Assembly (NCBI GenBank): GCA_041661105.1
Contig: JBAZVB010000002.1
Span: 299,865-363,864, forward strand
DNA length: 64,000 nucleotides
Direction: 5' to 3'
From: Patescibacteria group bacterium
Lineage (GTDB): Bacteria > Patescibacteriota > Patescibacteriia > 2-12-FULL-60-25
Shown: positions 1 through 64,000 of the stretch, one piece after another
Layout of the letters: every line of letters starts with the position of its first letter
Numbering within the stretch: the stretch's first letter is position 1
Notes under the pieces: generated by a model
Seen by the model: only the letters and a program-made list of their open reading frames with translations
Told to the model about the DNA's origin: nothing
The model's database searches: none
Position numbers and translations under genes: made by a program

Positions 1-868
1 AGTACGGCTTTTAAAGCTTCTTTTGTCCCACCGCCTTTGCACGCGGCTTTCATCCTCGAACCGGATCCTTTGGCTTCGGGGTGTTTCATGGCAGGGCAAT
101 CTTCACTGCAAATGACATCCGATGGAGAACCGTTCTCGGTATAGCCGGTTGAAAAATCAAAGGGTTCTCTTTTGACAACGGGGACCATCAGCGAGGGGAG
201 AGTCGTTAGGTTGGGATTCAGGTTAGCCAAGATGACGTAAGAACCAAGAATCAAGGCCATGCCAATTAACGCGTCCTGAATAATTTCTTTTGAATCCCTG
301 ACACGGGCGCCTGTGCCCGAAAGGATGTAGGTTATGCCGCCGTAAACTAGCATGATGGCGGCGGCAATCAGGGCGATGCCGATTAACATCTTCTGTACGC
401 CTACGATGTATTCAGCCAGAAAGGGAACATAGACAATGCCCTGGTCCTGGTAGGCGGGAGAAAGATTAATGCCCGGGATGGGAATGTTTAGGCCTGGAGC
501 AGGAGTTTGGCTGGGGGCGGTTGTTCCGGATTTTTTTTGAGTGACACCGGGTGTTTTGGGCAAAGAGGCAAAGTTAAAGTTGTTGCTGTCAACCGGAGTG
601 TTGACGCAAGATCCTCCCAGCGCAGTTTGGGCGCAGGTTGTAGCATTGGCGCAGGTGGCAGCCTGCAGGCTGGCATCTGAATTATTTTTTAAAGTTGAAC
701 AGTCAAAGCCGGCCGGATAACTTATACAAAATTTACCGTTCACTTCCGGGTGCGTGCAGACGCAACAGTCAGCCAAAGCCAGCAGGGGATAGCCGAAAAA
801 ACAAACCGCTAACAAGCCGCCAATCAGGAAACGGCTTCGTAGAAAATTATATGAACCGCTTGGTTGAG
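1..868 (-). CDS. Secreted Cys-rich protein with a T4SS-pilin-like (TrbC/VirB2-like) two-helix membrane hairpin; 3' end runs off the window
   Basis: Absent from the ORF track because it is open at the window edge. My translation from ATG 866-868 gives MVPSQPSGSYNFLRSRFLIGGLLAVCFFGYPLLALADCCVCTHPEVNGKFC...MLIGIALIAAAIMLVYGGITYILSGTGARVRDSKEIIQDALIGMALILGSYVILANLNPN... The signal peptide, CCxCxHP..NGKFC motif and TM hairpin are colinear with the paralogue at 882..2522. Confidence 0.6.
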
Positions 869-881
869 ATGGAACCATAGT

Positions 882-2522
882 TTATTTATTGCGATACTTG
901 TAACCGCTTTTGGCGTCGCCTACCACGGGCATTCGTTTGTCCCAGCAACCCACGCTACAGGCGAACTTCGGGTTAATGTCCGGTTTCAGGGGGACTATCT
1001 CTTTTTCAACAAAAGCTTGACATTCGGTTGGATCCAGCGGGAAATCGCCCCGGCAGACGGTCAAAAAAATCGGGTTGATATTTTCATAGATATTTGTGCC
1101 CTGCATACACCAATAGGTATCGTTGTTCCGGTGGTCGGGCGTGCCCATCCTTACCGGTTTCATCGGTTTAATGTCAAGGTTTTTATTAGAGGCGGCGCAG
1201 GGCCCCGGTGAGCCGTCTTTATTATAACATCCGCCGTAATAAATCCAGACCATGGATATCGTGCCCAGCAGTTTTTGGGTATCGAAAGCATTATTAGTGC
1301 GCAACGTCCTGCGGATATGCAGTGAGCCGAAATACATGCCCCAATACGGATCCATCAACTGTTTGGGAGTGAAAGGTTCTCCGTCGAACGAATATTTGCC
1401 TGATTTATTGACGCTGAAGGTGAACATCATCAACCCGAAGCCGTGGCTGAAGCGCGGATCTAATCCCAGGTCATCCTTGGTGTAATCGACTACGTCGTCA
1501 TTGATGGTGACGTCGGGGATAACGGGTTTGCCTTTATAGGTGACGCCCAGTTCGTTGAATCGTTTGCGTCCGGGATAAATACTCATGCCCGTACCACGAA
1601 CCGGACCGATGGGATTTTCGTCGTGCCCGGCGATGTTCGGCAGGGCCATGTAGGACTCGTTATTCATGGCCGTGAAAATATAACATGGATTTATGTTCAG
1701 ATCTTTTGAGAGGACGTCGGCCGCGCAGTGGTATATCGAAAGGAGCGTGGGCTGACCCCCGGGGTTCATTTCAAAAGTGCATTTGCCAGGTTTGGTCGAG
1801 CCGCTTGAGCCGACGGTGCTGACCGTTTCGATGTTAGATTTTTCCGCGGGAACACGGTAAAGCTGTAAAGCCGTGAGGCGGGCCGTATTTGGATTCAGGT
1901 TGGAGAGTATGACGACCGCGCCCAAAACAATGATCATGCCAATCAAGGCATCAATGATGATTTTCTTGCCTTCCTGCACTTTGAGCCCTGTCCCGGAAAG
2001 AAGATAAAGCCAGCCTCCGTAAATCAGCATAATGGCCGTCGCGATCAGGCTGATGCCGATGAGTAAAGCCTGGAAAGCTTGCAGATACTGGGCCATCATC
2101 GGCACGATGACCGTATTGTTGTCATTATAAGGGGCAAAAAAAGTCAGACCGGGAAGATCTATGTTGAGCTTGAAGTCCAGGGTTTTAGGTTGCGTGTCTG
2201 CGCTCTTACTGGCCACGTAACCGGGGACGGAAGAAAGTTTAAAATCAATCTCGCTTGACGGTTCATTCAGACATTGGCCGGCTGGAATTTTTTTACACGG
2301 GTTGGCACTGACGTCAGTCACGCAAGAAGCCGCCTTGACGTCATTGTTCGTCGAACTGTTTAAGTTTTCGCAGGATGTATTGACGTTGTTAAGACAGAAT
2401 TTTCCATTGGCAACGGCGGGATGGGAACAGAGACAACAACTGGCCGCTAAGGCTTCCGGAGTACAAATCAAAAAAACAGTTATCAGGATAACCAGACTAA
2501 AAAAAGTTCGCGGCTGGTTCAT
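882..2522 (-). CDS. Secreted Cys-rich protein: pilin-like TM hairpin plus a C-terminal domain with SLT/lytic-transglycosylase-like motifs
   Basis: Signal peptide MNQPRTFFSLVILITVFLICTPEALA, then CCLCSHPAVANGKFC. TM hairpin LIGISLIATAIMLIYGGWLYLLSGTGLKVQEGKKIIIDALIGMIIVLGAVVILSNLNPN. The C-terminal part has ES (NNESYMAL), GLMM (HGFGLMMF) and YYGG in the order of the ES/GLMQ/AYNAG motifs of SLT enzymes. The SLT assignment is tentative. Confidence 0.5.
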   Translation of the reverse strand: MNQPRTFFSLVILITVFLICTPEALAASCCLCSHPAVANGKFCLNNVNTSCENLNSSTNNDVKAASCVTDVSANPCKKIPAGQCLNEPSSEIDFKLSSVPGYVASKSADTQPKTLDFKLNIDLPGLTFFAPYNDNNTVIVPMMAQYLQAFQALLIGISLIATAIMLIYGGWLYLLSGTGLKVQEGKKIIIDALIGMIIVLGAVVILSNLNPNTARLTALQLYRVPAEKSNIETVSTVGSSGSTKPGKCTFEMNPGGQPTLLSIYHCAADVLSKDLNINPCYIFTAMNNESYMALPNIAGHDENPIGPVRGTGMSIYPGRKRFNELGVTYKGKPVIPDVTINDDVVDYTKDDLGLDPRFSHGFGLMMFTFSVNKSGKYSFDGEPFTPKQLMDPYWGMYFGSLHIRRTLRTNNAFDTQKLLGTISMVWIYYGGCYNKDGSPGPCAASNKNLDIKPMKPVRMGTPDHRNNDTYWCMQGTNIYENINPIFLTVCRGDFPLDPTECQAFVEKEIVPLKPDINPKFACSVGCWDKRMPVVGDAKSGYKYRNK

Positions 2523-2526
2523 GGTT

Positions 2527-3228
2527 CTAATTGATCAGATAAGACATGGCGGTCCGTATCATGGTGGAGCTTGAGGCGCTTTGAGCCGGGAAAACATGCG
2601 TCCCGATAAAAACGAAAGGCGCCTTATCGATGCCGTCTCCCCGGGCGATATCTATCTTTTGTCGGAGGTAGCTCCGGAGATTCTTATCCTGGCGGCAGGT
2701 GTAGAGCAGACCGTCTTTGTCTTTCAATTTATCGGCCAGGAGGTTAAGGGTCTGATTGTCGATTTTCGGCAGGGAGATCAAAAGCTTGTGAGCTTGCCAC
2801 GCATCATCCAAAAGGCGTGAGCATTCGGATAACACGGCGGCTTCGAAAGAGACATCGTTGTCATCCGTTTTAGCCGGCAAATAATACCAAATAAAACGGA
2901 CCCGGCCTTGGTTGCGGGCCCAACTTTCGAGCTCGCGCGCCAGGGCATTGGACTGCGAGTCGGCGTAATCACCGTAAAAAGCAATCCCGGCGGTGGAGGA
3001 CATCGATCCGATGACCAAGGCGTCAGTCGCCAGGAAAGCCGGCGGCTTGATTTGGTCGTAGGGAACTTTTTTGGGTTCAACCTTTTCCAAAATATCCTGG
3101 GGCGGCGCTCCGCTCAAAAAATAATCCTTGCGATTATGGTACCAACGCCAGCCCATGGAACCCACCAAAACCAGGCAGGCCAGGGCCAGGATAAAGATCG
3201 CCAAGCGCTCTTTGGTAAACCATTTCAT
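2527..3228 (-). CDS. Membrane-anchored DsbA-like thioredoxin-fold protein lacking the CXXC motif
   Basis: N-terminal TM segment. IAFYGDYADSQSNALAREL sits where DsbA family members have F.D..CP.C. The C-terminal APFVFIGTHVF resembles the TPTFFING strand. Confidence 0.45.
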   Translation of the reverse strand: MKWFTKERLAIFILALACLVLVGSMGWRWYHNRKDYFLSGAPPQDILEKVEPKKVPYDQIKPPAFLATDALVIGSMSSTAGIAFYGDYADSQSNALARELESWARNQGRVRFIWYYLPAKTDDNDVSFEAAVLSECSRLLDDAWQAHKLLISLPKIDNQTLNLLADKLKDKDGLLYTCRQDKNLRSYLRQKIDIARGDGIDKAPFVFIGTHVFPAQSASSSTMIRTAMSYLIN

Positions 3229-3230
3229 AT

Positions 3231-4499
3231 TTAGTAGTTGAGATTATAACTGTAGAGCTTGCCGGTTACGGAGTCGGTGAAAACCAGTTTTGTATGATCC
3301 TGGTTCAAGACCGGTTGGTTGATGGGGTGGTTTTGGTCGCTCGAATTAATTTTTTTGGAGACGCCCGTATCAAGGTTGATGTAGTAGAGATCGTCCGGTA
3401 TGTTGGAAAACTTGCTTTTGTCATAACCGGCTCCCATTGGGAGGTCGATGGGCACGGCGCAAAATAATTCCTTATCATTGCTCCAAACGCATTTATCCGC
3501 CCAGGTCATGAGGTTCAATTTTTTACGGTTCCTGCCGATATCCTGGCCGGAGGCTTCCGAGACCCAAAGCATGGGCTTGTCATTGTCTCTTGCGTGATAG
3601 ACGCTGTAGAGCAAAAGTTTGCCGGTCGGGGACCAGCTGGGCACAAACCCCCGGCCCGGAACGGTCAGGGCTTTAAAGTTTTCGTGATTCTTACCCAGGA
3701 GATAGATCTGCTCGGCATTGTCGGCCTGCGGAGTGCCGGTCCGCGAAAAAGCAATGACCTGGTTATTGGGCGACCAGCTCGGGATGACCAGGTCTGCGTT
3801 TTCTCCCATGTGATAAACAGCCGTGGCCTCGTTGCCATCCGGTTGGGCGGTGATCAGGAAACGGTTACCCTCGTCCAAGCCCACGCTCTTGGCCACTACT
3901 TGCTGATCCTGAGGTGCGAATTCAAAATCCGTCCAGTGCGAGGGGAGCGTGACCTGCCTTTGGTCATCAAAGTTGTAATAAATATTGCTGCCGTCCGGAA
4001 AGCCCATGATTGCCTCATCCACGCTATTGCCCCAGCTTACATTATCGACGTTCACGAATTGCCTATCGGAAAGCAGAGTCAGCGTTCCGTCGTCATTGAT
4101 ACGGTAGAAACGCCCGTCTTCAGGATTGTAATAGCGGGTATCGCCTTTGGGTGAAGGGCTAACCGCTTGGGTTACTCCATCTCGGAGCAATGTGACATCG
4201 GCTTGAGCGGTTGCCCCGTTTGTCGGAGTTACGCCGCCCGCCTCCGGTAAAGTCCCACCGCCCGTCACCTCGGAAGTGGTCGTAGCGCCGCGCGGGCCGG
4301 ATTGGCCGAGCGTGCCCGTCAATCCTTCCGGATTTTGCACCTGGATCACGGGAGCGGCCGGCTTAAAGAAAAAATAATAAAGGGCGTAGCCTGTTCCGAT
4401 CGAGAAGAGGATGAAAAATCCGATAAAAAGCAATCGTTTGGTGTTTTCTGTCAAAGTGATCATAAAGGTTATTATATTACGTCGGGAGGCTAATTCCAA
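3231..4499 (-). CDS. Membrane-anchored TolB-like beta-propeller (PD40/WD40-like repeat) protein
   Basis: N-terminal TM segment and a Gly/Thr-rich linker. Repeated PSWSPNNQVIAFS and PSWSPTGKLLLYS motifs are typical of PD40 repeats. The start may instead be the internal Met at about 4463. Confidence 0.55.
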   Translation of the reverse strand: MELASRRNIITFMITLTENTKRLLFIGFFILFSIGTGYALYYFFFKPAAPVIQVQNPEGLTGTLGQSGPRGATTTSEVTGGGTLPEAGGVTPTNGATAQADVTLLRDGVTQAVSPSPKGDTRYYNPEDGRFYRINDDGTLTLLSDRQFVNVDNVSWGNSVDEAIMGFPDGSNIYYNFDDQRQVTLPSHWTDFEFAPQDQQVVAKSVGLDEGNRFLITAQPDGNEATAVYHMGENADLVIPSWSPNNQVIAFSRTGTPQADNAEQIYLLGKNHENFKALTVPGRGFVPSWSPTGKLLLYSVYHARDNDKPMLWVSEASGQDIGRNRKKLNLMTWADKCVWSNDKELFCAVPIDLPMGAGYDKSKFSNIPDDLYYINLDTGVSKKINSSDQNHPINQPVLNQDHTKLVFTDSVTGKLYSYNLNY

Positions 4500-4502
4500 A
4501 TA

Positions 4503-6905
4503 TTAGAGAATGCTAATTCCAAAATAGTTGGCCAGTTGCAGGAAGGTGCCAAAAAAAGAAGCGACAATCAAAGCCGTCACGGTCAGCGGGATGGCCATAA
4601 AGGCGATAGCCGAAATCGGAAGCAGAATATCGGCAAAGATGATTACACCGTCTTTGACATTGGAGATGGTTTTCTCCAAGGGCAGGGAACCCGCGGAAGG
4701 TTTTTGTTCGAAGAAAGGTATTTTACCGTCGGCCACATGTTTATTAATAAGGTCGATATTCCATTCCACCCAGAGGGTCAACAAAGATACTCCGGATTCG
4801 CTAGAACCGATTTCACCGATATCCAAAAGATTTTTGAAAGCTTGTTTGCCGCGTTTAAGGCTCTCAATTTTAGCTTTAAAATCTTCGATCTGTTTCGTCG
4901 CTTGATCCGCCTTAAGTTTGCTGCTGACTTGGTTGGAAAGCAGTTTCAAGGCAAAGCCGATCTCATCCATCTTGCCTGGTCCGCCTGAACCGGCGGCCTG
5001 CCCCCGGCCTGCCTGCGAGACCAACTGTCTGGTAGATGGCGGCTCGGGTTTGACGTTGCGCAATCTCGAGGAAGGCGCCCCGGTCAATTGTTCTCCGGCT
5101 ACGGTGTCCCGTCGCTGTATGGCTTGGAAGGATCTCAGCCTGTCTATATCGCTCTCAGGAGTACCTCCTCCGGCTGTCTCGTCTTCTATTTCTTCTTCCA
5201 TGGCCATGGTTCCTGGACCGCGTTCTGCCTGCGGGTAATAGCCGCCCTGTTGCGCGAGCGGATTAAAAAATTGTCCGTACGCCATGGATGGGGTCAGTCC
5301 TTCTTCCATGCCTTCGGCCAGTTCTGATTCGAGCCCGCTACCACTTAATTCTAAACCTTCTTCGGTCGCCATGGCCTCTTCGTCTCCACGCTCCATGGCT
5401 CGACCTCTCCAAGCTTCGTTTTGCGCGGCGTGGAGATCCATGGCCCGGCTAATCGGAGGTTTGATTTCTTGAGGGCCAACGCTTTTAGAGCTCCTACGTC
5501 CTGGTCGTCCCAGCGTCCCAGCGTCCCACGTCCCTGGGACGACTGAAACTTGCGACGAGGGGCTTTTGGTTGTTGGCAAATTTGGCGTCCCTCTGGCTCC
5601 AAAGGCAGAGGCGGCTGACATGGGTTGTTCGGTCTGGGTCGAGGGGATAGCCAAATCCTGTCCCGTGGTTTGGGCTTGAGCGCGACCGCCGGGAGATGGA
5701 GCTTGTTCAACTTCTGTTGTCCGCCGTGTATCAGGCCGTGAAATTTCCGTCCCAGCTCCACCTTGGCGTGATGGCAGAACTGGAATTCTAGTTGCTTGAT
5801 CTGGGCCTGGTCTGGTTCCAACGAGATTTTGAGGAGAAGGAGTCGTTCGCGCGGCCGATCCCCGTGCGGGTTGGCGGCCGTACGTCCCCAAACGTGACCG
5901 ACGAGGTTGTATGGGTGTTTGCCTGGCTGGTGAAACGGATGAGATGGGCGAGAGAGGTGGCGGTAAGCTCACTTCTGATTCGGCTGGTGCCTGGATAGAT
6001 ATTTCTTTGAAAATAGCTCCGGTCTGTCCACCGGCTGTTGGAATCGGGATTTTAATCCTTGTCTCCGTTTCACCTTTGGCCTCTATTTGAGCTGTTTGAG
6101 GAGTACCTTTTCCACCAGAGGCTGTCGGAGACGGGGGAGCAGGGAGGTTGGGCGCTTGGACTTCGGCTTCGTTTTTAATTTCGCCCTCCGCCTTCAACTC
6201 GACGCCCGGCGCGGCGGGAGCGGCTCCTGTTGCTTGTTGTTGCGGTGCGGCCGCGCTCTTGGCAGGCGCGGCTATGGGCACGTTGGAAATTTCCGGACTG
6301 CGCCCTGCACCAGACGGTGCATGGCCGCGCAAAGCTGCCGGGGATGAGAGAGTTTTTTTCTGGGGAGCCGGAGTTGTCTCCTTTGTTCCACCAGCTGAAG
6401 CTCTTGTTCGTCGACTAACCGGTTTGAGCCCTGCCATGCTTCCCAGAGTTTGTCCGATGGCTCCAAAACCTTTACCCAAAACGGCAGCTTTGGCCGCATC
6501 TAATTTGGTGGATGAACCTTCTGACTTAGCCGAGGCTTCAGCCTGGCTTTTGACTTGCAGATCTTGGTAATTTCGCCGGTCGTAATCTGCAAAAAATGAT
6601 CGGGCCGGAGTTTTTAAATCTTCCGTAAAGATTTTTTTTGGTATGTAAAGGCCAGGTAATTCCTGGATTATAAAAGTGAGGTCGGGTTTGTTCCTTATAG
6701 CGGACGCCGAGTCAAACATTTTTTTGACGACCCCGCGATCAAGTTTGAAAAGATTGTTTTTAAAAGCCTCAACCGTGTCCACGCGGTTGGCTTCGTTGCT
6801 CGAATTGTAATTCGTGACCAGGTTGGCGACTTGGTCTAAGGCTTGGGATTGATTATTGACCAATCCGGAATTCGATGGTGCGTTTTGATTTTTTTCCTCC
6901 GCCAT
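4503..6905 (-). CDS. 800-aa low-complexity (Pro/Ala/Ser/Gly-rich) protein with C-terminal TM segments; function unknown
   Basis: Long ORF on the same strand and tightly packed with its neighbours. The C-terminus VIIFADILLPISAIAFMAIPLTVTALIVASFFGTFLQLANYF is hydrophobic. I recognise no domain. Confidence 0.5.
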   Translation of the reverse strand: MAEEKNQNAPSNSGLVNNQSQALDQVANLVTNYNSSNEANRVDTVEAFKNNLFKLDRGVVKKMFDSASAIRNKPDLTFIIQELPGLYIPKKIFTEDLKTPARSFFADYDRRNYQDLQVKSQAEASAKSEGSSTKLDAAKAAVLGKGFGAIGQTLGSMAGLKPVSRRTRASAGGTKETTPAPQKKTLSSPAALRGHAPSGAGRSPEISNVPIAAPAKSAAAPQQQATGAAPAAPGVELKAEGEIKNEAEVQAPNLPAPPSPTASGGKGTPQTAQIEAKGETETRIKIPIPTAGGQTGAIFKEISIQAPAESEVSLPPPLSPISSVSPARQTPIQPRRSRLGTYGRQPARGSAARTTPSPQNLVGTRPGPDQATRIPVLPSRQGGAGTEISRPDTRRTTEVEQAPSPGGRAQAQTTGQDLAIPSTQTEQPMSAASAFGARGTPNLPTTKSPSSQVSVVPGTWDAGTLGRPGRRSSKSVGPQEIKPPISRAMDLHAAQNEAWRGRAMERGDEEAMATEEGLELSGSGLESELAEGMEEGLTPSMAYGQFFNPLAQQGGYYPQAERGPGTMAMEEEIEDETAGGGTPESDIDRLRSFQAIQRRDTVAGEQLTGAPSSRLRNVKPEPPSTRQLVSQAGRGQAAGSGGPGKMDEIGFALKLLSNQVSSKLKADQATKQIEDFKAKIESLKRGKQAFKNLLDIGEIGSSESGVSLLTLWVEWNIDLINKHVADGKIPFFEQKPSAGSLPLEKTISNVKDGVIIFADILLPISAIAFMAIPLTVTALIVASFFGTFLQLANYFGISIL

Positions 6906-6956
6906 ACTTTAGAAAGTGCTTAGTCTGGCTACCGTCTACTGTCTAATAGCTATCGT

Positions 6957-9458
6957 CTATTTAAATCTCACTCCTTTGTCAGTGGCCAGGACGGTGATCT
7001 TCGACCTTTTATGTTTTGAAATGAGGTACTTGCCGAGCGGCGCGCTGATTTCTCTTTCGATGAGGCGTCTTATAGCGCGGGCGCCTTCCTCGGCCGGCAG
7101 ATTCTGTTGCATGAGCCAGTCCCTAACAGAATCGGTAACTTCGCAGGCCACACGTTGCATACGTTCCAATCGTTCGCAGACCTCGGTTAGTTCACGATCT
7201 AGAATGCGTCGTAAGTTATCAGCCGAAAGGGGATTAAAGATGATGATCCGATCCAGGCGATTAATTAATTCTGACTTGAAACGTTGTTTAACCTCGTCGC
7301 TGATCAGGGAACTCAAGTCATTGCTTTCGCGCGTAAAACCCAGATGCTTCCTTTGCAGTTGATCTGATCCGACGTTGGATGTCAGAACGATGTAGGCGTT
7401 GCGGAAAGAGATGGTCCGGCCCGTCGCATCGGTTAAACGTCCGTCTTCTAATATCTGGAGCAAAGTTTGCTGCACGTCCTGATGAGCTTTTTCAATTTCA
7501 TCAAAACAAACCACGCAGTGCGGACGTTTGCGTACGGCATCGGTCAGCTTGGTGCTCTCGCGATAACCGACATAGCCGGCCGGTGAACCTACCAGTTTGG
7601 AAATGGAGTGCGATTCGGAAAATTCCGACATGTCGAGTTTGATCAAGGCGTCTTCGCGGCCGTAGAGCTCTTGCGCCAGTGTCCTGGCTAATTCGGTTTT
7701 GCCGGTACCCGAAGGGCCAACCAAAAGCATGGTGGCTTTGGGCCGTCTGGGATCATGCAAACCAAGCCTGGCGCGACGGACAACGTCGGCCACCTGGGCA
7801 ATCGCTTCATCCTGACCCAAAACATGTTCAGCTAATCTCTCTTCCAAGCCAGTCAATCTCTCCCGTTCCGAAGCCAGGATGACTGACACGGGCACGTGGG
7901 CGATGCGGGCCACGACTTTGGCCACATCTTCCGGTTTGATAATCGGCTTGTCGTGCTCACGCAGTTCGTCTAACTCTTTCGTCAAAGCGTCGCGATCCAT
8001 TTCTAAACAGGCCGCGTCAGCCGAGGCTTGCTCGGCGGATTCCATTTCATTGCGTTGTACGTGTTGTTCAGCTTCTTCTTTTTTAGCTTTGACGGCGGCA
8101 TCCAAGACGGACAATCTTTCCATTTGGTCGCGCGATTGGCGTTTGGCTACCACCGAAGCCGCGGCTTCATCCATCAAATCAACGGCTTTGTCCGGGAAAA
8201 GCCGGTCAGTCATAAAGCGTTCAGCCAGATCAACGGCCGCTCGGAGCGTTTGCGGGTGGTATTTAACTCCGTGATGTTTGGCATACCTTTCTTCGAGTCC
8301 CTTTAGCATTTCATGCGTGGCTTCAGCGGTCGGCTCATCAATCATGATGGGCTGGAAGCGGCGTTCGAGGGCCGCGTCCGGCTCGATGTGTTTTTTATAT
8401 TCAGCCCAAGTCGTAGCGCCCACGCAACGGATTTCGCCGCGGGCCAAAGCCGGCTTGAGGATGTTGGCCGCGTCCAGTGAACCGGAAGTCGATCCCGCTC
8501 CTACGATGTTATGAATTTCATCGATAAAAAGAATGGTTTTGGGATCAAGGCGAGCCTCTTCCACTATTTGCTTGAGCCGTGCTTCAAATTCTCCGCGATA
8601 CATGGTCCCGGCGACCGTCGAAGCCAAATCGAGCGAAAGTAAACGATGGCCGTAAAGCGCGTCCGGCACATCGCCTTCTGCCAGGCGTTTAGCTAAGCCT
8701 TCGACGATAGCCGTTTTGCCGACGCCCGGGTCTCCCAGCAAAACCGGATTGGATTTGGTGCGTCTGATTAAGACCTCGATTACACGTTCAAGTTCAGCTT
8801 CGCGTCCAATCACAGGGTCGAGCTTTTCGGCGGTTTCCGGTTGTGTCAAGTTACGCGCAAAACTTTCCAAAGCCGAAGACGTCTGTTGATTGCGCCAAGG
8901 GCGTTGGCCCGGATATTGATTTTGAGCATGATCTTCTTCTGCGCCGGGCATAATGTCGTCATCATCCTGGGCGCGTTGCAAGACCTGATCCATGGAAGGG
9001 AAGTTAGAAGTTGAGCGCAGGACGCTTTCGACCTGTTCGCGCAAAGTCTTGAGCGGGATGTTATGCGATTTGAAAAAATCAACGATAGTGAGATCGTCGC
9101 ATTCGGCCAGGGCCGCGGCCAAGTGTTCGGTCCCGACGAATTTATGTTCTCTCAGGTGGGCGGTCACGATGCACTTCTCAAGAATCTTTTTGACGGCCGG
9201 AGAAAGATCCAGGGCCATGAGCGATTTATGCTGATTAGGACTGCCCCGGAAAAAATTAGCCGCTTCTTGGGCATTACAGCCGGACTTTTTAAGTATCTCG
9301 CCGCCCAAAGCGCCCTTCTCTTCCAATAAACCCACGATCAGGTCGCCCGGTTCAACGATTTCCCGTCCATTGGCTACGGCAAAATTCAACGCCTTTTGCA
9401 GCGTGTCCTTCAAGTGGTTGGTAAACCGGTGGATGAGATCGTTGGGCAACATACTCAA
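6957..9458 (-). CDS. clpC: ATP-dependent Clp protease ATP-binding subunit (ClpC-type class I AAA+)
   Basis: Clp N-domain repeats. Two Walker A sites, [15 protein letters not shown] and [16 protein letters not shown]. The short middle domain fits ClpC rather than ClpB. Confidence 0.85.
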
Positions 9459-9572
9459 TTAAAGCAAAAAGCAAAATTCAAAGAGCAAAATGCAGGTATC
9501 GCTATGCGATTTAATATATATTTGTGCCGAAGGCCTCCTGCATTTTGAAATTTGCTTTTTGAATTTTGAATT
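9457..9572. repeat. Composite inverted-repeat element, copy 1 (AATTCAAA/GCAAAA word arms plus conserved core)
   Basis: Arms gcaaaattcaaagagcaaaatgcagg / cctgcattttgaaatttgctttttgaattttgaatt. Core ggtatcgctatgcgat-AT-rich-gccgaaggcctcc is shared with 13677, 30411 and 59077. Confidence 0.8.
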
Positions 9573-9625
9573 ATCATATTGCTTATCCGGTGTGGGAGTA
9601 TATGGGCAGTGTCAGGTCTCAAGTT

Positions 9626-9660
9626 ACAAGCTTCAAGACGTTAATGGGCTTGAAGCTTGT
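9626..9660 (-). terminator. Perfect 12-bp hairpin downstream of lemA
   Basis: acaagcttcaag-(11 nt)-cttgaagcttgt lies just 3' of the lemA stop on the minus strand. Confidence 0.5.
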
Positions 9661-9670
9661 GGCTCGGAAC

Positions 9671-10240
9671 TTACGCTTGAGGTGTTGGTTGGTTGAACTC
9701 AACCTTGGGGACGGCTTTTTCGTCCTCGCCTGCCTCAAAGAATTTGTAGGCTTTGAATTGCAAGAAACCGGCAATCAGGTTAGTCGGAAAGACCTGAATT
9801 TTGGTGTTGAAATCACGCACGTTGCCGTTGTAAAAGCGGCGGGAAGCCTGGATTTTATTTTCCGTCTCCGCAAGTTCAGTCTGAAGTTGCAAAAAATTCT
9901 GGTTGGCTTGAAGCCCAGGATAGTTCTCAGTTACGGCGAACAAGCTTTTGAGCGTTTCGGACAGTTGATTCTCAGTCGCTATCTTGTCGTCAATGCTTTT
10001 GGCCTGCATGGCCTGGGAGCGAGCTTCTGCGACCTTCGTGAAAACCGCGCTTTCATGTGAAGCGTAGCCCTGAACGGTGGCTATCAGGTTAGGGATTAAG
10101 TCGTGTCGGCGTTTAAGTTGGACATCAATGTCCGACCAGGCCTCGTCAGTCTGGTTACGCGCTTTGATCAGGCCATTGTAAGTAGCCAGCAACCAAAGGG
10201 CGATTATGATGACAACTATCAGCAAAATCCACCAAATCAT
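9671..10240 (-). CDS. lemA: LemA family membrane protein
   Basis: N-terminal TM segment, then YNGLIKARNQTDEAWSDIDVQLKRRHDLIPNL, the characteristic LemA block. Confidence 0.85.
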   Translation of the reverse strand: MIWWILLIVVIIIALWLLATYNGLIKARNQTDEAWSDIDVQLKRRHDLIPNLIATVQGYASHESAVFTKVAEARSQAMQAKSIDDKIATENQLSETLKSLFAVTENYPGLQANQNFLQLQTELAETENKIQASRRFYNGNVRDFNTKIQVFPTNLIAGFLQFKAYKFFEAGEDEKAVPKVEFNQPTPQA

Positions 10241-10293
10241 AGAGGATTTTAAGCTAGGAATTAAGTCCTCAAATTGTAGACGAAAAGCTGCGC

Positions 10294-11697
10294 ATGGTCA
10301 ATAATGTTTTTTATATGCACAAAGAGCTTTTTTCGGTCTTTAAGGCCTATGACATCCGGGGGGAGTCACCTCAGGTGATCGATCCGGCCTTTTCAGCTAA
10401 TTTAGGGTTGGCCATCGTCAACGTCCGTCAGCCTAAGCGGGTCATGGTTGGTCGTGATATGCGTCGGACGTCACCCGAGCTTGAACAGGCACTGGTCGAG
10501 TCGTTGGTTTCACAAGGAGTAGAAGTGACCAGGATAGGTCTTTGTTCAACTCCTATGTTCAATGTCCTACTGGGATTGGCTGATCCTAAGTTTGATTTGG
10601 GAGTCATGATCACCGCCTCACACAATCCCGGCAAGTATAACGGCTTCAAGTTTTCTGACGGCAATTGCGTGCCCGTTGGTTTAGGGTCGGGACTCGAAAT
10701 GATCCGCGACGCTTGGCCAACCGATCCAATCCCGTCCGCCGAAAAGATAGGATCTGTTGTTGATGATCCGACGGCACTCGACCGTTACGTTGACCATATA
10801 GTCAAACTCGCCGATCTTCCGACTGACATGCCTGAGATGAAAGTTGTCATTGACGCGGGCAATGGCATGGCGGGTCATGTTATTCCGAAGTTGCTTGAAA
10901 AATGTCTATGGATAAAAGCTGAGAAACTATATTTTGAGTTGGATGGTAACTTTCCAAACCACGAAGCCAATCCACTTAAAGAAGAAACGCTGGCAGCCTT
11001 GAAAACAAAGATCAAAGAGAGCGGTGCCGCGTGCGGCATAGCTTTTGACGGTGATGCGGATCGCGTGGGTTTCGTTGACGAGAGGGGCGTACAAATTAAG
11101 GGCGATATTTTGACCGCTTTATTCTCAACCATCCAGTTACCTAAAAAACCAGGCTCAGAAATTTTGTTTGATGTCAGATCTTCTTGGTCAGTCCCGGAAA
11201 CGGTTTTGGAAGCCGGAGGCAAACCCAGAATTTTTAAAGTCGGCCATGCTTTGATCAAAAAAGAAATGAGCGTTTCAGGCGCTTGGTTTGCCGGAGAAGT
11301 CTCCATGCATTATTATTTTAATGAGCTTTGGAATGTAGAGAGCGGGGATTATGCCATGCTGATTTTACTCAAGGTTTTAGTCGCTAGCGGACAGCCGCTA
11401 AGCTCAATGTGGAAAAAAATTGCTCATTACTTCCATTCCGGCGAAATCAACTTTGAGGTAAAGGATACAAAAAGTGTTCTTGAGAGAGTCAAGGAAGTCT
11501 ACGTCGGTCAATCCACCAAAGTCATTGATATCGACGGCATCCGTTGTGAGTTTGGCGATCCTAAGGTGGATATGGAGGCTTGGTGGTTTAATGTTAGGGC
11601 TTCCAACACAGAACCCTTGGTCAGGTTAACCCTCGAAGCTACGACTGAAGAGCTTATGAAACAGAAAGTCGATGAGCTGACAAAGTTAATCATATGA
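10294..11697 (+). CDS. Phosphomannomutase/phosphoglucomutase (alpha-D-phosphohexomutase family)
   Basis: Active-site TASHNPGKYNGFK and metal loop FDGDADRVGF. The start may be the Met at 10315. Confidence 0.85.
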   Translation: MVNNVFYMHKELFSVFKAYDIRGESPQVIDPAFSANLGLAIVNVRQPKRVMVGRDMRRTSPELEQALVESLVSQGVEVTRIGLCSTPMFNVLLGLADPKFDLGVMITASHNPGKYNGFKFSDGNCVPVGLGSGLEMIRDAWPTDPIPSAEKIGSVVDDPTALDRYVDHIVKLADLPTDMPEMKVVIDAGNGMAGHVIPKLLEKCLWIKAEKLYFELDGNFPNHEANPLKEETLAALKTKIKESGAACGIAFDGDADRVGFVDERGVQIKGDILTALFSTIQLPKKPGSEILFDVRSSWSVPETVLEAGGKPRIFKVGHALIKKEMSVSGAWFAGEVSMHYYFNELWNVESGDYAMLILLKVLVASGQPLSSMWKKIAHYFHSGEINFEVKDTKSVLERVKEVYVGQSTKVIDIDGIRCEFGDPKVDMEAWWFNVRASNTEPLVRLTLEATTEELMKQKVDELTKLII

Positions 11698-12473
11698 TCG
11701 GTTTATTCGACTCTGGTATCGGTGGATTGACCGTCGTTAAAGCTTTGCTGGACAAGGCGCCCAAGGCAGATTTTGTGTATTTGGGAGACACGGCTCGTAC
11801 TCCTTATGGCAATAAAACTCAGGAAACGGTTGAGCGCTACGCCAAGGAAGATGCGGAATATGTTATAAAGCACGGCGCACAGCTCGTGATCGTAGCCTGC
11901 AATACGGCCAGCGCTTTGGCTTTGCCTAAGTTGCAAGAGGCTTTCCCTGACATTCCGTTTATCGGCGTGGTCAAACCTGCCACGCAAGCCGCGGCCGCTT
12001 TGGGCAGGGAAAGGGTGGGCGTCATCGGAACCAAGGCGACAGTCAACTCCGGCATTTACGAAAAAGTGGTCCACAAATACGAATCAAAAGCCAAGATTAT
12101 TCAGAAAGTCTGTCCGTTATTTGTGCCGTTGGTCGAAGAGGGCATGTTGGATGACCAGGTGACAAAGATCATGGTCAAACGCTACTTAACGCCTCTCAGG
12201 CAGGCTAACGTCGGTTCATTGATTTTGGGCTGCACACACTATCCTTTTCTAAAAGATCAGATTCAAAGATTTATGGGGAAGAAGGTCGTCGTCATCGATT
12301 CGGCCAGCACGGTTATCCAGCAGGCCATGGAAGCTTATCCGGATTTGTTCGAACCGAAAGCTGATCCGAGCCAAATCATTGCCTTTACGGATACTTCCGA
12401 AGCCTCGGATAAGTTGGCCAGCCGCTGGTTGGGCAGGCAGGTAAAAGCCGTCAAGGCCGTTCTTCAGTCGTGA
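11694..12473 (+). CDS. murI: Glutamate racemase
   Basis: GLFDSGIGGLTV, VIVACNTAS and LGCTHYPF motifs. Confidence 0.9.
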   Translation: MIGLFDSGIGGLTVVKALLDKAPKADFVYLGDTARTPYGNKTQETVERYAKEDAEYVIKHGAQLVIVACNTASALALPKLQEAFPDIPFIGVVKPATQAAAALGRERVGVIGTKATVNSGIYEKVVHKYESKAKIIQKVCPLFVPLVEEGMLDDQVTKIMVKRYLTPLRQANVGSLILGCTHYPFLKDQIQRFMGKKVVVIDSASTVIQQAMEAYPDLFEPKADPSQIIAFTDTSEASDKLASRWLGRQVKAVKAVLQS

Positions 12474-12511
12474 ACTATACAAAAAGCTGAAATTTAAGTA
12501 ATATTCTACCC

Positions 12512-13675
12512 ATGTTAATCGTCCTTATTTTTTTGTTGGTCTTGTCCGTTTTGGTGCTGATCCACGAATTCGGGCATTTTATTGCGGCCAGGATTTTTGG
12601 CGTCAAAGCTGATGAGTTTGGCTATGGTTTTCCGCCCCGGGTGGTCGGTATCGTTAAGGATAAGGGCAAATGGCATAAAGTCAGCGGTAAAGACGAAAAA
12701 GAATACCAGAACACAATCTGGTCTTTGAATTGGTTGCCTTTGGGTGGCTTCGTGCGGATCAAAGGTGAAAACGGGGAAGATGAGACCATAAAAGACAAAG
12801 ATGCTTTCCATGCTAAGCCCATCTGGCAGCGCATCATTATCCTGGCGGCGGGCGTGGCCATGAATTGGTTGCTGGCCTTCGTACTTTTTACCGGCATCTT
12901 TACTTTTGGAGCCACGGCCATTCTGGATGGCGTGCCAGCTGACGCTAAGATAGAAAACAGAGAGGTTAGGATCACTAATCTCGTATCGGGCGGACCAGCG
13001 GACAAAGCGGGTTTAATACCGGGCGATGCAATCATTTCCATTGCAGGAATCAAAGCCGGAGATTACGAACAAGCTAGAACGACCATCGCGGATCAAAAAG
13101 ACAAACCTTTCGAAGTTGATTACCAACGGGATGGCGAGTCTAAAAAAGTTACGGTCAATCCGATTTATCTGGAAGAAATTAAAAAATTTGGCATCGGGGT
13201 CGGCCTGGCTGACGTGGGTAAAGTTAAATTCCGTTTTGATAGGGCTTTGCTTTATGCCGGTGAGGCGGTTGTCGGTTACACCCGCGACATCGTTGTCAGT
13301 TTTGGGACTTTGATTCGCGACTTGGTTCTCTTGCGCCACGTGGAACAAGAAGTGGCTGGTCCGATCGGGATTGCGGTCATCACCGGACAGGTGGCCAAGC
13401 AGGGTATTGTGCCGCTCCTTCAGTTCGCGGCCATTCTTTCCATTAACCTGGCTGTCGTCAACTTCCTGCCGATTCCGGCCTTGGACGGTGGCCGGGTGTT
13501 TTTCCTCATCATTGAAAAGATTAGACGCAAGCCTGTGGCGCGTAGAGTCGAAGCCAGAATCCACCAAATAGCTTTTTTGACTCTAATCGTCTTGATCTTG
13601 CTAGTCACCTTGAGAGATATCGGCAAATACGGCGGAGTTATTTGGGGAGGAATTAAGGGGATGGTAGGAATATGA
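12512..13675 (+). CDS. rseP: RIP zinc metalloprotease RseP (M50 site-2 protease with PDZ domain)
   Basis: HEFGHF zinc motif, a central PDZ-like segment, and NFLPIPALDGG. Confidence 0.9.
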   Translation: MLIVLIFLLVLSVLVLIHEFGHFIAARIFGVKADEFGYGFPPRVVGIVKDKGKWHKVSGKDEKEYQNTIWSLNWLPLGGFVRIKGENGEDETIKDKDAFHAKPIWQRIIILAAGVAMNWLLAFVLFTGIFTFGATAILDGVPADAKIENREVRITNLVSGGPADKAGLIPGDAIISIAGIKAGDYEQARTTIADQKDKPFEVDYQRDGESKKVTVNPIYLEEIKKFGIGVGLADVGKVKFRFDRALLYAGEAVVGYTRDIVVSFGTLIRDLVLLRHVEQEVAGPIGIAVITGQVAKQGIVPLLQFAAILSINLAVVNFLPIPALDGGRVFFLIIEKIRRKPVARRVEARIHQIAFLTLIVLILLVTLRDIGKYGGVIWGGIKGMVGI

Positions 13676-13676
13676 T

Positions 13677-13788
13677 AATTCAAAGAGCAAAATTCAAAGA
13701 GCAAAATTTTGGTGGCCTACGGCATTCATTAAATAAATATCCCGAAGGGATACCGATATTTTGAATTTTGCTTTTTGAATTTTGAATT
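13677..13788. repeat. Composite inverted-repeat element, copy 2 (core in opposite orientation)
   Basis: Arms aattcaaagagcaaaattcaaagagcaaaatttt / gatattttgaattttgctttttgaattttgaatt. Core ggtggcctacggcat-AT-rich-atcccgaagggatacc is the reverse complement of the core in the other copies. Confidence 0.8.
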
Positions 13789-13797
13789 AATAAATTT

Positions 13798-14853
13798 ATG
13801 AAAGATCAATTAGAAGCTTTGCGGCTCGAAATCGAGCGCGACGTGAAAGCGGCCAAATCGCTCGAGGAACTTGAGCAGATTGAGGTTAAGTATTTGGGGC
13901 GCAAAGGTCAGTTGACCTCTATGCTCAAAGGCCTAGCCAATGTCTCGGCCGAAGAGCGGCCGGTGCTGGGTGCTCTAGCTAACAAGATTAAGCAAGCGGG
14001 ACTTGATTTGCTCGCCGGCAAGCGGGAATCCCTCGCGTCCAGTCGCTATGACGCGGTGGCCGAAACGGAACGAGTGGATGTGACCGAGCCGGGCACCCGT
14101 CCGCCGGAAGGTCATTTGCATATAATGACTCAAACCATCCGCGAGATCACGGCGATTTTTGAGAAGATTGGTTTTTATCGCATTCGTTATCCGGAGATTG
14201 ATTGGGATTGGTACGCTTTTGAAGCTTTAAACATGCCGCCCGACCATCCGGCCCGCGATGACTGGGAAACTTTTTTCATGGATGCGCCTCTTTCCAAAAA
14301 AGGGAAGATGGTTATGACGCCGCACACCTCCAATGGTCAGATCCACGAGCTTGAACGACATAAATTTCCGATCCGTTTATTGGGCATAGGCAAATGTTAT
14401 CGCCGTCAAATCGACGCCACGCACACACCCATGTTCCATCAGTTTGAAGGTTTGTTGGTAGACAAGGGAGTGAGCATCACGCATTTACGCGGTATCTTAG
14501 ATTATTTTGCCAAGGAATTTTTTGGACCCGGTCGTGTCTCGCGCATTCGTCCGCATCATTTCAGATTCACCGAACCGTCCTTCGAAGTTGATATCTCCTG
14601 CGGCGTTTGCGGCGGTACGGGTCTCGTCAACAAACAAAAATGCAAAGTTTGCAAACGCGGTTGGCTGGAAATTGGCGGTGCGGGTATGGTCCATCCTAAT
14701 GTTTTGAAAGCCACGGGTGTCGATCCCAAGCAATATACTGGTTTTGCTTTTGGATGGGGAATCGAGCGCGTAGCCATGATGAAAGAGGGCGTCAAAGTCG
14801 ATGACATCCGCATCCTCTACCAGAATGACGTCAGATTTCTTAAGCAATTCTAA
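13798..14853 (+). CDS. pheS: Phenylalanine--tRNA ligase alpha subunit
   Basis: Class II motifs FRFTEPSFEVD and GWGIERVAMM. Also the CxxC..CxxC insert seen in many Gram-positive-type PheS proteins. Confidence 0.95.
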   Translation: MKDQLEALRLEIERDVKAAKSLEELEQIEVKYLGRKGQLTSMLKGLANVSAEERPVLGALANKIKQAGLDLLAGKRESLASSRYDAVAETERVDVTEPGTRPPEGHLHIMTQTIREITAIFEKIGFYRIRYPEIDWDWYAFEALNMPPDHPARDDWETFFMDAPLSKKGKMVMTPHTSNGQIHELERHKFPIRLLGIGKCYRRQIDATHTPMFHQFEGLLVDKGVSITHLRGILDYFAKEFFGPGRVSRIRPHHFRFTEPSFEVDISCGVCGGTGLVNKQKCKVCKRGWLEIGGAGMVHPNVLKATGVDPKQYTGFAFGWGIERVAMMKEGVKVDDIRILYQNDVRFLKQF

Positions 14854-14865
14854 TAACCTTCATTT

Positions 14866-14897
14866 CGTCATCCTGAACTTGTTTCAGGATCTCGATA
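14866..14897. repeat. Half copy (first hairpin) of the gtcatcctgaac element
   Basis: cgtcatcctgaacttgtttcaggatctcgata. The 31-nt portion from gtcatcc onward is identical to 16624..16654. Confidence 0.85.
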
Positions 14898-14910
14898 CTA
14901 AACGCAGGCT

Positions 14911-15462
14911 ATGTCCAACTCCTCAAAAAAGTTAACAAAGATTCTAGATTACGGTTTAGCTTTATTATCGATTGTTATTTTTATAACGGCCTTTTTTACT
15001 TCATCCAAAGAATTTATAACTACAACGTTTTCTCAAGTCAAAATTTGCATCTCATCTTCTTTTTGTTTCTGGCCGGGATTCATAGTTCTAGCATTGTTAT
15101 TAATCTCGGCTTTGGTTTTGTTCTTGATAATACGTACGAGAACGAATAAAGAGAGATGGTATTTATCTTTAAACAAAGCAGCTTGGCCATCCTTTATTTT
15201 TGGAGCTATTTTGCTGATTGTATCAATTTTAAAATTTTCAAATGCCACGGAGTTAATAGATCTTCCCTCAATGTTATTGATGTTATTTTCTGTAATTGTA
15301 CCCTTCCTAACATTAATTATTTTCTGTATTAGTTTCATTGCAAGTCCCAAATCCAAAATAAGAGAAAACATGGTTTTCTTCAGAACTATATCGATTGTAG
15401 GTTTTATCGTGAGTTGTATATTAGGACCGGAATTATTGATAGTACTGTTTGTAATGTCTTAA
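14911..15462 (+). CDS. Small multi-pass membrane protein (183 aa), unknown function, AT-rich
   Basis: About 5-6 hydrophobic segments. Low GC relative to pheS and pheT. Confidence 0.55.
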   Translation: MSNSSKKLTKILDYGLALLSIVIFITAFFTSSKEFITTTFSQVKICISSSFCFWPGFIVLALLLISALVLFLIIRTRTNKERWYLSLNKAAWPSFIFGAILLIVSILKFSNATELIDLPSMLLMLFSVIVPFLTLIIFCISFIASPKSKIRENMVFFRTISIVGFIVSCILGPELLIVLFVMS

Positions 15463-15468
15463 GAGAAT

Positions 15469-15831
15469 ATGAAAAAAAGAATACTCGTGCCTATACTGAT
15501 TGGTTGTGCCTTAGAAATTGGGGCGGGGATCTTGTTTTTAACGAATGCCACTTCTGATTTGGTTTATACTCTGATTTTGTCCGGGCTAGTTTTTGTAGGG
15601 GTAGGAGTAGTTATTTTGATATTCGCAAAATATTTTGAAAAAAGTCATATACAAATGCATGGCATATCGTTGATACTTCTTGGATTGCTTTCAACCATTC
15701 CGATTATTTATGGTCTGGTTAAGTCCGCGTTAATGAAAGATTGGCTAGCATTTCTGATGGTATTTGTTATTTTTCTGTGTGCTTCATTTATTTGCGGTTT
15801 GGGACTATTTTTTTGGAAAATAAAACGTTAA
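15469..15831 (+). CDS. Small multi-pass membrane protein (120 aa), unknown function
   Basis: Four hydrophobic segments. Starts 7 nt after the previous stop. Confidence 0.55.
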   Translation: MKKRILVPILIGCALEIGAGILFLTNATSDLVYTLILSGLVFVGVGVVILIFAKYFEKSHIQMHGISLILLGLLSTIPIIYGLVKSALMKDWLAFLMVFVIFLCASFICGLGLFFWKIKR

Positions 15832-15871
15832 ATTCCTCGTAATTCGTAATTTTGAATTCGTAATTAAAAGT

Positions 15872-15961
15872 ATGAACCTCCTAGTCTCCTACGATTGGCT
15901 GAAAGAGTATGTCAGCCTTAAAGAAAAGCCCGAAGATTTCGCGGCGCGGATTTCGCTTTGA
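15872..15961 (+). pseudogene. Remnant of the pheT 5' end (29 codons then stop)
   Basis: About 88 nt colinear with pheT 17207 onward, with 2 mismatches that are both synonymous (GAA/GAG, TAC/TAT). Encodes MNLLVSYDWLKEYVSLKEKPEDFAARISL then TGA. Confidence 0.9.
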
Positions 15962-15987
15962 GTGGTAAAAACTAAACATTGTTTAAT

Positions 15988-16350
15988 ATGACTACGACTG
16001 ATCGTTTCGAACCATATCTTGAACCTCTGTATGTGCCAGCGTTTTTCGGTTGGTTGACTTTGATTTTTGATCATTATCTGACTCGAAGTACTTTTCTTCT
16101 GTATGTTGGCATGATTTTTTCTGGCTTACTTATTCTTACTTCAATTCTGGTCATAGTGTACGAATTTCTTTTATTTTTTAGAAGAATAAAACCACGCGCA
16201 TTGATAGATGGAAACGTTAAAATATATAAATTTATCAGATGGATATTTGGTGCAGTAGGCCTTGTTTCGGTTCTAATTTCTGTCGGGTTTATCCTTGCTC
16301 TTGGATCAATGCTGTCATCAGGTCCTTGGGATAAATTAGATCAAATATGA
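15988..16350 (+). CDS. Small membrane protein, paralogous to the C-terminal half of 16660..17172
   Basis: MTTTDRFEPYLEPLYVP... versus MTAIDPFEPYLEPLYLL... in the later gene. Three to four TM segments. The ORF track starts it at 15979 with an alternative start codon. Confidence 0.55.
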   Translation: MTTTDRFEPYLEPLYVPAFFGWLTLIFDHYLTRSTFLLYVGMIFSGLLILTSILVIVYEFLLFFRRIKPRALIDGNVKIYKFIRWIFGAVGLVSVLISVGFILALGSMLSSGPWDKLDQI

Positions 16351-16583
16351 AAAAGTCTTCCAGATACATAATAAGTGCTGTCCTGGGTGCAATAGGCGTG
16401 ATGAGCTATGTCTTTTATGTCGCTGTTACTTATATTGATTTTGATCCGGATCCAAATATTGGTAGCGTAGCCTTTGTTAAACCAGAAATAGTATCAGGGG
16501 TTATTTTATTCGGTGGTATATCGTTATTGATCGGTGCAATATTAGCAATCAGCACGTTATTCTCGAAGTCTAAAAACATATGA
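16347..16583 (+). CDS. Small two-TM membrane protein (78 aa)
   Basis: ATGA overlap with the upstream gene. Two hydrophobic helices. Confidence 0.5.
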   Translation: MKKSSRYIISAVLGAIGVMSYVFYVAVTYIDFDPDPNIGSVAFVKPEIVSGVILFGGISLLIGAILAISTLFSKSKNI

Positions 16584-16613
16584 ACCTCCTAGTCTCCTAC
16601 GATTGGCTAAAGA
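16580..16613 (+). pseudogene. Second, shorter remnant of the pheT 5' end
   Basis: atgaacctcctagtctcctacgattggct is identical to pheT 17207..17235, then the sequences diverge. Confidence 0.85.
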
Positions 16614-16623
16614 TTCTTTTGAA

Positions 16624-16654
16624 GTCATCCTGAACTTGTTTCAGGATCTCGATA
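16624..16654. repeat. Half copy of the gtcatcctgaac element
   Basis: gtcatcctgaacttgtttcaggatctcgata, identical to the copy downstream of pheS. Confidence 0.85.
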
Positions 16655-16659
16655 TCAAT

Positions 16660-17172
16660 ATGCCTAAAACAGTTTCCTTTACACTAATGATTGTTGGTTT
16701 TTTGATTTCCTCCACTCTTTGGGCTTGGATTGCTTACCCGCAACAATGGTATCCAGGGTTGTATGTCGTTGGTTTCTATGGAGTCATTTTGATGTTTATT
16801 GGAGGGATAGGAGCCCTCAAAGAAAAAATTCGTAATTTAAACATGACCGCAATCGATCCTTTTGAGCCGTATTTAGAGCCTTTATACTTACTTGTACCCG
16901 GCCCTATTGGCATCATTTTTTCTATTTTTGTTTGGGAGAATGGATTGGCTATTATGTTTTTTTACTACACGATGATGACAATTAGTGGCCTAGTTGTAAT
17001 ATATTTGGGACTTCTTATTCTCAGAATACTACCAGCCAAAGCATTGGTTAAAGAGATTGGACCAATTTATTCAAGAATAAGGTGGGTTTTGGCAACAGCA
17101 GGCGTAGCTGGATTATTTTTTACTTTTTTATGTGTCGTAGCGGCCGTTTTCAGAATAAATCTCAGTTCATAA
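16660..17172 (+). CDS. Multi-pass membrane protein (170 aa), unknown function
   Basis: Start taken at MPKTVSF. The ORF-track start at 16603 would translate the pheT remnant and the repeat (VILNLFQDL). The C-terminal half is paralogous to 15988..16350. Confidence 0.55.
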   Translation: MPKTVSFTLMIVGFLISSTLWAWIAYPQQWYPGLYVVGFYGVILMFIGGIGALKEKIRNLNMTAIDPFEPYLEPLYLLVPGPIGIIFSIFVWENGLAIMFFYYTMMTISGLVVIYLGLLILRILPAKALVKEIGPIYSRIRWVLATAGVAGLFFTFLCVVAAVFRINLSS

Positions 17173-17206
17173 ATTATAGATAAGTAAATAAGAATTTCAA
17201 AAATAT

Positions 17207-19789
17207 ATGAACCTCCTAGTCTCCTACGATTGGCTGAAAGAATACGTCAGCCTTAAAGAAAAGCCCGAAGATTTCGCGGCGCGGATTTCGCTTTCTGGTC
17301 CGTCCGTGGAAAAGATTCTGCCGCTCTATTCGGAACTCGACGGGATCGTGGTCGGAGCAGTCCGGTCACTTAAGCCGCACCCCCAGGCGGATAAACTTCA
17401 GGTCGTGTCCGTCGATATAGGACGCACAGGACGCGAAGGACGTTCAGGACTCTTGTCGTTAGTCTGTGGCGGATCAAATCTTTATGTAGGACAAAAAGTC
17501 GCCGTGGCCCTTGTTGGCGCTAAAGTCAGATGGCATGGTCAAGGAGATTTGATTGAGCTTAAGCCGGCCTTAATCCGCGGCGTCAAAAGCGAGGGCATGA
17601 TTTGTGCGGCGAGTGAAATTGGTTTGGGCGAGGCTTTCCCACACGAAGAACGCGAGATTTTGGATTTGGGTAAAGAAATACCAGAGATGGACGTCGAGCC
17701 AGGCACCCCGCTATCGGATGCTTTGGGTGGCAAGGACGACGTGGCCATGGATATTGAAGTTACCAGCAACCGTCCTGATTGTATGGGTATGGTTGGCATG
17801 GCTCGCGAAGCCTCAGCGATTTTGAAACAGCCTTTTAAGTGGAAAGAGCCAAGCCTAAATTCAAAATTCAAAATTCAAAATTCAAAATCAGGACGCGGGA
17901 CGACGGGTGTGAAAGTTACCATCGACGCTAAGAAAGCTTGTTCACGCTACATTGGAGTCAGAATCGACAACGTGAAGGTCAAAAAGTCACCTTGGTGGCT
18001 CAAACGTCGCTTAATGTCGGCCGGTATCCGTCCCATTAATAATCTCGTGGATATCACAAATTACGTCATGCTCGAAACGGGTCAGCCGATGCACGTGTTC
18101 GACGCGGCTAAGCTACGTCGTCATCCTGAACTTGTTTCAGGATCTAAGACACGTAACACGGAGATGCTGAAACAAGTTCAGCATGACACACCACCGGAGA
18201 TCCGCGTGCGATTCGCACGGACGGGGGAGAGGATAATGGCTTTGGATGGTAAGACTTATCAGTTGGACGATAAGATTTTGGTGATTGCTGATGCCGAGCG
18301 TCCGGTAGCCATTGCTGGCGTGATGGGAGGAGAACAGACCGGAGCTGACGAAAAGACAACCAACATCGTGCTCGAAGCCGCGACTTTTGATCTAGTCATC
18401 GTTCGCAAAGGTTCACGCAAGATTAATTTGCAATCAGATTCGCAACTGCGTTTTGAAAAAGGTTTGTCCCAGATGGCCCCGCCTTCAGCCATGGCACGAG
18501 CGATTGAGTTGGTCTTGGAATTAGCCGGAGGTCAGATTGTCGGCACACCGGCTGACGTTATGCCCGCCGCCTATAAACCTCTGTCATATTCCGTCACGAC
18601 GGATGAGGTAAATGGTTTGATTGGCATTGAAGTTAAAAAGACTGAAATGGTGGATGTGCTCAAACGCCTGGGTTTTGGAGTCAAAGTTACCGGTAAACAC
18701 ATCAAAGCCACTGTCCCATGGTGGCGTGATCATGATATTGAAATGGGACGCGACTTGGTTGAGGAAATCGCCCGCGTCATTGGTTATGCCAGCATCCCTT
18801 CGATTGTGCCTATCGCCGTCGCGCCTCGTGAGACTGATCCGGTTATCAAATGGGAGGATCGCCTCAAAGACGTGGCTAAAGCGGCGGGTTACACGGAGGT
18901 TTTTAGTTGGTCTTTCGTGTCAGAGGATTTGTTGCGCAAGGCCAGTTATGACCCGGCTCATCTTTTGCGCCTCCAGAATCCTTTGTCTAACGACTGGCTG
19001 GTCATGCGTCCCTCGCTTATGCCTGGCATGTTGCAGGCTGTGGCGGATAATCAAGAACGCGAAAAAGATCTTCATCTTTTTGAGTGCTCAAATGTTTACA
19101 TTCGTCCCACGTCCCACGTCCCACGTCCTACGGAAAGGACGATCAGGACGAAGGACGATCAGGACGTTTGGTCTGACCTGCCGGATGAAGTGCCGGAGTT
19201 TACGCTCATGATTCGCGAGGCGGATAATCAAGATCCTTGGCGCAAGGCCAAAGGATTCGTTGAACATCTTTTCGAGGAGTATGGCATCGGCGAGGTGCAT
19301 TGGAAGCGCGTCTCACGTGACGCGGTTTGGCATCCCGGTCGCACGGCCCAGGCTTTTAGCGGCGATAAGCTGTTGGCCACGGTCGGGGAGATCGGTCCGC
19401 AGATGTCCGAAGCCTTTAAGATCAAGGGTCGAGTTGGCGCAGCCGTGGTTAACATTCGTGAGTTCATCTCTTTTGCCAAAATTTCCAAAGCCTATGTGCC
19501 GCCCACGCCTTATCCCGAGGCTAAGCGCGATTTAGCATTGGTTGTCGATCGGAATGTCGATTATCGTGAACTGGAATTGGCCATCCTCCGCGCGGATGAA
19601 CGTATCTTAAAAGTTGAATGGTTTGATACTTACGCCGGCAAGGGGATTGTTGACAACAAAAAATCAGTGGCCATGCATTTGACTATCGGCTCACGCGAAA
19701 AAACCCTCGAAAGCTCTGAGGTGGATGGCGTGCTGGAAGATGCGGTTTTAGCTTGTAAGGAAAAGTTCAAGGCAGAAGTAAGAGGATAA
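17207..19789 (+). CDS. pheT: Phenylalanine--tRNA ligase beta subunit, carrying several repeat-derived in-frame inserts
   Basis: N-terminal MNLLVSYDWLKEYV, tRNA-binding domain, and B3/4, B5 and anticodon-binding-like regions. At 860 aa it is longer than I would expect for PheT, which I attribute to the inserts. Confidence 0.95.
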   Translation: MNLLVSYDWLKEYVSLKEKPEDFAARISLSGPSVEKILPLYSELDGIVVGAVRSLKPHPQADKLQVVSVDIGRTGREGRSGLLSLVCGGSNLYVGQKVAVALVGAKVRWHGQGDLIELKPALIRGVKSEGMICAASEIGLGEAFPHEEREILDLGKEIPEMDVEPGTPLSDALGGKDDVAMDIEVTSNRPDCMGMVGMAREASAILKQPFKWKEPSLNSKFKIQNSKSGRGTTGVKVTIDAKKACSRYIGVRIDNVKVKKSPWWLKRRLMSAGIRPINNLVDITNYVMLETGQPMHVFDAAKLRRHPELVSGSKTRNTEMLKQVQHDTPPEIRVRFARTGERIMALDGKTYQLDDKILVIADAERPVAIAGVMGGEQTGADEKTTNIVLEAATFDLVIVRKGSRKINLQSDSQLRFEKGLSQMAPPSAMARAIELVLELAGGQIVGTPADVMPAAYKPLSYSVTTDEVNGLIGIEVKKTEMVDVLKRLGFGVKVTGKHIKATVPWWRDHDIEMGRDLVEEIARVIGYASIPSIVPIAVAPRETDPVIKWEDRLKDVAKAAGYTEVFSWSFVSEDLLRKASYDPAHLLRLQNPLSNDWLVMRPSLMPGMLQAVADNQEREKDLHLFECSNVYIRPTSHVPRPTERTIRTKDDQDVWSDLPDEVPEFTLMIREADNQDPWRKAKGFVEHLFEEYGIGEVHWKRVSRDAVWHPGRTAQAFSGDKLLATVGEIGPQMSEAFKIKGRVGAAVVNIREFISFAKISKAYVPPTPYPEAKRDLALVVDRNVDYRELELAILRADERILKVEWFDTYAGKGIVDNKKSVAMHLTIGSREKTLESSEVDGVLEDAVLACKEKFKAEVRG
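18120..18187. repeat. Full gtcatcctgaac...ttcagcatgac element inside the pheT reading frame
   Basis: gtcatcctgaacttgtttcaggatc...gagatgctgaaacaagttcagcatgac, translated in frame as HPELVSGSKTRNTEMLKQVQHD. Confidence 0.85.
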
Positions 19790-19828
19790 AAAAGTAGAGA
19801 CGTCCCGTGGGACGTCTCTACTTTTTTA
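19789..19828. terminator. Bidirectional intrinsic terminator between pheT and the convergent gene
   Basis: aaaaagtagagacgtccc..gggacgtctctactttttt: a 13-bp perfect stem flanked by an A-run and a T-run. Confidence 0.8.
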
Positions 19829-20101
19829 TAACCCGTCAACTTCTTTTTTACCGGCCGCCAGTTCGCGGACTTGTTCTTTGTCGAGTCCGAGCAAGAGAGC
19901 CTGAAATTCTCCAACGTGAGTCTTTTCTTCCTTGGCAATTTCCATCAGGACTTTTTTGATTTTGGTTGACTTTGACTTAGCCGCGAACTGCTCGTAAAGA
20001 TTAACTGCATCCAGCTCGGCGATGATAGCCGCCCGCAGGATTTCTTTATCTATGTTCTGTTGCGGAACTTTACTTAAATCGATGGGGAGGGAAGACATCA
20101 T
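19826..20101 (-). CDS. Small ferritin-like protein resembling encapsulated ferritin (EncFtn/rubrerythrin-like)
   Basis: IIAELDAVNLYEQF and IAKEEKTHVGEF match the ELxAVxxYxQ and EExxHxxE metal-site helices of EncFtn-type proteins, as I recall them. Confidence 0.55.
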   Translation of the reverse strand: MMSSLPIDLSKVPQQNIDKEILRAAIIAELDAVNLYEQFAAKSKSTKIKKVLMEIAKEEKTHVGEFQALLLGLDKEQVRELAAGKKEVDGL

Positions 20102-20240
20102 AGAAAATTAACAATTAACAATTAACAATTAAGAATGTCAGAAACAGTATACCTTATCCTGCCAAGATTGACACAGCCTGTAATCAGGGGTAAAAATCGG
20201 TGGTTGTTGAGGTTGTTGTTCCGTCACAATTGGAGGTTCC

Positions 20241-21107
20241 ATGGAAACCAGGAAGATCGCGTTGGCTTGTTTCATCGGCGGAGCGCTTTGCTCTCTCGTC
20301 GCGTTGCTCTTCGCGCCGGCCTTTTGGTGGCTCGGCCTGATCGCCGGCTTTGTCGGCGGCTATCTAGCCTACGATTTCCGCGAGGTGCCCCGAGCAGTTC
20401 CCAAAGCCGCGCAGGCAGTGGGTGAGGTCGTTGCTGAAGAATGGTCTGATGTCAAAAAGTCGCTGGTCAGACCGCGGCCGATCATTTATGCGGCAACACT
20501 TTTGACAGTAACCATAGGCATCGCCTGCTGGCCTTCGTGGCGCAACCATATGACGGGTGATGCAGTAGGATTCGCATACATCGTCCTGATGGGCTTCGCA
20601 TGGTGTGCCGTATCCTTGTTTCTGATGTTTCTTTTGAAGATGGGGGTAGAAGCAGAACGGTGCTTCTTTGTCTGGCCCTCTGATAAAGGCATAGGGTACA
20701 ATTGGTACCAGAAAGAGCTCGAGAAAGGATTCACGGAAAAACCTTACACCTACGCCAATGCCTACTGGTGGATCGCTCGAGGACTAGACATCTGTCTCCC
20801 TACAGCCATTACCTTCCTACTCTGTGACATGTGGATGTACCTGGCGATCGGTATCGGCTACGGCTGCTACTACTTCGGCCTGTTCTGCCGGGAACTCTTC
20901 GAACTCATCCATTCGCACAAGCGTCTGCTCTGCGCCATCGATTGTGCGATTGGCGGAGCCATGAGCTACCTCCTACTCGCCAGGTCCGCGCACACGCTGG
21001 GCGCGCAAGTCGCGCTCGTCCTCTTCGGCGGCTTGCTCGGCGCCGGCCTCGGCGTCCTGAACTGGGAGGTTGTCTCCAAGCGCCTCCTGCACGTTGCCAA
21101 GAGCTAG
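20241..21107 (+). CDS. GC-rich multi-pass membrane protein, unknown function
   Basis: TTGACA-17-TAAAAT promoter at about 20169-20198 and a GGAGG RBS. Several TM segments. Visibly higher GC than the flanks. Confidence 0.6.
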   Translation: METRKIALACFIGGALCSLVALLFAPAFWWLGLIAGFVGGYLAYDFREVPRAVPKAAQAVGEVVAEEWSDVKKSLVRPRPIIYAATLLTVTIGIACWPSWRNHMTGDAVGFAYIVLMGFAWCAVSLFLMFLLKMGVEAERCFFVWPSDKGIGYNWYQKELEKGFTEKPYTYANAYWWIARGLDICLPTAITFLLCDMWMYLAIGIGYGCYYFGLFCRELFELIHSHKRLLCAIDCAIGGAMSYLLLARSAHTLGAQVALVLFGGLLGAGLGVLNWEVVSKRLLHVAKS

Positions 21108-21176
21108 GCGCAACTTGCCGACTATTCCTCCGCCCGATCCCAAGTGACCGGGCTCTTTTTTTTGCGCTAATGCGCT

Positions 21177-21274
21177 CCTACGAATTACTAATTTGTCGCG
21201 AATATACGAATTTTTTGTTGAAGAGTCTATTCGTAAATTTGTATATTCGTATGAAGCCATTCGTAATTCGTAGG
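21177..21274. repeat. ACGAAT-word hairpin element (homologous to 54595..54688)
   Basis: cctacgaattactaatttgtcgcgaatatacgaat ... attcgtaaatttgtatattcgtatgaagccattcgtaattcgtagg. Confidence 0.8.
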
Positions 21275-21308
21275 GTATATTCCATGTTATGTGCTATACT
21301 CTTCTTAT

Positions 21309-21647
21309 ATGGATCTCGCCTCATCACAAGCATTTTTCTGGCTCGCATTCGGCGTTGCGCTTTTCGGCGTTGCAGCTTTTATTTGTTGGTGCCTTTTCGA
21401 AATCGCCAGGTTACTGCGTCAAAGCAACGAAGTTGTGGAACATACTCGGGAAGTCGTCGGCGGCATTGAAGAGGATGTGGCCCACGCCAGGGAGAAACTA
21501 GGTGGTGTCTTAGGCGCTTTGGGTGGCATCGCGGCCGCGGCCAAGGGTCTGTCATCATTTGTCCACAGCGCCAAAGAATCAACCAAGGGTCCAAAGACCA
21601 CGAAGAAACGTTTCAATAAGTTATTGGACGAAGAGGAGGAAGAGTAA
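21309..21647 (+). CDS. DUF948-like membrane-anchored coiled-coil protein
   Basis: One N-terminal TM segment followed by a helical region, then a Lys-rich tail ending in an acidic EEEEE run. The extended -10 tgtgctatact ends 8 nt before this ATG. The ORF-track start at 21291 lies within that -10. Confidence 0.5.
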   Translation: MDLASSQAFFWLAFGVALFGVAAFICWCLFEIARLLRQSNEVVEHTREVVGGIEEDVAHAREKLGGVLGALGGIAAAAKGLSSFVHSAKESTKGPKTTKKRFNKLLDEEEEE

Positions 21648-21700
21648 TCAACTTGGCAGCCTGTTGACCACCCGTTAAGATACGGGTGATTTAATTATAT

Positions 21701-22942
21701 ATGTCAAATCCTTATAGATTCCCAGCGGAAGGTGTAATCAATACTCCTCGAGTCGAGCGCGACTGGAGAGACTATGCCCTGAAAGAGCGGCTAGATTCGG
21801 TCGATATGACGGTCGTGGACGATCGCAGCCACAAGCTGCGGGACGGGAATTATTGTTTTGTAGGCGATCGCGAAATAAATCCGCATACGAAAAAAGCGCA
21901 TAGCAAGTTCGATATTTGCCAAGCCATCGGACCAAGGTTGGAAAAACAGCAAAGTATCGAATTGGAGGGTGTGGATAGTATCAGTTGTATCACGCAGAGC
22001 AAGCAGGGTGATATTTTTATGGCCGGGCGTAAGGGAGGGGAGTTCGTCTCATATCCCGCTCCCGACGGAAGAGGCCTTACTGCAATCCTTGAGGGATCGG
22101 GACTTTTCATAGGCATCCTTCAGGATGTAAAAGGCCAATATGCCCCAAAACAAAACATCGAAGGCCTTGGGGGAAGGGGATTCGGTGGCATCTGTGAACT
22201 GAAAAACCATGAAATTGTAACCGCGACCAACGGGATTTTTGATGTTTATGGCATTACGGCAGAGGGGTTTACTCGTGTCGACTCAATTCGTCGGCCGCCT
22301 ATAAGCATCGTGACTGAAGGAAAAGAGAGCAGAGAACGCCTGGATGTAGACGCGGAAGGCGTGAGTAATATTTTTCCATTATCAGATGCTAATTTTGCGG
22401 CCATTTATGATAGACGATACTCGCATCATTCTGATAAAGATGTGGAGGATAAAATCTTAAAAGAGGGCAATTTCGGGTCGATTGTGGTCTATGCGCCAAA
22501 AGAGGGACATTACGCACCATCCCAGAAAATTGATTTGGAATTAGAAGATATGGATAGCGCCATGCAACTTAAAGATGGTACCTTGGCCGTCTGCGGTGAG
22601 GCTATAAAAAAGCCAGGGCACCCAAATCACCCACAAGAAGTAGCCCATTCCACTATGCGGTTATGGGGTCCGACGGAACAAGGTGGTTTGGAACTTAAGC
22701 AAGAAATTCGTAACGAGTTATTGGAAAAAGTCGATAGCTTGATAGAGACGTTTGATGGGCATCTGGTGACGGCCGGCGATTGGATTGTTATCTGGGAAAA
22801 AGCTGAGGGCAAATATAGGCCTGTCCATACCATAAAACCTGAAGTAGATAAAAAAAGCTTTGGAAAAGTTAAGGTCCAGGAGGCCGCAAACCATGATTTG
22901 GTCGTGAGGGGACGGGATGGGAAGGTTACGGTTTGGGGATAG
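21701..22942 (+). CDS. Hypothetical protein, possibly beta-propeller-like
   Basis: 413-aa ORF. Repetitive G-x-hydrophobic patterns ending ..DGKVTVWG. No confident domain. Confidence 0.5.
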   Translation: MSNPYRFPAEGVINTPRVERDWRDYALKERLDSVDMTVVDDRSHKLRDGNYCFVGDREINPHTKKAHSKFDICQAIGPRLEKQQSIELEGVDSISCITQSKQGDIFMAGRKGGEFVSYPAPDGRGLTAILEGSGLFIGILQDVKGQYAPKQNIEGLGGRGFGGICELKNHEIVTATNGIFDVYGITAEGFTRVDSIRRPPISIVTEGKESRERLDVDAEGVSNIFPLSDANFAAIYDRRYSHHSDKDVEDKILKEGNFGSIVVYAPKEGHYAPSQKIDLELEDMDSAMQLKDGTLAVCGEAIKKPGHPNHPQEVAHSTMRLWGPTEQGGLELKQEIRNELLEKVDSLIETFDGHLVTAGDWIVIWEKAEGKYRPVHTIKPEVDKKSFGKVKVQEAANHDLVVRGRDGKVTVWG

Positions 22943-23042
22943 TGAGTATCGGCAAAAACTTGGCAGGCCGGTGCCCACCCGTTAAGATACGGAGAGTTTA
23001 CAACTTATCCGCAGGCTTTATGCCGTCAGCGGAATCACGCAT

Positions 23043-23714
23043 ATGCAAGAAGGTAATTGGCGGGAACAACTAATAAAGGAAACGGCTGTAATCGCATATA
23101 TAGATTTGGCTAACGTATTCAATTGGCGAAAAACTTTAAAATGGCAGATTCGGATAGAGGATATGATTCGGAGCATATGGGCGTTTCCGGCAGTTAAAGA
23201 GATAAAGGTGTATTACGGGACAAATGACCGTGAACCGGAAAAATCAAAGGCACTGCATAATAGAATCCGTAAAGCGGGGGCTATATTACGCACGAAACCG
23301 GTGAAATATATTCGTAAAACCATTGACGAATCTTTTTTTGTCAGAAAATCAACTTTAAAATCATTTACTCCAGAGGCTACAACTTTAGTTCAAAATATCG
23401 TTTCGGCAGTCCAATCCAGCGGTTCGGTGATAGAGGAACGGAAGTGTAATTTTGATGTCGAAATGGCAATGGAGATGCTGGATGATATGGATCGTGTCTC
23501 GGCTGTCATGTTACTTTCCGGAGACTCTGACTTCTTTGCTCCTTTGGAAAGGTTGAAAATAAAAAATAGGCGAATATATATTGTCGGAGTACGCGGTCAG
23601 GTAGCAAAAGAATTGTTTGACATAAAAGATGTGTTTATCGATTTTGGAAAATTATACACTGGTAAAAGAACCGCTCTAGAAAGCGAAAATCCCGCTTTTG
23701 GCGGGACCGCGTGA
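23043..23714 (+). CDS. NYN-domain (LabA/DUF88-like) putative ribonuclease
   Basis: AYIDLANV..., CNFDVEMAMEML and LLSGDSDFFAPLERLK fit the NYN/LabA acidic motifs. Confidence 0.7.
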   Translation: MQEGNWREQLIKETAVIAYIDLANVFNWRKTLKWQIRIEDMIRSIWAFPAVKEIKVYYGTNDREPEKSKALHNRIRKAGAILRTKPVKYIRKTIDESFFVRKSTLKSFTPEATTLVQNIVSAVQSSGSVIEERKCNFDVEMAMEMLDDMDRVSAVMLLSGDSDFFAPLERLKIKNRRIYIVGVRGQVAKELFDIKDVFIDFGKLYTGKRTALESENPAFGGTA

Positions 23715-23770
23715 TTTGTAGCGTTTCCACTACGATACTAGCATAACATAAGAATCGGTGTAGTCAAAAT

Positions 23771-26700
23771 ATGCTTGAGGATAAAGATGAAATACAGCGT
23801 AATAAAGCCCCCTTCGTCCACCTTCACGTCCACTCCATGTATTCGCTTTCGGATGCCATGGGTGATGTGGATGAAGTTGTTAAGTCTGCTAAGGCCAAAG
23901 GTTTTGATACTATTGCTCTGACAGATCATGGTGCGCTCTACGGCACAATTGAATTCTACGAAGCGGCGCAGAAAGAGGGGATAAAGCCTATTATCGGGCT
24001 TGAAGCCAACATTGCGCCTAACCTTTTGACTGACAGGCGTCCCCGCATTGATGATTGGACCTATCATTTGACGTTATTGGTTGAAACGCATGAAGGCTAC
24101 CAAAATTTGCTCAAGCTCGTCTCTATTTCGTATTTGGATGGTTTTTATTATAAGCCGCGCATGGATAAAAATATCCTGCGCCAATACCACCAAGGTTTGA
24201 TCGCGCTCTCCGGCTGTATGAAGGGGCAGATACCCAAAGCATGCCAGGAGAAGGATTTGGTAAAGGCAGAAGCGGCCCTGCGTGAATATCAGGATATTTT
24301 TGGTGTGGATAACTTCTTTTTGGAGCTGGTCCACCACCCGGAGTCACCGACCCAAATTGATATCAATCAGAACTTGATTAGGCTCTCCCAAAAGACCGGC
24401 GCGCCTCTAGTGGCTACAAAAGATGTTCATTATATAGATGAGGATGATGCCGAGGCTCAAGACGCTCTCCAATGTATCCACGCCGGCAAGTTGATTTCCG
24501 ATACTAACCGTTTTACGATCAGGACCATGGATCATTCCATGGTCAGCGCCGATGTCATGATCCAGGCTTTTGCTGACGTGCCGGAGGCGATCGAAAACAC
24601 GCGTAAGATCGCGGATCGTTGCAATGTCAAACTCGAACTGGGTAAAAATTTGCTCCCCAAGTTCGATGTGCCGGAAGGTGAGACTGAGATGTCCTATTTA
24701 CGCAAATTATCGAGGCAAGGCCTGGTCGAACGTTATGGAAACGAACCGACGACCGAAGCTAAAGAACGCATGGAGTTCGAGCTTTCAGTCGTTGAGCGCA
24801 TGGGTTTCTCCGGATACTTTTTAATCGTGCATGATTATGTGAACTGGGCTAAAGACCATGGTGTGATCGTAGGTCCTGGCCGCGGTTCGGGCGCGGGTTC
24901 GATCATGGCTTATGCGCTTAAGATTACCAACCTGGATCCGTTGCATTATGGTTTGCTGTTCGAGCGTTTCCTCAATCCAGACCGCATCAGCATGCCTGAT
25001 TTTGATATGGATTTCGACGACGTCCGGCGCAAGGACGTGATTGAATATGTGACAAAAAAATACGGGGCAGATCGTGTGGCCGGCATTATCACTTTTGGAA
25101 CCATGGCCGCTCGGGCCGCGGTGCGCGATGTCGGTCGCGTGCTTGGCTGGACGTTCCAGGAAGTTGATCGCGTGGCCAAAGTCATACCGCCGCCCGTGCA
25201 AGGCAAGAACATACCCATCCATATTTCGCGCAAGGAAAATCCCGAGCTTAAGGCGTTGGATGAAACTGACCCGCGCGTCACGCAATTACTTGACCTGGCT
25301 TCAAGGCTCGAAGGTACTTCGCGCCATGCCAGCCAACATGCCTGCGGCATCGTGATTGCGCCCGGCGCTTTAGTCGAATATGCTCCGCTTCAGAAAGCGC
25401 AGGGCGGCGATGTGGAGCAAGTCATCCAATATTCCTTGCATCCGTGCGAGGCGGTCGGGCTGTTGAAGATGGACTTTCTTGGCCTTTCCAACCTGACGAT
25501 TATTCGCGAATGTCTGGAAATTATTGAAGCCGTGCATGGCGATCAGATCAACTTGGATTATATACCGTTGGATGATGAACAAACTTTTGAACTATTAGGC
25601 AGGGCGGAGACTACGGGCGTCTTTCAGTTGGAATCCGACGGCATGAAGCGGTATATCCGCGAGCTCCGTCCCTCGTGCATCGACGACATCATCGCCATGG
25701 TGGCCCTTTACCGCCCCGGCCCCATGCAATTCATAGATTCGTTTATCGCCCGCAAACATGGCAAAGAGAAAATCGTCTACGCCCACCCGTTGACGGAAAA
25801 CGCGCTTAAAAGCACTTACGGCATTCCGGTCTATCAGGAACAGGTCATGCAAGTCTCAAAAGATATGGCCGGGTTTACGGGTGGCCAGGCCGATACGTTG
25901 CGTAAGGCTATGGGCAAGAAGATTGCCAAGCTCATGGCAGAGATGCGGGAAAAGTTTATAAACGGGTCAGTGAAAAACGGGGTGGAACAATCCATCGCTG
26001 AATCTGTTTTTACCCAGTTTGAGGAATTCGCGGCCTACGGTTTTTGCAAGTCGCACGCGGCCTGCTACGCCATGATCGCTTACCAAACGGCTTACCTCAA
26101 ATCCCGTTATCCTGAATGTTTCATGGCAGCGCTTTTGAATTCCGACAGTTTAAACATGGACCGCGTGACTATCGAAGTTGAAGAATGCCGTCGCATGGGC
26201 ATAAACGTCCTTCCGCCCGACGTCAATGAATCTTTTGCCGGTTTTTCAGTTATCAAGAGCACTGTCCAGCCCTCGCCGGAACGCAAGGCTGGCCAGCGCG
26301 GGACGATTCGTTTTGGTTTGCTGGCCATCAAGGGTTTGGGCAATGACGTTGTTGAATATATTATCCATGAGAGAAAGCAGAACGGGCAGTATAAAGATTT
26401 GGCTGATTTCGTAAAGCGCGTGCAGGGCAAATACATCAACAAGAAGTCTTTGGAATCCCTGGTCCGTTCCGGAGCCATGGATCGTTTTGGAGACCGCGGT
26501 CAGTTGTTTTATAACATAGAAAATATCTTGGATTTCCATCGCCAAGCGGAGCGCGAGGTTCAGTCCGGCCAATTCAACCTTTTCGCGACGTCAGCTCAAA
26601 GTCCGGCCGCGGGTTTGAATCTCAAGCCTTCCCCAATGGTTACGCCGCAGGAAAAACTCAAGTGGGAAAAAGAGCTGCTTGGTTTGTACGTCTCGGAGCA

Positions 26701-27364
26701 TCCCTTTAAGTACATGGCATCCAAGCTGAGCGGCGTTGTCTCGCCGATTTCGAAGTTGCCAGAGTTGAAGAAGGAAAAGAAGGCAAGGATCGGTGGCGTC
26801 ATCACGACCGTCAAAAAAATCTATACCAAAAAAAACGAACCGATGCTGTTTTGTCGTTTGGAAGACGGGATTTCAGACTGTGAGGTGGTGGTCTTCCCGC
26901 GGGTTTATCAAGACACGGTCGATTGTTGGGTAGAGGATAAGGTTGTGGTCGTCAGCGGTCGTCCGGCCGAAGACGCGGGCAAGTGGAAACTTTTGGCCGA
27001 AGCGGCTTATGAGGTCACGCCGCAGAATATAGACGAGATCGCCAGGTCAACAGGTGTCAGTGATCAGGTGTCAGTGATCAGTAAGGACGGCCAGGACGAT
27101 CAGGACGTTAAGGACGATAGAGGATGTTCAGTGTCGGATGAAGAGAAGCCAGTCGTCCTGTATGTCAGCGCCACTTTGTCTGAAACAACGGTCCGCAAGC
27201 TACGTGAAGTTTTTGACGCCAATCTCGGCACCCAGCCGGTTGAATTTTTAATTGATGACGTGGAAGGTCGCCGCCGGGTCAAAGCCTCGGCCAAAATCCA
27301 CCTGACACCGGAAGCTATCGCCCAACTCGAATCGCTCTTAGGACCGAGAACGGTCACATTCTGA
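23771..27364 (+). CDS. dnaE: DNA polymerase III alpha subunit
   Basis: PHP domain FVHLHVHSMYSLSDAMG, polymerase core, OB fold. Repeat-derived insert near the C-terminus (27051..27127). Confidence 0.95.
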   Translation: MLEDKDEIQRNKAPFVHLHVHSMYSLSDAMGDVDEVVKSAKAKGFDTIALTDHGALYGTIEFYEAAQKEGIKPIIGLEANIAPNLLTDRRPRIDDWTYHLTLLVETHEGYQNLLKLVSISYLDGFYYKPRMDKNILRQYHQGLIALSGCMKGQIPKACQEKDLVKAEAALREYQDIFGVDNFFLELVHHPESPTQIDINQNLIRLSQKTGAPLVATKDVHYIDEDDAEAQDALQCIHAGKLISDTNRFTIRTMDHSMVSADVMIQAFADVPEAIENTRKIADRCNVKLELGKNLLPKFDVPEGETEMSYLRKLSRQGLVERYGNEPTTEAKERMEFELSVVERMGFSGYFLIVHDYVNWAKDHGVIVGPGRGSGAGSIMAYALKITNLDPLHYGLLFERFLNPDRISMPDFDMDFDDVRRKDVIEYVTKKYGADRVAGIITFGTMAARAAVRDVGRVLGWTFQEVDRVAKVIPPPVQGKNIPIHISRKENPELKALDETDPRVTQLLDLASRLEGTSRHASQHACGIVIAPGALVEYAPLQKAQGGDVEQVIQYSLHPCEAVGLLKMDFLGLSNLTIIRECLEIIEAVHGDQINLDYIPLDDEQTFELLGRAETTGVFQLESDGMKRYIRELRPSCIDDIIAMVALYRPGPMQFIDSFIARKHGKEKIVYAHPLTENALKSTYGIPVYQEQVMQVSKDMAGFTGGQADTLRKAMGKKIAKLMAEMREKFINGSVKNGVEQSIAESVFTQFEEFAAYGFCKSHAACYAMIAYQTAYLKSRYPECFMAALLNSDSLNMDRVTIEVEECRRMGINVLPPDVNESFAGFSVIKSTVQPSPERKAGQRGTIRFGLLAIKGLGNDVVEYIIHERKQNGQYKDLADFVKRVQGKYINKKSLESLVRSGAMDRFGDRGQLFYNIENILDFHRQAEREVQSGQFNLFATSAQSPAAGLNLKPSPMVTPQEKLKWEKELLGLYVSEHPFKYMASKLSGVVSPISKLPELKKEKKARIGGVITTVKKIYTKKNEPMLFCRLEDGISDCEVVVFPRVYQDTVDCWVEDKVVVVSGRPAEDAGKWKLLAEAAYEVTPQNIDEIARSTGVSDQVSVISKDGQDDQDVKDDRGCSVSDEEKPVVLYVSATLSETTVRKLREVFDANLGTQPVEFLIDDVEGRRRVKASAKIHLTPEAIAQLESLLGPRTVTF

Positions 27365-27374
27365 AACAACTTTA

Positions 27375-27536
27375 TTGTCACCTCGACTGGAGCATCCCTC
27401 CCTTCTGTCATCTCGAGCGATAGTCTCACGCCTGAGGCGGATGCGCCTATGGAGCAGAGAGATCGCATAAACCGAAGTCACTTAGTCACATTCGACCGAC
27501 GATTTCTCGACTCGTCGTACTCGCTCGAAATGACAA
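27375..27536. repeat. MITE/REP-like inverted-repeat element
   Basis: gtcatctcgagcgatag (27407-27423) pairs with tactcgctcgaaatgac (27518-27535). An extra outer copy ttgtcacctcgac is also present. Its translation accounts for the spurious ORFs 27100..27468 and 27478..27765. Confidence 0.6.
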
Positions 27537-27597
27537 TGAGGAGTACTGATTGGTTTGATGTTTGTTTCTTGGTTTTTGTGTTATAATTTCCCCCAGT

Positions 27598-28785
27598 ATG
27601 GGCATTAAAATCTCGCGCAGCCCGGCGGCTCATTTCCCACAGCCTCCGACCCCTAAGCTTTTCCGCAATATCGCCGTAACCTTTGTTTTGGTGACGGTGG
27701 CGGTCATTGGCGTGGCTCTTTGGACCTCCTCGGTTAAGGCCAAAGTCATCGTCAAGGTCAAGCATGAGCCGGTTAACGTGGATACGGTCTTGGATGTCTC
27801 AGGCACGCCGTCCTCCGGTCAAATCAAGGGCAGGGTGGTCACGGGAACCTTTACTGAAGCCAAGGAGTTCGTGGTTACGGCTGTCAGCACAACGGTGATT
27901 GCCGCCGCCATACCCACCAAGGCTACGGGCAAGGTCAAAATTATCAATCAATACTCGAAGGATCAGCCCTTGGTCGTTAAAACTCGTCTTCTGGCATCAG
28001 ACGGGCGTTTATACAGGATCACCAAGACGATTGACGTCCCAGCTGGAGGTTCAGTTGAGGTCGAAGCCACCTCGGACGAGGTTGGTAGCCAATATAATCT
28101 CCCAATTGGAACTAAACTAACCATCCCAGGCCTGTGGAAAGATATCCAATCCATGATTTACGCCGAAACGATTACGGCTTTTGGCGGAGTTGGTGCGAGC
28201 CATCCGGGAGGGACGGCCAAAATCTTGACGGCGGACGCTTTGGATAAGGGGCAGGAAGAACTTTATGCGGCGGCTTTGGATAAGGCTAAGCAGACCTTAA
28301 GCGTGGAAGCCGGAGCAGACCAGAATTGGGAGTCCATTTATTTGGTTGGCAGTTCACAGAAACAAAGCAACGCTGCTGTTGGCCAAGAGGCGGATAGCTT
28401 TCTGGCCCAGGTCAAAGTCACGGTCACAGCCGTCTTTTTCCCCAAAGAAGACGTGATTGCTTTTATCCGGTCGCGGCTCAATGACAAGATCCCTGAAGGG
28501 CAGAGTCTGGGTGATTTTGATTTGAGCAAAGCTTCTTTCAAACTCGAAAGCACTGATCCTGGCAAAGGTACAGCCCGTCTGGCAGTCTCGGCCGAAGGGG
28601 AAAGCCGCCTCACGGTCGACAGTCCATCCCTGCGCAAAGATTTGATTGTGGGTTTGCCTTCCGATGAAGTCATCCGCAAATGGTCAGCTTTGGACGGCGT
28701 CGAGCAGGTGGATGTGGAACTCCAACCCAGTTGGGTGCACCGGTTGCCGAGCATGAAAGATAAAATTACGGTTGTGATTAATTAG
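27598..28785 (+). CDS. Membrane-anchored hypothetical protein
   Basis: Start at MGIKISR, directly after the extended -10 tgtgttataat. One TM segment, then a beta-rich extracytoplasmic region. Confidence 0.5.
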   Translation: MGIKISRSPAAHFPQPPTPKLFRNIAVTFVLVTVAVIGVALWTSSVKAKVIVKVKHEPVNVDTVLDVSGTPSSGQIKGRVVTGTFTEAKEFVVTAVSTTVIAAAIPTKATGKVKIINQYSKDQPLVVKTRLLASDGRLYRITKTIDVPAGGSVEVEATSDEVGSQYNLPIGTKLTIPGLWKDIQSMIYAETITAFGGVGASHPGGTAKILTADALDKGQEELYAAALDKAKQTLSVEAGADQNWESIYLVGSSQKQSNAAVGQEADSFLAQVKVTVTAVFFPKEDVIAFIRSRLNDKIPEGQSLGDFDLSKASFKLESTDPGKGTARLAVSAEGESRLTVDSPSLRKDLIVGLPSDEVIRKWSALDGVEQVDVELQPSWVHRLPSMKDKITVVIN

Positions 28786-28850
28786 CATCAGAGCTTGACA
28801 GAGGAACTTTAGGCGCTTAGGATAGCGCCACTTGTTGTAAACGTTCGCAA

Positions 28851-30200
28851 ATGGAGGAAGGCATGAAAAAGATTCATGACGTTTCAAAACAGGGTGCACA
28901 TTCCAAGGCTCACAAGTGTCCCAAGGCCAAGGAGTTGCTTGGACCGCCGGTGGACGTTTGGTCTGTTGAAGACGCCCAAACCACGGAAGATGTGATTCTG
29001 CATTGCATGCCCGCGTTTGGCGCAGCCTACGTCCGGCGTATCTACCAGATCCTGGACTTGGCCATTGGTCGGGGCGTGCCGCTCATCATGGCCGTGGCCG
29101 GACCGGTCACCGTGTCCAACCAACACCGCGCCTGGCTCATCCCTTTGCTCAAGACCGGCTGGGTGGCATACCTGACCATCACGGACGCGGCTTGTTACCA
29201 CGACGGCCACGACTCGCTTGAGAAATTCGATGCGCGCCCCTTGCGCGAGGCGGCTATCGAAGGCAGAGATCTGGAGTACGGGGAGAACAAGGTAATCCGT
29301 ATCACGGACGTGGGCATGAAAGAAGAGATCTTGTATAAGCAGGATCAATTCTTCACGGCTCTACTTCGGCAACCTGAGTTTCAACGCAAGATGACCGGCA
29401 CTGAATTTCGCCATTTGGTAGGCAAGTACTACCAAGCCCAGGAAAAGGCACATGGCGTCAAGCCGGGGCTTCTTTCCACTTGCTATGACATGGGCATCCC
29501 TGTGTTCGTGGGCGCGCCCGGCGACGGGTCTGCGTATCTGAACTCGGTCAAACTCTGGGCACTTAATCGACTGGGTGTGATTAACCACAAGTTTGGGATC
29601 GATGTGCATGAAGAGGTGTTCGAGTCATGCGCCTACCACTACTACGGTTTGACTCATGACCCCAAGCAGTTGGCCATCCTGATTTTGGGTGGCGGCGTGC
29701 CCAAGAACTTCAGCCTCCAGCCCGAACCCACGCTCTCGCAGATCTTCATGCTGGATGATATCCGCGGATACGACTATGACGTGCAGATCGTGAGCTCGCC
29801 GGTTACGGACGGATCGCTTTCCGGTTGCAAAGGGCAGGAAGCGCACACTTGGGGCAAAGTCTCGCGCGAGGCGTTGGCTTCAACCGTGGAGAGTGTGCAA
29901 GCGGATTACTCCATGATTATGCCCTTCATCGTCCGAGCCCTGCTCGAAAAACGCAAGCGCGTGATCAAGCAATACGACGCCAAAAAAGTACATTTCCCTG
30001 TGCGCGAGCAGGACAAGGGTTACTTGCGAGGTTACGCCACGCATCCATACCGATTGTACGATCTGCGCGAAGAACTCAGATCCGCGCTCTTGTGCAAGAT
30101 CAATGAGCCCAAACAGCTCAAGCGCCTCAAGAGTACATTCAACTTCCCGCTTCAGTTCCTGGCCCGCGCCAAGGGCGGAGGCATGGGGGACGACGTCTAG
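28851..30200 (+). CDS. Deoxyhypusine synthase-like protein
   Basis: LILGGGVPKNF and VTDGSLSGCKGQEAHTWGKVS resemble the DHS family NAD/spermidine-site motifs. TTGACA-17-TAGGAT promoter upstream. GC-rich. The start may be the Met at 28863. Confidence 0.65.
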   Translation: MEEGMKKIHDVSKQGAHSKAHKCPKAKELLGPPVDVWSVEDAQTTEDVILHCMPAFGAAYVRRIYQILDLAIGRGVPLIMAVAGPVTVSNQHRAWLIPLLKTGWVAYLTITDAACYHDGHDSLEKFDARPLREAAIEGRDLEYGENKVIRITDVGMKEEILYKQDQFFTALLRQPEFQRKMTGTEFRHLVGKYYQAQEKAHGVKPGLLSTCYDMGIPVFVGAPGDGSAYLNSVKLWALNRLGVINHKFGIDVHEEVFESCAYHYYGLTHDPKQLAILILGGGVPKNFSLQPEPTLSQIFMLDDIRGYDYDVQIVSSPVTDGSLSGCKGQEAHTWGKVSREALASTVESVQADYSMIMPFIVRALLEKRKRVIKQYDAKKVHFPVREQDKGYLRGYATHPYRLYDLREELRSALLCKINEPKQLKRLKSTFNFPLQFLARAKGGGMGDDV

Positions 30201-30224
30201 GCAGTCACTCGACTGTCTTTTTTT
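30201..30224 (+). terminator. Intrinsic terminator after the DHS-like gene
   Basis: cagtc-actc-gactg followed by tcttttttt. Confidence 0.5.
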
Positions 30225-30226
30225 AT

Positions 30227-30255
30227 TTGACGTTTTAAATCGATCGGTCTATTCT
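30227..30255 (+). promoter_or_regulatory. Sigma-70-type promoter of the thrS leader
   Basis: TTGACG (30227-30232), 17-nt spacer, TATTCT (30250-30255). Confidence 0.5.
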
Positions 30256-30261
30256 ATTTCT

Positions 30262-30403
30262 TGTTCCGGCTACCAACCGGATATCGGAGGAAAACTAGAT
30301 AAAAGAGCCTCGATGAAAGTCGGGGAAGGCGGGTGGAACCGCCCCACGAAGCTTTAGCGAAGTGGGGTCCCGACGAGTTAATTATTAGCTGGTCGGATTT
30401 TTA
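30262..30403 (+). promoter_or_regulatory. Candidate T-box leader (Thr-specific) with a very short specifier hairpin
   Basis: Antiterminator-like fold: A1 CGGG (30330-33), 7-nt bulge UGGAACC (30334-40), A2 GCCCCAC (30341-47), loop, GUGGGGU (30362-68), CCCG (30369-72). GGGUGGAACCGC matches the T-box consensus. Hairpin uccgg-CUACCAA-ccgga (30265-30281) presents ACC followed by A. A weak alternative hairpin cccgac...gtcgg plus a T-run lies at 30369-30403. Confidence 0.6.
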
Positions 30404-30410
30404 TATAAAT

Positions 30411-30521
30411 GCAAAATTCAAAGAGCAAAATTCAAAATGAAGGTGTCGCTTCGCGATTTAATTATAATTTTAATGCCATAGGCCACCAGCATTTTACTTT
30501 TTGAATCTTGAATTTTGAATT
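30411..30521. repeat. Composite inverted-repeat element, copy 3
   Basis: Arms gcaaaattcaaagagcaaaattcaaaatgaagg / agcattttactttttgaatcttgaattttgaatt. Core ggtgtcgcttcgcgat-AT-rich-gccataggccacc. Confidence 0.8.
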
Positions 30522-30533
30522 ATAATAAATATT

Positions 30534-32321
30534 ATGCATTCTTCATTAGAGACCACGCGTCACAGCGCAGCCCATGTCATGGCGGCCGCTATTCAAAGTT
30601 TGTTTCCCAACGCCAAGTTCGGCGTGGGGCCAGCCATCGACAATGGTTTTTACTATGACATAGATATCGGTCGCACGGTCACGCCGGAAGATTTGAAAGA
30701 TATCCAGAAAGCCATGCAAAAGCTGGCTAATAAGAAATTAGCTTTCGAGCGGCAGGAGATGAAGGCTGATGAGGCTATCGAACTTTTTGAAAAGCTTGAC
30801 CAGCCTTTTAAGGTTGAATTATTGAACGATATTAAAACTAAAGGCACAACCAAACTCTCGGCTGAAGAGGAGGGCGACGTCGATCCGGCCATGAAAGGCA
30901 AGGTTAGTATCTACAAGACGGGTGAGTTCACAGATCTCTGTCGCGGCCCTCACGTAGAAGACTCGAGCCAGATTGGAGCCTTTAAAGTCTGGAAAATGGC
31001 CGGCGCCTTTTGGAGAGGCAAAGAAACCAATCCGCAACTTCAGCGTATTTATGGTTTGTGTTTTGCGACGCAAGATGAGTTGGAGGCTTATGAGAAGATG
31101 ATGGTAGAAGCTGAAAAGCGTGACCATAAAAAATTGGGCAAGGAACTCGGTTTATTCTCTTTCTCAGACTTGGTAGGTAGCGGTCTGCCTCTCTGGTCGC
31201 CTAAGGGCACGATTTTGAGGACTTTGTTGGATGAATACGTCTGGGAACTGCGCAAAGCCAGGGGTTTTAATAAAGTTGCCATTCCTCACATCACCAAAAA
31301 AGAGCTCTACATCAAGAGCGGCCATTGGGCCAAGTTTAAGGATGAGCTTTTTAAGATCGTGACCCGTGAAAAGCACGAGTTCGCGCTCAAGCCCATGAAC
31401 TGTCCGCATCACACTCAGATTTTTGATTCTGAGATGCGGAGCTATCGCGACATGCCCCAGCGCTATGCTGAAACGACCATGTGCTATCGCGATGAGCAGA
31501 CGGGCGAACTGTCTGGCCTTTCCCGCGTTCGATGCATCACTCAGGATGATGCGCACGTTTTTTGCCGCCAGAACCAGATTGAGCAAGAGATGTTTGCCAT
31601 CTGGGATATTGTAGATGCTTTTTATGCCACCTTTGGTTTTGAGCTCAAGCTCAGGCTCTCAACGCATGATCCGGATCATTTTGAGAAATACTTGGGGACG
31701 CCGGAGGTGTGGCAAGGGGCTGAGTCTCAACTTAAGAAGTTAATCGAGAAGCGAGGAGTGGATTATGTGGAAGGCAAGGGCGAGGCGGCTATGTACGGCC
31801 CCAAACTCGACTTCATGGGCAAGGATGCTTTGGGTCGGTTGCACCAAGTGGCTACTATTCAGCTCGATTTCAACATGCCGGCTAATTTTGACCTGAATTG
31901 CGTCAATGAAAAAGGCGAAAAGGAACCGGTCGTTATGATCCATTGCGCCATTATGGGATCAATCGAGCGTTTCTTGGCGGTCTTGATCGAGCATTATGCC
32001 GGTGCTTTCCCGCTTTGGCTTTCTCCGGTCCAGGTGGCAGTCTTGCCGGTAGCTGATCGTCATAATGACGCGGCCTATGCCTTCGCGTCTAAGTTAATAG
32101 AACAGGGGATCAGGGTTGAGATTGATAATACGACTGAATCCGTTGGTAAAAAAATCCGCAACGCCGAAAAGCAAAAAACGCCTTGCATGCTGGTTTACGG
32201 TGAAAAAGAAGCTGAGGGCAAAGAACTGACAGTTCGTTGGCGTGGTCAAGCAGACCAAGAAACGCTACCTATTGCAGCGTTCCTGGAAAAAGTCTTAAAT
32301 TTAATTATAAATAGACAGTAG
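30534..32321 (+). CDS. thrS: Threonine--tRNA ligase (begins at the editing-domain HxxxH; no TGS domain)
   Basis: RHSAAHVMA editing motif, class II core, HCAIMGSIERF, and a C-terminal anticodon-binding domain. Confidence 0.95.
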   Translation: MHSSLETTRHSAAHVMAAAIQSLFPNAKFGVGPAIDNGFYYDIDIGRTVTPEDLKDIQKAMQKLANKKLAFERQEMKADEAIELFEKLDQPFKVELLNDIKTKGTTKLSAEEEGDVDPAMKGKVSIYKTGEFTDLCRGPHVEDSSQIGAFKVWKMAGAFWRGKETNPQLQRIYGLCFATQDELEAYEKMMVEAEKRDHKKLGKELGLFSFSDLVGSGLPLWSPKGTILRTLLDEYVWELRKARGFNKVAIPHITKKELYIKSGHWAKFKDELFKIVTREKHEFALKPMNCPHHTQIFDSEMRSYRDMPQRYAETTMCYRDEQTGELSGLSRVRCITQDDAHVFCRQNQIEQEMFAIWDIVDAFYATFGFELKLRLSTHDPDHFEKYLGTPEVWQGAESQLKKLIEKRGVDYVEGKGEAAMYGPKLDFMGKDALGRLHQVATIQLDFNMPANFDLNCVNEKGEKEPVVMIHCAIMGSIERFLAVLIEHYAGAFPLWLSPVQVAVLPVADRHNDAAYAFASKLIEQGIRVEIDNTTESVGKKIRNAEKQKTPCMLVYGEKEAEGKELTVRWRGQADQETLPIAAFLEKVLNLIINRQ

Positions 32322-32398
32322 ACGGTAGCAGGTAGACGATAGCCTGAAAATCAAACTACGTTCTGGCTACCAGCTACCGTCTAAAAGCTATCGTCTAG
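32311..32398. repeat. TAGACGATAGC/GGTAGAC-word hairpin between convergent genes (likely bidirectional terminator)
   Basis: atagacagtagacggtagcaggtagacgatagcc ... ggctaccagctaccgtctaaaagctatcgtctag. Confidence 0.75.
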
Positions 32399-35299
32399 TT
32401 AAGCCGCCTTGTTTTTTCCTTGAGCCCGAATCGTTCGGGCTTTCTTGGCTTTTGGTGCTTCTGATTTAACGGTTGAAGCTTTCGTCTCACCGAATTTTGG
32501 TTTGGCGCGCATCATGCTAAAATCCTGACCCTCCTGCTCCTTTTGGCGGGCTATTTCTTTTTCAGCTTTAGCTATCTCAGTATCCAGCTTGCTTAAAGTT
32601 GATTCGACAATGTCTTGGGCAAAATCATCAGCGAAATCAGCGGGGCTCAACGCTCTTAGGAAGATGTAAGCGGCCGTTTCAGGAGATTGGTTGAACCTCT
32701 CGGTATGGCGGACAATGTCCATCATCTGGGGCAAATCACGATATTCGTCTGAGAAGCGATCTTTTTTGAAGTTAGGTAAATTCTCAATCTTCTTAAGCAT
32801 GTCGCTGACTTCTCGCTCTATGGTCGCGCCTAATTTAGCTTCCATGATGATCGGTGCCACTAGATCCCATCGCTTAGCCGCGCCAGCGCCCAGCTTTTCG
32901 ATGGCCCAGGCGGTGTTAAAAGGTTGGAGCTCTTTAGTTTCGAGCCTAGCCGTCTTTTCAAGCTTGGAGCGGGTCTTCTCGCGTGCGCCTGAGTGTACGT
33001 CGCCTTCATATTTTCCTCTTTGTACGCGTTTTGAGGCCAGGTCGCTGCCGATCACACCCATACGGCCAATGCCTGACTTGCCAGTCGTTGCCACAGATGG
33101 ATCCTCGTTGTCCCCGAGTATTCCTTGGTCACGCCAGGTAGCGTTGATTAAGTTAATCCTTTTTTGTAAGGCGGCTGCTGCCTGCTCGTCATTTTCCTTG
33201 TAAGCTTTGTCGCGTTTACTCGCCAAGCCGATGTAATCTTCTATCTGTTCTTCATCTTTGACTCTTTCCGTCAACTCTTGCCTTAAATTGTGATAGGGAT
33301 CAGCTTTCTCTTTGGTGCGTAGAGATAGAGCCTTCTCTTTTTTAGGAGCGGACGGTTTTTCCAAACGGTTAGCCACGGCTTCCAGTTCGTCAGTTGCGTG
33401 ATTGACCATCTCTGACCTTTCAACGGACAAGTCGCGCAATTCCTGGATGATTTTTTTGCTGAATTTGCCTTTAGCTCTTTCGATGATGCCGTCTCGGCGC
33501 GCGTCAAAAACGCTTATATCGTTTTGCAAATTTTTCAAAATCGGAACCATAGCTGCATTATCGGCATGTTTCGCGATCAGAGGATGGTCACGGACTACGC
33601 CTTTAAACCAGCCGGCTCTTTCTATTTCCTCCTCCTTAGTTCTATGTTCAATAAAGGCGGTCAGTATTTTTTTTCCTTGGGGAGACAGAGTGTCCTCAAA
33701 TTTAACATCTTCCTCTCCGTAAGCCGCTTTCATCTCCTCGGGAGTCAATTCGCCCTCGCCAACTTCTATGGCCGGCGTTTCCGCTCTCTTGCGTTTTTCA
33801 GCCGAAGGCGGGGGAGGGGCTTTCTTTGAAACGCTTTCTTCGACCGGCTCAAGCCTTTCCAAACTGGATTCTTCTAATTTTTCGGCTATGGCTCGGGCTT
33901 CTGCCAGCAAAGAGTCATGCTGAGATAAAAAAACTCCATTATTTTCAAGTTCTTCTTGCTTGGCTTGGATTTGCTTTCTGATTTCTTCTGCCTTTTCCTG
34001 CGCAGTCTGTCTTATTTTTTTAGTAGTTTTTTTTCTTAACTGATCAGATAATGTCTCCAACTCTTTATCTAAAGCGTCTATTTCTGTTTGAAGATGGTTA
34101 ACCCTTTCATCCTCACCCTTGATCAGCTCGCCCAATTCCGTCAGCTTTTCGTAAACTTTACCTTGGCCGCGGAATTCATAAAGCGGCGTTCCCGGCTGGA
34201 TGATGTCCGTGTTGGCCAAATCGCCGTCAATTAGCCCCTCGAAATGAGTTTTTTGCAGAAGTTCAGGTTCACTGGCCCCTTCGTTAAGCTCAGACAGGTC
34301 AACTTCCATGCTTTCTTCCTCCGGCATCCTGACGCTTTCGGCCAGGGGAGAGGTTTTAATTTCAGGGATAATGTCCTCAGCTCCTAAGGTCTTGGATTTA
34401 ACTTGAGCTCTTTCGATCCTCTCGCCGATGTTTGGTTTCTTGACGGCCGGTTTTTCTTCTACCACTTCGACGTGGATGTTCTCCAAAGCTTTGTCAGCTT
34501 CGTCCGATTGTTTAGTTTCAATCTCTTTAATTCTGGTTCTCAGAGTTCTGGGTTTTTTGGTTGTAGCCACCTGTTCAGCGATTGATCTGGCTTTAGCCGC
34601 CTCAATCCGCGCCGCCAGGCTCTCCGGAGGAGCTTCCGGTTCAACTACTTCGATATGTACTTCGTCCAGAGCCTTCTCGGCTTGGCTGGCCTGTCTTGTC
34701 TCGAGTTCCTCAATCCGGGACTTAATGCTTCTTAAGGTTCTGGGTTTTCTGGCTATAGAACCCGGCCTGACGACAGAGATGTCAGGAGTCAGTTTAACTT
34801 CCAAAGTTTTTTCAGCCAGTTTTAACTGGTCCAATAGTTCATTAAGGCTCGAGCTATCGGTTTTTTTGCCGGTGATCTTACCCAACCAGGCACCAAATCT
34901 GTCCCCTAAAGTGATGTTGGACTTTATCTCTTCAGCAGTCTTGCCAGTGACAGAATGGCCGATAATGGTCCCGACCCTTCCTCTCAGGGATTTAATTTTC
35001 GCTTGGAGCTTATCAACCTCATTCGAAGGTCTGTGCGATACCTCATTAGAGACTGACCTGCGGAGAGAAGCTACATGCTTAACTTCCTCAGTCTCGGTTT
35101 GCGTTTCCAGACGAGAGGATCGGCGCCGGGCGCTGGGCGTCTCTTGGGCCGGAGTTTCGCGGGGCCCTGCACCGTATGGTTCAGGGCGGGGAACCGGCTT
35201 CGCTTCCATCATGCTGAAAGCCTTTCTTTTAGAAGGGGTTTCAGGGGCCGGTGTGGCCTTGGGTTCTCTGTCCGTCAAAGGAATATCAAATTTTTGCAT
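32399..35299 (-). CDS. 966-aa Lys/Glu-rich coiled-coil protein, unknown function
   Basis: Long ORF. Heptad-like charged repeats, for example LQTEIDALDKELETLSDQLRKK. No TM segment or recognised domain. Confidence 0.55.
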   Translation of the reverse strand: MQKFDIPLTDREPKATPAPETPSKRKAFSMMEAKPVPRPEPYGAGPRETPAQETPSARRRSSRLETQTETEEVKHVASLRRSVSNEVSHRPSNEVDKLQAKIKSLRGRVGTIIGHSVTGKTAEEIKSNITLGDRFGAWLGKITGKKTDSSSLNELLDQLKLAEKTLEVKLTPDISVVRPGSIARKPRTLRSIKSRIEELETRQASQAEKALDEVHIEVVEPEAPPESLAARIEAAKARSIAEQVATTKKPRTLRTRIKEIETKQSDEADKALENIHVEVVEEKPAVKKPNIGERIERAQVKSKTLGAEDIIPEIKTSPLAESVRMPEEESMEVDLSELNEGASEPELLQKTHFEGLIDGDLANTDIIQPGTPLYEFRGQGKVYEKLTELGELIKGEDERVNHLQTEIDALDKELETLSDQLRKKTTKKIRQTAQEKAEEIRKQIQAKQEELENNGVFLSQHDSLLAEARAIAEKLEESSLERLEPVEESVSKKAPPPPSAEKRKRAETPAIEVGEGELTPEEMKAAYGEEDVKFEDTLSPQGKKILTAFIEHRTKEEEIERAGWFKGVVRDHPLIAKHADNAAMVPILKNLQNDISVFDARRDGIIERAKGKFSKKIIQELRDLSVERSEMVNHATDELEAVANRLEKPSAPKKEKALSLRTKEKADPYHNLRQELTERVKDEEQIEDYIGLASKRDKAYKENDEQAAAALQKRINLINATWRDQGILGDNEDPSVATTGKSGIGRMGVIGSDLASKRVQRGKYEGDVHSGAREKTRSKLEKTARLETKELQPFNTAWAIEKLGAGAAKRWDLVAPIIMEAKLGATIEREVSDMLKKIENLPNFKKDRFSDEYRDLPQMMDIVRHTERFNQSPETAAYIFLRALSPADFADDFAQDIVESTLSKLDTEIAKAEKEIARQKEQEGQDFSMMRAKPKFGETKASTVKSEAPKAKKARTIRAQGKNKAA

Positions 35300-35381
35300 A
35301 TATAAATAAAATATCTGGCTAAATTATACACTAAAAACCGCCTCGATGTTACATCGGGGCGGCTTTGACCTGTGGATTAAA

Positions 35382-35456
35382 CTAGACGATAGCTGGTAGA
35401 CAGTAGGCGGTAGCCGGATTTTTTGGAAGCTACTGTCTACCGTCTATTGTCTAAGG
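35382..35456. repeat. TAGACGATAGC-word hairpin
   Basis: ctagacgatagctggtagacagtaggcggtagcc ... gctactgtctaccgtctattgtctaagg. Confidence 0.75.
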
Positions 35457-35462
35457 CCTAGG

Positions 35463-35801
35463 TCAGGCTTTAACCAACTGCTTGAAAATCTCCGGGTGCT
35501 TGGCAGCGATTTGGGACAAGACCTTCTTGTCCAAGAGGATCTTGCGTTTCTTGAGGCTGCCCATGACTTTATTGAACGAAGTTCCCAGCTCGTGGGCCGA
35601 GGCGTTGATGCGGATCTGCATCAATCCGCGATTGACGCGCTTCTTAAGCTTGCGGCTGACATAAGCCTGCACGCCTGCTTTGGCCGAAGCGGTTTTGGCG
35701 AGAGTGATCTTTGATTTGCGACCCCACATCATGCCTTTGGTGCGCGCCAATATATTCTTACGGCGTTTGATGCGGTGCATTCCACGTTTGACTCGGGGCA
35801 T
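35463..35801 (-). CDS. rplT: 50S ribosomal protein L20
   Basis: MPRVKRGMHRIKRRKNILARTKG... is a typical L20 N-terminus. Confidence 0.95.
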   Translation of the reverse strand: MPRVKRGMHRIKRRKNILARTKGMMWGRKSKITLAKTASAKAGVQAYVSRKLKKRVNRGLMQIRINASAHELGTSFNKVMGSLKKRKILLDKKVLSQIAAKHPEIFKQLVKA

Positions 35802-35818
35802 ATTTAGAATTATTAATT

Positions 35819-35880
35819 ATCAACATTCAACATACAATAAGCGATTGCCGATAATTGAATGTTGAATGTTATATGTTGAA
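35819..35880. repeat. CAACATTCAACA-word hairpin inside the rpmI-rplT spacer
   Basis: atcaacattcaacata ... aattgaatgttgaatgttatatgttgaa. Confidence 0.7.
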
Positions 35881-35882
35881 AA

Positions 35883-36071
35883 TTAGTTAAAGGGGAGCAG
35901 GGCTTTGACCGTTCTCGTGTATTGTTTGGGGAGTGACTGGTCACGACGCTTCTTGCTGGTGATTTTACCGGAGTCGCGGGCGTTAAAATGATCTTGTCCG
36001 CCATGGCGTTTCATGACCTTGCCGGTTTTGGTGATGCGCACGCGTTTGGCAACGGCTTTGCAGGTTTTCAT
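35883..36071 (-). CDS. rpmI: 50S ribosomal protein L35
   Basis: MKTCKAVAKRVRITKTGKVMKRHGGQDHFNA... in the infC-rpmI-rplT gene order. Confidence 0.9.
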   Translation of the reverse strand: MKTCKAVAKRVRITKTGKVMKRHGGQDHFNARDSGKITSKKRRDQSLPKQYTRTVKALLPFN

Positions 36072-36180
36072 AATAATGGTCTACGAAATTACGAATTTTT
36101 TACGAATATACGAAATTACGAATTAGGATTGTTAGGACATTCTGGCTACTGGCTATCGTCTACCAGCTACCGTCTTTTAT

Positions 36181-36738
36181 TTATGATTTGCGTCCGATGA
36201 TGGCCGAGACGTTGCCGCCCTGGTTCTTGGGAGCTTGTTCAATATACATTTCGTACTTTTTGGAGATGAGGTTGATGAACTCCTGAATTTTGCCGAGTGC
36301 GATGTCGGCGTGAGCCTTTTCGCGACCCCGCAGGATGATTTCTATTTTGAGTTTTTGACCGTCTTCCAGGAACTTGATGGCTTGCTTCTCGCGGTTTTCC
36401 ACATCGTGTTGTCCGATTTTGACCGAGAGCCTAATGCCTTTGACTTCGACTTTTTTAGCGTGGGCTTTTTGTTGTTTGAATTCCTTGTCTTTCTGGTATT
36501 TGAAAGCGCCAAAGTTCAAAAGTTTGCAGACGGGAGGTTGTTCCTTGGGGGAGACTTCTACCAGGTCAAAGCCTTTCTCTTCGGCCATGGCCACGGCTTG
36601 GCTGGTAGGCATGACTCCCAGAAAATTCCCTTCCTCATCTATAACCCTGACTTCAGGGACTTTAATTTGTTGATTGTGCCGATATTGCGCCGCTTCCTCC
36701 CTAGGAATGAAACGCCTTCGGCGATAATGGATACGCAT
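36181..36738 (-). CDS. infC: Translation initiation factor IF-3
   Basis: INQQIKVPEVRVIDEEGNFLGVM and the C-terminal domain. Operon context. Confidence 0.9.
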   Translation of the reverse strand: MRIHYRRRRFIPREEAAQYRHNQQIKVPEVRVIDEEGNFLGVMPTSQAVAMAEEKGFDLVEVSPKEQPPVCKLLNFGAFKYQKDKEFKQQKAHAKKVEVKGIRLSVKIGQHDVENREKQAIKFLEDGQKLKIEIILRGREKAHADIALGKIQEFINLISKKYEMYIEQAPKNQGGNVSAIIGRKS

Positions 36739-36742
36739 ACTT

Positions 36743-36810
36743 AGTAACTAGTAACAAGTAACTAGTAACTAGTGAACGGATTTGACTCGTTACTCGTTAC
36801 TTTTTACTAC
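36743..36810. repeat. GTAAC-word hairpin immediately 3' of ssrA
   Basis: agtaactagtaacaagtaactagtaactagtgaac ... tcgttactcgttactttttactac. Confidence 0.7.
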
Positions 36811-36823
36811 GCCGTAAGGCGGA

Positions 36824-37218
36824 TGGTGGAGATGGGGGGAGTTGCACCCCCGTCCGGCAACGCATGACATGACCTTCTTTCACAAGCTTGGCTTACTCGG
36901 ATACACAGGAACCGCAGCGAGCAAGCGAGGGCCGGTTCCCGGTGGCATTGGCCTTGTCGTTTCAATTGTTATGCCAACAATTGATTCCAAGCCCGGTTAA
37001 TGACAGTCATTCCAGCCCGTCGGGCCGCAAACTGGGTGACCGCAGCAGACGCTTTAAGCGAGTACTGGTTGGAGCGAAGGCATGCGGAACGCTTGCGCGA
37101 TAGCAGCCTTGGCTTTTGATAAGACGTTGGCAATTGTCTTGTTTGACACGGTTTTACGAGTCATGTCGGCTCGGCTTGCAGAACATGGAATGACGCACCG
37201 TCGAAGCTCGGCATCCCC
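36824..37218 (-). ncRNA. ssrA: tmRNA (SsrA)
   Basis: Minus strand reads 5' GGGGAUGCCGAGCUUCGACGG... to ...GGACGGGGGUGCAACUCCCCCCAUCUCCACCA 3', that is a tRNA-like acceptor/T-arm with CCA. Internal reading frame GCC AAC GUC ... GUA CUC GCU UAA. Adjacent to smpB. Confidence 0.9.
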
Positions 37219-37229
37219 TTAAAAACGAA

Positions 37230-37697
37230 TCAAATGTCTTCGCCGCGCATAAACCGTTTAGTTTCGCGGTCCAGATCGCGGTCTTTGATTTTTTGGCGCT
37301 TCTCAAAGGTTTTTTTGCCTCGAGCCAGCCAAAAACCAACCTTAATCCGTTGGCCACGAGTATATAGTGATATGGGTATCAATGTCAAGCCTTTTTGCCC
37401 TAATTTACCCGTTAAATATCGTATTTCTTTAGCGCTTAAGAGCAAATCCCTGGTTCTTTCGGTGTCATGCGGGGACTGGGCAGAGGCCTTTTTATAGCGG
37501 GCAATGACCGCTCCAATCAGCCTGGGACGGCCTCCTTGCAGGATGATGTGGGCGGCGTCGATCTTGGCCCCGCCTTCGCGGGTCGATTTAACTTCCTGGC
37601 CGGTCAATGCCAAACCGCCCTCGAATTCCTCGAGCTTTTCATAGTCATAACCAGCTTTACGGTTGGTGGCCAAAGTCGGCATGGAACTATCGTACAA
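37230..37697 (-). CDS. smpB: SsrA-binding protein
   Basis: LATNRKAGYDYEKLEEFEGGLALTGQEVKS and the basic C-terminal tail. Confidence 0.95.
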   Translation of the reverse strand: MYDSSMPTLATNRKAGYDYEKLEEFEGGLALTGQEVKSTREGGAKIDAAHIILQGGRPRLIGAVIARYKKASAQSPHDTERTRDLLLSAKEIRYLTGKLGQKGLTLIPISLYTRGQRIKVGFWLARGKKTFEKRQKIKDRDLDRETKRFMRGEDI

Positions 37698-37758
37698 CTA
37701 ACAACTGACAACTAACAAGAGTAAAACTGTTAAACTCTTGTCAGTTGTTAGTTGTCAC
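37695..37758. repeat. CAACTAACA-word hairpin between divergent smpB and the permease gene
   Basis: caactaacaactgacaactaacaagagt ... actcttgtcagttgttagttgtcac. Confidence 0.75.
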
Positions 37759-37764
37759 TTTTAA

Positions 37765-38811
37765 ATGGTATCATTAGCTCATATGACCGAAAGAGTAATC
37801 CACATTTCGACAGCCACGATCTTAAAGACGATTGCCATCATTCTGGGACTGGCTCTGCTTTGGCTGGTAAAGGACATAATCATTTTACTTTTCCTTTCCC
37901 TGTTCTTAGCGGCCCTGATTCAGCCGGCGGCGGATTGGGGATCTAAATACAAGATTCCTCGAGGCCTAATGGTCGTGTTTGTTTATCTTGCCACTTTCGG
38001 GGTATTGGTTCTGGTGGTCGCGCTTATGGTTCCGACTTTGATCGAGCAGGCCGTAAGGTTGGCGACAATTTTCGGTGAGAAATGGGTTGTGATACAAGAC
38101 GTGGCCAATGCCGCGACAAAATTTGCCAACGCGCATTCTTTGAGTTCTTCGCTCAAGCCGGACATGGCTTCGATCTGGACGCAGGTTGGCAGCACCGTCA
38201 CCGGCTTATTTAACACCCTGACTGATGTGGTCGGCGGCTTGGTGGCTTTTGTGGTCGTGCTGGTCATGGCTTTTTATCTTGTCGCGCAGGAAAGGAAAGC
38301 CCTGACCATCATTCAAGATTTTGTGCCGGTTAAGCATCAGAAATTCGCGTTGGATTTGGTCGAAGCGGTTCAGTTAAAGATGGGAGCCTGGTTCCGCGGA
38401 CAGATCCTTCTCTGTTTAATCATCGGCGCGTTGTATTACATTGGTTTATTAATTATAGGCATCGACAGCCCGTTGGTTCTGGCATTATTCGGAGGGCTGA
38501 CGGAATTCATTCCTTATCTGGGCCCGATCTTGGGAGGGATTCCGATTGTTTTCGTGGCTTTCATTGCTTCGCCTTTCATGGGCCTTTTGGCTTTAATCGT
38601 GATCATCGTCATTCAACAAGCCGAAGGACATTTTATTGTGCCCAAGGTCATGCAAAAGGCGGTCGGCTTAAATCCTCTGGTCAGTATCCTTGCGTTGTTA
38701 ATAGGTGCGCAACTTTACGGCATCTTGGGAGCTTTGTTGGCTATTCCGGTGGCCACGGCCATCTCTGTTATCTATAAAGAAGCCCGCAATTATTGGTCGA
38801 CTTTGGCATAA
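37765..38811 (+). CDS. AI-2E family transporter (PerM-like permease)
   Basis: About 8 TM segments with the typical AI-2E layout and length. Confidence 0.7.
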   Translation: MVSLAHMTERVIHISTATILKTIAIILGLALLWLVKDIIILLFLSLFLAALIQPAADWGSKYKIPRGLMVVFVYLATFGVLVLVVALMVPTLIEQAVRLATIFGEKWVVIQDVANAATKFANAHSLSSSLKPDMASIWTQVGSTVTGLFNTLTDVVGGLVAFVVVLVMAFYLVAQERKALTIIQDFVPVKHQKFALDLVEAVQLKMGAWFRGQILLCLIIGALYYIGLLIIGIDSPLVLALFGGLTEFIPYLGPILGGIPIVFVAFIASPFMGLLALIVIIVIQQAEGHFIVPKVMQKAVGLNPLVSILALLIGAQLYGILGALLAIPVATAISVIYKEARNYWSTLA

Positions 38812-38815
38812 CGCT

Positions 38816-39469
38816 ATGCCTCCCGTAAAACCAAAATTGGGATTAAACGCGTTAAGTTGTGTCGCGTTGATTTTCGCGGCGGTCGTTTTGTCCATCATCG
38901 GGTTGGCGTTTGCGGTAGCCAAGTCAGGCTTTTTGGACGTTCCTATTTTCGATCGTTTTTATCACGGTCCAACGCCGACCAGGTTGATTCAGGCTAGTCC
39001 GTTGAGTTGGGATGCTTTTAGCGCGGAGTTGGCCAGCAAGATTTATGAACAGCGGGAATATAAAAAACCAAGTTACACGGTTCAAGTCAGCGAGCAGGAA
39101 TTGAGCGGTCTGATCCAGAGCGTGGCCAAACAAAATTTAAGGAATGGAAATTGGAAAGTCGAACTCGTCCAGTTGGCGGTCAATCCGGATTACATGGAGC
39201 TGTATATCAAGTTGGCCTGGCGCGAGACCGGGAATTTGGATATGCTTTTCAGGTTCAAGCCTCTTTTGGACGAGCGCGGCAACATCCGGTTTGATCTCCT
39301 TGAGACCAGAGTGGGGGATTACAGGTTGCCGACTTCCTGGGGCATGGCTTTGGCGAGTAATCTTTTTGCCCGGGATTTAGGCGCTTGGGAATTAAAAATC
39401 GGCGGGCAAAACGCCATTCAGTCTGTGTCCTTGCTAGAGAAAGGTTTGAATATCATACTGTCTAAATAG
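38816..39469 (+). CDS. Membrane-anchored hypothetical protein
   Basis: Start at MPPVKPKLGLNALSCVALIFAAVVLSIIGLAF. The ORF-track 5' extension overlaps the permease. Confidence 0.5.
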   Translation: MPPVKPKLGLNALSCVALIFAAVVLSIIGLAFAVAKSGFLDVPIFDRFYHGPTPTRLIQASPLSWDAFSAELASKIYEQREYKKPSYTVQVSEQELSGLIQSVAKQNLRNGNWKVELVQLAVNPDYMELYIKLAWRETGNLDMLFRFKPLLDERGNIRFDLLETRVGDYRLPTSWGMALASNLFARDLGAWELKIGGQNAIQSVSLLEKGLNIILSK

Positions 39470-39476
39470 CTATCGC

Positions 39477-40238
39477 ATGTATTTCATTTATCGTTTGTTT
39501 CCGGCTCTAGCCGCTCTCGCGATCGGTTTGTGTTTTTATTCGCAACTCGGCCAGCCGCAGGTTTATCCTTGGATCGCACTAGGCGGTGTGCTTTTGGCCG
39601 TGGCCGCCATTTTTGTCATGGCACACAAGCGGGTCAAACTGGTTGATCTGGTAGAAAAGATGCTCCCCACCATGATACTTCTTCTATCATTGGTTTTTGG
39701 CATGCTCTTGGCCGAAGGCGTTTGGGCACGTTGGGCCATTGTTGGTTTTGGGGTGGTGGCCACCTTTTTATCTTTAGAGCTTTTGTTTTTACTTTCCTTT
39801 ACGCCCTCGCGTTACCCCATGAGCGGATTGTCGCACGTGAATATCGCCTATGTGCCTTTTATCATCTGGTACATGGTCGCTAATTTGATGGGCTTAATGA
39901 CGTTTTTGCATAGCCCGGGTTGGATTCATGTTCTGGTTATGACATTGATCTCGGTAGTTCTTTTTAGAACCACCGGCCACCCCGGCGCCACGCACGAACA
40001 GAACAGGGTATGGACTTTAGTCGGCGGACTGGTAGGATTGCACATCGGTCTGCTCGGTATCATGCTCCCGATGTCCATGGCGGCTCAGGCGACTCTGGGC
40101 ATGATCATTATCTGCGCCATCCTGCGGTTAAGACGATATCTATATCACCCTTTGCCCGGTCGGAAACAAGCCTGGATCGAAGGGGTTACGGCAGTTTTGA
40201 TTTTGGGGGTGGCCATTGGTACGGCCCGTTGGCTCTAA
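39477..40238 (+). CDS. Multi-pass membrane protein, unknown function
   Basis: Seven to eight hydrophobic segments. Confidence 0.5.
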   Translation: MYFIYRLFPALAALAIGLCFYSQLGQPQVYPWIALGGVLLAVAAIFVMAHKRVKLVDLVEKMLPTMILLLSLVFGMLLAEGVWARWAIVGFGVVATFLSLELLFLLSFTPSRYPMSGLSHVNIAYVPFIIWYMVANLMGLMTFLHSPGWIHVLVMTLISVVLFRTTGHPGATHEQNRVWTLVGGLVGLHIGLLGIMLPMSMAAQATLGMIIICAILRLRRYLYHPLPGRKQAWIEGVTAVLILGVAIGTARWL

Positions 40239-40249
40239 TTTAAAATATT

Positions 40250-41431
40250 ATGTCAAAATTTACGCAACTCATTAAACATCCATCGGTTTGGATTACGGTC
40301 GTTATCGTTGGGACGGTTGTTTTGAGCGCCTTATCCGGCGGTTTAGCCGGCGCCTGGATGGCGGCCCGGATCGTGCCCAGCTCCAACCCTGGTAATTTTA
40401 GAGTGCTTTCAGCTACCTCGACCGCCAATGGAACTGCGACGCAGACGGCGGTCTCCAGCACATCCATCAAATTAGTCTCAGTTCAAATGCAGGATTCTTC
40501 GGAAAGAGTTGTTCCGGAACCCATCTTTAATCGCCGGAGCCCGGTTGGTTTGATCTACGCTCGCAAAAAAGCGTTTGGCGATAGTTTGTTAGTCAACCAA
40601 GATTTGCAAGGCCGCGTCGTGGCCATGACTTCTGACGGATGGTTTGTGACGCCTCCTCAGGTTATCGCAGGCTGGCGGGTGGCAGAGATGTTGGTTTGGT
40701 ATGATGGCCACGCTTACAAAATTGAAAAAGCTATTTTGGATAAATCCACTCAAGCCGTCTTTCTGAAAACATCAGCCAGAGATTTACCGGCCATTCCTTT
40801 TGCCGATCTTTGGTCAACCCGGACCGGTCTCGCGGCTTGGATTGAATCTGCGCCGAGTGAACTGGCACCGTCATCCGTCGAAGCATTGCGGGCAGTCATA
40901 GAAAACGATCCTGTCTCAAGCGATCACGCGTATCGCCGTCTGGTAGCCCAGGGCACTTTGCGCAAAGAGGAGCAAGGCTCGCCTGTCTGGGATGCCAAAG
41001 GAGCTTTAATCGGCATCGCGGAATCATCGGCCGATGGCCGGTTGTCTTTAATCCCGGGGAGCAGCCTTTCCGCTTCTTTGCAGAGTTTGGTTGGTAGCGG
41101 ACAGATCAGCCACGCCTTGTTGGGTGTGTATAGTTTAGATCGCGGATTGATTCGTCTCGCCACGACTGTAACAGATATGCCAAACCGCGGCGCTTGGATT
41201 ACGGGCCGCGCGATTCTTAAAGATAGTGTGGCCGAAAAAGCCGGTTTAAAAATCAATGATGTGATTCTTCAAGTGGATCGTGATATAATGGATGGGAGTT
41301 CTGATTTGAGTGATATAATTTTGCAATATCGTCCCGGGTCCAATGTTACTCTGCGCCTCTGGCGGGCCGGGAAAGAGATAGAGGTGTCAGTCACTCTGGG
41401 CACGCAAATCACGAGCGAAGCAATTTTGTAA
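40250..41431 (+). CDS. HtrA-like trypsin-fold plus PDZ protein, possibly non-catalytic
   Basis: YDGHAYKIEKAILDKSTQAVFLK and GSPVWDAKGALIGI align with the HtrA Asp and Ser regions. TPPQV sits where TNxHV would be. The C-terminal PDZ includes AEKAGLKINDVILQVD. Confidence 0.45.
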   Translation: MSKFTQLIKHPSVWITVVIVGTVVLSALSGGLAGAWMAARIVPSSNPGNFRVLSATSTANGTATQTAVSSTSIKLVSVQMQDSSERVVPEPIFNRRSPVGLIYARKKAFGDSLLVNQDLQGRVVAMTSDGWFVTPPQVIAGWRVAEMLVWYDGHAYKIEKAILDKSTQAVFLKTSARDLPAIPFADLWSTRTGLAAWIESAPSELAPSSVEALRAVIENDPVSSDHAYRRLVAQGTLRKEEQGSPVWDAKGALIGIAESSADGRLSLIPGSSLSASLQSLVGSGQISHALLGVYSLDRGLIRLATTVTDMPNRGAWITGRAILKDSVAEKAGLKINDVILQVDRDIMDGSSDLSDIILQYRPGSNVTLRLWRAGKEIEVSVTLGTQITSEAIL

Positions 41432-41436
41432 ACACA

Positions 41437-42045
41437 ATGCCATCCGTCAATATCCTGCACCTTTACGTTCGAGCTTGGAAGCCGCTTGTTTTGATTACTC
41501 TGGCCGGTTTGGTTTTGGCTTTATTGGGTTCGGCTTTGATGCCTCTCAAATTTTCTTCCACCGTGCGTTTGTTAATCACGCAGACCAATGCCACGGGAGT
41601 CGACCCTTACACGGCCATCAAATCTACCGAAAGGATTGGACAGAATTTGGCTGAGATTGTTTATACGAGCAGTTTTTTTAACGCGGTGACTCAGCAACAG
41701 GGCGTTGACCTTACGTATTTTTCAACTGACGAAATAGACAAACGCCAGGAATGGAAGAACACCATGTCCATCAACGTGGTCGCCGGCACGGGGATTATGG
41801 AAGTCACGGCCTACCATAAGGATCGCAATCAGGCCACGATTTTGGCGGTTGATGTGGCCAAGGAGCTAGCGCAACAAGCTCCCAACTATTTTGGATATTC
41901 CGTTCGTTTGCAGATTATTGATGATCCGTTGCCGTCTCGTTTTTTTGCCAAACCTGACTTTGTTCAAAACGGCGGTCTGGGAGCCTTATTCGGATTTTTG
42001 GTCGGTTCGCTTTGGGTTTTAGCCAGAATGAAGGAGATAAGATAA
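41437..42045 (+). CDS. Wzz/polysaccharide co-polymerase-like protein (N- and C-terminal TM segments)
   Basis: TM - periplasmic helical domain - TM topology. LVLITLAGLVLALLGSAL ... GALFGFLVGSLWVLA. Confidence 0.4.
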   Translation: MPSVNILHLYVRAWKPLVLITLAGLVLALLGSALMPLKFSSTVRLLITQTNATGVDPYTAIKSTERIGQNLAEIVYTSSFFNAVTQQQGVDLTYFSTDEIDKRQEWKNTMSINVVAGTGIMEVTAYHKDRNQATILAVDVAKELAQQAPNYFGYSVRLQIIDDPLPSRFFAKPDFVQNGGLGALFGFLVGSLWVLARMKEIR

Positions 42046-42186
42046 CCCCCTCATCCCAACCCTTCCCACCGAACTCGGGGGAAGGGCTTTATGGCTCAAC
42101 AGAGCCTCTTTTTGTTTATATCAGGCAAACAGGGTTTACGTCATCCGAATATCGATAGTAAGGTTAGCCGCAGATGCCCGATACCC

Positions 42187-42245
42187 TTGACAAATATGCT
42201 GATTTGTGCTATATTATCGTATTCTTTAAACACCAAAGTTGTGTG
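42187..42245 (+). promoter_or_regulatory. Promoter plus conserved 5' leader module, copy A
   Basis: TTGACA (42187-92), 17 nt, extended -10 TGc TATATT (42210-15), then ttctttaaacaccaaagttgtg. About 75 % identical by hand alignment to 63174..63232, with the same spacing. Confidence 0.65.
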
Positions 42246-42484
42246 ACCCTGAAGCCGTTTTGTGCCAATTGGGAAGTCTTCCTCCTCTTCTCAGGAGGCA
42301 CAGGACGGCTCTAGGGTCTCACCAACGCAGCTCACCCCAGGTTTACTTCATTGTGACTTGGGTTGCTGGGCCGCGTGGTGTGTGCCCAGTACTTTGACTT
42401 TTACGAGGGAACTAACCTGACCCGCAGACAGCGGGCAGAACATTGGATTCTGCCCCACGAACGGGCAGGAAGGAGCTCGAGAAG

Positions 42485-43828
42485 ATGAACTGGATGAAGA
42501 GTGCATTCTGGGCGGTGGCGATTTTCGTCGTCACCATGGTCTTCAACCTCAACCCGGCTCACGCCGATGGGTGGGCCCGCAAGTCGCTCGGCGACAAATC
42601 GTCCGTGATCCCGCCGACTGAGTGTCCCAATGTGAAGCTTCCTGACATGGCTCGCGACTTGTGCAAGGACGCGGCTACCAAGGCTGCTTGCCCTACCGAG
42701 TGCGCACAAGTCGCTTGCATCCAGAACTGTCTGCAGCCTCCTGCGACGCCTGCGGCCACTCCGACCCCGCCTCCCGTCAAGAAGCCGTTGACCACTCTGC
42801 CTTCTCAGCTCATCTGCGAAGGCGGAACGCAGATCACCGACGCCAAGGGAATGCCCGACTGCGGATGTTCCCCGGATAAGGTGAATCTGGAGAACGGCAC
42901 GCCCAAGGAACAGCCGAGGGTCTCCGTTCTGAAGGCCACCCGGTACGTGACCACGGCCACCACGATTCAGTTCATTCGCCACATGGTGTGCGCGAGCGAT
43001 GGCGAGGTCACCAAGATCCTCAACGACAGGTTGAACCTCCACACCAAGAAGATCGATGCTCTCGAGAAGTTCGCTCGGGAGCAGAACATCTTCGACCAGG
43101 CGGTGCTGGACCAGTTCGAAGCACTGCGGAGGCATGCCGAACAGACTCGCAGTCTCCTCCTTGTCATGGCCAAGACGGTCGAAGAACTCAACAAGAAGAT
43201 CAGCGAGTTCGACGGTGCCCTGGAGACCATGAACGCGACGTACAAGAAGTTGCGTTCTGACGTCGAGAACATCAAGAGGTTCGTGCCCCGCTTTGACCTG
43301 GCGTACTCGATCGGAGTCATGTTCCGCGGATCGGACGCCGGCGCCGGTATGACGCACCACCTGGTGGTCGGATACACTCAGACGTTCGACAATTCGCCGA
43401 TCAATGTCTGGGCTCAGGCCCGCGCCGGTTACCTGACCTGCAACGGTTGCGACCCGCGGACGGCTGGCAGTACTACGATGTACACGGGCGGCGGAGCTGC
43501 TGGCCTTGGCATCGGCCTCGGTGACAACCGAGCTTTCAGCATTCGCGCCGGCTTGTTCGCACAGCTCGTCGCCGCGCCGGATTCTCTCAAGGAGAACGGC
43601 ATGGGTCGCCAGATCGGTGGGGAACTCCAGGTTCGCTACGACATCCCCAACTTTCCGGTCTTCATCGCAGGCGTCGGAGATTTGGCCTTGTACAACAAGT
43701 CCAACTACTTCGGCAAAGCCGGCGAGCCTCCGAACAACATCCACGCGGGGGCTGATCGAAGCATGGGCGGGGCGCTCATGTTCATGATTGGCCTTTCCCC
43801 GGAGCTCCCGTTCATCGGAAGCTTCTAA
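42485..43828 (+). CDS. GC-rich secreted protein A: signal peptide, Cys-rich region, Pro-rich linker, coiled coil, Gly/aromatic beta-rich C-terminal domain ending ..FIGSF
   Basis: AAGGAG RBS 8 nt before the ATG. MNWMKSAFWAVAIFVVTMVFNLNPAHA signal. CPTECAQVACIQNC. PPATPAATPTPPPVKKP. Heptad region LNDRLNLHTKKIDALEKF... Alternating-hydrophobic strands in the last ~170 aa. Confidence 0.65.
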   Translation: MNWMKSAFWAVAIFVVTMVFNLNPAHADGWARKSLGDKSSVIPPTECPNVKLPDMARDLCKDAATKAACPTECAQVACIQNCLQPPATPAATPTPPPVKKPLTTLPSQLICEGGTQITDAKGMPDCGCSPDKVNLENGTPKEQPRVSVLKATRYVTTATTIQFIRHMVCASDGEVTKILNDRLNLHTKKIDALEKFAREQNIFDQAVLDQFEALRRHAEQTRSLLLVMAKTVEELNKKISEFDGALETMNATYKKLRSDVENIKRFVPRFDLAYSIGVMFRGSDAGAGMTHHLVVGYTQTFDNSPINVWAQARAGYLTCNGCDPRTAGSTTMYTGGGAAGLGIGLGDNRAFSIRAGLFAQLVAAPDSLKENGMGRQIGGELQVRYDIPNFPVFIAGVGDLALYNKSNYFGKAGEPPNNIHAGADRSMGGALMFMIGLSPELPFIGSF

Positions 43829-43954
43829 TCCCTCGGCTTGAGGCGGTATGAGTACTCTCATATCGCCTCCCCGACACGAGTTACCAACTGTCAGTTGATA
43901 CCTCATGTCGCTGCACGATTCATTCGCGCAGATGCTCTAAGACAACTAAAAATT

Positions 43955-44061
43955 TCCCCTCCTAATTTTAGGATGTTGTGACGGATAAAAAGGATTCAGC
44001 TACTATCGATTGTTTAAGATCCAATGTTTTAATTTTCACGGCGCCTAAAATTAGGAGGGGA
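43955..44061. repeat. 18-bp perfect inverted repeat around a 71-nt AT-rich spacer
   Basis: tcccctcctaattttagg (43955-72) and cctaaaattaggagggga (44044-61). The right arm contains AGGAGG. Confidence 0.8.
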
Positions 44062-44156
44062 GTAAATCTGTTGGCAATTTGGCCGGCAGATCAAGTGTGT
44101 CATGTTCGCGGTTGTGCTTTTGCGCACCGCGCGAGACTACGTCAAGGAGAAGGACC

Positions 44157-45503
44157 ATGAAGACGACGTTTTGGATGACTCTTGTTCTCGTGAGTGCGCT
44201 CGTCGGCTGTGCATTCGACCCCCAGCCCGAAAACGCTGGTGGTTCATCTGGCACAGCTGGAACGGCTGGCGTTGGCGGCGCGGGCGGAACCGGCGGCAAC
44301 AGCTGCGTCCCCAACTGCGGCGGCAACAGCGGCGCGGGCGGTTCGACGAAGGTCTGCAACGCGGGCAGCTTGGCTGCTTGCGAGTGCACGCCCGGCGTGT
44401 GGGGTCAGAAGACCTGCAACGCCGACGAAAAGGGCTACGGAGCCTGCTCGTGCGTTCAGCCCGGCGTGTTCTGCCGCGATGCGGACGGCGACAGCTTCGG
44501 TGATCCGAAGCAGTGCGCGCAGTACCAGAACCAGCCGAACGGCTATGTCGCGAACAGCGGCGACTGCGACGACAGCAACGCTGATGTCAAACCGAGTGCA
44601 AACGAGATCTGCGGCAACAAAATCGACGACAACTGCAACGGGCAGATCGACGAGAATTGTGCGCAGAACTACACCTTCTTCCCTGACAACGACCATGACG
44701 GTCATGGTGCGCAGGGAAGCCAGGGTGTCCAGTTCACGACGCTCACCCCGCCGTACGGCTACGCCGTGACTGCGGACGACTGCGACGACAACAACGCGGC
44801 CGTGTACAACACGTGCGGCCAGGTCTGCGTCCCCGGAGCTTCCGTCACCTGCAGTTGCGGCGCCGGATCCTACGGGAACCAGATCTGCAACTCGGCTGGC
44901 ACGGGCTTCGGCACTTGCCAGAACTGCAGCGGCGGAACTGGTGGCAGCGGCGGAACCGGCGGATCGGGACCTCACCCCACGGACTGCTCGGATCTCTCGG
45001 GCCAGAAGACGCTTCACCTCGTCGTCAATGCTCGAGCTGGGGTCACCATCCAGGTGCGCGGTGCGGCAACGTTCTGGGGCAACTACAACCAGGACGACAG
45101 CCCGGCCATGGCCTGGTGCGGACACTGGCAAGTTCCGGGGTACTACAACGACACCCCGGTTCTGAGCGCGGTGCAGCATCTCGAGGCTGACATTCCTGTT
45201 GCCATCGAGAGCAACGGCAAGGACATCCTGATCGCCGGCATCCCGCAGTGGATGGCATGGCGCGGTCAGGTATACCTCCTCGATCCCGGCAACACGGACA
45301 TCTGGCACGCCCGCTACGCATTCACCGTCAATCCGGTGGGTGCCAAAGCCGCACTTCAGGGCGATGAGTCCTGCACGCTGTACTTCGACGGCAAGGCGAT
45401 CACGGACAACTACTGCCGCGCGCTTCCGGGTGTGGGTTTCCACCAGGCCCCGAATCTGACCACTGGTCAGAACGGAGTCGTGGACAACCCGCTGAACCCG
45501 TAA
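44157..45503 (+). CDS. GC-rich lipoprotein B with MopE-type Cys/Asp 'putative metal-binding' motifs
   Basis: AAGGAGAAGG RBS. MKTTFWMTLVLVSALVGC lipobox. DADGDSFGD...DCDDSNADVKPSANEICGNKIDDNCNGQIDE and DNDHDGHG...DCDDNNAAVYN. Gly-rich linkers. Confidence 0.65.
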   Translation: MKTTFWMTLVLVSALVGCAFDPQPENAGGSSGTAGTAGVGGAGGTGGNSCVPNCGGNSGAGGSTKVCNAGSLAACECTPGVWGQKTCNADEKGYGACSCVQPGVFCRDADGDSFGDPKQCAQYQNQPNGYVANSGDCDDSNADVKPSANEICGNKIDDNCNGQIDENCAQNYTFFPDNDHDGHGAQGSQGVQFTTLTPPYGYAVTADDCDDNNAAVYNTCGQVCVPGASVTCSCGAGSYGNQICNSAGTGFGTCQNCSGGTGGSGGTGGSGPHPTDCSDLSGQKTLHLVVNARAGVTIQVRGAATFWGNYNQDDSPAMAWCGHWQVPGYYNDTPVLSAVQHLEADIPVAIESNGKDILIAGIPQWMAWRGQVYLLDPGNTDIWHARYAFTVNPVGAKAALQGDESCTLYFDGKAITDNYCRALPGVGFHQAPNLTTGQNGVVDNPLNP

Positions 45504-45571
45504 CAGCGGCAATCGCGATCGTAGCCCCCATAACTGAGCTCAGGGGCTGACGGTCAAACAACTTCAACTGG

Positions 45572-45610
45572 GGCGCTGGTCAGGATTGCTCATCCTGGAC
45601 CAGCGCCTTT
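45572..45610 (+). terminator. Intrinsic terminator after gene B
   Basis: ggcgctggtcagga-ttgctca-tcctggaccagcgcc followed by tttt. Confidence 0.65.
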
Positions 45611-45618
45611 TACGTTTC

Positions 45619-45795
45619 TAGTTAGACGATAGCTGGTAGACGATAGCTAGTAGCAAGAATTTGGCTACTGTCTAATAGCTACCGGCTATCGTCTAGTTAT
45701 AATTGGCTAACTTTACATTAAAAATAGCTACTAGCTGGTAGACGATAGCTAGTAGCTAGGGTTTGGCTACCGTCTACCAGCTACCGTCTACCAGC
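45619..45795. repeat. Two tandem TAGACGATAGC-word hairpins (backbone-type repeat) inside the GC-rich cassette
   Basis: Hairpin a at 45619-45696 and hairpin b at 45725-45795. Same word family as 32311, 35382, 36141 and 6923. Confidence 0.8.
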
Positions 45796-45811
45796 TTTAA
45801 GGTTGGGGAGC

Positions 45812-45840
45812 TTGACAAATTCACTTTTTTTTGCCTAAAT
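45812..45840 (+). promoter_or_regulatory. Promoter of gene C
   Basis: TTGACA (45812-17), 17 nt, CTAAAT (45835-40). Confidence 0.45.
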
Positions 45841-45901
45841 GCAAGCACAACCCATAGGTCAGGTCGGGCTCCCAGAGCCCAATTTCGAGGAGGATATGGT
45901 C

Positions 45902-47197
45902 ATGAACAAGGTTCTTTGGACATTCATCATCGGTTTGTTCAGCCTCGTGCTGAGCAGCCAAGCCTGGGCTGATCCCACGGCCATCGAGAAGTGCGCGGAC
46001 GCCTGCGCTCGAACCGTCAACGTCTGTCTGAACGTCAGCACGGTCGATCCACCGGTTCTGCCGGATATGGCGGTGGCCTGCAAGGACATCACCGAGTGTA
46101 AGGGCGTGGACGCCACGTTGTTCGCCACGTACTCGAAGTGGTTTGCGGAATGCGTCAAGAATCCCGGCTCCTGTCATCAAGCTTGCATCGCGCCCAAGGT
46201 CACTCCTGCGCCGACCGGCGGTACCGGGCAAACGCCTCCACCGCCCCCGCCCAAGTCGCAGCCTGCCCCCATGTCCGAAAAGGACAAGTGCGTCAAGATC
46301 CATCACGGTTACTACACCGGGATCAAGACGGAGGACGGCAAGTTCATTGAACGGTGCTACAAGATCTCGAACGCCGAGCACGATGTCGAGGCACTCAAGG
46401 CCGAGGTGGCTGCGATCAAGGCAAGGCTCGACAACGGTCAGCCCGCGGGTATCTCTCCCATGGTCATGTACCTCTACTGGCAGGTCTACCAGTTGAGCCT
46501 GGCTTCCAACGGCCACACCGAAGTCCTGAACGAGGCACGTCGCATCGTCACAGAGTTCGACGGACTCAAGAAGCGTGTCGAGGGTCTCGAGAAGCGCATG
46601 GGCGATGCTGAGCACAACATCAGTGTTGTGACTGGCAAGGTCGCTACCTTGGAAGGTCGGCCAGGATCGTCTCCGGGTCAACCGGGCGGTACGAAGCTTG
46701 TCATCAACAGGGCAGGATTGCCTTGCTGGCTCGGCGGCTACGGGTCGGTCAACACCCACAAGGTGTACGATCATCTCATCGGCTCCATCGGTGGGGAACT
46801 CGGTTGCTCGCTCTTCGGCTCCAACGACGGCGCGCACAGTTTCGTCCTGGGCGGCGGCGGCGGGTTCGTACCGAGCGAGTACTTCGCTCACAAGCTCGTC
46901 GAGCTCCATGCTCTAGCAGGGTACAAGTATCGTGGTGCAGACTACGAGCTCCTGATGACCGGTTCCGGCAAGTGGTTCAACACAACCACCTTCGAGACCG
47001 GGACCATGAGCTGGTACGGCGTCCTGCCCGAGGCCCGCTATCTCTTCGGCTCTGACAAGAACTGGTTCGTGGGCGGTCGGCTTGGTCTAGGCGTGATGAA
47101 TGTTGCGCCTCCTTTCCCGCCTGATGTGATGGCGAATGGAAGGCAGACGTCCTTCAGCGCCAACCTGTCAGGCTTGCTCGGCGCTTCGTTCCGATGA
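45902..47197 (+). CDS. GC-rich secreted protein C, distant paralogue of protein A
   Basis: GAGGAGG RBS 8 nt upstream. MNKVLWTFIIGLFSLVLSSQAWA signal. Same order of Cys-rich, Pro-rich (PPPPPPKSQP), coiled-coil and beta-rich parts. Shared LPDMA..CKD and EFDG motifs with A. Confidence 0.65.
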   Translation: MNKVLWTFIIGLFSLVLSSQAWADPTAIEKCADACARTVNVCLNVSTVDPPVLPDMAVACKDITECKGVDATLFATYSKWFAECVKNPGSCHQACIAPKVTPAPTGGTGQTPPPPPPKSQPAPMSEKDKCVKIHHGYYTGIKTEDGKFIERCYKISNAEHDVEALKAEVAAIKARLDNGQPAGISPMVMYLYWQVYQLSLASNGHTEVLNEARRIVTEFDGLKKRVEGLEKRMGDAEHNISVVTGKVATLEGRPGSSPGQPGGTKLVINRAGLPCWLGGYGSVNTHKVYDHLIGSIGGELGCSLFGSNDGAHSFVLGGGGGFVPSEYFAHKLVELHALAGYKYRGADYELLMTGSGKWFNTTTFETGTMSWYGVLPEARYLFGSDKNWFVGGRLGLGVMNVAPPFPPDVMANGRQTSFSANLSGLLGASFR

Positions 47198-47230
47198 CAC
47201 GACCCTGACCAGGTCCTCCTCCTCGCTACC

Positions 47231-47267
47231 GCGGTCTTGCTAATCACAGCAAGACCGCTCTTTTTTT
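47231..47267 (+). terminator. Intrinsic terminator ending the GC-rich cassette
   Basis: gcggtcttgct-aatcac-agcaagaccgc followed by tcttttttt. Confidence 0.8.
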
Positions 47268-47294
47268 ATCATGCACTTCACGTCCTCCCAGTCT

Positions 47295-47366
47295 GTCATC
47301 CTGAACTTGTTTCAGGATCCCAGCACCAATTGCTACGTGAGATGCCGAAACAAGTTCGGCATGACG
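47295..47366. repeat. Full gtcatcctgaac... two-hairpin element upstream of holB
   Basis: gtcatcctgaacttgtttcaggatc-ccagcaccaattgctacgt-gagatgccgaaacaagttcggcatgac. Confidence 0.85.
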
Positions 47367-47405
47367 AAAAGAATGACAGATTGTTTCTTATGCTATAATG
47401 GTTTT

Positions 47406-48338
47406 ATGCCCGGATATTGGGATGAAATCATCGGCCACAAGCCAGTGGTCAAGCTTTTGGACTTATGGGTTGAACACCCGGCTTTTTCATATCTCTTTTA
47501 CGGACCGGCCCATTTGGGCAAATCGGCCGTGGCTGAAAAGTTCGTCAGAGCCTTGGTGGGCGAGACTGATCTCAAAGATTTAAATTTGCATCCAGACATC
47601 GTCATGTTCTTGCCAGAAGAGGGGAAGAAAGATATTTCCGTCGAACAAGTCAGAAAGAATCGTCTCCGCTTGTATGAACGCCCGCAGATTGCCCAAAGAG
47701 TCGTAGCTTTTTTACCCAAGCTTGATCGTCTGAACGAAACGGGTTTCAACGCCTTGCTCAAGGTCATGGAAGAACCACCGGCTGACGCGGTTTTTATTTC
47801 AGTCGCGGAAAATCTGGCGCGCCTTCCTTCAACCATTGTCAGTCGAACGGTTTGCGTGCCTTTTGGTTTAGTTTCACAAAAAGAAATTCAAGCCGGATTG
47901 GAATTAAAAGGCATGGAACCGGAAGAAGCTAAAAGACGCGCCGGCGAAAGTCGCGGGCGTCCCGGATTGGCCATAGAGGAAGATCAAAGCAAGGAAGCGT
48001 TTATGGAAGCGGCTAATCAGTACGCGCTTGGCCCCACGGTCGGCCATCGCTTGGCCGCCTCTGAGAAGTTGCGACAAGCTTGTGAGTCCAGCGAAGACAC
48101 ATCTTCGGCTTGGACTTCTGCTTTGGAAGCTTGTATGTTGGCTCTGCGCCAGGATTTCTTAAAACGGACGCGTGAGACTCTAATTTTGGGGCAGGGCATC
48201 GCCGACGCCATGGCCAGCATCAACGGCCCGGTCCAACCGCGTTTTTTGCTGGATGCCGCCGCCCTTCAGGTCTCCCGTAATTTTTTACTCATGCCAAATC
48301 TTTATCCAAGATATTTTCCTCTAAGTTTAACTGTTTAA
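47406..48338 (+). CDS. holB: DNA polymerase III delta-prime subunit
   Basis: IIGHKPVVKLL...LFYGPAHLGKSAVAEKF (Walker-A-like) and LLKVMEEPP. Start chosen downstream of the repeat. Confidence 0.8.
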   Translation: MPGYWDEIIGHKPVVKLLDLWVEHPAFSYLFYGPAHLGKSAVAEKFVRALVGETDLKDLNLHPDIVMFLPEEGKKDISVEQVRKNRLRLYERPQIAQRVVAFLPKLDRLNETGFNALLKVMEEPPADAVFISVAENLARLPSTIVSRTVCVPFGLVSQKEIQAGLELKGMEPEEAKRRAGESRGRPGLAIEEDQSKEAFMEAANQYALGPTVGHRLAASEKLRQACESSEDTSSAWTSALEACMLALRQDFLKRTRETLILGQGIADAMASINGPVQPRFLLDAAALQVSRNFLLMPNLYPRYFPLSLTV

Positions 48339-48348
48339 CTCTTTGATT

Positions 48349-48415
48349 GTCATGCTGAATTTATTTCAGCATCCCACGAAGCTTCGTGAGATCCCGAAAC
48401 AAGTTCGGGATGACG
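48349..48415. repeat. Variant full copy of the two-hairpin element downstream of holB
   Basis: gtcatgctgaatttatttcagcatc-ccacgaagcttcgt-gagatcccgaaacaagttcgggatgac. Stem changes are compensatory relative to 47295. Confidence 0.85.
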
Positions 48416-48449
48416 CGTAAGGGTTTAAAATGGTAATATATTTCAAATT

Positions 48450-49523
48450 ATGCACTTACAAAACTATTGTCGCCTCGCCGCCGTCGCTCTTGGTCTGTCG
48501 CTCTTTGGCGCGGGTTGTTCTCTGACGCCGGCCAAACAAACTGTCACCGGTCCGGATGCCGGTATCTGGAAGTCATCTGACCATGGTCAAACATGGGTTA
48601 ACAAAAAAGCTTTGGTTGATGGGCCGCGCCTTTCGGCCGGAGCGGCTGAACTGGCTGTCCAGGCCATGGCTTTTGATCCTCAAGACAGGATGGCTATTTA
48701 TCTGGCTACCAAGGCCAACGGTTTAGTCTATTCTTTGGACGGGGGAGATTCCTGGCAGCGCTTCAAGAATTTAGAAGCGACCAGCATCAGAACAGTCGTC
48801 GTCGATAACAAAAACAAGTGCACCATCTACGCGACCGGGCAGAATAAAATCTACAAAACCAAGACTTGCGGACGAGATTGGCAAATTGCTTTTTTTGATC
48901 CGCGGACGGATAAACAGTTTACGCAGATTGTGTTGGATTGGTTTAACCCGACAGTGCTTTACGCCGGCACGAACGATGGAGACATTTTTAAGTCATCGGA
49001 TGAAGGCGTGACTTGGCAGATTGTAAAACGCGCCAACGCGCCTATCACTCATTTGATAGTCAGCCCTCAGGACTCGCGCATGATTTACGCTGGCACGGAC
49101 GGCGACGGCCTTTGGAAAACCACAGACGGCGGCATCACCTGGCTCCAGATCAAGAAAGAATTCGGCAATATCACCGAAGCCCGGCGCGTCATACAAATCG
49201 TGGCTGACTCGGCCAACGCCAACCATCTCTTCGTTGTTCATCGTTCGGGCATTGCCGAAAGCCTTGACCAAGGCCAGACTTGGACAGCCCTGACCCTGCT
49301 AACGGATGTGGGTGAAGGCAAAATCACTTGGATGGCCATCGATCCCAATAACAGCAAGAACCTCGTTTATACGGGCCCGACGGCGGTTGTCTTTAGCTTG
49401 GATGGGGGAAAGACCTGGGTCAGCAAGCGCTTGCCGGCTACCAGCCAAGGCTCGGTTATCGCAGTCGATTCCAAAGACGGCAACGTCATTTACCTTGGGA
49501 CAATTCCGGCACCGAAGAAATAA
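48450..49523 (+). CDS. Lipoprotein with BNR/Asp-box repeats (Ycf48/sialidase-like beta-propeller)
   Basis: Lipobox LFGAGC. Six SxDxGxTW boxes: SSDHGQTW, SLDGGDSW, SSDEGVTW, TTDGGITW, SLDQGQTW, SLDGGKTW. Confidence 0.8.
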   Translation: MHLQNYCRLAAVALGLSLFGAGCSLTPAKQTVTGPDAGIWKSSDHGQTWVNKKALVDGPRLSAGAAELAVQAMAFDPQDRMAIYLATKANGLVYSLDGGDSWQRFKNLEATSIRTVVVDNKNKCTIYATGQNKIYKTKTCGRDWQIAFFDPRTDKQFTQIVLDWFNPTVLYAGTNDGDIFKSSDEGVTWQIVKRANAPITHLIVSPQDSRMIYAGTDGDGLWKTTDGGITWLQIKKEFGNITEARRVIQIVADSANANHLFVVHRSGIAESLDQGQTWTALTLLTDVGEGKITWMAIDPNNSKNLVYTGPTAVVFSLDGGKTWVSKRLPATSQGSVIAVDSKDGNVIYLGTIPAPKK

Positions 49524-49627
49524 TCAAAATCCAAAAACCAAATAACAATGTCCAAATTTGGTGATTGGTTTTTGGCTTTCGAGAATTGACGAAAGTCGCG
49601 AAATCTAGCATACTAGGTTTAAGTTTT

Positions 49628-50182
49628 ATGTCTCAATATATTCAAACCGCACAGCAGGAATTTGATCAGGCTATCGAACATTTGGCCAAGGACCTCAAGA
49701 ACCTTCGTACCAACCGGGCGAGTGCCGGTTTAGTGGAAGACATCCGCGTCCAGGCGTATGACTCGAACATGGACATGAAAAGCGTGGCCTCAATCACCAC
49801 GCCCGATGCGCGCACCATCCAGATCGAGCCTTGGGACAAGAATTTAGTTAAAGAAATAGAAAAAGCCATTGCGGGTTCGGGTTTGGGCATCAACCCCAAG
49901 ATTGCGGGCACGGTCATCCATATCAACCTACCTCCCATGACCGAGGAAAATCGCAAAGATTTGGTCAAAGTCATCGGGCAGAAAGCCGAAGCCACGCGCA
50001 TCAGCGTCAGAAACATCAGGGAAGATGCGCGTTCCAAGGTTATGCAAGATGAAAAAGCCAAAGTCATTTCGGAAGACGAGCGCTTTTCTTTATTGGAGCA
50101 GTTGGATAAGTCGGTGACTAAGGCTAACGAAAAAATCCAAGAGCTGGCTGATGAAAAGGAAAAGGATGTAATGGAGATTTAA
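49628..50182 (+). CDS. frr: Ribosome recycling factor
   Basis: Start at MSQYIQTAQQEFDQAIEHL. NLRTNRASAGLVEDIRV and LPPMTEENRKDLVK. TTGACG-17-CATACT promoter at 49587-49621. Confidence 0.95.
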   Translation: MSQYIQTAQQEFDQAIEHLAKDLKNLRTNRASAGLVEDIRVQAYDSNMDMKSVASITTPDARTIQIEPWDKNLVKEIEKAIAGSGLGINPKIAGTVIHINLPPMTEENRKDLVKVIGQKAEATRISVRNIREDARSKVMQDEKAKVISEDERFSLLEQLDKSVTKANEKIQELADEKEKDVMEI

Positions 50183-50224
50183 ACAACGTCCTGAGCGTCC
50201 TTAACGTCCTACACGTCCTAAAAT

Positions 50225-51619
50225 ATGCCAAAAGAAAATGATTTGATGGAAAAAATCGTCTCCTTGTGCAAAAGGCGCGGTTTTGTTTTTCCGGGCAGCG
50301 AAATTTACGGCGGTTTTGCCAACTCTTACACTTATGGCCCATACGGTGTTGAACTGAAAAATAACATTAAAGCCCTTTGGTGGAAGAAATTCGTTCAGGA
50401 TAGGGAAGACATGGTCGGAATGGATGGTCCCATTATTTTGCATCCGCGCGTTTGGGAGGCTTCGGGCCATACCGGCGGTTTTAATGATGCCATGGTCGAC
50501 TGTAAAAATTGCAAAAAGCGTTTCCGGGCTGACCATCTGGTTGAAGACGCTACGGGAGAAGACCTTGAAGGCAAGTTGGATGAAATGAAAAAGATTTTGG
50601 ATGAAAAAATCAAGTGTCCCAATTGCGGAAAACAGAACTGGACCGAAGTGCGGAATTTTAACCTCATGTTCAAAACCCAGCTGAATACCACGGATGACGC
50701 TAAAGAGGAGTTTGCCTACCTGCGTCCGGAAACGGCAGGAGCCATTTTTATCGAGTTTAAAAACATCTTGGATTCCACGCGCATGAAGGTCCCGTTTGGC
50801 ATCGCCCAAATTGGAAAGTCGTTCCGCAATGAAATCGTGGCCGGCAATTTTATTTTTCGTTTGAGGGAATTTGAGATCATGGAATTGGAATACTTTATCA
50901 ATCCCAAAGCCGATTGGGAAAAGCTGTTTGAAGAGTGGTTGCTGCAGCAAGAGGAGTTCGCTTTGGCTTTAGGCGTCAAACGTGAAAAACTGCGCCGCCG
51001 TGAGCATCCCAAGGAAAAACTGGCCCATTACTCGCGCAAAACCGTAGACATTGAATTTGATTTCGGGTTTGGGGGGTTCAAAGAACTTTTCGGGCTTGCG
51101 CATCGCGGGGATTTCGATTTATCCCAACATGCTAAATTCTCCGGCCAGAAGTTGGATTATCTTGATCCCGAAAGTAACGAACGATACGTGCCGCAGGTTT
51201 TGGAACCAACTTTTGGTTTGGATCGTAGCATTCTCGCCGCCTTAGTGGCGGCTTACGTTGAAGAAGATGTGAACGGTGAGACCCGTGTTGTCATGAAATT
51301 CCCAAGTCGCATCGCTCCGGTTAAAGTGGCTATTTTCCCGTTGCTCAAGAACAAGCCGGACTTAGTTAAAAAAGCCAGATCAATCCACGACTCGCTGCGC
51401 AAGCAATTTACCTGTGAGTTTGACGATAACGGCAATGTTGGCAAGCGCTACCGCCGCCAGGACGAAATCGGCACGCCGTATTGCATCACGGTTGATTTTG
51501 ATACTTTGGAAAATGATACGGTGACCGTGCGCGACCGTGACACCATGCAACAGGATAGAGTAGCCGTCAGCGAACTCGAAGCCTGGTTAAAATCGCACCT
51601 CAGCGGATCGACAGAGTAA
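50225..51619 (+). CDS. glyQS: Glycine--tRNA ligase (dimeric GlyQS type)
   Basis: FRNEI..REFEIMELEYF class II motif 2 region and the C-terminal anticodon-binding domain. Confidence 0.95.
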   Translation: MPKENDLMEKIVSLCKRRGFVFPGSEIYGGFANSYTYGPYGVELKNNIKALWWKKFVQDREDMVGMDGPIILHPRVWEASGHTGGFNDAMVDCKNCKKRFRADHLVEDATGEDLEGKLDEMKKILDEKIKCPNCGKQNWTEVRNFNLMFKTQLNTTDDAKEEFAYLRPETAGAIFIEFKNILDSTRMKVPFGIAQIGKSFRNEIVAGNFIFRLREFEIMELEYFINPKADWEKLFEEWLLQQEEFALALGVKREKLRRREHPKEKLAHYSRKTVDIEFDFGFGGFKELFGLAHRGDFDLSQHAKFSGQKLDYLDPESNERYVPQVLEPTFGLDRSILAALVAAYVEEDVNGETRVVMKFPSRIAPVKVAIFPLLKNKPDLVKKARSIHDSLRKQFTCEFDDNGNVGKRYRRQDEIGTPYCITVDFDTLENDTVTVRDRDTMQQDRVAVSELEAWLKSHLSGSTE

Positions 51620-51621
51620 AT

Positions 51622-52935
51622 ATGGAGACAGTCAAACGTCAGACATTAAAGAACGGGATGTCGCTGATTATTGCCCCCCAAAAAGGCGCGGAATCAATGA
51701 CGCTTTTGGTTTTGATCAAGGTCGGATCACGCTACGAGCCGCTTAAATTAAATGGAGCTTCCCACATGGTGGAGCATCTCATGTTTAAAGGGACTAAGCG
51801 CCGCCCCTCGACTCTGATGATCTCAAAAGAGCTGGATCGCTACGGTGCGGAATACAATGCCTACACTGGCAAGGATTTGACCGGGTATTACATCAAAATG
51901 GACGCGGCTCATACGGACAATGCCATTGATTTGTTGCATGACATGCTTTTTCATTCGTTGTTTGACCCAAAGGAAATGGATCGCGAACGGATGGTCATCA
52001 CCGAAGAGATTAAGATGTATAACGATAACCCGCGGGAGCACATCTCGGAATTATTAGAACAACACTTGTTTACGGGTTCATCTTTGGGCCGGAATATCGC
52101 GGGAACGCGGCAGAGTGTCGAAAGGATCAGTCGTCGTGACTTAGTTTCTTACAAAGATGCGTATTACATACCGTCCCGCATGACAGTCGCCATCGCCGGT
52201 AAGATTACGCCGGACGCCGTCAACCGGGTGAAGAGGACTTTTGGCAACGTCCCCAAGCCCAAACAAACTAAAGACATGCCCTTTGCTTGTTTCAAACTAC
52301 CCGTGAAGGCTAAACAGCCTTTGGCCCTGCAAAAGAAAGATACGGAGCAGACGCAAATGGCTTTGAGTTTTTATGGTTTGCCGTTTGGTCATAAAGACAG
52401 GCATGTGGCTTCTCTGCTATCCAATATTTTAGGCGGCAGCATGTCATCTCGTCTGTTTACGGAAATTCGGGAACGCCGAGGCTTGTGCTATGCCATTGGT
52501 TCATCTCATGAATCATTGGAAGACATCGGCTCATTCACCATTGCGGCCGGGTTGGATCACAGCCGCCTCAAAGAGGCTTTACAGGCGATATATGGCGAAT
52601 TAAACAAGATTATTCAGGAAAACGTCGGCCACGAAGAGCTGACCCTGGCCAAAGACCATATCCGCGGCCGATTGGCGTTGGCTTTCGAGGATTCGGCTGT
52701 TCGGGCGGAGTGGTATGGACGTCAATGGCTTTATGAGCGTAAAGTGGAGTCCCCAGAGGCCAGGGTTAAACAAATCCAGCAGATTACGGCCGGGGACATC
52801 AGGCGGGTAGCCGCTTCGATCCTTGTTCCGAGGCGGATGGTGCTGGCGGCCATTGGGCCCAGTGCTGAGCCAAAAATTTTCAACAAAGCAATGAACATGG
52901 AACATACAACATGGAACATGGAACATAGAATATGA
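51622..52935 (+). CDS. M16 family zinc peptidase (pitrilysin-like)
   Basis: HMVEHLMFKGT (HxxEH). The C-terminus NMEHTTWNMEHRI is encoded by catggaaca word repeats. Confidence 0.85.
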   Translation: METVKRQTLKNGMSLIIAPQKGAESMTLLVLIKVGSRYEPLKLNGASHMVEHLMFKGTKRRPSTLMISKELDRYGAEYNAYTGKDLTGYYIKMDAAHTDNAIDLLHDMLFHSLFDPKEMDRERMVITEEIKMYNDNPREHISELLEQHLFTGSSLGRNIAGTRQSVERISRRDLVSYKDAYYIPSRMTVAIAGKITPDAVNRVKRTFGNVPKPKQTKDMPFACFKLPVKAKQPLALQKKDTEQTQMALSFYGLPFGHKDRHVASLLSNILGGSMSSRLFTEIRERRGLCYAIGSSHESLEDIGSFTIAAGLDHSRLKEALQAIYGELNKIIQENVGHEELTLAKDHIRGRLALAFEDSAVRAEWYGRQWLYERKVESPEARVKQIQQITAGDIRRVAASILVPRRMVLAAIGPSAEPKIFNKAMNMEHTTWNMEHRI

Positions 52936-53690
52936 AAACTCTTCTAATTGCCAACTGGAAAATGCATTATGGCCCCATGAAAGCCGGGGGCTGGATTCGC
53001 GCTTTTCGACGTGAGCGTTTGCCCAAGGATTTGGATATCGCCGTAGCCGTCCCGCACGTCTCACTGGCCGCCGCCCGGGCTTCGCTCGGCCGGGCTTCTA
53101 TCCCTGCCTTGGCCGCGCAAGATGCTTTTTGGGCGCAGGACGGAGCTTTTACGGGTGAGATCTCGCCTAACATGCTTTTGGAATTCGGAGTCCAGTATTG
53201 CTTGGTTGGACACAGCGAACGCCGTATCTATCTGGGTGAAACGGATGAGATGGTGGCCAAGAAAGCCGCTGCCCTGCAGGCCGCCGGCATTTCGCCGGTC
53301 ATCTGCGTAGGGGAGAACGAAGCTCAATATAAGAAAGGTGAAATGTCTAAAGTTTTGAAAGCACAAGTGGCCGCGGCTATCGTTAATCTCAAAGCGGATG
53401 GCAAAGCGCCTTTGGTTTTTGCTTATGAACCGGTCTGGTCGATTGGCACGGGCAAAGCTTGCCCGCCTCAGATGGCCAAGGAAGCGCACGAGGTTATCCG
53501 TTCCGTGATCCAGAAAAAATTCAGCGCTTCGGCCGCCGAACATGTACGGGTTATTTATGGCGGCTCGGTTGATGCGAATAATATTAACGAATACGTCACC
53601 ACGACGGGCGTCAATGGCGCTTTAGTGGGCGGCGCCTCTTTAGATCCTCGGGCTTTTGCCTTGCTTTGCCGGACAGCTAACCCGGCTTAA
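52932..53690 (+). CDS. tpiA: Triosephosphate isomerase
   Basis: ANWKMH, VGHSERR, AYEPVWSIGTG and YGGSV. Confidence 0.95.
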   Translation: MKTLLIANWKMHYGPMKAGGWIRAFRRERLPKDLDIAVAVPHVSLAAARASLGRASIPALAAQDAFWAQDGAFTGEISPNMLLEFGVQYCLVGHSERRIYLGETDEMVAKKAAALQAAGISPVICVGENEAQYKKGEMSKVLKAQVAAAIVNLKADGKAPLVFAYEPVWSIGTGKACPPQMAKEAHEVIRSVIQKKFSASAAEHVRVIYGGSVDANNINEYVTTTGVNGALVGGASLDPRAFALLCRTANPA

Positions 53691-53695
53691 CTGAC

Positions 53696-54589
53696 ATGCT
53701 TGCCTGGATCCTTTTGATTCTAGCTTTGGTCTGCGCCGCGATAGTCGGGTTTCTTGTGTTGCGCCACTGGTCTGAAATCCGTTTGCTTAACCCGCTCTCC
53801 ATCAAAGAAGAGAGCGAAAGGCAGAAGCGCGACGCCATGGTGGCCCAAAGATTCTCCCGAATCCAGACAGATAAATTGGCGCCGATTAAATATCTTTATC
53901 AACAGAGCGCCTTTCAGGCTAAAAAAACTTTTCACGCCGCCTATATCAGGTTGGTGAGATTGGATCGGCTTTATCGCCAAGCGACCAGGCCTTTTGCTAA
54001 AGTCGCACCGAGTGAGCAGGAGAGGATCAAGACTTTATTGGATGAGGCTCGCAGTTTGGCGCGTGATTTGAAATGGGGCGAATCAGAGAAGCGTTATTTA
54101 GAGATTTTGCTTTTGGACAATCGCAATAAAGATGCCTATCAGGGCATTGGAACTTTGTATCTCAAACAAAAGATGTATCCACAGGCGAAAGAAACTTTTG
54201 AATATCTGGCTAAGACCAGACAGGCGGATGATGCCTGCTTTGCCGCGTTGGCCGAAATTGCCGAAATGGAAGGGGAGGTTGGCAAAGCTGAAGAGATGCG
54301 CCTTAAAGCGATTGAACTCCGGCCGCGTTTGGCTTGCCGCCATGCCGAGTTGGCCAGACATTATGCCGATCGGAATGAAGTGGCCAAAGCCTGGCCGCCC
54401 GCTAAAAGGGCAAGCGATCTCGAACCAAAGTCAGCCAAGTATTGTGAGTTGGCTTTGGAATGCGCCATCACTTTGGGTGATTGGCCAGAGGCTAAGCGTC
54501 GATACGACAAGCTGAGGTTGCTTTCGGAAGATTACCAAAGATTACAACAGTTCAGGGAACGTATTGATAAAATTCGGCCAATAGGTTAA
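53696..54589 (+). CDS. Membrane-anchored TPR-repeat protein
   Basis: N-terminal TM segment. TPR-like helices, for example AYQGIGTLYLKQKMYPQAKETFEY. Confidence 0.6.
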   Translation: MLAWILLILALVCAAIVGFLVLRHWSEIRLLNPLSIKEESERQKRDAMVAQRFSRIQTDKLAPIKYLYQQSAFQAKKTFHAAYIRLVRLDRLYRQATRPFAKVAPSEQERIKTLLDEARSLARDLKWGESEKRYLEILLLDNRNKDAYQGIGTLYLKQKMYPQAKETFEYLAKTRQADDACFAALAEIAEMEGEVGKAEEMRLKAIELRPRLACRHAELARHYADRNEVAKAWPPAKRASDLEPKSAKYCELALECAITLGDWPEAKRRYDKLRLLSEDYQRLQQFRERIDKIRPIG

Positions 54590-54594
54590 TCTAT

Positions 54595-54688
54595 GGTCTA
54601 CGAAATTACGAATTCACGCGAATATACGAATTACCAATAAAATAAATATTCGTATTTTCGTATGAGGCCATTCGTATTTTCGTAGACC
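54595..54688. repeat. ACGAAT-word hairpin element (homologous to 21177..21274)
   Basis: ggtctacgaaattacgaattcacgcgaatatacgaat ... attcgtattttcgtatgaggccattcgtattttcgtagacc. Confidence 0.8.
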
Positions 54689-54695
54689 AAGTCGT

Positions 54696-54771
54696 GCCGT
54701 AGTAGCTCAGCTGGTAGAGCATCTCCATGGTAAGGAGAAGGTCTCGGGTTCAAGTCCCGACTACGGCTCCA
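54696..54771 (+). tRNA. tRNA-Thr (anticodon GGU), discriminator U73, CCA encoded
   Basis: Hand-folded cloverleaf: GCCGTAG / CTACGGC acceptor stem, anticodon loop ATGGTAA, T-loop TTCAAGT. Confidence 0.9.
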
Positions 54772-54822
54772 TAGTCAACATACTCGCGAACGAAGGGCAG
54801 GCCCCGTCGCTCGCGAGCGACG

Positions 54823-54908
54823 GGGCAGGTACCGAAGCGGTCAAACGGGGCAGACTGTAAATCTGCTGGCTCACGCCTTCCCAGGTTCGAATCCTGGCCT
54901 GCCCACCA
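54823..54908 (+). tRNA. tRNA-Tyr (anticodon GUA), long variable arm, CCA encoded
   Basis: GGGCAGG / CCTGCCC acceptor stem, 3-bp D stem, anticodon loop CTGTAAA, variable stem ggc/gcc. Confidence 0.85.
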
Positions 54909-54912
54909 TAAC

Positions 54913-54936
54913 AAAAAATCCCTTCGGGGATTTTTT
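54913..54936 (+). terminator. Intrinsic terminator after the tRNA pair
   Basis: aaaaaatccc-ttcg-gggatttttt. Confidence 0.8.
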
Positions 54937-55045
54937 GAAACACCAAAAACCAAACACCAATCTCCAAAGCGAGTCAGGATGAGAACGGCATTGGACTCAC
55001 GTATTACTTTTTGTTAGGATGAAACCCTAAAGGATCATATAATTT

Positions 55046-56071
55046 ATGAACCACGAAAAAATAGTTCCACATTACAGCGAGAATAGAGCTGAAGATATTG
55101 GCGCGCAAAATCAGCAAATTATCCAAAAAAAGGAAGGGAAGTTACAATTCACCTCTGCTTATGTAGATTTAAATGGTGGATGCAATTTTAAATGCGAGGG
55201 ATGCTTTAAGCACATGAATATGGAGCAATCCAGTGAAAGATTGCAATTAGAACAGATCAAAGAGATTGTTAATTTTGTGAAAGAACGAGGCGGCGAATCT
55301 ATTGCGTTTGCAGGCCAAGGAGAGCCATTGATGGACAGGGATTTTTGGGAAGTTACTGAATACATAAAAGAACGAGGGCTAGAGAGCATTGTCTTTACCA
55401 ACGGCACATTAATAAGAGATAATAACGATGCTGAAAAATTACTCCAATCTGGCTCCGTCATTATCAAAAGGAATACACTTAATGATGCTTTACAGGATAA
55501 ACTAGTTGGTGTGGAAGGGGCGAGTAAAATGATACAGCATGGGCTTGATGCTTTGTTTGAAGCTCGCGAAAAACTTGATCAGAATAACGAAAAACACGGC
55601 GTCCTTGGGATTGATACCTACGTCATCAAAGATAATTTAGACGATCTTCCTGATTTGTTAAGGTATTGCAGAAGGAATGGTGTCATTCCTTACTTTGAAG
55701 CTTTTATAGAGCTTGGTCAGACTAAAGATACAGTTGAAAAGTTGGGACTTACAGCAGAAGAGTTGACTAAAGCGTTCTTGGTGTTGCAAAGAATAGATAA
55801 AGAAGAATTTAATATGGAAATCCCAGTTGTTCCCGGCATGCGTACGTATGGCCAACCAGTATGTAGTAGGGGGACACACATGTTTTCTGTACGTGTGAAT
55901 GGAGAGATTTACCCTTGCATATCTGCTGTAAATAATCCTTTGGGTACCATATACGACGATGATGGAGCAAAGAGAAGTTTAGAAAAAGTATTTGCCCCAG
56001 GAAACGAAAAGTTAAAGAGAATGTTTTGTGCGGTGTGTTCAAAAAGAGTACAAAAGAAATATTGCCAGTAA
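55046..56071 (+). CDS. Radical SAM enzyme with a SPASM/twitch-like C-terminal Cys cluster
   Basis: CNFKCEGC (CX3CX2C) and GQGEPL. C-terminal C-x12-G-x4-C (CSRGTHMFSVRVNGEIYPC), then CAVCSKRVQKKYC. Confidence 0.75.
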   Translation: MNHEKIVPHYSENRAEDIGAQNQQIIQKKEGKLQFTSAYVDLNGGCNFKCEGCFKHMNMEQSSERLQLEQIKEIVNFVKERGGESIAFAGQGEPLMDRDFWEVTEYIKERGLESIVFTNGTLIRDNNDAEKLLQSGSVIIKRNTLNDALQDKLVGVEGASKMIQHGLDALFEAREKLDQNNEKHGVLGIDTYVIKDNLDDLPDLLRYCRRNGVIPYFEAFIELGQTKDTVEKLGLTAEELTKAFLVLQRIDKEEFNMEIPVVPGMRTYGQPVCSRGTHMFSVRVNGEIYPCISAVNNPLGTIYDDDGAKRSLEKVFAPGNEKLKRMFCAVCSKRVQKKYCQ

Positions 56072-56170
56072 GTTATGATATTAAAAATCCCAAAGATAGA
56101 AACATCAAACTCAACCCATGGTTGCCACCTTGCAGTAGGCATTGAAAGACGATAAAGTGATTGCACTTAT

Positions 56171-57553
56171 ATGTCAGAACGTCCGCCAATATTTCAGCCA
56201 GCGTCTGAGCCGAATCCTTTTGTCCCGAAAGCGGGCGTTGAAGAATTAAAAGGCGAAAAAGAGGCGTTAAATGAGGCCGAACCCAATCGCGAGGCCATGG
56301 ATAAAATAGTTGATTTTTTGGTCACGGAAAATCTGAAGTATAGGGACATGCGATCGCAAAGTTCCGCGGATTTGCATCTGATGGTCTCTACGCTGGAAAC
56401 CGGAGTTCCGACCCCTCAGACTGATTTTTTTTATAAACCGTTAGGCCGTCTCGACAAAGCTGCCAAGCATAAAATTCGGAGTAAAGAGCATAACAGGCAG
56501 AAAGGGAATGTTTTTTATCCAGAGGGTATGCTCAAAGTGTTCCGCGACAAGCTATTAAGTACGCAAGAGACGGAATATTACGACGAAAATAAGCCGTATC
56601 TGCATCAGGAGGGTTTTATTGAGGATGCGGTTTATGAGTTCATCGAGCATCTGGACAATGATCAATTTGGACGGCTTATGGAGATTGACGGTATTGATCG
56701 CAGCAACTTTAACGAATTGTCTGAAGGAGCCGATAAGGGACGACTTAGATGGCGAATCTTGATGGGGAATCCGAATAATTTTAGGCTCGTTCTAGAAAAT
56801 AAAGAGGCGTGGGAAGCCCTTAGGCGCGAGTGGTTAAAGTTGTTCTTCGCAAGGAAAGAAGTTGGCATAGGATTGCAGTCGGAAGCCTTTCAGTTATCCT
56901 TCGGCCTCGTACTTTCCCCGGAAGTGCGGGTGGCTGTTTCGCCGCATGAAGATTATCCTATGCAAGCTACGATAATGTCACCAAGAGTGAAGCCAAAAGA
57001 CATCATTGGAGTATATATCAATGCCGATACCTTAAGGGATGCTCATTTATTTGATGACGAATCGATCCATACCGAAGACTCCTCGAAGATGACCGTTTGG
57101 GAACAGTTGAAGAAAGCTGTTTACAGGTACCCCGAATACCCGGTTGAGTATTCATTCCTTCATTATTCCCGTCCGTTCATCTTATTCATGGAGAACGAAG
57201 GAATAAAAGCTGACAAGCTGAAAGCATATTTTGATGTATTTTCAAGTCTCAAGGATTTGATCGAACATCAGATATATCGGGAAAACAAAGAAAATAAGGA
57301 TGTGATTAATGAAGAATTTAGAAAGATTTTAGGTGGCGGATATCAAGAGCTCGAAATGCTCGCAAAACGTTTTTTGGAAGAAAAGTCCCCGATTAAAGAT
57401 GGGGAAACTTTAATGGTCGGCCTTAAACGCCTCGCTGAACTCCATCAATTACCCATCTATAATACCCGCGGAGATCTTCTCTGGCCGAAAAAAATGGAGC
57501 ATGAAGAGCTGGCTAGATTTGTCGCGAAAAAGAAAGAGTCGGGTTCAGAATAG
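56171..57553 (+). CDS. 460-aa hypothetical protein, no recognisable domain
   Basis: Long uninterrupted ORF on the same strand, 100 nt downstream of the radical SAM gene. Confidence 0.5.
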   Translation: MSERPPIFQPASEPNPFVPKAGVEELKGEKEALNEAEPNREAMDKIVDFLVTENLKYRDMRSQSSADLHLMVSTLETGVPTPQTDFFYKPLGRLDKAAKHKIRSKEHNRQKGNVFYPEGMLKVFRDKLLSTQETEYYDENKPYLHQEGFIEDAVYEFIEHLDNDQFGRLMEIDGIDRSNFNELSEGADKGRLRWRILMGNPNNFRLVLENKEAWEALRREWLKLFFARKEVGIGLQSEAFQLSFGLVLSPEVRVAVSPHEDYPMQATIMSPRVKPKDIIGVYINADTLRDAHLFDDESIHTEDSSKMTVWEQLKKAVYRYPEYPVEYSFLHYSRPFILFMENEGIKADKLKAYFDVFSSLKDLIEHQIYRENKENKDVINEEFRKILGGGYQELEMLAKRFLEEKSPIKDGETLMVGLKRLAELHQLPIYNTRGDLLWPKKMEHEELARFVAKKKESGSE

Positions 57554-57697
57554 TAAAGAATGGAGGTCTATTTTGTGCCATTGGACTCATTTTGTCTTTG
57601 AGTTATAATAACCCGACTTAATAAATTGAGAATTTTGAATTTGGAATTTTGAACCAGTTGCCCAAATTCCATATTCCAAATTCCACATTCCAAAGTT

Positions 57698-58927
57698 ATG
57701 AACGCCTTCTACGAATCGTTGATGCAGAGACTTGAGACTGTTAAGGGGATCGCCGGGTTTAGCGACCAGGAGATGCAGGCCATTCTAAACTTTAAACAAA
57801 TCAGCAAGGCTGAGCTCGAGGTTGATGGCCAGAAATATCAAGCTTATCGAGTTCTGCACAGCCAAGCTCTGGGTCCCGGTAAAGGAGGCATACGTTTCCA
57901 TCCGGATGTCTGCGAGGATGAGGTCAAGTCACTGGCGTTGGTCATGAGCCTCAAAAACTCCCTGGCCGGCTTGCCTTATGGCGGAGGCAAGGGCGGAGTG
58001 GTCATAGACACCAAAGGCAAAGACCTGAAACTCGTCGAAAAAGTCAGTCGGGCTTATATCGATGCTTTTTACAAAGTGCTTGGCCAAGACGTGGATGTCC
58101 CGGCCCCGGACGTTTATACTAACCCTCAAATCATGGGTTGGATGTTGGACGAATTCGAGAAGCAGGTCGGCCATCATGAGCCAGGCATGATCACCGGCAA
58201 GCCTTTGGCTTTGGGAGGGATTGCCCAAAGGGCAGACGCTACGGCCAAGGGCGGTCTTTATATGATTCAATCTTTGATTCAACAACTTGGATGGCAAAAG
58301 AGCGGATTGAAGATCGCGGTTCAGGGTTTTGGCAACGCGGGATCTTTTATCGCTAAGATGTTACATGAGGCCGGTCATAAAGTAGTGGCCGTGACTGATT
58401 CAAAAGGGGGAGTCATGGATCAAAACGGGTTGGACATTCCGTTTTTGATTTCCAAAAAGGCAGGCGGCATGGCCCTCTCAGAAACCGGTGTGGGCAATCA
58501 AATCGATAATAAATCTATTTTGGAACTCGAAGTTGATATTTTGCTTTTAGCCGCGCTTGAGAACCAAATCAATCAAAATAACGTAGCCAACGTCAAAGCC
58601 AAGGTTATAGTCGAACTCGCCAACGGTCCGGTTTCAGCTGAAGCCGATAAGACGTTATTCGAGAAGAACATTATGGTTGTTCCTGACGTGGCCGCCAACG
58701 CGGGCGGAGTGACGGTCAGCTATTTTGAGTGGGCCCAGAACCGGGCGGGCAATGTTTTGGATGAGAATTATCTGGAAATTAAGCTGAAACAGATGATGGA
58801 AAGCATTTGGCTGAGGATGTTTAAAGTCTATGAAGAGCAGGGCAAGAAGGTTGACCTGCGCACCTGCGCTTATATCTTAGCCATAAGGAGGATCCTCGAA
58901 GCCGAAAGGGCCAGGGGCAATATTTGA
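57698..58927 (+). CDS. gdhA: Glutamate dehydrogenase (Glu/Leu/Phe/Val dehydrogenase family)
   Basis: GPGKGGIRFHP catalytic Lys motif and the GFGNAGS Rossmann motif. Confidence 0.9.
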   Translation: MNAFYESLMQRLETVKGIAGFSDQEMQAILNFKQISKAELEVDGQKYQAYRVLHSQALGPGKGGIRFHPDVCEDEVKSLALVMSLKNSLAGLPYGGGKGGVVIDTKGKDLKLVEKVSRAYIDAFYKVLGQDVDVPAPDVYTNPQIMGWMLDEFEKQVGHHEPGMITGKPLALGGIAQRADATAKGGLYMIQSLIQQLGWQKSGLKIAVQGFGNAGSFIAKMLHEAGHKVVAVTDSKGGVMDQNGLDIPFLISKKAGGMALSETGVGNQIDNKSILELEVDILLLAALENQINQNNVANVKAKVIVELANGPVSAEADKTLFEKNIMVVPDVAANAGGVTVSYFEWAQNRAGNVLDENYLEIKLKQMMESIWLRMFKVYEEQGKKVDLRTCAYILAIRRILEAERARGNI

Positions 58928-58990
58928 CTTTAAAGCCTGCTTTGGCTATACTGAGCCCCACATTTGGAGGGCTACTGCTCAAAGCTCGTC

Positions 58991-59065
58991 GCCCACGTAG
59001 CTCAGCGGTAGAGCAACGGTTTTGTAAACCGTAGGTCGTCGGTTCAAACCCGACCGTGGGCTCCA
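58991..59065 (+). tRNA. tRNA-Thr (anticodon UGU), discriminator U73, CCA encoded
   Basis: GCCCACG / CGTGGGC acceptor stem, anticodon loop TTTGTAA. Confidence 0.9.
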
Positions 59066-59076
59066 CCTTAACATCA

Positions 59077-59193
59077 ATGCCAAATTACGAATTACGAATT
59101 ACAAATTCAGGTATCGCTTCGCGATGTTAGTTAATAAAATAAAAAAGCCTCCTGAATTTAGCATTCGTAATTTGGCATTCGTAATTCGTAATT
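59077..59193. repeat. Composite inverted-repeat element, copy 4 (ACGAAT-word arms, same core)
   Basis: Arms atgccaaattacgaattacgaattacaaattcagg / cctgaatttagcattcgtaatttggcattcgtaattcgtaatt. Core ggtatcgcttcgcgat-AT-rich-gcctcc. Confidence 0.8.
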
Positions 59194-59202
59194 GAAGATA
59201 TT

Positions 59203-59358
59203 ATGTCACAAGATAATCTCATCAAGCTGGAATGTACTAACTGTAAGACGGTTGGTTATCATTCGTTCAAGAACAAGAAGACCATCAAACAGCGTCTCGA
59301 ACTGAAGAAGTTTTGCCGTAAGTGCAAAATGCACGAAACGCATAAGGAGACCAAATAA
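59203..59358 (+). CDS. rpmG: 50S ribosomal protein L33
   Basis: Below the ORF-track size cut-off. My translation gives MSQDNLIKLECTNCKTVGYHSFKNKKTIKQRLELKKFCRKCKMHETHKETK (CxxC...CxxC). The terminator ccggc-ttag-gccgg plus a T-run follows. Confidence 0.85.
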   Translation: MSQDNLIKLECTNCKTVGYHSFKNKKTIKQRLELKKFCRKCKMHETHKETK

Positions 59359-59468
59359 AAAATCCGGCTTAGGCCGGGTTTTTTGTGTAACGTGTATCGT
59401 GTAACGTCTGAAGGGTCGTCGATGCGCGTTGCGCGTTACAGGATTTGCGAATATCATTACTTAGAATT

Positions 59469-60041
59469 ATGAATGACCAGATGTATCAACCTTTGACGGC
59501 TAAGGCCATGGAGTTTGCTGCTATTAAGCACCAGGGGCAATACCGCAAAAATCCTGCAGAAAAGATACCCTACATCACTCACCCTGCGGACGTGGGCTTA
59601 ATGCTCGCTCGCGCCGGTTATGATGATGAGGTGGTGGCCGCCGGCATCCTGCATGACGTGGTTGAGGATTGCGGTGTCAGCCTCGAGGAGCTGTCAAAGA
59701 AGTTCGGGCCTCGGGTGGCCCGTTTGGTCGACCAGGTCAGCGAAGCCAGCAAGAAGCCATCCTGGGAGACGCGTAAGCAAGCCTACCGAGACAGACTCGA
59801 GGGAGCGGAGCCGGACGCTTTGGCCATTGCGGTGGCCGATCATTTGCATAATCTGCAAAATTTATTAGAGGTTTACAAAGTCGCACCTTCGGTGGTCAAC
59901 ATGTTTAAGACTGGTATGGCTCAAAAACACGATCATGAGCAAAAATGTTTAGATATTTTTCAATCCCGCCTGGACGGACCGTTGGTGCAGGAACTTAAAT
60001 CTGTTTTGGCTGAAAGCAGTTTTTTAGCTGAAATCAATTAG
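59469..60041 (+). CDS. HD-domain (RelA/SpoT-type) putative (p)ppGpp hydrolase
   Basis: AAIKHQGQYRK...PYITHPADV...GILHDVVEDC...RVARLVDQVSE. Confidence 0.7.
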   Translation: MNDQMYQPLTAKAMEFAAIKHQGQYRKNPAEKIPYITHPADVGLMLARAGYDDEVVAAGILHDVVEDCGVSLEELSKKFGPRVARLVDQVSEASKKPSWETRKQAYRDRLEGAEPDALAIAVADHLHNLQNLLEVYKVAPSVVNMFKTGMAQKHDHEQKCLDIFQSRLDGPLVQELKSVLAESSFLAEIN

Positions 60042-60045
60042 CCCT

Positions 60046-61536
60046 ATGTCCGCTTTTAAAGACTACCTGACAGCTTCGGATTACTTCCGTTTTTTGCGAT
60101 GCCCGCACTGGCCTTATTACGAACGCTTTGCCACCGACGAAGAGAAAAAGCTTAAACGTGATTTAACCGAAGGCGAAAAGCAACGCTTGGAAGATGGTTT
60201 GGCACACGAGGTGGAAGTGATCAAGGAGCTATTTAAAGATGAGCAAGTTGTGGAGGCCATAGTCACGCACGACGTGGAGGCGGATTGCCATGCCACGCTG
60301 GAACTCATGAAACAAGGCGTGCCGCTAATTTATCAAGGTACGTTGACGAACGAGGACTGGACCGGCCGTCCTGATCTTTTGCGCCGCGTGGAAGGGCAAA
60401 GCGAATTGGGGGATTGGTATTATGAGCCGGTGGACATCAAAAGCTCGCACTCTTTGGAAAAATATCACCGTCTGCAACTCATGTTTTATGCCGTCTTGCT
60501 CGAGACGTTGCAAGGCAAGTTCCCTCCTTTCGGGTATATCCTCACCAAAGACAGAACTGAGTTGCCGGTTGAGTTAGGTGAATATATCAGCGAGTTCGAA
60601 GAGCTGACTCAGGAATTGGAACGCATCAGAGCAGGCGAAAGACCGGATCCGGTTTTGCGCAAGAGTTGTTTTGATACCAGCCCCTGGGGAGACGCTTGCG
60701 AGAAGTTGTCCCGATCAACAGATGATATCGCCCAGCTTTTTAACGTTGATGTTAAGAAGCTTAAAGCCTTGCGGGAATTAGGCATCAGAACAGTCAGCGA
60801 CGCGGCTGAGATGGACGTGGTTGATTTGGATGGCAGGGCACCAGGCCTCCGTCTGCATGGTCTGGAGGTGGCCAAGCTTCAAGCTCAATCGCTTAAACAC
60901 AAACAAGTTATCATCCGTGAGGCGGTGTTTTTGCCTAAGACCAAAGTGGAGATTCATTTTGATATTGAAAGCGATCCGCCTAATGATACGGATTACCTCT
61001 TTGGGTTCTATGTCCGCGGAGAAGACAAAGCTTACTACAAACCTTTCGTGGCCAAGCGCCTGGAAGATGAAAAACTCATGTGGCAGTCATTTTTAGACTG
61101 GATAGCCGAAATGCCTTTGGATTATCAGGTGATTCATTATGCGGCTTACGAAAAGGTCCGTTTAGCCGTCCTCGAGAAGCGTTATGGCGGGAGCCCGGCT
61201 TTGGATTTGTTTAGAGAGAGAATGATCGATCTCAAACAGATAGTGACTTCTTGCATGGTTATCCCGCAATATTTTTACGGCTTAAAATACGTGGCCAAAT
61301 TTTTAGGCCATGCCTGGCGCGGGGATGTTAAGGGCGGCGGGCAGTCAGTTGACGTCTTCGAAGAGTATCTGTCGACCGGCAACGAAAAACTGTTGAACGA
61401 TATTATTTTGTACAACGAAGATGATGTCTTGGCCACGGCTTACGTGTCTGATTGGTGTCGTGAATACGCCACCGAGCTCACGGCTTATGATCCGCCGTAT
61501 CCTTGGGCGAACGGCTTCCGAAGAATTTATAAATAG
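60046..61536 (+). CDS. RecB-like (PD-(D/E)xK) putative nuclease, TM0106-family-like
   Basis: N-terminal FLRCPHWPYY and DIKSS...LQLMFYAVLL (D..K..Q..Y nuclease core). The C-terminal half is RNase-H-fold-like (HFDIES...NEDDV). Confidence 0.55.
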   Translation: MSAFKDYLTASDYFRFLRCPHWPYYERFATDEEKKLKRDLTEGEKQRLEDGLAHEVEVIKELFKDEQVVEAIVTHDVEADCHATLELMKQGVPLIYQGTLTNEDWTGRPDLLRRVEGQSELGDWYYEPVDIKSSHSLEKYHRLQLMFYAVLLETLQGKFPPFGYILTKDRTELPVELGEYISEFEELTQELERIRAGERPDPVLRKSCFDTSPWGDACEKLSRSTDDIAQLFNVDVKKLKALRELGIRTVSDAAEMDVVDLDGRAPGLRLHGLEVAKLQAQSLKHKQVIIREAVFLPKTKVEIHFDIESDPPNDTDYLFGFYVRGEDKAYYKPFVAKRLEDEKLMWQSFLDWIAEMPLDYQVIHYAAYEKVRLAVLEKRYGGSPALDLFRERMIDLKQIVTSCMVIPQYFYGLKYVAKFLGHAWRGDVKGGGQSVDVFEEYLSTGNEKLLNDIILYNEDDVLATAYVSDWCREYATELTAYDPPYPWANGFRRIYK

Positions 61537-61606
61537 CAAATAACAAATAGCAAGAGTAAGTAAGTACCTGATAACTCTTGCCATTTGCTATTTGAAATTT
61601 GCTATT
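61531..61606. repeat. AAATAGCA-word hairpin between convergent genes
   Basis: aaatagcaaataacaaatagcaagagt ... actcttgccatttgctatttgaaatttgctatt. Confidence 0.75.
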
Positions 61607-62867
61607 ATTCGACGGTTTCCGTTGTTTCGACTGTCGTCTCTGTTTGCCGCCAGCTGACGGCGCGGCGCAGGGGATCGACTTCACGGTTGATTTGGCGCGC
61701 GTTGGCCAGAGTGATGATGAGTGAGACTAAGGGCACGGTTAGAATCAAGCTGATCAAACCCGTGATAGGTAACGCTATGGCCTGGGTCACGGCCTCGGTG
61801 TTAATAAATTTTAACCAAGGATAGTCGGCGGATGTTCCTTGGGCCAGTAAGATAATGGGTATGCCAAGGAAGGCCAGACTGAGAATGGGCGTCAGATTGA
61901 CCAGTCTTTCCCGCCCGATGACCATCCCGGATTGAAACAACGCCTTAAAGCTAAGCCCGCCGGTGATTCTTTTTATTTCCGATAAACCATACGAAATAGC
62001 CACGGCCATGTCTTGCTGAAAACAAAGTATGACTAACCAAGATCCGAAAATCATCAGATCTTTGGGATCAAGCAGGGGATTGTTACCGAGGGATAGTTCG
62101 ATCGCTCCGCCTAAGTGGGCCCAAGAAAAAGTAATCAGCATTAGGATGTATGACAGCAAGCCGCTGGCTAAAGTCCCAACCAAAGAGATAAGTGATTGTC
62201 GGCCCTTGCCCGCTAAAAGTAGGGTTGAGGCACCGGAAAAAAGAACCAGCAGGATCAAAGCGGTTACCCAGCCGGGCCAATCCAGGACATAAAACGGTAT
62301 AGCGACTTTAAAACAAAGGACGAAAGCTAAAAGATAAATGAGGGGAATTTTTAAACTCTTCCAGCCCGCAAAGAATAAGCCGCAGACAACAAGTATTGCG
62401 ATAAGCCAGAAAAAAGTATTTTGCCGATCATAACTTTCGAAAAATACGATAGGCACCGCTTGGTTAATATCCGGTTGCACGTAGACGACCACCATGTCGC
62501 CGACTTCCGGTTTGAAGCCAACTGGAAGTGAGCTTGGCGTAACCGTAATTTTCTGGGTTGTGCCTTGCAGGTGCCCAGTTCTAAATTCCAGAACGTAAGA
62601 AAAAACCAGCTCCGCTCCTTTGGAGCTTGTGATCGTTTGTTGCGAGGCTTCTTTGATCAGAGCTCGTTCGTAAGTTCCGTATTGCGAGCGTTGAGCATTT
62701 TGGACCGAGAGGCCAGTCAAGGCGGTGGTTGGAGTTGGCAGGGTCTGATTTGTTGAGGTCGTCGTGGTTGTAGCTTGTTGGGCGCTGGCCGTGGCCAAAG
62801 GCAGCCAAAGCAAGGCGCTGATTCCGGCCATCAATAGCACAAGCCGTTTCTTTTTTAACCCACTCAT
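61605..62867 (-). CDS. YibE/F-like multi-pass membrane protein
   Basis: Signal/anchor, Thr-rich linker, an extracytoplasmic domain, then about 7-8 TM segments. Confidence 0.4.
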   Translation of the reverse strand: MSGLKKKRLVLLMAGISALLWLPLATASAQQATTTTTSTNQTLPTPTTALTGLSVQNAQRSQYGTYERALIKEASQQTITSSKGAELVFSYVLEFRTGHLQGTTQKITVTPSSLPVGFKPEVGDMVVVYVQPDINQAVPIVFFESYDRQNTFFWLIAILVVCGLFFAGWKSLKIPLIYLLAFVLCFKVAIPFYVLDWPGWVTALILLVLFSGASTLLLAGKGRQSLISLVGTLASGLLSYILMLITFSWAHLGGAIELSLGNNPLLDPKDLMIFGSWLVILCFQQDMAVAISYGLSEIKRITGGLSFKALFQSGMVIGRERLVNLTPILSLAFLGIPIILLAQGTSADYPWLKFINTEAVTQAIALPITGLISLILTVPLVSLIITLANARQINREVDPLRRAVSWRQTETTVETTETVE

Positions 62868-63017
62868 AGTTCAATGCTATCGTGTGCTCCATAATCTTGC
62901 CAGGGGATAGGGCTTCTGATATTATCCCACCCGTTACGCGCATCGTGTAACGTGTAACGTTTGAAGGGTGTCGGTTCGGCGTTTCGCGATACACGTTTCG
63001 CGTTTTGCATAGTTAGA

Positions 63018-63093
<76 letters not shown>

Positions 63094-63096
63094 TTC

Positions 63097-63120
63097 AAAA
63101 AGACCCTTTTGGGTCTTTTT
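63097..63120 (+). terminator. Intrinsic terminator after tRNA-Pro
   Basis: aaaaagaccc-tttt-gggtcttttt. Confidence 0.8.
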
Positions 63121-63173
63121 GCGTTTTATAATTATTTGCCTTATTCTAAGCCAAATTCTGGCGGTATCAGACG

Positions 63174-63232
63174 GTTGACAAAATGGCGATTTTGTGCTAT
63201 ATTACTTTGTTCTTTAAAGTCCAAAATCGTGC
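63174..63232 (+). promoter_or_regulatory. Promoter plus conserved 5' leader module, copy B
   Basis: TTGACA (63174-79), 17 nt, TGc TATATT (63197-202), then ttctttaaagtccaaaatcgtg. Followed by the hairpin cctgaggctagatttagcga...tcgctaggttcagcctcggg. Confidence 0.65.
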
Positions 63233-63320
63233 TTCCTGAGGCTAGATTTAGCGATTTTTAAAAGTCGCTAGGTTCAGCCTCGGGAAACGCTACTCATGAC
63301 AACCAACCGGGAGAGATATC

Positions 63321-63527
63321 ATGCGAGTCAAGTATGTTACGTTCAGCATCGACGAAGGCAAGCGGCACGGGGAGAAGGCTCCAAAACAGCTCGGCATCAA
63401 TAAGGGCTACGAACACGTCAACGTCGTCTGTGAGGAGCTCGAGAAGGCGGGGAAAAAGATAGTGCGCATCTCGCCTCCGATCCCACAGTTTGGTCGTGAA
63501 GCGCTCGTCTCCATCGAGTATGAGTGA
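63321..63527 (+). CDS. GC-rich 68-aa hypothetical protein
   Basis: GGGAGAG RBS. MRVKYVTFSIDEGKRHGEKAPKQLG... Several frames are open in GC-rich DNA, so the frame is uncertain. Confidence 0.4.
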   Translation: MRVKYVTFSIDEGKRHGEKAPKQLGINKGYEHVNVVCEELEKAGKKIVRISPPIPQFGREALVSIEYE

Positions 63528-63740
63528 GCAAGCTCCTGGCGGCCTGAGACCATCTCCACCACCCGGCTTCCAACACCTCGCTCTTTCCCACTGAGTCCCA
63601 TCCCGGGACACCTCAGCCTATCGGTTCTCGGTAGGCTTCCGTTCTCAAGTGATCACGCTGTGGTCAGGTGAGAAGGGAATGAACTGGTTCGCACATTCCG
63701 CGCGGCTCGGAAAGCCGTATGCATCTTACAGGAGGACGGC

Positions 63741-64000
63741 ATGTCAAACGTGCGTCGATTCAAACTCTCGAAGTCTGCAGGAATGGTTCCGATCATCCAC
63801 TTCATCGAACGAGAAGGGAAGCGCGTCTATCGAATCTGGAGCCATCACTGTGAGTCGTACCTCACCAATGAGATGTCTCTGGATGAGGTCAGAAGCTGGC
63901 AGCTCCAGCAGGATCTCGTCGAGGCGACATCCAAAATATACCATCCAGACCCCGACTTCCTGGACATGGGCGCCAACGGGTGGTGGAGCGACGAAGCCAA
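63741..64000 (+). CDS. GC-rich hypothetical protein, 3' end beyond the window
   Basis: AGGAGGA RBS 4 nt before the ATG. MSNVRRFKLSKSAGMVPIIHFIEREGKRVYRIW... An alternative frame from 63679 is also open. Confidence 0.35.
   Translation, partial: MSNVRRFKLSKSAGMVPIIHFIEREGKRVYRIWSHHCESYLTNEMSLDEVRSWQLQQDLVEATSKIYHPDPDFLDMGANGWWSDEA

Follow-up and report, generated by a model that had tools for sequence, protein, structure and literature searches.

A hairpin-shaped intergenic repeat with heptamer arms and a two-hairpin core, probably a dispersed palindromic element of a Patescibacteria lineage

Imperfect palindromes of ~100–150 bp, known as Correia/NEMIS elements in Neisseria and as ERIC/IRU elements in enterobacteria, lie beside start and stop codons and are transcribed with the neighbouring genes. 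Their long hairpins are processed by RNase III or RNase E, they exert orientation-dependent effects on mRNA and their insertion is polymorphic among strains; Correia elements are also characterized by a TA duplication and defined 26-bp inverted repeats. Small host-dependent genomes have been invaded by small palindromic repeats of another kind, the Rickettsia palindromic elements (RPE). In cyanobacteria, Elhai et al. reportedly described, in 2008, heptamer arrays (STRR) with embedded small dispersed repeats (SDR). The SDRs have been reported only in Nostocaceae (PMC5861425). The REP/BIME/REPIN elements are proteobacterial and include the REPINs (PMC3116915) and the REPs that carry a GTAG/CGTC tag (PMC3733652).

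The 64-kb stretch of DNA analysed here (the window) contains four copies of a hairpin-shaped, non-coding repeat of ~116 nt that lies between genes (Table 1), all of them at the positions given in the preliminary description. The contig carries a fifth copy 7 kb beyond the window (L004 1700–1830), and the family as a whole numbers 21 copies: besides these five, two come from GTDB Patescibacteria metagenome-assembled genomes (MAGs) and the others from relatives and JGI groundwater metagenomes. The host clade appears to be a group of Patescibacteria close to Candidatus Uhrbacteria, judging from PheS and ThrRS homologues. The core consists, in order, of GGT, a 5-bp hairpin (hairpin 1), an AT-rich spacer of 11–21 nt, GCC-NNN-GGC (hairpin 2) and C(A/T)CC. 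It is enclosed by imperfect inverted arms of 25–45 nt per copy, which are 71–84% complementary over the longest arms of the four window copies; the arms, as terminal inverted repeats, end in the conserved termini (AT)AATTC...GAATT(AT). The conserved centre with two mini-hairpins that had been proposed is well beyond chance in the window: the hairpin-1 motif GGTRTCSCNNNGSGAT has 4 occurrences where 0.38 would be expected (none of 100 shuffles reached 4), and the two-hairpin pattern has 3 where 0.00 would be. The reported loss of hairpin 2 from copy 4 (59110) was also seen. The arms are tandem heptamers of the ARWKCAA or AATNNNN type, with words such as AATTCAA, AGAGCAA, AAAGCAA and AATGCAA, or AATTACG plus AATGCCA; their period of 7 (TRF) replaces the word lengths of 8 or 6 given earlier. 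Nor are the words freely different between copies, as had been thought. The same word set is used in 16 of the 21 copies, and at the loci examined every run of at least three AATTCAA/AGAGCAA-type words adjoins a core, with the sole exception of 17858–17885. A second small element lies nested within an arm of one copy. No ORF is conserved, as frames from the ATG at the arm–core junction differ in length and are mostly very short in the copies read; a small ORF beginning at this ATG was rejected as a candidate on the basis of that variation and the absence of the ATG in copy 2.

Table 1. Positions of the four copies in the window, their parts and their immediate neighbours (bit scores are from the covariance model)
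Feature	Position	Strand	Parts or sequence	Score or neighbour
Copy 1, A-rich heptamer arm	9457–9494	+	AAAGCAA AAAGCAA AATTCAA AGAGCAA AATGCAG	adjoins clpC start codon (minus strand, 9452–9454)
Copy 1, core	9495–9538	+	GGT, hairpin 1, AT spacer, hairpin 2, CTCC	71.1 bits
Copy 1, hairpin 1	9498–9510	+	ATCGC-TAT-GCGAT	
Copy 1, AT spacer	9511–9525	+		
Copy 1, hairpin 2	9526–9534	+	GCC-GAA-GGC	
Copy 1, T-rich heptamer arm	9539–9573	+		
Copy 2, T-rich arm (minus-strand reading)	13677–13710	−		rseP stop codon (13673–13675) 1 nt before
Copy 2, core	13711–13754	−	GGT, hairpin 1, AT spacer, hairpin 2, CACC	77.9 bits
Copy 2, hairpins 1 and 2		−	ATCCC-TTC-GGGAT; GCC-GTA-GGC	
Copy 2, A-rich arm (minus-strand reading)	13755–13788	−		pheS ATG (13798) 9 nt beyond arm end
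Copy 3, A-rich arm	30407–30441	+		thrS leader terminator-like hairpin ends ~10 nt before
Copy 3, core	30442–30487	+	GGT, hairpin 1, 17-nt AT spacer, hairpin 2, CACC	67.5 bits
Copy 3, hairpins 1 and 2		+	GTCGC-TTC-GCGAT (G·T closing pair); GCC-ATA-GGC	
Copy 3, T-rich arm	30488–30521	+		thrS ATG (30534) 12 nt after arm end
Copy 4, left arm	59076–59109	+	AATGCCA AATTACG AATTACG AATTACA AATTCAG	begins 11 nt 3′ of tRNA-Thr(UGU)
Copy 4, core	59110–59152	+	GGT, hairpin 1 ATCGC-TTC-GCGAT, 21-nt AT spacer, GCCTCC	54.9 bits
Copy 4, right arm	59153–59193	+		rpmG ATG (59203) 9 nt after arm end

Near-identical copies of ~116 nt were found at unrelated loci in two cases (L013/L015a and L014/L025). In both, the match extends across the arms and the core and stops abruptly at AATTC...GAATT(A), with no relation between the flanks. 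What spreads is thus the whole composite, which runs against the earlier proposal that the core is the selected unit. The repeat was found only outside coding sequence; DNA-pattern matches within coding sequence (L007, L008, L010, L012, L018, L021, L022, L024, L026 and L028) were discarded as chance matches. No further diverged copies were recovered by the covariance model (R1) in ~330 kb of loci, and IMG/VR viral contigs gave 0 matches to the repeat.

The presence/absence comparison that had been called for revealed that copies are gained or lost between close relatives. All five contig sites are empty in the closest sister genome, GCA_054640875.1, in which the rseP–pheS spacer measures 14 nt, 10 nt lie between the thrS leader and its ATG, 15 nt lie between tRNA-Thr and rpmG, and the mur-ligase TAA abuts tRNA-Glu, each without the repeat. 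A search for YibE/F homologues returned few close relatives, and one match supplied the sister-genome locus that corresponds to the sites of copies 4 and 5. The covariance model gave 0 matches in 57 kb of the sister genome versus 5 in 84 kb here, and independent Logan assemblies reproduce the empty and filled states alike (L031, L035, L037 and L040). In the outgroup GCA_028688515.1, some heptamer element occurs at 3 of the 3 sites examined: the core with AATTAAG arms and same-type arms with different cargo (L034 5375–5525) were observed at equivalent sites, and a core-less heptamer hairpin at the copy 3 site (L039). Recent insertion accounts for this outgroup pattern no better than ancestral presence followed by loss in the sister, or hot spots, would. 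No target-site duplication was recognised at four filled/empty sites, nor a consistent direct repeat in the two recent-copy pairs; in these AT-rich, diverged spacers, 2–4 nt (TA or AATT) would be beyond resolution. Other heptamer palindromes in the window are likewise indels relative to the relatives.

In the consensus structure, 87% of cells are paired, a value as high as which was seen in 0 of 500 shuffles, and folding z-scores range from −3 to −5. The swap described earlier in hairpin 1 (atcgc/gcgat versus atccc/gggat) is real: this G-C to C-G change preserves the pairing of hairpin 1 and breaks an alternative fold, an extended palindrome joining the two core halves. The alternative fold was rejected on that account and because its 70% of paired cells is no better than shuffles. 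The recommended covariation check with more copies yielded a single covarying pair, in hairpin 1 (CG in 14, GC in 6). This covariation is restricted to the genome of the window plus two close relatives and so reflects few events, and hairpin 2 never varies. No part of the repeat is more conserved than the two hairpin modules. In the orthologous pair L016/L027, they are identical at 27 of 27 and 24 of 24 positions (51/51 together, with a probability of ~1e-6 at the coding-sequence rate), whereas identity is 4/12 (33%) in the spacer, 73–81% in the arms and 76–77% in the flanking coding sequence. Such conservation at an orthologous site, unlike the prediction for a decaying selfish copy, points to host-level or structural constraint.

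The mixed orientation noted previously, two copies each way, holds for the four window copies but not for the family, in which 14 antisense and 2 sense copies lie between co-directional genes (16 copies, p=0.004; 11 versus 2 with orthologues collapsed, p=0.02). Every antisense copy starts within ~10 nt of a stop codon, and the four sense copies are those without a translated ORF directly before them (Fisher p ~3e-4, in a post hoc test). Replication as the determinant of orientation was rejected, since the window has positive GC skew throughout and yet copies point in both directions. Copy 3 sits between the leader terminator and the thrS ATG, and copy 4 between tRNA-Thr and rpmG within one promoter–terminator unit; both fall within predicted 5′ UTRs of essential genes. 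The idea that the spacer or arm end holds a sigma-70 promoter was also rejected, as there is no −35 element at a fixed distance, the spacer varies in length and only weak 9/12 matches were seen; −10-like hexamers are common in this AT-rich DNA.

When compared with the described systems, the repeat resembles REP/BIME/REPIN elements in being a short extragenic palindrome in many copies, a mosaic of small palindromic units around internal motifs, with no coding capacity, no target duplication recognised, probable co-transcription and partial domestication, and a copy number that differs among close relatives. It differs from them in that its arms are tandem heptamers rather than a single 20–40 bp palindrome, in its Patescibacteria host and in lacking both the GTAG/CGTC tag, which is absent from its AATTC/GAATT ends, and a visible RAYT. 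GTAG/CGTC does occur in some other palindromes of the window, those of the TAGACGG and CTACGAAT types, but these belong to different families. Its likeness to Correia/NEMIS and ERIC/IRU elements lies in size, palindromic form and position at gene edges, the comparison of sequence being the Rfam scan alone; the heptamer periodicity and the two-mini-hairpin core are found here and not in those elements. That scan returned only tmRNA and tRNAs in the window at the gathering threshold and no family for the repeat, and at E≤1 the sole match was a spurious plant miRNA precursor (20 bits versus an 83-bit threshold). With STRR/SDR, the repeat shares a small unit with a conserved predicted hairpin inside tandem heptamers, nested insertions and compensatory changes, a likeness of architecture; the phylum is unrelated, and arms and core here move as one 116-nt unit. 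The RPE parallel consists in a small host- or partner-dependent genome invaded by small palindromes, but the repeat described here was found only outside coding sequence; some window repeats of other families do lie in-frame inside pheT.

These observations suggest that the family is probably a dispersed palindromic repeat, non-coding and specific to its lineage, of the kind represented by REP/BIME, ERIC, Correia or MITE elements, in which the whole ~116-bp composite spreads. Of the options listed in the preliminary description, the MITE reading fits best; the family shows terminal inverted repeats, multiple copies and insertion polymorphism and lacks coding capacity. No transposase or RAYT gene was detected in gene lists or Pfam scans that covered the window with its flanking sequence (~84 kb out of a genome that is probably near 1 Mb in size), and no transposase Pfam family in the gene lists of L001, L002, L004 and L030–L041 or in a Pfam scan of 42–52 kb, a fraction of each genome. 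A different and rather improbable reading is that the two-hairpin core is under purifying selection in place as a functional module, either an RNA junction (protein- or ribosome-facing) for the processing or coupling of adjacent genes or the recognition part of a very small mobile element of a new kind that targets hairpins. The heptamer palindromes would then be made and remodelled in situ by a dedicated mechanism, a Patescibacteria counterpart of cyanobacterial STRR/SDR that possibly inserts in-frame into essential genes.

Host selection could also come first and dispersal second, the repeat being primarily a cis-acting RNA, such as a site of processing or stabilization between cistrons (an RNase III substrate or a 5′/3′ protective hairpin, for example) or a translation-coupling device. 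This we regard as unlikely, although the in situ conservation of both hairpin modules above the coding-sequence level, the stable folds, an orientation that follows transcription and not the GC-skew strand, the placement of antisense copies near stop codons and of sense copies after untranslated DNA, and the location of copies 3 and 4 all speak for it. However, the sister species manages without all five copies, its spacers there being 0–15 nt, only one pair covaries, the G·U-versus-A·C evidence points to both strands, Rfam holds no match and the function would need to be independent of gene identity. It is less probable still that the ~45-nt core alone is mobile, an SDR-like micro-element entering the loops of older, separate heptamer-repeat hairpins. 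One core does occur in three arm vocabularies (AATTCAA/AGAGCAA, AATTACG/AATGCCA and AATTAAG/AATTATG), same-type arms carry different cargo in the outgroup, and core-less heptamer hairpins are common, one of them at the copy 3 site; but recent duplicates share arms and core as a single block, no orthologous pair with the same arms with and without a core was found, and arm-word runs at the loci examined carry the core with one exception. A DNA-level site for a protein, like the BIME/RIP sites for gyrase or IHF, that organises the nucleoid or relieves supercoiling between transcription units would account for two short conserved palindromes around a bendable AT-rich linker of variable sequence, for the symmetry preserved by the G/C swap and for the extragenic location. 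We consider it very unlikely, as a linker of 11 to 21 nt alters helical phasing, the transcription-linked bias is hard to square with a symmetric DNA site and the repeats are absent from the sister genome. Least credible, to the point of being nearly discounted, is an intrinsic (bidirectional) terminator. Hairpin 1 followed by a T-rich tract was flagged as terminator-like in copies 2 and 3 and the A-rich and T-rich arms are symmetric, but matches to the terminator consensus at hairpin 1 are weak, and the repeat does not combine a G+C stem, a U-tract and a place at the 3′ end of a transcription unit. Most copies are flanked by co-directional genes whose spacers otherwise measure 0–15 nt, and copies 3 and 4 are placed between promoter or leader and the start codons of thrS and rpmG; from this context, the copies appear to lie in transcribed spacers and hence not to be plain terminators, in keeping with the earlier view that they are more than a terminator stem. 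Canonical terminators are in any case already present in these genomes, ahead of some copies (30199–30218; L014).

On the favoured reading, that of a dispersed palindromic repeat, the spreading unit comprises an A-rich arm of 4–5 degenerate heptamers, then a bipartite core in which a free AT-rich linker parts two short G+C hairpins, and lastly a complementary T-rich arm. Copies enter tiny spacers between genes, or between tRNAs or leaders and genes, and the arms then drift fast by tandem-repeat dynamics while the hairpin modules stay constant. Because the stems are conserved and the loops and linker are free, the modules may be read by a trans-acting protein, whether the element-copying enzyme or a host nucleic-acid-binding protein. 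Co-transcribed with its neighbours, the repeat would fold into a long A-U stem with a three-way junction at its top, and the orientation bias may stem from orientation-dependent effects on these transcripts, for instance on their stability, processing or coupling, like those described for ERIC and Correia elements.

Patescibacteria/CPR genomes are usually presented as streamlined, and a literature search returned no relevant description of small palindromic repeats in them. In the clade examined here, such repeats are rapidly gained and lost in spacers of 0–15 nt, in the 5′ UTRs of essential genes and, in the case of other families, within coding sequence. The repeats remodel gene ends, with rseP and thrS having termini unlike those in relatives; they give rise to spurious ORF calls, an example being the 68-aa gene across copy 1; and they break short-read assemblies, as in L005, a contig that ends at the start of copy 4. 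That the hairpin modules are so sharply conserved while the spacer is free provides a concrete target for finding the reader protein, and the resemblance to the heptamer repeats of cyanobacteria suggests a mechanism of general occurrence.

Re-reading of the sequence at all four sites agrees exactly with the copies reported in the preliminary description. The 64-kb window has four occurrences of the hairpin-1 motif GGTRTCSCNNNGSGAT, where 0.38 are expected, and three of a pattern demanding both mini-hairpins, where 0.00 are expected. Every window copy is an imperfect palindrome, with arms of 25–45 nt that are 71–84% complementary over their longest stretches. The tandem words previously described in these arms are present, but because Tandem Repeats Finder returns a period of 7 in all arms, the unit is a degenerate heptamer (AATTCAA, AGAGCAA, AAAGCAA and AATGCAA in copies 1–3; AATGCCA, AATTACG and AATTACA in copy 4). 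The predicted single-strand fold has a long A–U stem, a GG(T)/(A)CC closure and a loop containing the two mini-hairpins, with energies of −27 to −35 kcal/mol and z-scores of −3 to −5 relative to shuffles. Eight nucleotides just beyond the arm end (AATATGAT, towards the arm) are common to copies 1 and 2 and may reflect either a longer element end or a duplication carrying flank sequence; in copy 2 they form the final codon and stop of rseP, unlike the relatives' rseP. A 68-aa ORF in a public gene call spans copy 1, and a Logan contig from this organism terminates at the start of copy 4, so the repeat disturbs annotation and assembly.

The alignment of family cores (A1) reads, from the left arm, the junction AAAATG-NN, then GGT; hairpin 1, whose 5-bp stem (A/G)TC(C/G)C closes a triloop that varies (TTC, TAT, TTT, TCC and others); a linker, AT-rich and 11–21 nt long, essentially without sequence conservation; hairpin 2, GCC-NNA-GGC, its stem invariant except in copy 4, which has no hairpin 2; and C(A/T)CC, then NNCATTTT and the T-rich arm. 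The two-hairpin structure pairs 87.2% of cells, a value reached by none of 500 column shuffles, and slid controls gave 33–48%. The compensatory change proposed earlier is real (C-G in 14 copies, G-C in 6), but it is the sole covarying pair and represents few events, because each of the six G-C copies belongs to the window genome or to one of two close relatives. The two core halves are alike in inverted orientation. A fold that pairs them as an extended palindrome accounts for 70% of cells, no better than shuffles, and is broken by the G/C swap, which makes the local hairpin 1 the better-supported structure.

The total family comprises 21 distinct copies. Judged by homologues of its PheS and ThrRS, the organism belongs to the Patescibacteria, close to sequences named Candidatus Uhrbacteria. 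A fifth copy (arms AATGCCA/AATTGCG) lies beside tRNA-Glu where the contig continues past the window, as read in ENA ERZ27249449:k141_584429 (208,919 bp), which contains the window. Across GTDB, one genome per species, the true matches to the two-hairpin DNA pattern were two copies in other Patescibacteria MAGs; three further matches lay within genes by chance, a number near chance expectation. JGI metagenomes, searched with the inner hairpin-1 bases unconstrained, gave 11 true copies and seven chance matches; a looser regex added two copies, and the relatives' loci two orthologous ones. IMG/VR yielded zero copies, no Rfam family matches the element, and a covariance model from the 21 cores found no additional copies in ~330 kb of examined loci.

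Two pairs of copies (loci L013/L015a and L014/L025) are near-identical across the whole element, arms included, in unrelated flanks, with likeness beginning sharply at AATTC and ending at GAATT(A); what disperses is therefore the composite. The AATTCAA/AGAGCAA-type runs of at least three heptamers found in the examined loci adjoin a core, one single-arm run excepted. Gene order is well kept among relatives, which allows orthologous spacers to be compared. None of the five sites is filled in the sister genome GCA_054640875.1, whose PheS and ThrRS are 91% identical: the rseP–pheS spacer is 14 nt, clpC abuts a peptidase gene, 10 nt separate the thrS leader terminator from ATG, 15 nt separate tRNA-Thr from rpmG, and at the copy 5 site nothing separates the mur-ligase stop codon from tRNA-Glu. 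The covariance model of the cores (R1) found zero copies in 57 kb of this genome, and both the filled and the empty states recur in independent Logan assemblies (L031, L035, L037, L040). The state differs by site in the outgroup GCA_028688515.1 and a third relative (87–88% identical). Their rseP–pheS site is filled, with orientation and core as here and AATTAAG/AATTATG arms; at clpC, AATTCAA/AAAGCAA arms enclose different palindromic cargo; and at thrS, GCA_028688515.1 has a heptamer hairpin without the core. These states fit recurrent use of the same spacers, and also ancestral elements remodelled here and lost from the sister. Beside copy 1 is the residue of a peptidase M48 gene: three relatives have it complete between lemA and clpC, whereas here deletion has spared no more than a few codons at each end. 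Within the right arm of a copy from another MAG sits a nested G+C-rich palindrome of 48 nt (CCCGCC...GGCGGG...).

All copies are extragenic, usually starting within ~10 nt of a stop codon and ending 5–13 nt ahead of the next start codon, largely because the original spacers were so short. Orientation had been called mixed; among family copies between co-directional genes, 14 of 16 are in fact antisense to transcription (p=0.004), or 11 of 13 with orthologues collapsed (p=0.02), independently of GC-skew strand. The sense copies are those without a directly preceding translated ORF (Fisher p ~3e-4, an association noticed post hoc): copy 3 behind the T-box-like thrS leader, copy 4 behind tRNA-Thr in a unit that runs from promoter to terminator and includes rpmG, L014 after a canonical terminator and L015a in a divergent region. 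In the thrS leader a short specifier hairpin (TCCGG-CTACCAA-CCGGA) contains ACC, a Thr codon, and is accompanied by a GGGTGGAACCGCC motif and the terminator CCGAC...GTCGGATTTTT; the leader is kept in loci L038 and L039 and has no Rfam match even at E≤1.

The element is probably a dispersed palindromic repeat of the REP/ERIC/Correia/MITE-like kind. On this reading the two hairpin modules are what a protein would recognise, and the element would be co-transcribed with its neighbours, with consequences that depend on orientation. Of the options raised earlier, a MITE agrees with this mode of dispersal, which fits best, but assignment to the MITEs or REPINs in the strict sense would need a target duplication, parent element, tag or RAYT, none of which was found: comparisons of filled and empty sites gave no recognisable target-site duplication, and gene lists of the examined loci and a Pfam scan gave no transposase. 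That the element is no mere terminator stem holds, since copies 3 and 4 occupy 5′ UTRs of essential genes and the element thus cannot terminate efficiently; a terminator is a most improbable reading.

Two orthologous filled sites from different samples (L016 and L027) bear on the proposal that the core is the selected unit. Identity is 76–77% in flanking coding DNA, 73–81% in the arms and 4/12 in the linker, against 27/27 in the hairpin-1 module with its junction and 24/24 in the hairpin-2 module with its junction; at the coding-sequence rate, 51/51 has a probability of ~1e-6. This identity is the strongest support for a selected core, and it exceeds expectation for a decaying selfish copy. 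An RNA element selected mainly by the host, for processing or coupling, is an unlikely rival. A core-only SDR-like micro-element is more doubtful still, as the composite and not the core alone disperses, and a DNA protein-binding site seems quite improbable. The dispersed repeat remains the preferred reading.

Positions of the features (window coordinates unless a locus is named)
Feature	Position	Remark
Copies 1–4	9457-9572; 13677-13788; 30411-30521; 59077-59193	copy 2 inverted
Copy 5	L004 1700-1830
Shared 8 nt	9566-9573; 13669-13676	copies 1, 2
68-aa ORF	L001 5693-5899
Logan contig end	L005 3880
M48 remnant	~9578-9612
Nested element	L006 790-840	= L017
thrS leader	30262-30405
Canonical terminator; promoter-like site	30199-30218; 30227-30255	upstream of thrS leader
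Single-arm run	17858-17885
Other heptamer-armed hairpins	32312-32400; 35400-35470; 35830-35900; 36060-36160; 36742-36801; 37694-37757; 45600-45800; 54600-54690; 57630-57694; 61531-61606
pheT	17207-19789
pheT in-frame repeats	17419-17450; 17857-17888; ~18130-18190; 19103-19166
TGTCATTGCGAG...CTCGCAATGACA family	L032 5225-5420; L032 6330-6640; L034 5395-5495; ~27380-27545
GTGTAACGT stretches	59385-59437; 62944-63010	after rpmG; before tRNA-Pro
Low-GC block	~14900-17200	GC 0.41
High-GC block	42000-47200	GC 0.56-0.59

The window is rich in further palindromes with arms of tandem heptamers, in quite different, unrelated words (TAGACGG, CAACATT, ACGAAAT, TAGTAAC, ACAACTA, GAATTTT/CCAAATT, AAATAGC). 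When relatives are compared, several prove to be indels or to be built of other words at the orthologous site: the thrS 3′ end has 78 nt here and 0 nt in relatives, the rplT 3′ end also differs, and three genomes use different words in the orthologous rplT–rpmI hairpin. The density of period-7 arrays is 2.8 per 10 kb here, 0–0.5 in the sister and ~1.9 in the outgroup. In-frame arrays and palindromes within pheT coincide exactly with 6–24-aa insertions relative to the sister ('NSKFKIQNSKS', encoded by AAATTCA × 4.6; 'PELVSGSKTRNTEMLKQVQHD', by a GAACTTGTTTCAG...CTGAAACAAGTTC palindrome) and recall the Rickettsia palindromic elements. A distinct palindromic family, with TGTCATTGCGAG...CTCGCAATGACA-type ends, occurs in several spacers and, in relatives, takes the core's place between the AATTCAA-type arms that lie upstream of clpC. 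Spacers also contain two similar stretches of GTGTAACGT repeats with TGAAGGGT... after them. The low-GC block between pheS and pheT has small predicted membrane ORFs and is absent from L030, L032 and L034, where the two genes are adjacent; in the high-GC block, long ORFs overlap on the two strands and repeats of 9–12 nt occur, and the only detection was a MopE-type metal-binding motif.

A literature search suggests that small palindromic repeats of such kind are undescribed in Patescibacteria. The studied element is one family among a wider population of small palindromic repeats, and is best filed under REP/ERIC/Correia/MITE-like repeats as a variant not previously described.

Follow-up and report, generated by a model that had tools for sequence, protein, structure and literature searches.

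The pheS-pheT operon of an uncultivated Patescibacteria genome is interrupted by 2,353 nt that hold five co-oriented ORFs for transmembrane (TM) proteins, two truncated copies of the pheT start, and two identical copies of a 31-nt hairpin. Normally, pheS and pheT form a textbook tightly linked, essential operon. The interruption and its anatomy of stubs and hairpins are confirmed as real. This anatomy is reproduced across assemblies, the junction is polymorphic among relatives, the flanks of the spacer are shared with relatives, and the inserted cassettes are heterogeneous. On balance, the spacer is probably a concatenation of three or more alternative alleles, joined by recombination that used the pheT start as its anchor and was either illegitimate or homologous on one side only.

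The analyzed stretch, called the window, is 64 kb long, and all coordinates are window positions. The numbers of hydrophobic segments in the five ORFs (O1-O5) are crude Kyte-Doolittle counts. L085 and L014 are loci of relatives. The features are as follows.

13798..14853, + strand: pheS, phenylalanyl-tRNA synthetase alpha subunit, the upstream conserved flank (Pfam tRNA-synt_2d, 1.4e-82, and Phe_tRNA-synt_N)
14854..14897, + strand: native left spacer edge, made up of 13 nt and hairpin copy 1 (GTCATCCTGAACTTGTTTCAGGATCTCGATA, 14867-14897); near-identical sequence lies directly 3' of pheS in L085
14911..15462, + strand: O1, 183 aa, ~5 predicted TM segments, an ORFan
15469..15831, + strand: O2, 120 aa, 4 predicted TM segments
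15836..15871, + strand: CGTAATTCGTAATTTTGAATTCGTAATTAAAAGT, the native right spacer edge of the L085 type, abutting a pheT ATG; it precedes functional pheT in L085, with 1 indel
15872..15961, + strand: pheT-start stub 1; 15872-15959 matches 17207-17294 at 86/88 nt; 29 codons, then TGA at 15959-15961
15988..16350, + strand: O3, 120 aa, EPYLEPL ("EPY") family; 2 segments (Kyte-Doolittle), 3 helices (AlphaFold model)
16347..16583, + strand: O4, 78 aa, an ORFan with 2 predicted TM segments; its start overlaps the O3 stop (ATGA) and its stop overlaps the stub-2 ATG
16580..16633, + strand: pheT-start stub 2; 16580-16608 matches pheT at 29/29 nt; 17 codons, then TGA
16624..16654, + strand: second hairpin copy, matching copy 1 at 31/31 nt and lying 5 nt upstream of the O5 ATG
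16660..17172, + strand: O5, 170 aa, 5 segments; an EPY domain (residues ~62-170) preceded by two N-terminal TM segments
17173..17206, + strand: present pheT upstream region (…GAATTTCAAAAATAT), resembling the EPY2-pheT junction of L014
17207..19789, + strand: pheT, beta subunit, the downstream conserved flank and putative recombination anchor; intact, 860 aa, five Pfam domains

Composition, assembly and proteins of the spacer

Both pheS and pheT have full Pfam architecture, and the identity of pheS to the pheS of relatives is 87-94%. A sequence-only reading of this DNA had described an operon split by about 2.35 kb of AT-rich small membrane ORFs, against about 50% GC in pheS and pheT. Both parts of that description hold, and every element it named lies at, or within 1-2 nt of, the place it was given. 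In 300-nt windows, the GC content of the spacer is 0.31-0.39 versus ~0.47-0.57 in the flanks, and the spacer is the lowest-GC 2 kb of the whole window. GC3 is 0.27-0.35 in the five spacer ORFs versus 0.53-0.70 in native genes, native membrane proteins included.

The source contig is a metagenome MEGAHIT assembly (k=141). Given this source and the repeats at the junctions, a chimera of strain variants spliced together at short repeats was considered, and it is exceedingly improbable. At 88, 31, and 29 nt, the repeats all fall below k. Identical O2-O5 and pheT proteins, in the same gene order, are found in two NCBI MAGs (contigs of 381,851 bp and 82,861 bp) and in an ENA contig; in the 82,861-bp contig, pheS differs by 1 aa, which marks a separate strain. 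Over 14867-15865, which covers O1-O2, a Logan contig from a separate run is 100% identical. The remnants are thus not the assembly artefacts that the sequence-only reading had named as its possible undoing.

None of the five proteins has a Pfam, NCBIfam, or PADLOC match. The spacer proteins also have no match in 2.9 million viral contigs or PHROGs, and no fold match was obtained for them. The roles in immunity, exclusion, or as holins that had been guessed for them may still apply but find no support. O1 is a probable gene; it has no homologue among 5.8e9 proteins, and the ENA gene caller chose an antisense ORF in its place. The only database match to O2 is itself (P0003; two NCBI MAGs, JGI, ENA, and Logan). 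An identical O4 protein occurs in two NCBI MAGs. O1, O2, and O4 are unrelated to one another and to all else searched.

O3 is a member of the EPY family, whose proteins are three-helix membrane proteins, and O5 carries an EPY domain. The AlphaFold model of O3 has three long helices (pLDDT 86.6), and its homologues share 28-47% identity (P0019, 47%; P0002, ~42%; L014b, 40%). The 170-aa form of O5 is the NCBI gene call, and its architecture recurs in P0029 of L092. The paralogy between O3 and the C-terminal half of O5 was rightly noticed from the sequence, at 35% identity (E ~1e-9 to 3e-10). Recent duplication was rejected for this pair on account of that low identity and the nearer homologues of O3 in other genomes. 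The EPYLEPL family, newly defined here, is very rare, with ~15 clusters among 1.84 billion representatives, and in every context seen its genes lie immediately upstream of pheT. The spacer proteins would be expected to act as accessory envelope proteins expressed from a housekeeping operon, with the cassettes presumably co-transcribed with pheST.

pheT-start stubs and hairpin repeats

Two remnants of the pheT 5' end had been reported, one of 88 nt with two synonymous differences and one of 29 identical nt, and both were recovered as 86/88 and 29/29 matches. Shuffled controls give 0 expected copies of the pheT start. The two mismatches of stub 1 are both synonymous (GAG/GAA and TAT/TAC). The functional pheT of L089 begins with the same sequence as stub 1 over the first 66 nt, GAG TAT variant included, in keeping with the earlier suggestion that this copy came from a functional pheT allele; the two synonymous differences, on which that suggestion had been built, say little by themselves. 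The stub 2 match extends to 34/35 nt (through 16613) with a 1-nt gap, and the overlap of its ATG with the O4 stop (ATGA) is a typical coupled junction. Stub 1 is preceded by sequence that is native upstream of pheT in L085. For both stubs, the distance from the stop to the next ATG is exactly 26 nt. Each stub occupies the position of a plausible former cassette-pheT junction.

Among the closest lineages, nucleotide identity is 85-93% over the initial 88 nt of pheT versus ~61-70% over the next 120 nt, and this conserved island would be usable as a recombination anchor. The 86/88 identity of stub 1 is above this between-lineage range; if a divergent donor had supplied the pheT 5' end, a within-species donor or later gene conversion would be needed. 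Compared with its closest relatives, the window pheT has a dip in synonymous identity at codons ~31-140, adjoining the insertion. Because a second trough is found at alignment columns ~541-595, the dip is compatible evidence only.

Hairpin copy 1 folds with an 8-bp stem (-12.8 kcal/mol, z -2.6). Its recurrence after the second remnant was noted from the sequence and is exact, but the hairpin is not tied to the cassettes. The window contains 6 copies versus 0 expected, two of them in frame within pheT. Paired copies at 18120/18163, 47295/47342, and 48349/48390 reach -31 to -35 kcal/mol (z -4.6 to -7.1). With many copies, often in inverted pairs, the hairpin is a dispersed palindromic repeat of the REP/MITE-like kind. 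Like REP/MITE-like and Rickettsia-palindromic-element-like repeats, it is a short palindrome dispersed intergenically and in frame within coding genes; it differs from them in having no Rfam match. A cassette-specific site was rejected, as the repeat is genome-wide and the copy after pheS is the native left spacer edge, as in L085. The order at copy 2 (16624), hairpin and then EPY gene, is also found in L085.

The pheS-pheT junction in relatives and the history of the array

The junction was surveyed in 64 related Patescibacteria loci, binned by spacer length. The spacer is at most 20 nt long in 29 loci, 21-299 nt in 11, and at least 300 nt in 24, so the spacing polymorphism that the sequence-only reading suggested looking for exists. 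In the last group, the spacers are 0.3-1.3 kb long, nearly all encode small TM proteins, and their GC is below that of the flanks. The closest relatives (L002-L005, L084, L088, and L090) have pheS and pheT only 1-6 nt apart, and relative to them an insertion at this junction is borne out.

Different gene families are found between the same flanks in relatives. L085, at 74% pheS identity, has the order pheS, 13 nt, hairpin, EPY gene, CGTAATT repeat, pheT. Both of these flanks are present in the window, where they enclose O1-O2 rather than an EPY gene. CGTAATT-repeat spacers related to 15836..15871 also occur in L006 and L007. The post-pheS palindrome is common to L012, which carries a gene of the "KPWRM" family, and to L013 and L015, which carry EPY genes. 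L089, in a cluster with at least 90% pheS identity, has a KPWRM gene at the junction. EPY with both flanks has counterparts at the same locus in L085, L013-L015, L082, and L091; O1, O2, and O4 have none. Multi-gene arrays occur in L092 (EPY, a 67-aa gene, and KPWRM), L014, L019, L008, L091, and the P0019 contig. Stubs were seen only in the window and in L077, where a 34-nt copy of the locus's own pheT start is fused to an inserted TM ORF. The 22 other cassette loci have no duplication, and L092 stacks three cassettes without any stub.

In the favored history, the pheS-pheT junction would be a recombination hotspot in a Uhrbacteria-like Patescibacteria clade. The hotspot would house small membrane-protein genes without promoters and in a shared orientation, chiefly EPY and the ~200-aa KPWRM family, along with several others. 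Spacer alleles would be swapped by homologous recombination in the conserved flanks, with the pheS 3' end and its palindrome as the handle on one side and, on the other, the ~90 nt at the start of pheT, which are highly conserved. In the window lineage, at least three alleles would have been joined end to end instead of swapped: allele 1 (hairpin, O1, O2, CGTAATT repeat, and pheT nt 1-88), allele 2 (O3, O4, and pheT nt 1-29), and allele 3 (hairpin, O5, and intact pheT). Each join would be an illegitimate or one-sided homology-facilitated recombination with its upstream breakpoint in the first 30-90 nt of a pheT copy. Because only products with one intact pheS and one intact pheT would be viable, each event would leave a truncated pheT start as a scar. 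DNA may have been taken up from strains related to this one, or alleles may have undergone unequal exchange. No donor allele was found for O1-O2 or O3-O4, and the three-allele history is therefore a reconstruction.

The ages of the parts bear on other histories. The cassettes are heterogeneous and old, with O3 and O5 at 35% aa identity, versus stubs that are 98-100% identical to pheT. The recurring order of hairpin and pheT start, the paralogy of O3 and O5, and the tandem EPY pairs of L014 and L091 could also reflect an in-situ tandem duplication of hairpin, EPY gene, and pheT start by unequal crossing-over. The copies would then have diverged and gained unrelated ORFs, with the pheT starts kept alike by gene conversion or by selection (e.g., as translation-start uORFs); the 26-nt distance common to both stubs could mean functional retention. 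Such a duplication is unlikely. A single event would give all parts the same age, yet the stubs and hairpins are near-identical and O3 and O5 are far apart, O3 being nearer to homologues in other genomes. O1, O2, and O4 are not copies of one another. Moreover, the upstream edge of stub 1 is L085-type and that of the real pheT is L014-type, and the units therefore differ in origin.

Since L085 shares EPY and its flanks at only 74% pheS identity, EPY occupancy of the junction is old. Together with the constant position of EPY genes next to pheT, this would suit a whole array that is ancestral and was deleted in close relatives, where the stubs are incidental old debris and cassette traffic is not ongoing. 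That course of events is improbable, as old debris should decay and neither the stubs nor hairpin copy 2 have done so. An empty allele taking the place of the array is likelier than repeated precise deletion to a "taaTatg" junction in several lineages, and EPY and KPWRM alternate among close relatives.

Comparison with known systems and meaning

Some integrative elements restore the gene end that they target, such as tRNA-gene islands and SXT/R391 at the 5' end of prfC. The window is like them in its duplicated target end and regenerated intact target; it differs in having no integrase or excisionase, unequal duplications, and units of <1 kb without mobility genes. The sequence-only reading had compared the array with tRNA-targeting elements. 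Serial site-specific integration of small mobile elements, with an att site in the pheT 5' end, a replacement pheT start on board, and a recombinase lost or located elsewhere, would account for the target direct repeats around low-GC inserted DNA and for the regenerated target gene. Independently, stub 2 and L077 also break off at one and the same point of pheT, following codons 10-11. Even so, this origin is very improbable. As had been noted from the sequence, no recombinase is visible; none, IntI-type included, is in the Pfam annotation of genes within ~10 kb on both sides. The stubs have no common core boundary because they differ in length (88 versus 29-34 nt). Most cassette-bearing relatives have no duplication, and their KPWRM cassettes sit only 6-13 nt from pheS and pheT without flanking repeats. 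The inserted units are 0.6-1 kb, and nothing related to them was found in the viral contigs, PHROGs, or PADLOC. The likeness to tRNA-targeting elements is thus not sustained. An integrase-mediated gene-end island was likewise rejected, with only five small TM ORFs without family match in the spacer, housekeeping neighbours, and repeats that end at different pheT positions. Of the earlier claim that cassettes were serially inserted at the pheT 5' end with displaced starts as scars, the polymorphic junction and the stubs at plausible former junctions stand, and the integrase or tRNA-type route is not supported.

Integron cassette arrays also have promoterless, co-oriented small cassettes at one site, read from an upstream promoter. 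The window differs from them in having no IntI, attI, or attC. The class was rejected, as there is no attC palindrome per cassette; the hairpin is at only 2 of 5 boundaries (14867 and 16624) and is otherwise dispersed, even in the pheT CDS.

Bacterial pan-genomes contain hotspots and islets between core genes, which gain their content when the conserved flanks recombine homologously. The window is similar in its fixed site between two core genes, its variable low-GC content, and the empty sites of close relatives. It differs in that the site is inside a two-gene essential operon and has visible junction scars, and in its tiny cassettes (0.25-0.7 kb), which lack promoters and share one orientation.

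A published analogue of the favored history is the "displacement" arrays of orphan modules, including orphan immunity genes, at T6SS effector-immunity, Rhs, and CDI loci. Kirchberger et al. (2017, PMC5361080) ascribe them to illegitimate recombination facilitated by homology, and cite CDI orphans and the displacement of Rhs C termini as cases of this kind. As in these arrays, the window has a conserved anchor gene beside a variable region of stacked, heterogeneous small genes, and anchor fragments are retained with displaced units (the window stubs and, separately, L077). Units are homologous to units at the same locus in other strains, which in the window is true of EPY and its flanks and not of O1, O2, or O4. 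There is no recombinase, and scarless swaps are commoner than stacking. The differences are that the anchor is the essential housekeeping gene pheT rather than a toxin, that the geometry is mirrored (5' stubs pushed upstream versus 3' tips downstream), that toxin or immunity domains are not detectable, and that the host is a CPR bacterium. A toxin-immunity orphan array as such was rejected; the flanks are pheS and pheT, and O1-O5 have no match in the family and defence databases searched. The dynamics of the array would be a variation on those already known for displacement arrays and hotspots, and no new molecular machine is revealed.

A bolder and quite unlikely reading makes the junction a recombinase-free "cassette dock" with the pheT start and the post-pheS palindrome as handles and EPY as a dedicated passenger. 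Both stubs stop 26 nt before the next ATG, and on this reading they would be retained as small upstream ORFs from which ribosomes pass to the next cassette. If the dock reading were true, the population would swap and stack promoterless membrane-protein genes inside an essential, constitutively expressed operon, and EPY would act in the cell envelope or in interactions with a host or phage.

At 24 of the 64 sampled loci of one Patescibacteria clade, small, fast-turnover membrane-protein genes lie inside pheS-pheT, and one genome keeps probable junction scars that suggest how such genes get added. Annotators of such genomes should be aware that short pheT-start ORFs and repeat-derived peptides are probably recombination debris. 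For these uncultivated CPR bacteria, which probably scavenge DNA, the scars would be a concrete footprint, and one that can be tested, of illegitimate recombination anchored by homology.

The pheS-pheT spacer and its occupants

The window lies within k141_584429 (ENA ERZ27249449), a 208,919-bp metagenome contig, and the source organism is a CPR bacterium that is kin to Candidatus Uhrbacteria MAGs. Both pheS and pheT are intact, with full Pfam architecture, with a spacer of 2,353 nt between them. It contains five small ORFs (O1 to O5), each with two to five predicted transmembrane segments, two truncated copies of the pheT start (stubs 1 and 2), and two copies of a palindromic repeat, the hairpin.

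Features of the locus (window positions)
13798-14853, pheS, intact
14867-14897, hairpin copy 1
14911-15462, O1, co-oriented ORF
15469-15831, O2, co-oriented ORF
15872-15959, stub 1, copy of the pheT start
15988-16350, O3, co-oriented ORF
16347-16583, O4, co-oriented ORF
16580-16608, stub 2, copy of the pheT start
16624-16654, hairpin copy 2
16660-17172, O5, co-oriented ORF
17207-19789, pheT, intact

O3 and O4 are joined by an ATGA overlap, and the O4 stop codon overlaps the ATG of stub 2. Measured in 300-nt windows, GC is 0.31-0.39 in the spacer versus approximately 0.47-0.57 in the flanks, and the spacer is the GC minimum of the whole 64-kb window. GC3 is 0.27-0.35 in the five ORFs versus 0.53-0.70 in pheS, pheT, and two native membrane proteins. 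The low GC of the spacer is a difference in codon usage, beyond a mere richness in hydrophobic amino acids. Rfam models matched only tmRNA and tRNAs across the window. The split operon, its membrane ORFs, and the extra pheT starts described in the sequence-only reading were borne out when coordinates, GC, and repeats were recomputed. Elsewhere, 55001-58000 and 23001-24000 have a GC of 0.39-0.44 against a window mean of ~0.50 and may be further accessory segments.

The sequence-only reading had allowed that the pheT remnants could be assembly artefacts. This is ruled out by three observations. Proteins identical to O2, O3, O4, O5, and PheT occur under consecutive accessions in two NCBI MAGs. 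One (MFA6100011-17) has them on a contig of 381,851 bp, the other (MFA6406522-28) on a contig of 82,861 bp, with a PheS that differs by one residue. The stretch 14867-15865 is matched at 100% identity by a Logan contig of a different run (SRR6484324). Finally, all repeats in the array are shorter than the assembler k-mer of 141.

Cassettes at the junction in related genomes

Related loci (L numbers) were collected by scanning one genome per species with pheS, which gave 80 loci, and others were added from a metagenome pattern scan and look-ups of cluster members. The closest relatives (L002-L005, L084, L088, and L090; pheS 87-93% identical) have a pheS-pheT gap of 1-6 nt, such as 'taaTatg', so the 2.35 kb is an insertion relative to them. 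Among the 64 loci with both genes, the spacer is at most 20 nt in 29, 21-299 nt in 11, and at least 300 nt in 24, and the junction is polymorphic, as the sequence-only reading had proposed to check. Each long spacer has genes for one to three small membrane proteins, with GC nearly always below that of the flanks. Literature searches found no earlier description of cassettes, meaning small genes at this junction, between pheS and pheT.

Four protein families recur in the spacers: the EPY family, named for its EPYLEPL motif, which includes O3 and the C-terminal two-thirds of O5; the KPWRM-motif family of ~200-220 aa; a family of 88-95 aa; and the MLVDC-motif family. Singletons include an EamA-like half-transporter and a methyltransferase. 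Arrays are also found. L092 has an EPY gene with an N-terminal extension, a 67-aa gene, and then a KPWRM gene; L014 and L091 have two EPY genes each; and L019, L008, and the contig of the homologous protein P0019 carry further multi-gene arrays.

Different cassettes occupy conserved flanks. L085 reads pheS, TGACCTTCATTCC, the hairpin GTCATCCTGAACTCGTTTCAGGATCTCGATA, one EPY gene, GAATCGTAATTCGTAATTTTGAATTCGTAATTAAAGT, and pheT. Its left edge is present in the window at 14854-14897, directly after pheS, and its right edge at 15836-15871, directly before stub 1; between these edges are O1 and O2 in the window and an EPY gene in L085. Hairpin copy 2 is followed within 5 nt by the EPY-type O5, the same layout as in L085. 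The real pheT, by contrast, is preceded by sequence similar to the EPY-pheT junction of L014. L012 (KPWRM) and L013 and L015 (EPY) share a post-pheS palindrome, and L089, inside the 90% pheS cluster, has a KPWRM gene at the junction. Taken together, these loci show that cassettes have been replaced between conserved flanks. Variable small genes are not limited to this junction, because gene content in the interval from pheT/rubrerythrin to dnaE is also not the same in the window (20241-21107 and neighbours; a 288-aa TM protein, 112-aa and 413-aa ORFs, and an NYN protein) and in its close relative L088 (10647-12917; RibD_C and 198-aa and 104-aa ORFs).

The EPY family is very rare: among 1.84 billion representatives it accounts for 15 clusters (50% identity). 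Members conserve an N-terminal D-x-x-EPYLEPL-x-x-P, together with a VYE motif, a KPRAL loop, and an RW pair. The codons of the EPY motif vary synonymously across genomes, which indicates constraint at the protein level. In all EPY contexts that could be viewed, the gene directly precedes pheT: the window (twice), L013, L014 (twice), L015, L082, L085, L091 (twice), and L092. The AlphaFold model of O3 has three long helices (pLDDT 86.6), and Foldseek found no PDB match for it with E < 1. For O1-O5, no hit passed the threshold in Pfam, NCBIfam, PHROGs, or PADLOC, which leaves the earlier guesses of a holin, immunity, or exclusion role unsupported. Scans of viral contigs with the EPY profile and O1, O2, and O4 found no relatives.

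Promoter and terminator counts across 13400-20200 equal the shuffled expectation, and so are no evidence for or against separate transcription. No terminator was found within the spacer, and the first strong terminator-like hairpin follows pheT (19786-19829). From this pattern, the cassettes are inferred to be read from the pheST transcript, as putative accessory envelope proteins. Phe-rich ORFs that couple pheT expression to Phe-tRNA supply, in the manner of the pheM leader, were considered. The Phe content of the spacer ORFs is not distinctive (6-12%, versus ~6% in two native TM proteins); small polytopic proteins and AT-rich codons account for it, and the idea was rejected.

Hairpins and other dispersed repeats

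The two 31-nt hairpin copies in the spacer are identical. The sequence-only reading noted both spacer copies and was partly wrong on the status of the hairpin, which is not confined to the spacer: its core of 25 nt has six copies across the window, mostly as inverted pairs that form strong palindromes. One inverted pair lies in frame within pheT (18120-18187), encodes RHPELVSGSKTRNTEMLKQVQHD, and folds at -35.5 kcal/mol (z -7.1). This insertion is at the same site in L006, L007, and L088 and is absent from L002-L004 and L008. As with Rickettsia palindromic elements, the repeat sits inside a coding gene. Two more complete hairpin-pair elements (47295-47366 and 48349-48415) surround a ~1-kb gene (~47407-48339). 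The arms vary by compensatory changes (CCTGAA/TTCAGG versus GCCGAA/TTCGGC, CCCGAA/TTCGGG, and GCTGAA/TTCAGC), which suggests selection on the hairpin structure rather than its sequence.

Variable loops of pheT contain further short in-frame repeat units at 17418-17451, 17857-17893, and 19103-19166 (GGACG-type, AATTCAA x4, and CGTCCCA/AGGACG inverted units), and relatives have other insertions at the same alignment positions. The pheT of L083 (reverse strand) has an in-frame palindromic insertion, GTCGACAGTCGACTGTCGACAGTCGAC, at codons ~17-30, just past the conserved start. Intergenic inverted repeats of 7-nt units with 14-nt periods are found at 9460-9579, 13669-13796, 30400-30527, 32312-32402, 35383-35465, 45623-45802, 59385-59448, and 62938-63001. 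Their units include AATTCAA/AGAGCAA, TAGACGG/TAGCTGG, CGTAATT, and GTGTAAC, thus several sequence families with one common architecture, which also occurs right after pheS in L006, L007, L012, L013, and L015. A promoter-like 57-nt sequence, TTGACAAA...TGTGCTATATTA...TTCTTTAAA, occurs twice, 21 kb apart and 75% identical, at 42187-42243 and, directly after tRNA-Pro, at 63175-63231.

The pheT-start copies and the origin of the array

The pheT start is found three times in the window, against a chance expectation of 0. Stub 1 matches pheT at 86 of 88 nt, and its reading frame runs for 29 codons to a TGA. Both mismatches (GAG/GAA and TAT/TAC) are synonymous. The functional pheT of L089 carries the GAG TAT variant and matches stub 1 exactly over its first 66 nt, so the differences are allelic variation and not decay; this supports the earlier proposal that the 88-nt copy came from a functional pheT allele. 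Stub 2 is identical to pheT over 29/29 nt (34/35 with one gap allowed) and reads 17 codons to a TGA. Each stub ORF ends exactly 26 nt before the next ATG (15959-15988 for O3, 16631-16660 for O5), a spacing that may be due to chance or termination-reinitiation. The segment 16609-16623 (AGATTCTT..GAAG) was considered as a remnant of the pheS 3' end and dropped, as it is too short to test.

The sequence-only reading had proposed to look for the membrane proteins beside pheT fragments elsewhere. Of ~70 related loci examined for pheT-start remnants, L077 alone had one; L092 has no remnant. In a metagenome scan, a degenerate pattern of the pheT start matched only three loci, once each. L077 gives an independent example of pheT-start duplication at an inserted cassette, with its breakpoint at the same pheT position as stub 2. 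L077 is distant (pheS 56% identical), and its spacer (24% GC) holds a 150-aa membrane ORF. The ORF starts with a 34-nt copy, 88% identical, of the locus's own pheT start (3215-3248 versus 3674-3707; MNLNSVYNLLK versus MNLNISYNWLK).

The ORFs and the stubs differ in apparent age. O3 and O5 are homologous, as first noted, though not recent paralogues: they share only 35% identity, and O3 is closer to proteins of other genomes (P0019, 47%; P0002, ~42%; L014b, from L014, 40%). No homologue of O1 was found, O2 matched only itself, and O4 had none among the related loci. Identity to the resident pheT, however, is 98-100% for the stubs, and the two hairpin copies do not differ. One old tandem duplication would yield this contrast only if homogenisation followed.

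On these sequence comparisons, the best reading of the array is a head-to-tail series of three spacer alleles. Allele 1 would comprise the left edge, O1, O2, the right edge, and pheT 1-88; allele 2, O3, O4, and pheT 1-29; and allele 3, the hairpin, O5, and the intact pheT. Every upstream unit would close with the start of the pheT that formerly followed it, and the earlier view of serial addition with regeneration of pheT is judged right. The alleles could have been joined by unequal or illegitimate exchange, or by homology-facilitated illegitimate recombination of incoming DNA, with one end anchored in pheT and the other joined illegitimately within the 5' region of the recipient's pheT. To survive, a product would have to keep pheS and pheT each in one intact copy. 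The stubs would be explained because a cassette that abuts pheT directly, as O4 does, forces the breakpoint into pheT.

The first 88 nt of pheT would be a good recombination anchor because they are unusually conserved at the nucleotide level (85-93% identity among the closest lineages, with ~61-70% over the next 120 nt). Synonymous-codon identity between the window pheT and its closest relatives is 0.38-0.44 in alignment columns 31-140 and ~0.60 over the remainder of the gene; between L002 and L004 it stays at 0.62-0.74. A second trough, at columns ~541-595, shows general mosaicism in pheT. Since this trough makes the donor-tract signal non-specific, the 5' drop, though real, is compatible evidence only.

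The sequence-only reading had likened the process to the insertion of tRNA-targeting elements. Neither an integrase/tRNA-island nor an integron reading is supported, because there is no recombinase gene within ~10 kb, the stubs end at different pheT positions, most occupied junctions lack a duplication, KPWRM cassettes lie 6-13 nt from their neighbours and lack repeats there, and viral contigs, PHROGs, and PADLOC hold nothing related. Among published systems, the nearest parallel comes from T6SS, Rhs, and CDI loci, where 'displacement' of orphan modules has been put down to homology-facilitated illegitimate recombination (PMC5361080). The array differs from these loci in its housekeeping-gene anchor, in a geometry mirrored to the 5' side, and in that no toxin is involved. 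It is a variant of hotspot and displacement-array dynamics, both already known, in an unusual place and organism.

Follow-up and report, generated by a model that had tools for sequence, protein, structure and literature searches.

A putative stripped-down threonine T-box riboswitch upstream of thrS in a Patescibacteria bacterium

The window (the whole stretch of DNA that was analysed, 64 kb in length) belongs to a candidate-phyla-radiation (Patescibacteria) bacterium and carries a threonyl-tRNA synthetase gene, thrS, downstream of a deoxyhypusine-synthase-like gene that has its own terminator at 30199-30218. Between that terminator and thrS lie a promoter, a structured leader with an intrinsic terminator and a copy of a repeat, and two tRNA-Thr genes, each called by both ARAGORN and Rfam, are located further downstream. 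The features, named by their proposed roles, are as follows.

30227..30255, plus strand: leader promoter, with a -35 hexamer TTGACG (30227-32), a 17-nt spacer and a -10 hexamer TATTCT (30250-55).
30265..30281, plus strand: ultrashort Stem I of 5 bp, UCCGG (30265-69) / CCGGA (30277-81), with the 7-nt loop CUACCAA (30270-76).
30272-74, plus strand: specifier codon ACC (Thr) in the Stem I loop, with the purine A next at 30275.
30282..30307, plus strand: purine-rich linker of 26 nt (50% A, 77% purine), lacking any conserved secondary structure.
30303-07, plus strand: RAG motif within AAAAGAG at the linker end, immediately 5' of Stem III; position and role per PMC11297988.
30308..30325, plus strand: Stem III, CCUCGAU / GAAA / GUCGGGG, recovered by RNAalifold, by covariation and in the Rfam partial alignment.
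30330..30372, plus strand: antiterminator, comprising helix A1, a 7-nt bulge, helix A2 and a 14-nt loop.
30330-33 and 30369-72, plus strand: helix A1 of the antiterminator, CGGG / CCCG.
30334-40, plus strand: bulge UGGAACC, of which UGGA is predicted to pair with the tRNA 3' UCCA.
30341-47 and 30362-68, plus strand: helix A2, GCCCCAC / GUGGGGU, with the 14-nt loop.
30330-43, plus strand: T-box sequence CGGGUGGAACCGCC, a 12/14 match to the consensus AGGGUGGNACCGCG.
30370..30404, plus strand: intrinsic terminator, with a hairpin at 30370-96 (CCGAC-G-AGUUAA-UUA-UUAGCU-G-GUCGG) and then AUUUUUAU.
30397-402, plus strand: terminator U-run A-UUUUU, directly after the hairpin.
30405..30530, no strand assigned: AT-rich palindromic repeat copy of 126 nt, between the terminator and the thrS ATG and outside the switch.
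30534..32321, plus strand: thrS, encoding a 595-aa threonyl-tRNA synthetase, the gene proposed as regulated.
54696..54771, plus strand: tRNA-Thr(GGU), the predicted ligand, with an anticodon complementary to ACC, U73 and an encoded CCA.
58991..59065, plus strand: tRNA-Thr(UGU), with U73; it fits the UGGA bulge and pairs less well with ACC.

The thrS product displayed editing, class II core and anticodon-binding domains, with the TGS domain absent. Transcription of the leader was predicted to start at about 30262-63, and the promoter, in the form TTGACG-17-TAT(T/C)CT, was kept in all close relatives, where the end of the -10 hexamer is 6-9 nt upstream of the first pair of Stem I. This conserved position places the beginning of the transcript 2-3 nt before Stem I, which therefore has no room for a lower stem or K-turn. 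A long Stem I had been reported as lacking in the preliminary description of this DNA, and a 17-nt hairpin that follows 2-3 nt after the predicted start is indeed all that stands in its place. Counted up to and including the antiterminator, the leader measures ~111 nt. A peptide-coding leader was considered and rejected, the reading frames there being short and unconserved.

T-boxes are recognized by a UGGN bulge whose N complements the discriminator base of the tRNA and by a specifier codon followed by a purine. The arrangement of helix A1, 7-nt bulge and helix A2 at 30330-30372 was located correctly in the preliminary description, the bulge proving invariant and both helices covarying among relatives, and the fit to the T-box consensus held for 12 of 14 positions (30330-43). 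The prediction of U73 from UGGA agreed with the two tRNA-Thr genes (54696, 58991), both of which end in C-U-CCA and so have U73; the complementarity of UGGA to U73 was observed for both tRNA-Thr of the window, and the loci fetched from relatives contain no tRNA-Thr gene. The 5-bp hairpin presenting ACC and a purine (30265-30281) was likewise present as described, with a stem that covaries and a loop that keeps AC(C/G)A. The search for further elements of this kind gave no second T-box in the window, in all 64 kb of which GGTGGNACC occurs once, and no comparable leader at pheS and pheT. An additional match of the covariance model built from the leaders (described below) at 2205-2297 (E 0.08) lay inside a minus-strand reading frame and was treated as chance.

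The scan with the Rfam T-box model (RF00230) that had been suggested as a check went against the T-box reading. No T-box match was obtained in the whole window at the gathering threshold, and 30150-30600 at E<=10 gave only chance matches and no T-box. None was found in 20 relatives at the gathering threshold, nor in two Saccharibacteria loci at E<=10. When 30306-30410 was scanned alone, model positions 162-219 aligned in register to 30306-75, spanning Stem III, the AA spacer, A1, the UGGNACC bulge and A2, so that only the 3' half of the leader aligned and the match was weak (15.5 bits vs a threshold of 93; E 0.074). This partial alignment was not reproduced with the discriminator of a Saccharibacteria leader (L027), which gave no match in a truncated scan. 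These absent or weak matches appear to count against a T-box; the test on the whole leader is too strict, however, because the model expects a long Stem I and Stem II. The 9-mer GGTGGNACC is also not significant by itself, with one match in the window vs 1.29 expected. Owing to the weak Rfam score and the chance frequency of the 9-mer, the window alone is suggestive and not conclusive.

The thrS leaders of relatives, whose comparison had also been proposed, provided covariation, a conserved UGGAACC bulge and a Thr codon loop. A ThrRS protein scan with one genome per species yielded 53 loci, nearly all from Patescibacteria; all sequences compared came from metagenome-assembled genomes. The core GGUGGAAC(C/A) was detected 93-514 nt before thrS in 38 of the 48 loci with usable upstream sequence, the variant ACA occurring only in L042, and at 32 of these 38 loci a 4-8-bp hairpin with ACC then A in its loop was parsed 67-145 nt upstream of the core. 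Eight more leaders came from ThrRS homologues in a large protein collection. The layout thus precedes thrS in ~46 Patescibacteria loci, Saccharibacteria among them, and thrS is the downstream gene at every locus. The specifier was ACC in ~44 loci and ACG, also a Thr codon, in two lineages (L180/L181 and L184). The loop variants include CUACCAA, CCACCAA, ACUCACCAA, ACUAACCAC, CCUAACCAU and CGUAACGAU; AC(C/G)A is always kept, and the position preceding the codon and the second one following it are variable; Thr is the only reading of the loop codon that is synonymous across all loci. UGGA was invariant in all leaders and the UGGAACC bulge likewise unchanging, and CGGGTGGAACCGC was invariant in 11 relatives. 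In the sequences having Stem III, AAG or GAG was located 0-3 nt 5' of it, which is the place of the discriminator RAG motif in the M. tuberculosis ileS T-box (PMC11297988). A metagenome pattern search with CGGGTGGNACCGC...CCCGAC produced no useful loci, the matches listed being GC-rich coding DNA; among the matches listed, only L085 and L135 resemble ordinary T-boxes, and loci L054-L173 were set aside.

RNAalifold, applied to 11 close leaders that MAFFT had aligned without structural information, recovered Stem I, Stem III, A2 and the base of the terminator, and 12 pairs of this structure were compensatory. A covariance model built from the 11-leader alignment (Stem I, Stem III, A1 and A2) recognised the thrS leader of 33 loci (E<=0.05). 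In the resulting 33-leader alignment, which is fitted to the model and hence leans towards the structure, 93% of cells were paired and 21 of 23 pairs displayed compensatory double changes. The covariation score of the 33 leaders was 0.470, compared to 0.105 or less when the partners were slid by 1-3 columns, and none of 500 shuffles matched the observed values (a 26-sequence version was also run). Compensatory changes were distributed over all five pairs of Stem I, all seven of Stem III, all seven of A2 and two of the four of A1; Stem I, for example, exists as CCGG/CCGG, CUGG/CCAG, GUGG/CCAC, GCGG/CCGC, GUAG/CUAC and UGAC/GUCA. That the covariation signal is real is indicated by the controls with slid partners and, independently, by RNAalifold. 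As the arrangement recurs before the thrS of relatives with compensatory changes, chance fails to explain the composite. Covariation, the invariant bulge, the Thr codon and U73 together support the original proposal of a Thr T-box with a minimal specifier hairpin before thrS.

The clade of the window is without a long Stem I, K-turn, S-turn, elbow platform, Stem II and pseudoknot, its Stem I being a 17-nt hairpin, in the window with nothing distal to the specifier loop. The linker between Stem I and Stem III in this clade is 21-30 nt long (36-57% A, 62-77% purine); its dG is predicted at 0 to -3 kcal/mol, and none of its pairings recurs consistently across 15 sequences. The possibility of a hidden Stem II or pseudoknot was rejected, as the UAUC/GAUA mini-stem of the window and the alternative pairing AUCGGAGG/CCUCGAU were unconserved.

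Saccharibacteria leaders displayed a fuller architecture. A K-turn-like base (AAGC-AAU-GA-A ... G-GA-GCUU) lies under their Stem I, and a hairpin loop pairs with downstream sequence to form an H-type, IIA/B-type pseudoknot with an F-box-like ACGUAA. All five pairs of this pseudoknot were compensatory in the MAFFT alignment (CAGC/GCUG, CGAC/GUCG, CAAC/GUUG, GAGC/GCUC, CGGC/GCCG). The specifier loop ACUCACCAA, the UGGAACC bulge, the terminator and the regulated gene are alike in the Saccharibacteria thrS T-box and in the window, whereas the K-turn-like base and pseudoknot are kept in the former and a short purine-rich linker is found instead in the clade of the window. The retention of the K-turn-like base and of a covarying pseudoknot in Saccharibacteria indicates that the family is a genuine T-box lineage, of which the clade of the window is, on these alignments, the most reduced branch. 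GGAAAAC...AAAAGAG in the window is similar to ACGUAAAAC...AAGAG, the 3' single-stranded portion of the pseudoknot region in Saccharibacteria, and this likeness suggests that the pseudoknot hairpin was deleted in the clade of the window.

The expression platform had previously been called unclear, with only a 'weak' competing hairpin. This assessment was revised because the hairpin is a conserved intrinsic terminator, with a dG of -13.2 kcal/mol in the window and of -12 to -36 kcal/mol in relatives. A hairpin and U-run were identified by automatic parse in 28 of 33 leaders of relatives, and L005/L006 have one by eye. The three basal pairs of the terminator take CCG of the A1 3' strand, and since CCG is common to both, terminator and A1 are mutually exclusive. 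In relatives the 5' strand of the terminator begins at or inside the A1 3' strand with an overlap of up to 13 nt; the overlap in the window is only 3 nt, which counts against the T-box reading. The terminator conformer of the leader (-43.4 kcal/mol) is energetically preferred to the antiterminator conformer (-33.8 kcal/mol), indicating a default OFF state. A1 contributes only ~1 kcal/mol beyond A2 and thus needs stabilisation from outside, as in known T-boxes. No Shine-Dalgarno sequence was found in or near the hairpin in the window, which together with the terminator and its U-run points to a transcriptional design. The platform is accordingly read from its sequence as a conserved intrinsic terminator exerting transcriptional control.

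Three other explanations of the leader were weighed against a transcriptional T-box. That the tRNA instead controls ribosome access, as in a translational T-box of the actinobacterial ileS kind, is favoured by the fact that, elsewhere, an ultrashort Stem I has been described chiefly for translational T-boxes (PMC7583486) and by the L005 hairpin, which ends only ~8 nt before the ATG. We consider this very unlikely given the competing hairpin followed by a U-run in most relatives and, in the window, a hairpin that lacks a Shine-Dalgarno sequence in or near it and stands ~130 nt upstream of the ATG. An autoregulatory operator bound by ThrRS would concern the same gene, and the 7-nt loop has the size of an anticodon loop. 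In the thrS operator of E. coli, a hairpin bound by the synthetase imitates the anticodon arm of tRNA-Thr. The loop of the thrS leaders carries the codon, ACC or ACG, and complements the anticodon instead of mimicking it, so an operator of this type was rejected as having next to no chance of being correct; it would also have to act from a hairpin ~260 nt from the ATG and leaves the invariant UGGAACC bulge, Stem III and terminator unaccounted for.

Somewhat more weight is due to the possibility that the T-box is real and bypassed, with thrS transcribed mainly, perhaps leaderless, from the TATAAT at 30521-26 and the switch left as a relic or minor contributor, which we nevertheless regard as improbable. 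The repeat and the TATAAT noted earlier between T-box and gene were present at 30405-30530 and 30521-26, and the repeat proved to be a dispersed genomic element (dG -27.8 kcal/mol, z -3.1) that occurs three times in the window, with further copies at 9460-9585 and, immediately before pheS, at 13665-13797. Thus a 126-nt dispersed repeat separates the terminator from the ATG, the TATAAT inside it lies 7 nt before the thrS ATG with a Shine-Dalgarno sequence absent, and the same repeat lies right against the start codons of two further genes and might carry start signals. Because the repeat brings this TATAAT, some unregulated, perhaps leaderless, transcription of thrS is possible. There is, however, no -35 hexamer at a usable spacing from this TATAAT, and the sole candidate of the promoter scan was TTGAAT-16-TATTAT; its -10 hexamer (30530-35) shares bases with the start codon, so that its transcripts would begin inside the thrS frame. 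The repeat is missing from the leaders of relatives, which have other insertions or none, and close relatives with different insertions at the same place still keep the switch. Promoter, four helices, bulge, codon and terminator are all intact, with evident purifying selection across relatives of 60-91% ThrRS identity, and from this intact, conserved switch we argue that regulation persists in this genome.

The leader is therefore very probably a stripped-down, Thr-specific T-box riboswitch acting on thrS through attenuation of transcription, as judged from sequence comparison. In the proposed mechanism transcription would start at ~30262 and the 5-bp hairpin would be made first, its 7-nt loop displaying ACC-A for pairing with the anticodon of tRNA-Thr(GGU). 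The 26-nt unstructured, purine-rich linker would lead into a standard discriminator domain (RAG, Stem III and the UGGAACC antiterminator). The 3' UCCA of an uncharged tRNA would pair with UGGA and stabilise A1, which would keep CCG from the three basal pairs of the terminator near the U-run, and polymerase would read through into thrS. With the tRNA charged or absent, the terminator, preferred by ~10 kcal/mol, would form and transcription would stop at ~30402. The steps of tRNA binding, rejection of charged tRNA and read-through are those expected from established T-box knowledge.

How such a leader would capture its tRNA quickly, lacking both platform and Stem II, might be explained in several ways. 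The 7-nt loop C-U-ACC-A-A may adopt an anticodon-loop fold and form a loop-loop complex, and UACCA of the window could pair with U33-A37 of tRNA-Thr(GGU). Loop-loop complexes are known between tRNAs with complementary anticodons. Alternatively, linker adenines may dock in the minor groove in the fashion of Stem II, or a protein may assist. We hold it an even question whether this clade carries the smallest natural T-box yet (~111 nt), one that would make its co-transcriptional choice through a codon hairpin and an NCCA-binding discriminator only.

T-boxes are a model system for RNA-RNA recognition and their architecture is structurally well studied. Patescibacteria and Saccharibacteria are episymbionts with reduced genomes and, to our knowledge, hardly any gene regulation has been described in them. 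A full-text search, with some journals outside its coverage, found no literature linking T-boxes with Patescibacteria, Saccharibacteria, the candidate phyla radiation or metagenomes. T-boxes have been placed in Firmicutes, Actinobacteria, Chloroflexi, Deinococcus-Thermus and a few delta-proteobacteria (PMC2494555), and TBDB sought forms with a truncated Stem I only in Actinobacteria and among Rfam hits (PMC7778990). The present leaders would extend predicted T-boxes to Patescibacteria/Saccharibacteria, a phylum-level group without reported T-boxes. Standard annotation overlooks these elements, as RF00230 misses full leaders and some public gene calls translate straight across the leader.

The predicted architecture also bears on what a T-box requires. 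The glyQS T-box depends on its platform to capture tRNA fast and to form a stable complex with it (PMC7583486), and shortening Stem II abolished measurable tRNA binding by the M. tuberculosis ileS T-box (PMC11297988). Only glycine T-boxes are described as lacking Stem II and IIA/B (PMC11297988). Transcriptional T-boxes are held to need the long Stem I platform to catch the tRNA before polymerase reaches the terminator, while variants with a truncated Stem I are held to be only translational and to occur only with a Stem II/pseudoknot scaffold (PMC7583486, PMC11297988). Against this background the missing elbow platform and Stem II of the window count against the T-box reading (PMC7583486; PMC11297988). 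What would be new is a terminator without a long Stem I, K-turn, elbow platform, Stem II or pseudoknot, a combination denied to transcriptional T-boxes in reviews. If the reading is true, it would overturn the views that transcriptional T-boxes need a Stem I platform and that a T-box with a truncated Stem I cannot do without Stem II, and would establish T-boxes as a thrS regulator across candidate-phyla-radiation bacteria. The conserved, covarying lineage offers a natural minimal construct for testing the requirements of tRNA sensing, and a switch of ~110-140 nt may serve engineering.

Compared to canonical T-boxes (RF00230; B. subtilis tyrS and thrS), the RNA of the window is alike in its T-box sequence, UGGNACC antiterminator, Stem III, RAG motif and terminator, in the codon plus purine that match the synthetase and in the UGGN that matches the discriminator base. 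It differs in lacking the long Stem I, K-turn, S-turn internal specifier loop and double T-loop elbow platform, as well as Stem II and the IIA/B pseudoknot, in its length (~111 nt vs ~250 nt for a generic T-box; PMC2494555) and in its host, Patescibacteria in place of Firmicutes. The likeness to the actinobacterial ileS T-box (Mycobacterium; TBDB class II) pointed out in the preliminary description stood for Stem I, which is short and carries the specifier in its terminal loop, and the absent elbow contact and the discriminator domain are alike too. It did not extend to Stem II and the pseudoknot or to the platform. The ileS T-box relies on Stem II (S-turn) and a IIA/B-linker pseudoknot, whereas the clade of the window has neither, and it sequesters the Shine-Dalgarno sequence where the RNA of the window has a terminator; amino acid and phylum differ, and the Mtb ileS construct measures 166 nt through the antisequestrator compared to ~111 nt for the window. 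The glyQS T-box also has no Stem II or IIA/B, a single-stranded linker between Stem I and Stem III and a transcriptional action; it keeps, however, a long Stem I with an elbow platform, which the RNA of the window has lost too. As predicted here, the RNA of the window combines the ultrashort Stem I of actinobacteria, a glyQS-like linker without Stem II and a terminator.

Three copies of a dispersed AT-rich palindromic element, each approximately 120 nt long, were identified in the window, with arms composed of TTCAAAA/GCAAAAT repeats with a period of 7 nt and two small GC hairpins at the centre. The copies were located as follows:

9460-9585, copy that overlaps the start called for an unnamed reading frame (9566)
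13665-13797, running immediately up to the start codon of pheS (plus strand)
30405-30530, running immediately up to the start codon of thrS (plus strand)

These copies may represent a miniature mobile element, or they may carry start signals. The pheT reading frame contains a tandem array (17856-17886) of four to five copies of a 7-mer that also occurs in the element, AAAATTC, and this array translates as ...NSKFKIQNSKS.... Different 7-nt periodic AT-rich repeats (TTCGTAA/AATTACG) were found downstream of the T-box terminator and ahead of the thrS ATG in five loci from other genomes carrying threonyl-tRNA synthetase (ThrRS) homologues (L002, L003, L007, L016, L183), occupying the site at which the palindromic element lies in the window. 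Each genome seems to have a private repeat family, placed immediately ahead of start codons.

The ThrRS of the window (30534-32321) is a 595 aa protein that begins with the editing domain, with the N-terminal TGS domain absent. In two of the homologous loci the public thrS call was longer and covered the leader:

L177, 1149-1304, leader under an extended thrS call of 634 aa compared to approximately 595
L180, 1213-1379, leader under an extended thrS call of 658 aa compared to approximately 595

Both calls run upstream across the leader, and the T-box is therefore annotated there as coding sequence.

Upstream of thrS in L016, a tandem pair of T-box-like cores was observed (2214-2300), one with UGGU and one with UGGA, with no clear Stem I. 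The record is labelled Gammaproteobacteria, yet the ThrRS it encodes is a Patescibacteria-type enzyme. Among the Saccharibacteria loci, the thrS T-box terminators of L026, L036, L044, L048 and L050 displayed a conserved loop motif, GCGAGAGU (in L044, GCGAGAAU), and such a motif is not expected of a simple terminator. Across Saccharibacteria L017-L050, the thrS leader had a tRNA-Val(GAC) gene as a conserved neighbour, on either strand and mostly approximately 500-2000 nt upstream of thrS.

Two further genes were identified in the window:

36824-37218, tmRNA on the minus strand, for which a long tag peptide is predicted, ANVLSKAKAAIAQAFRMPSLQPVLA
28851-30200, gene upstream of the thrS leader, deoxyhypusine synthase match (Pfam PF01916, E 2e-34)

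The deoxyhypusine synthase family is best known in archaea and eukaryotes.
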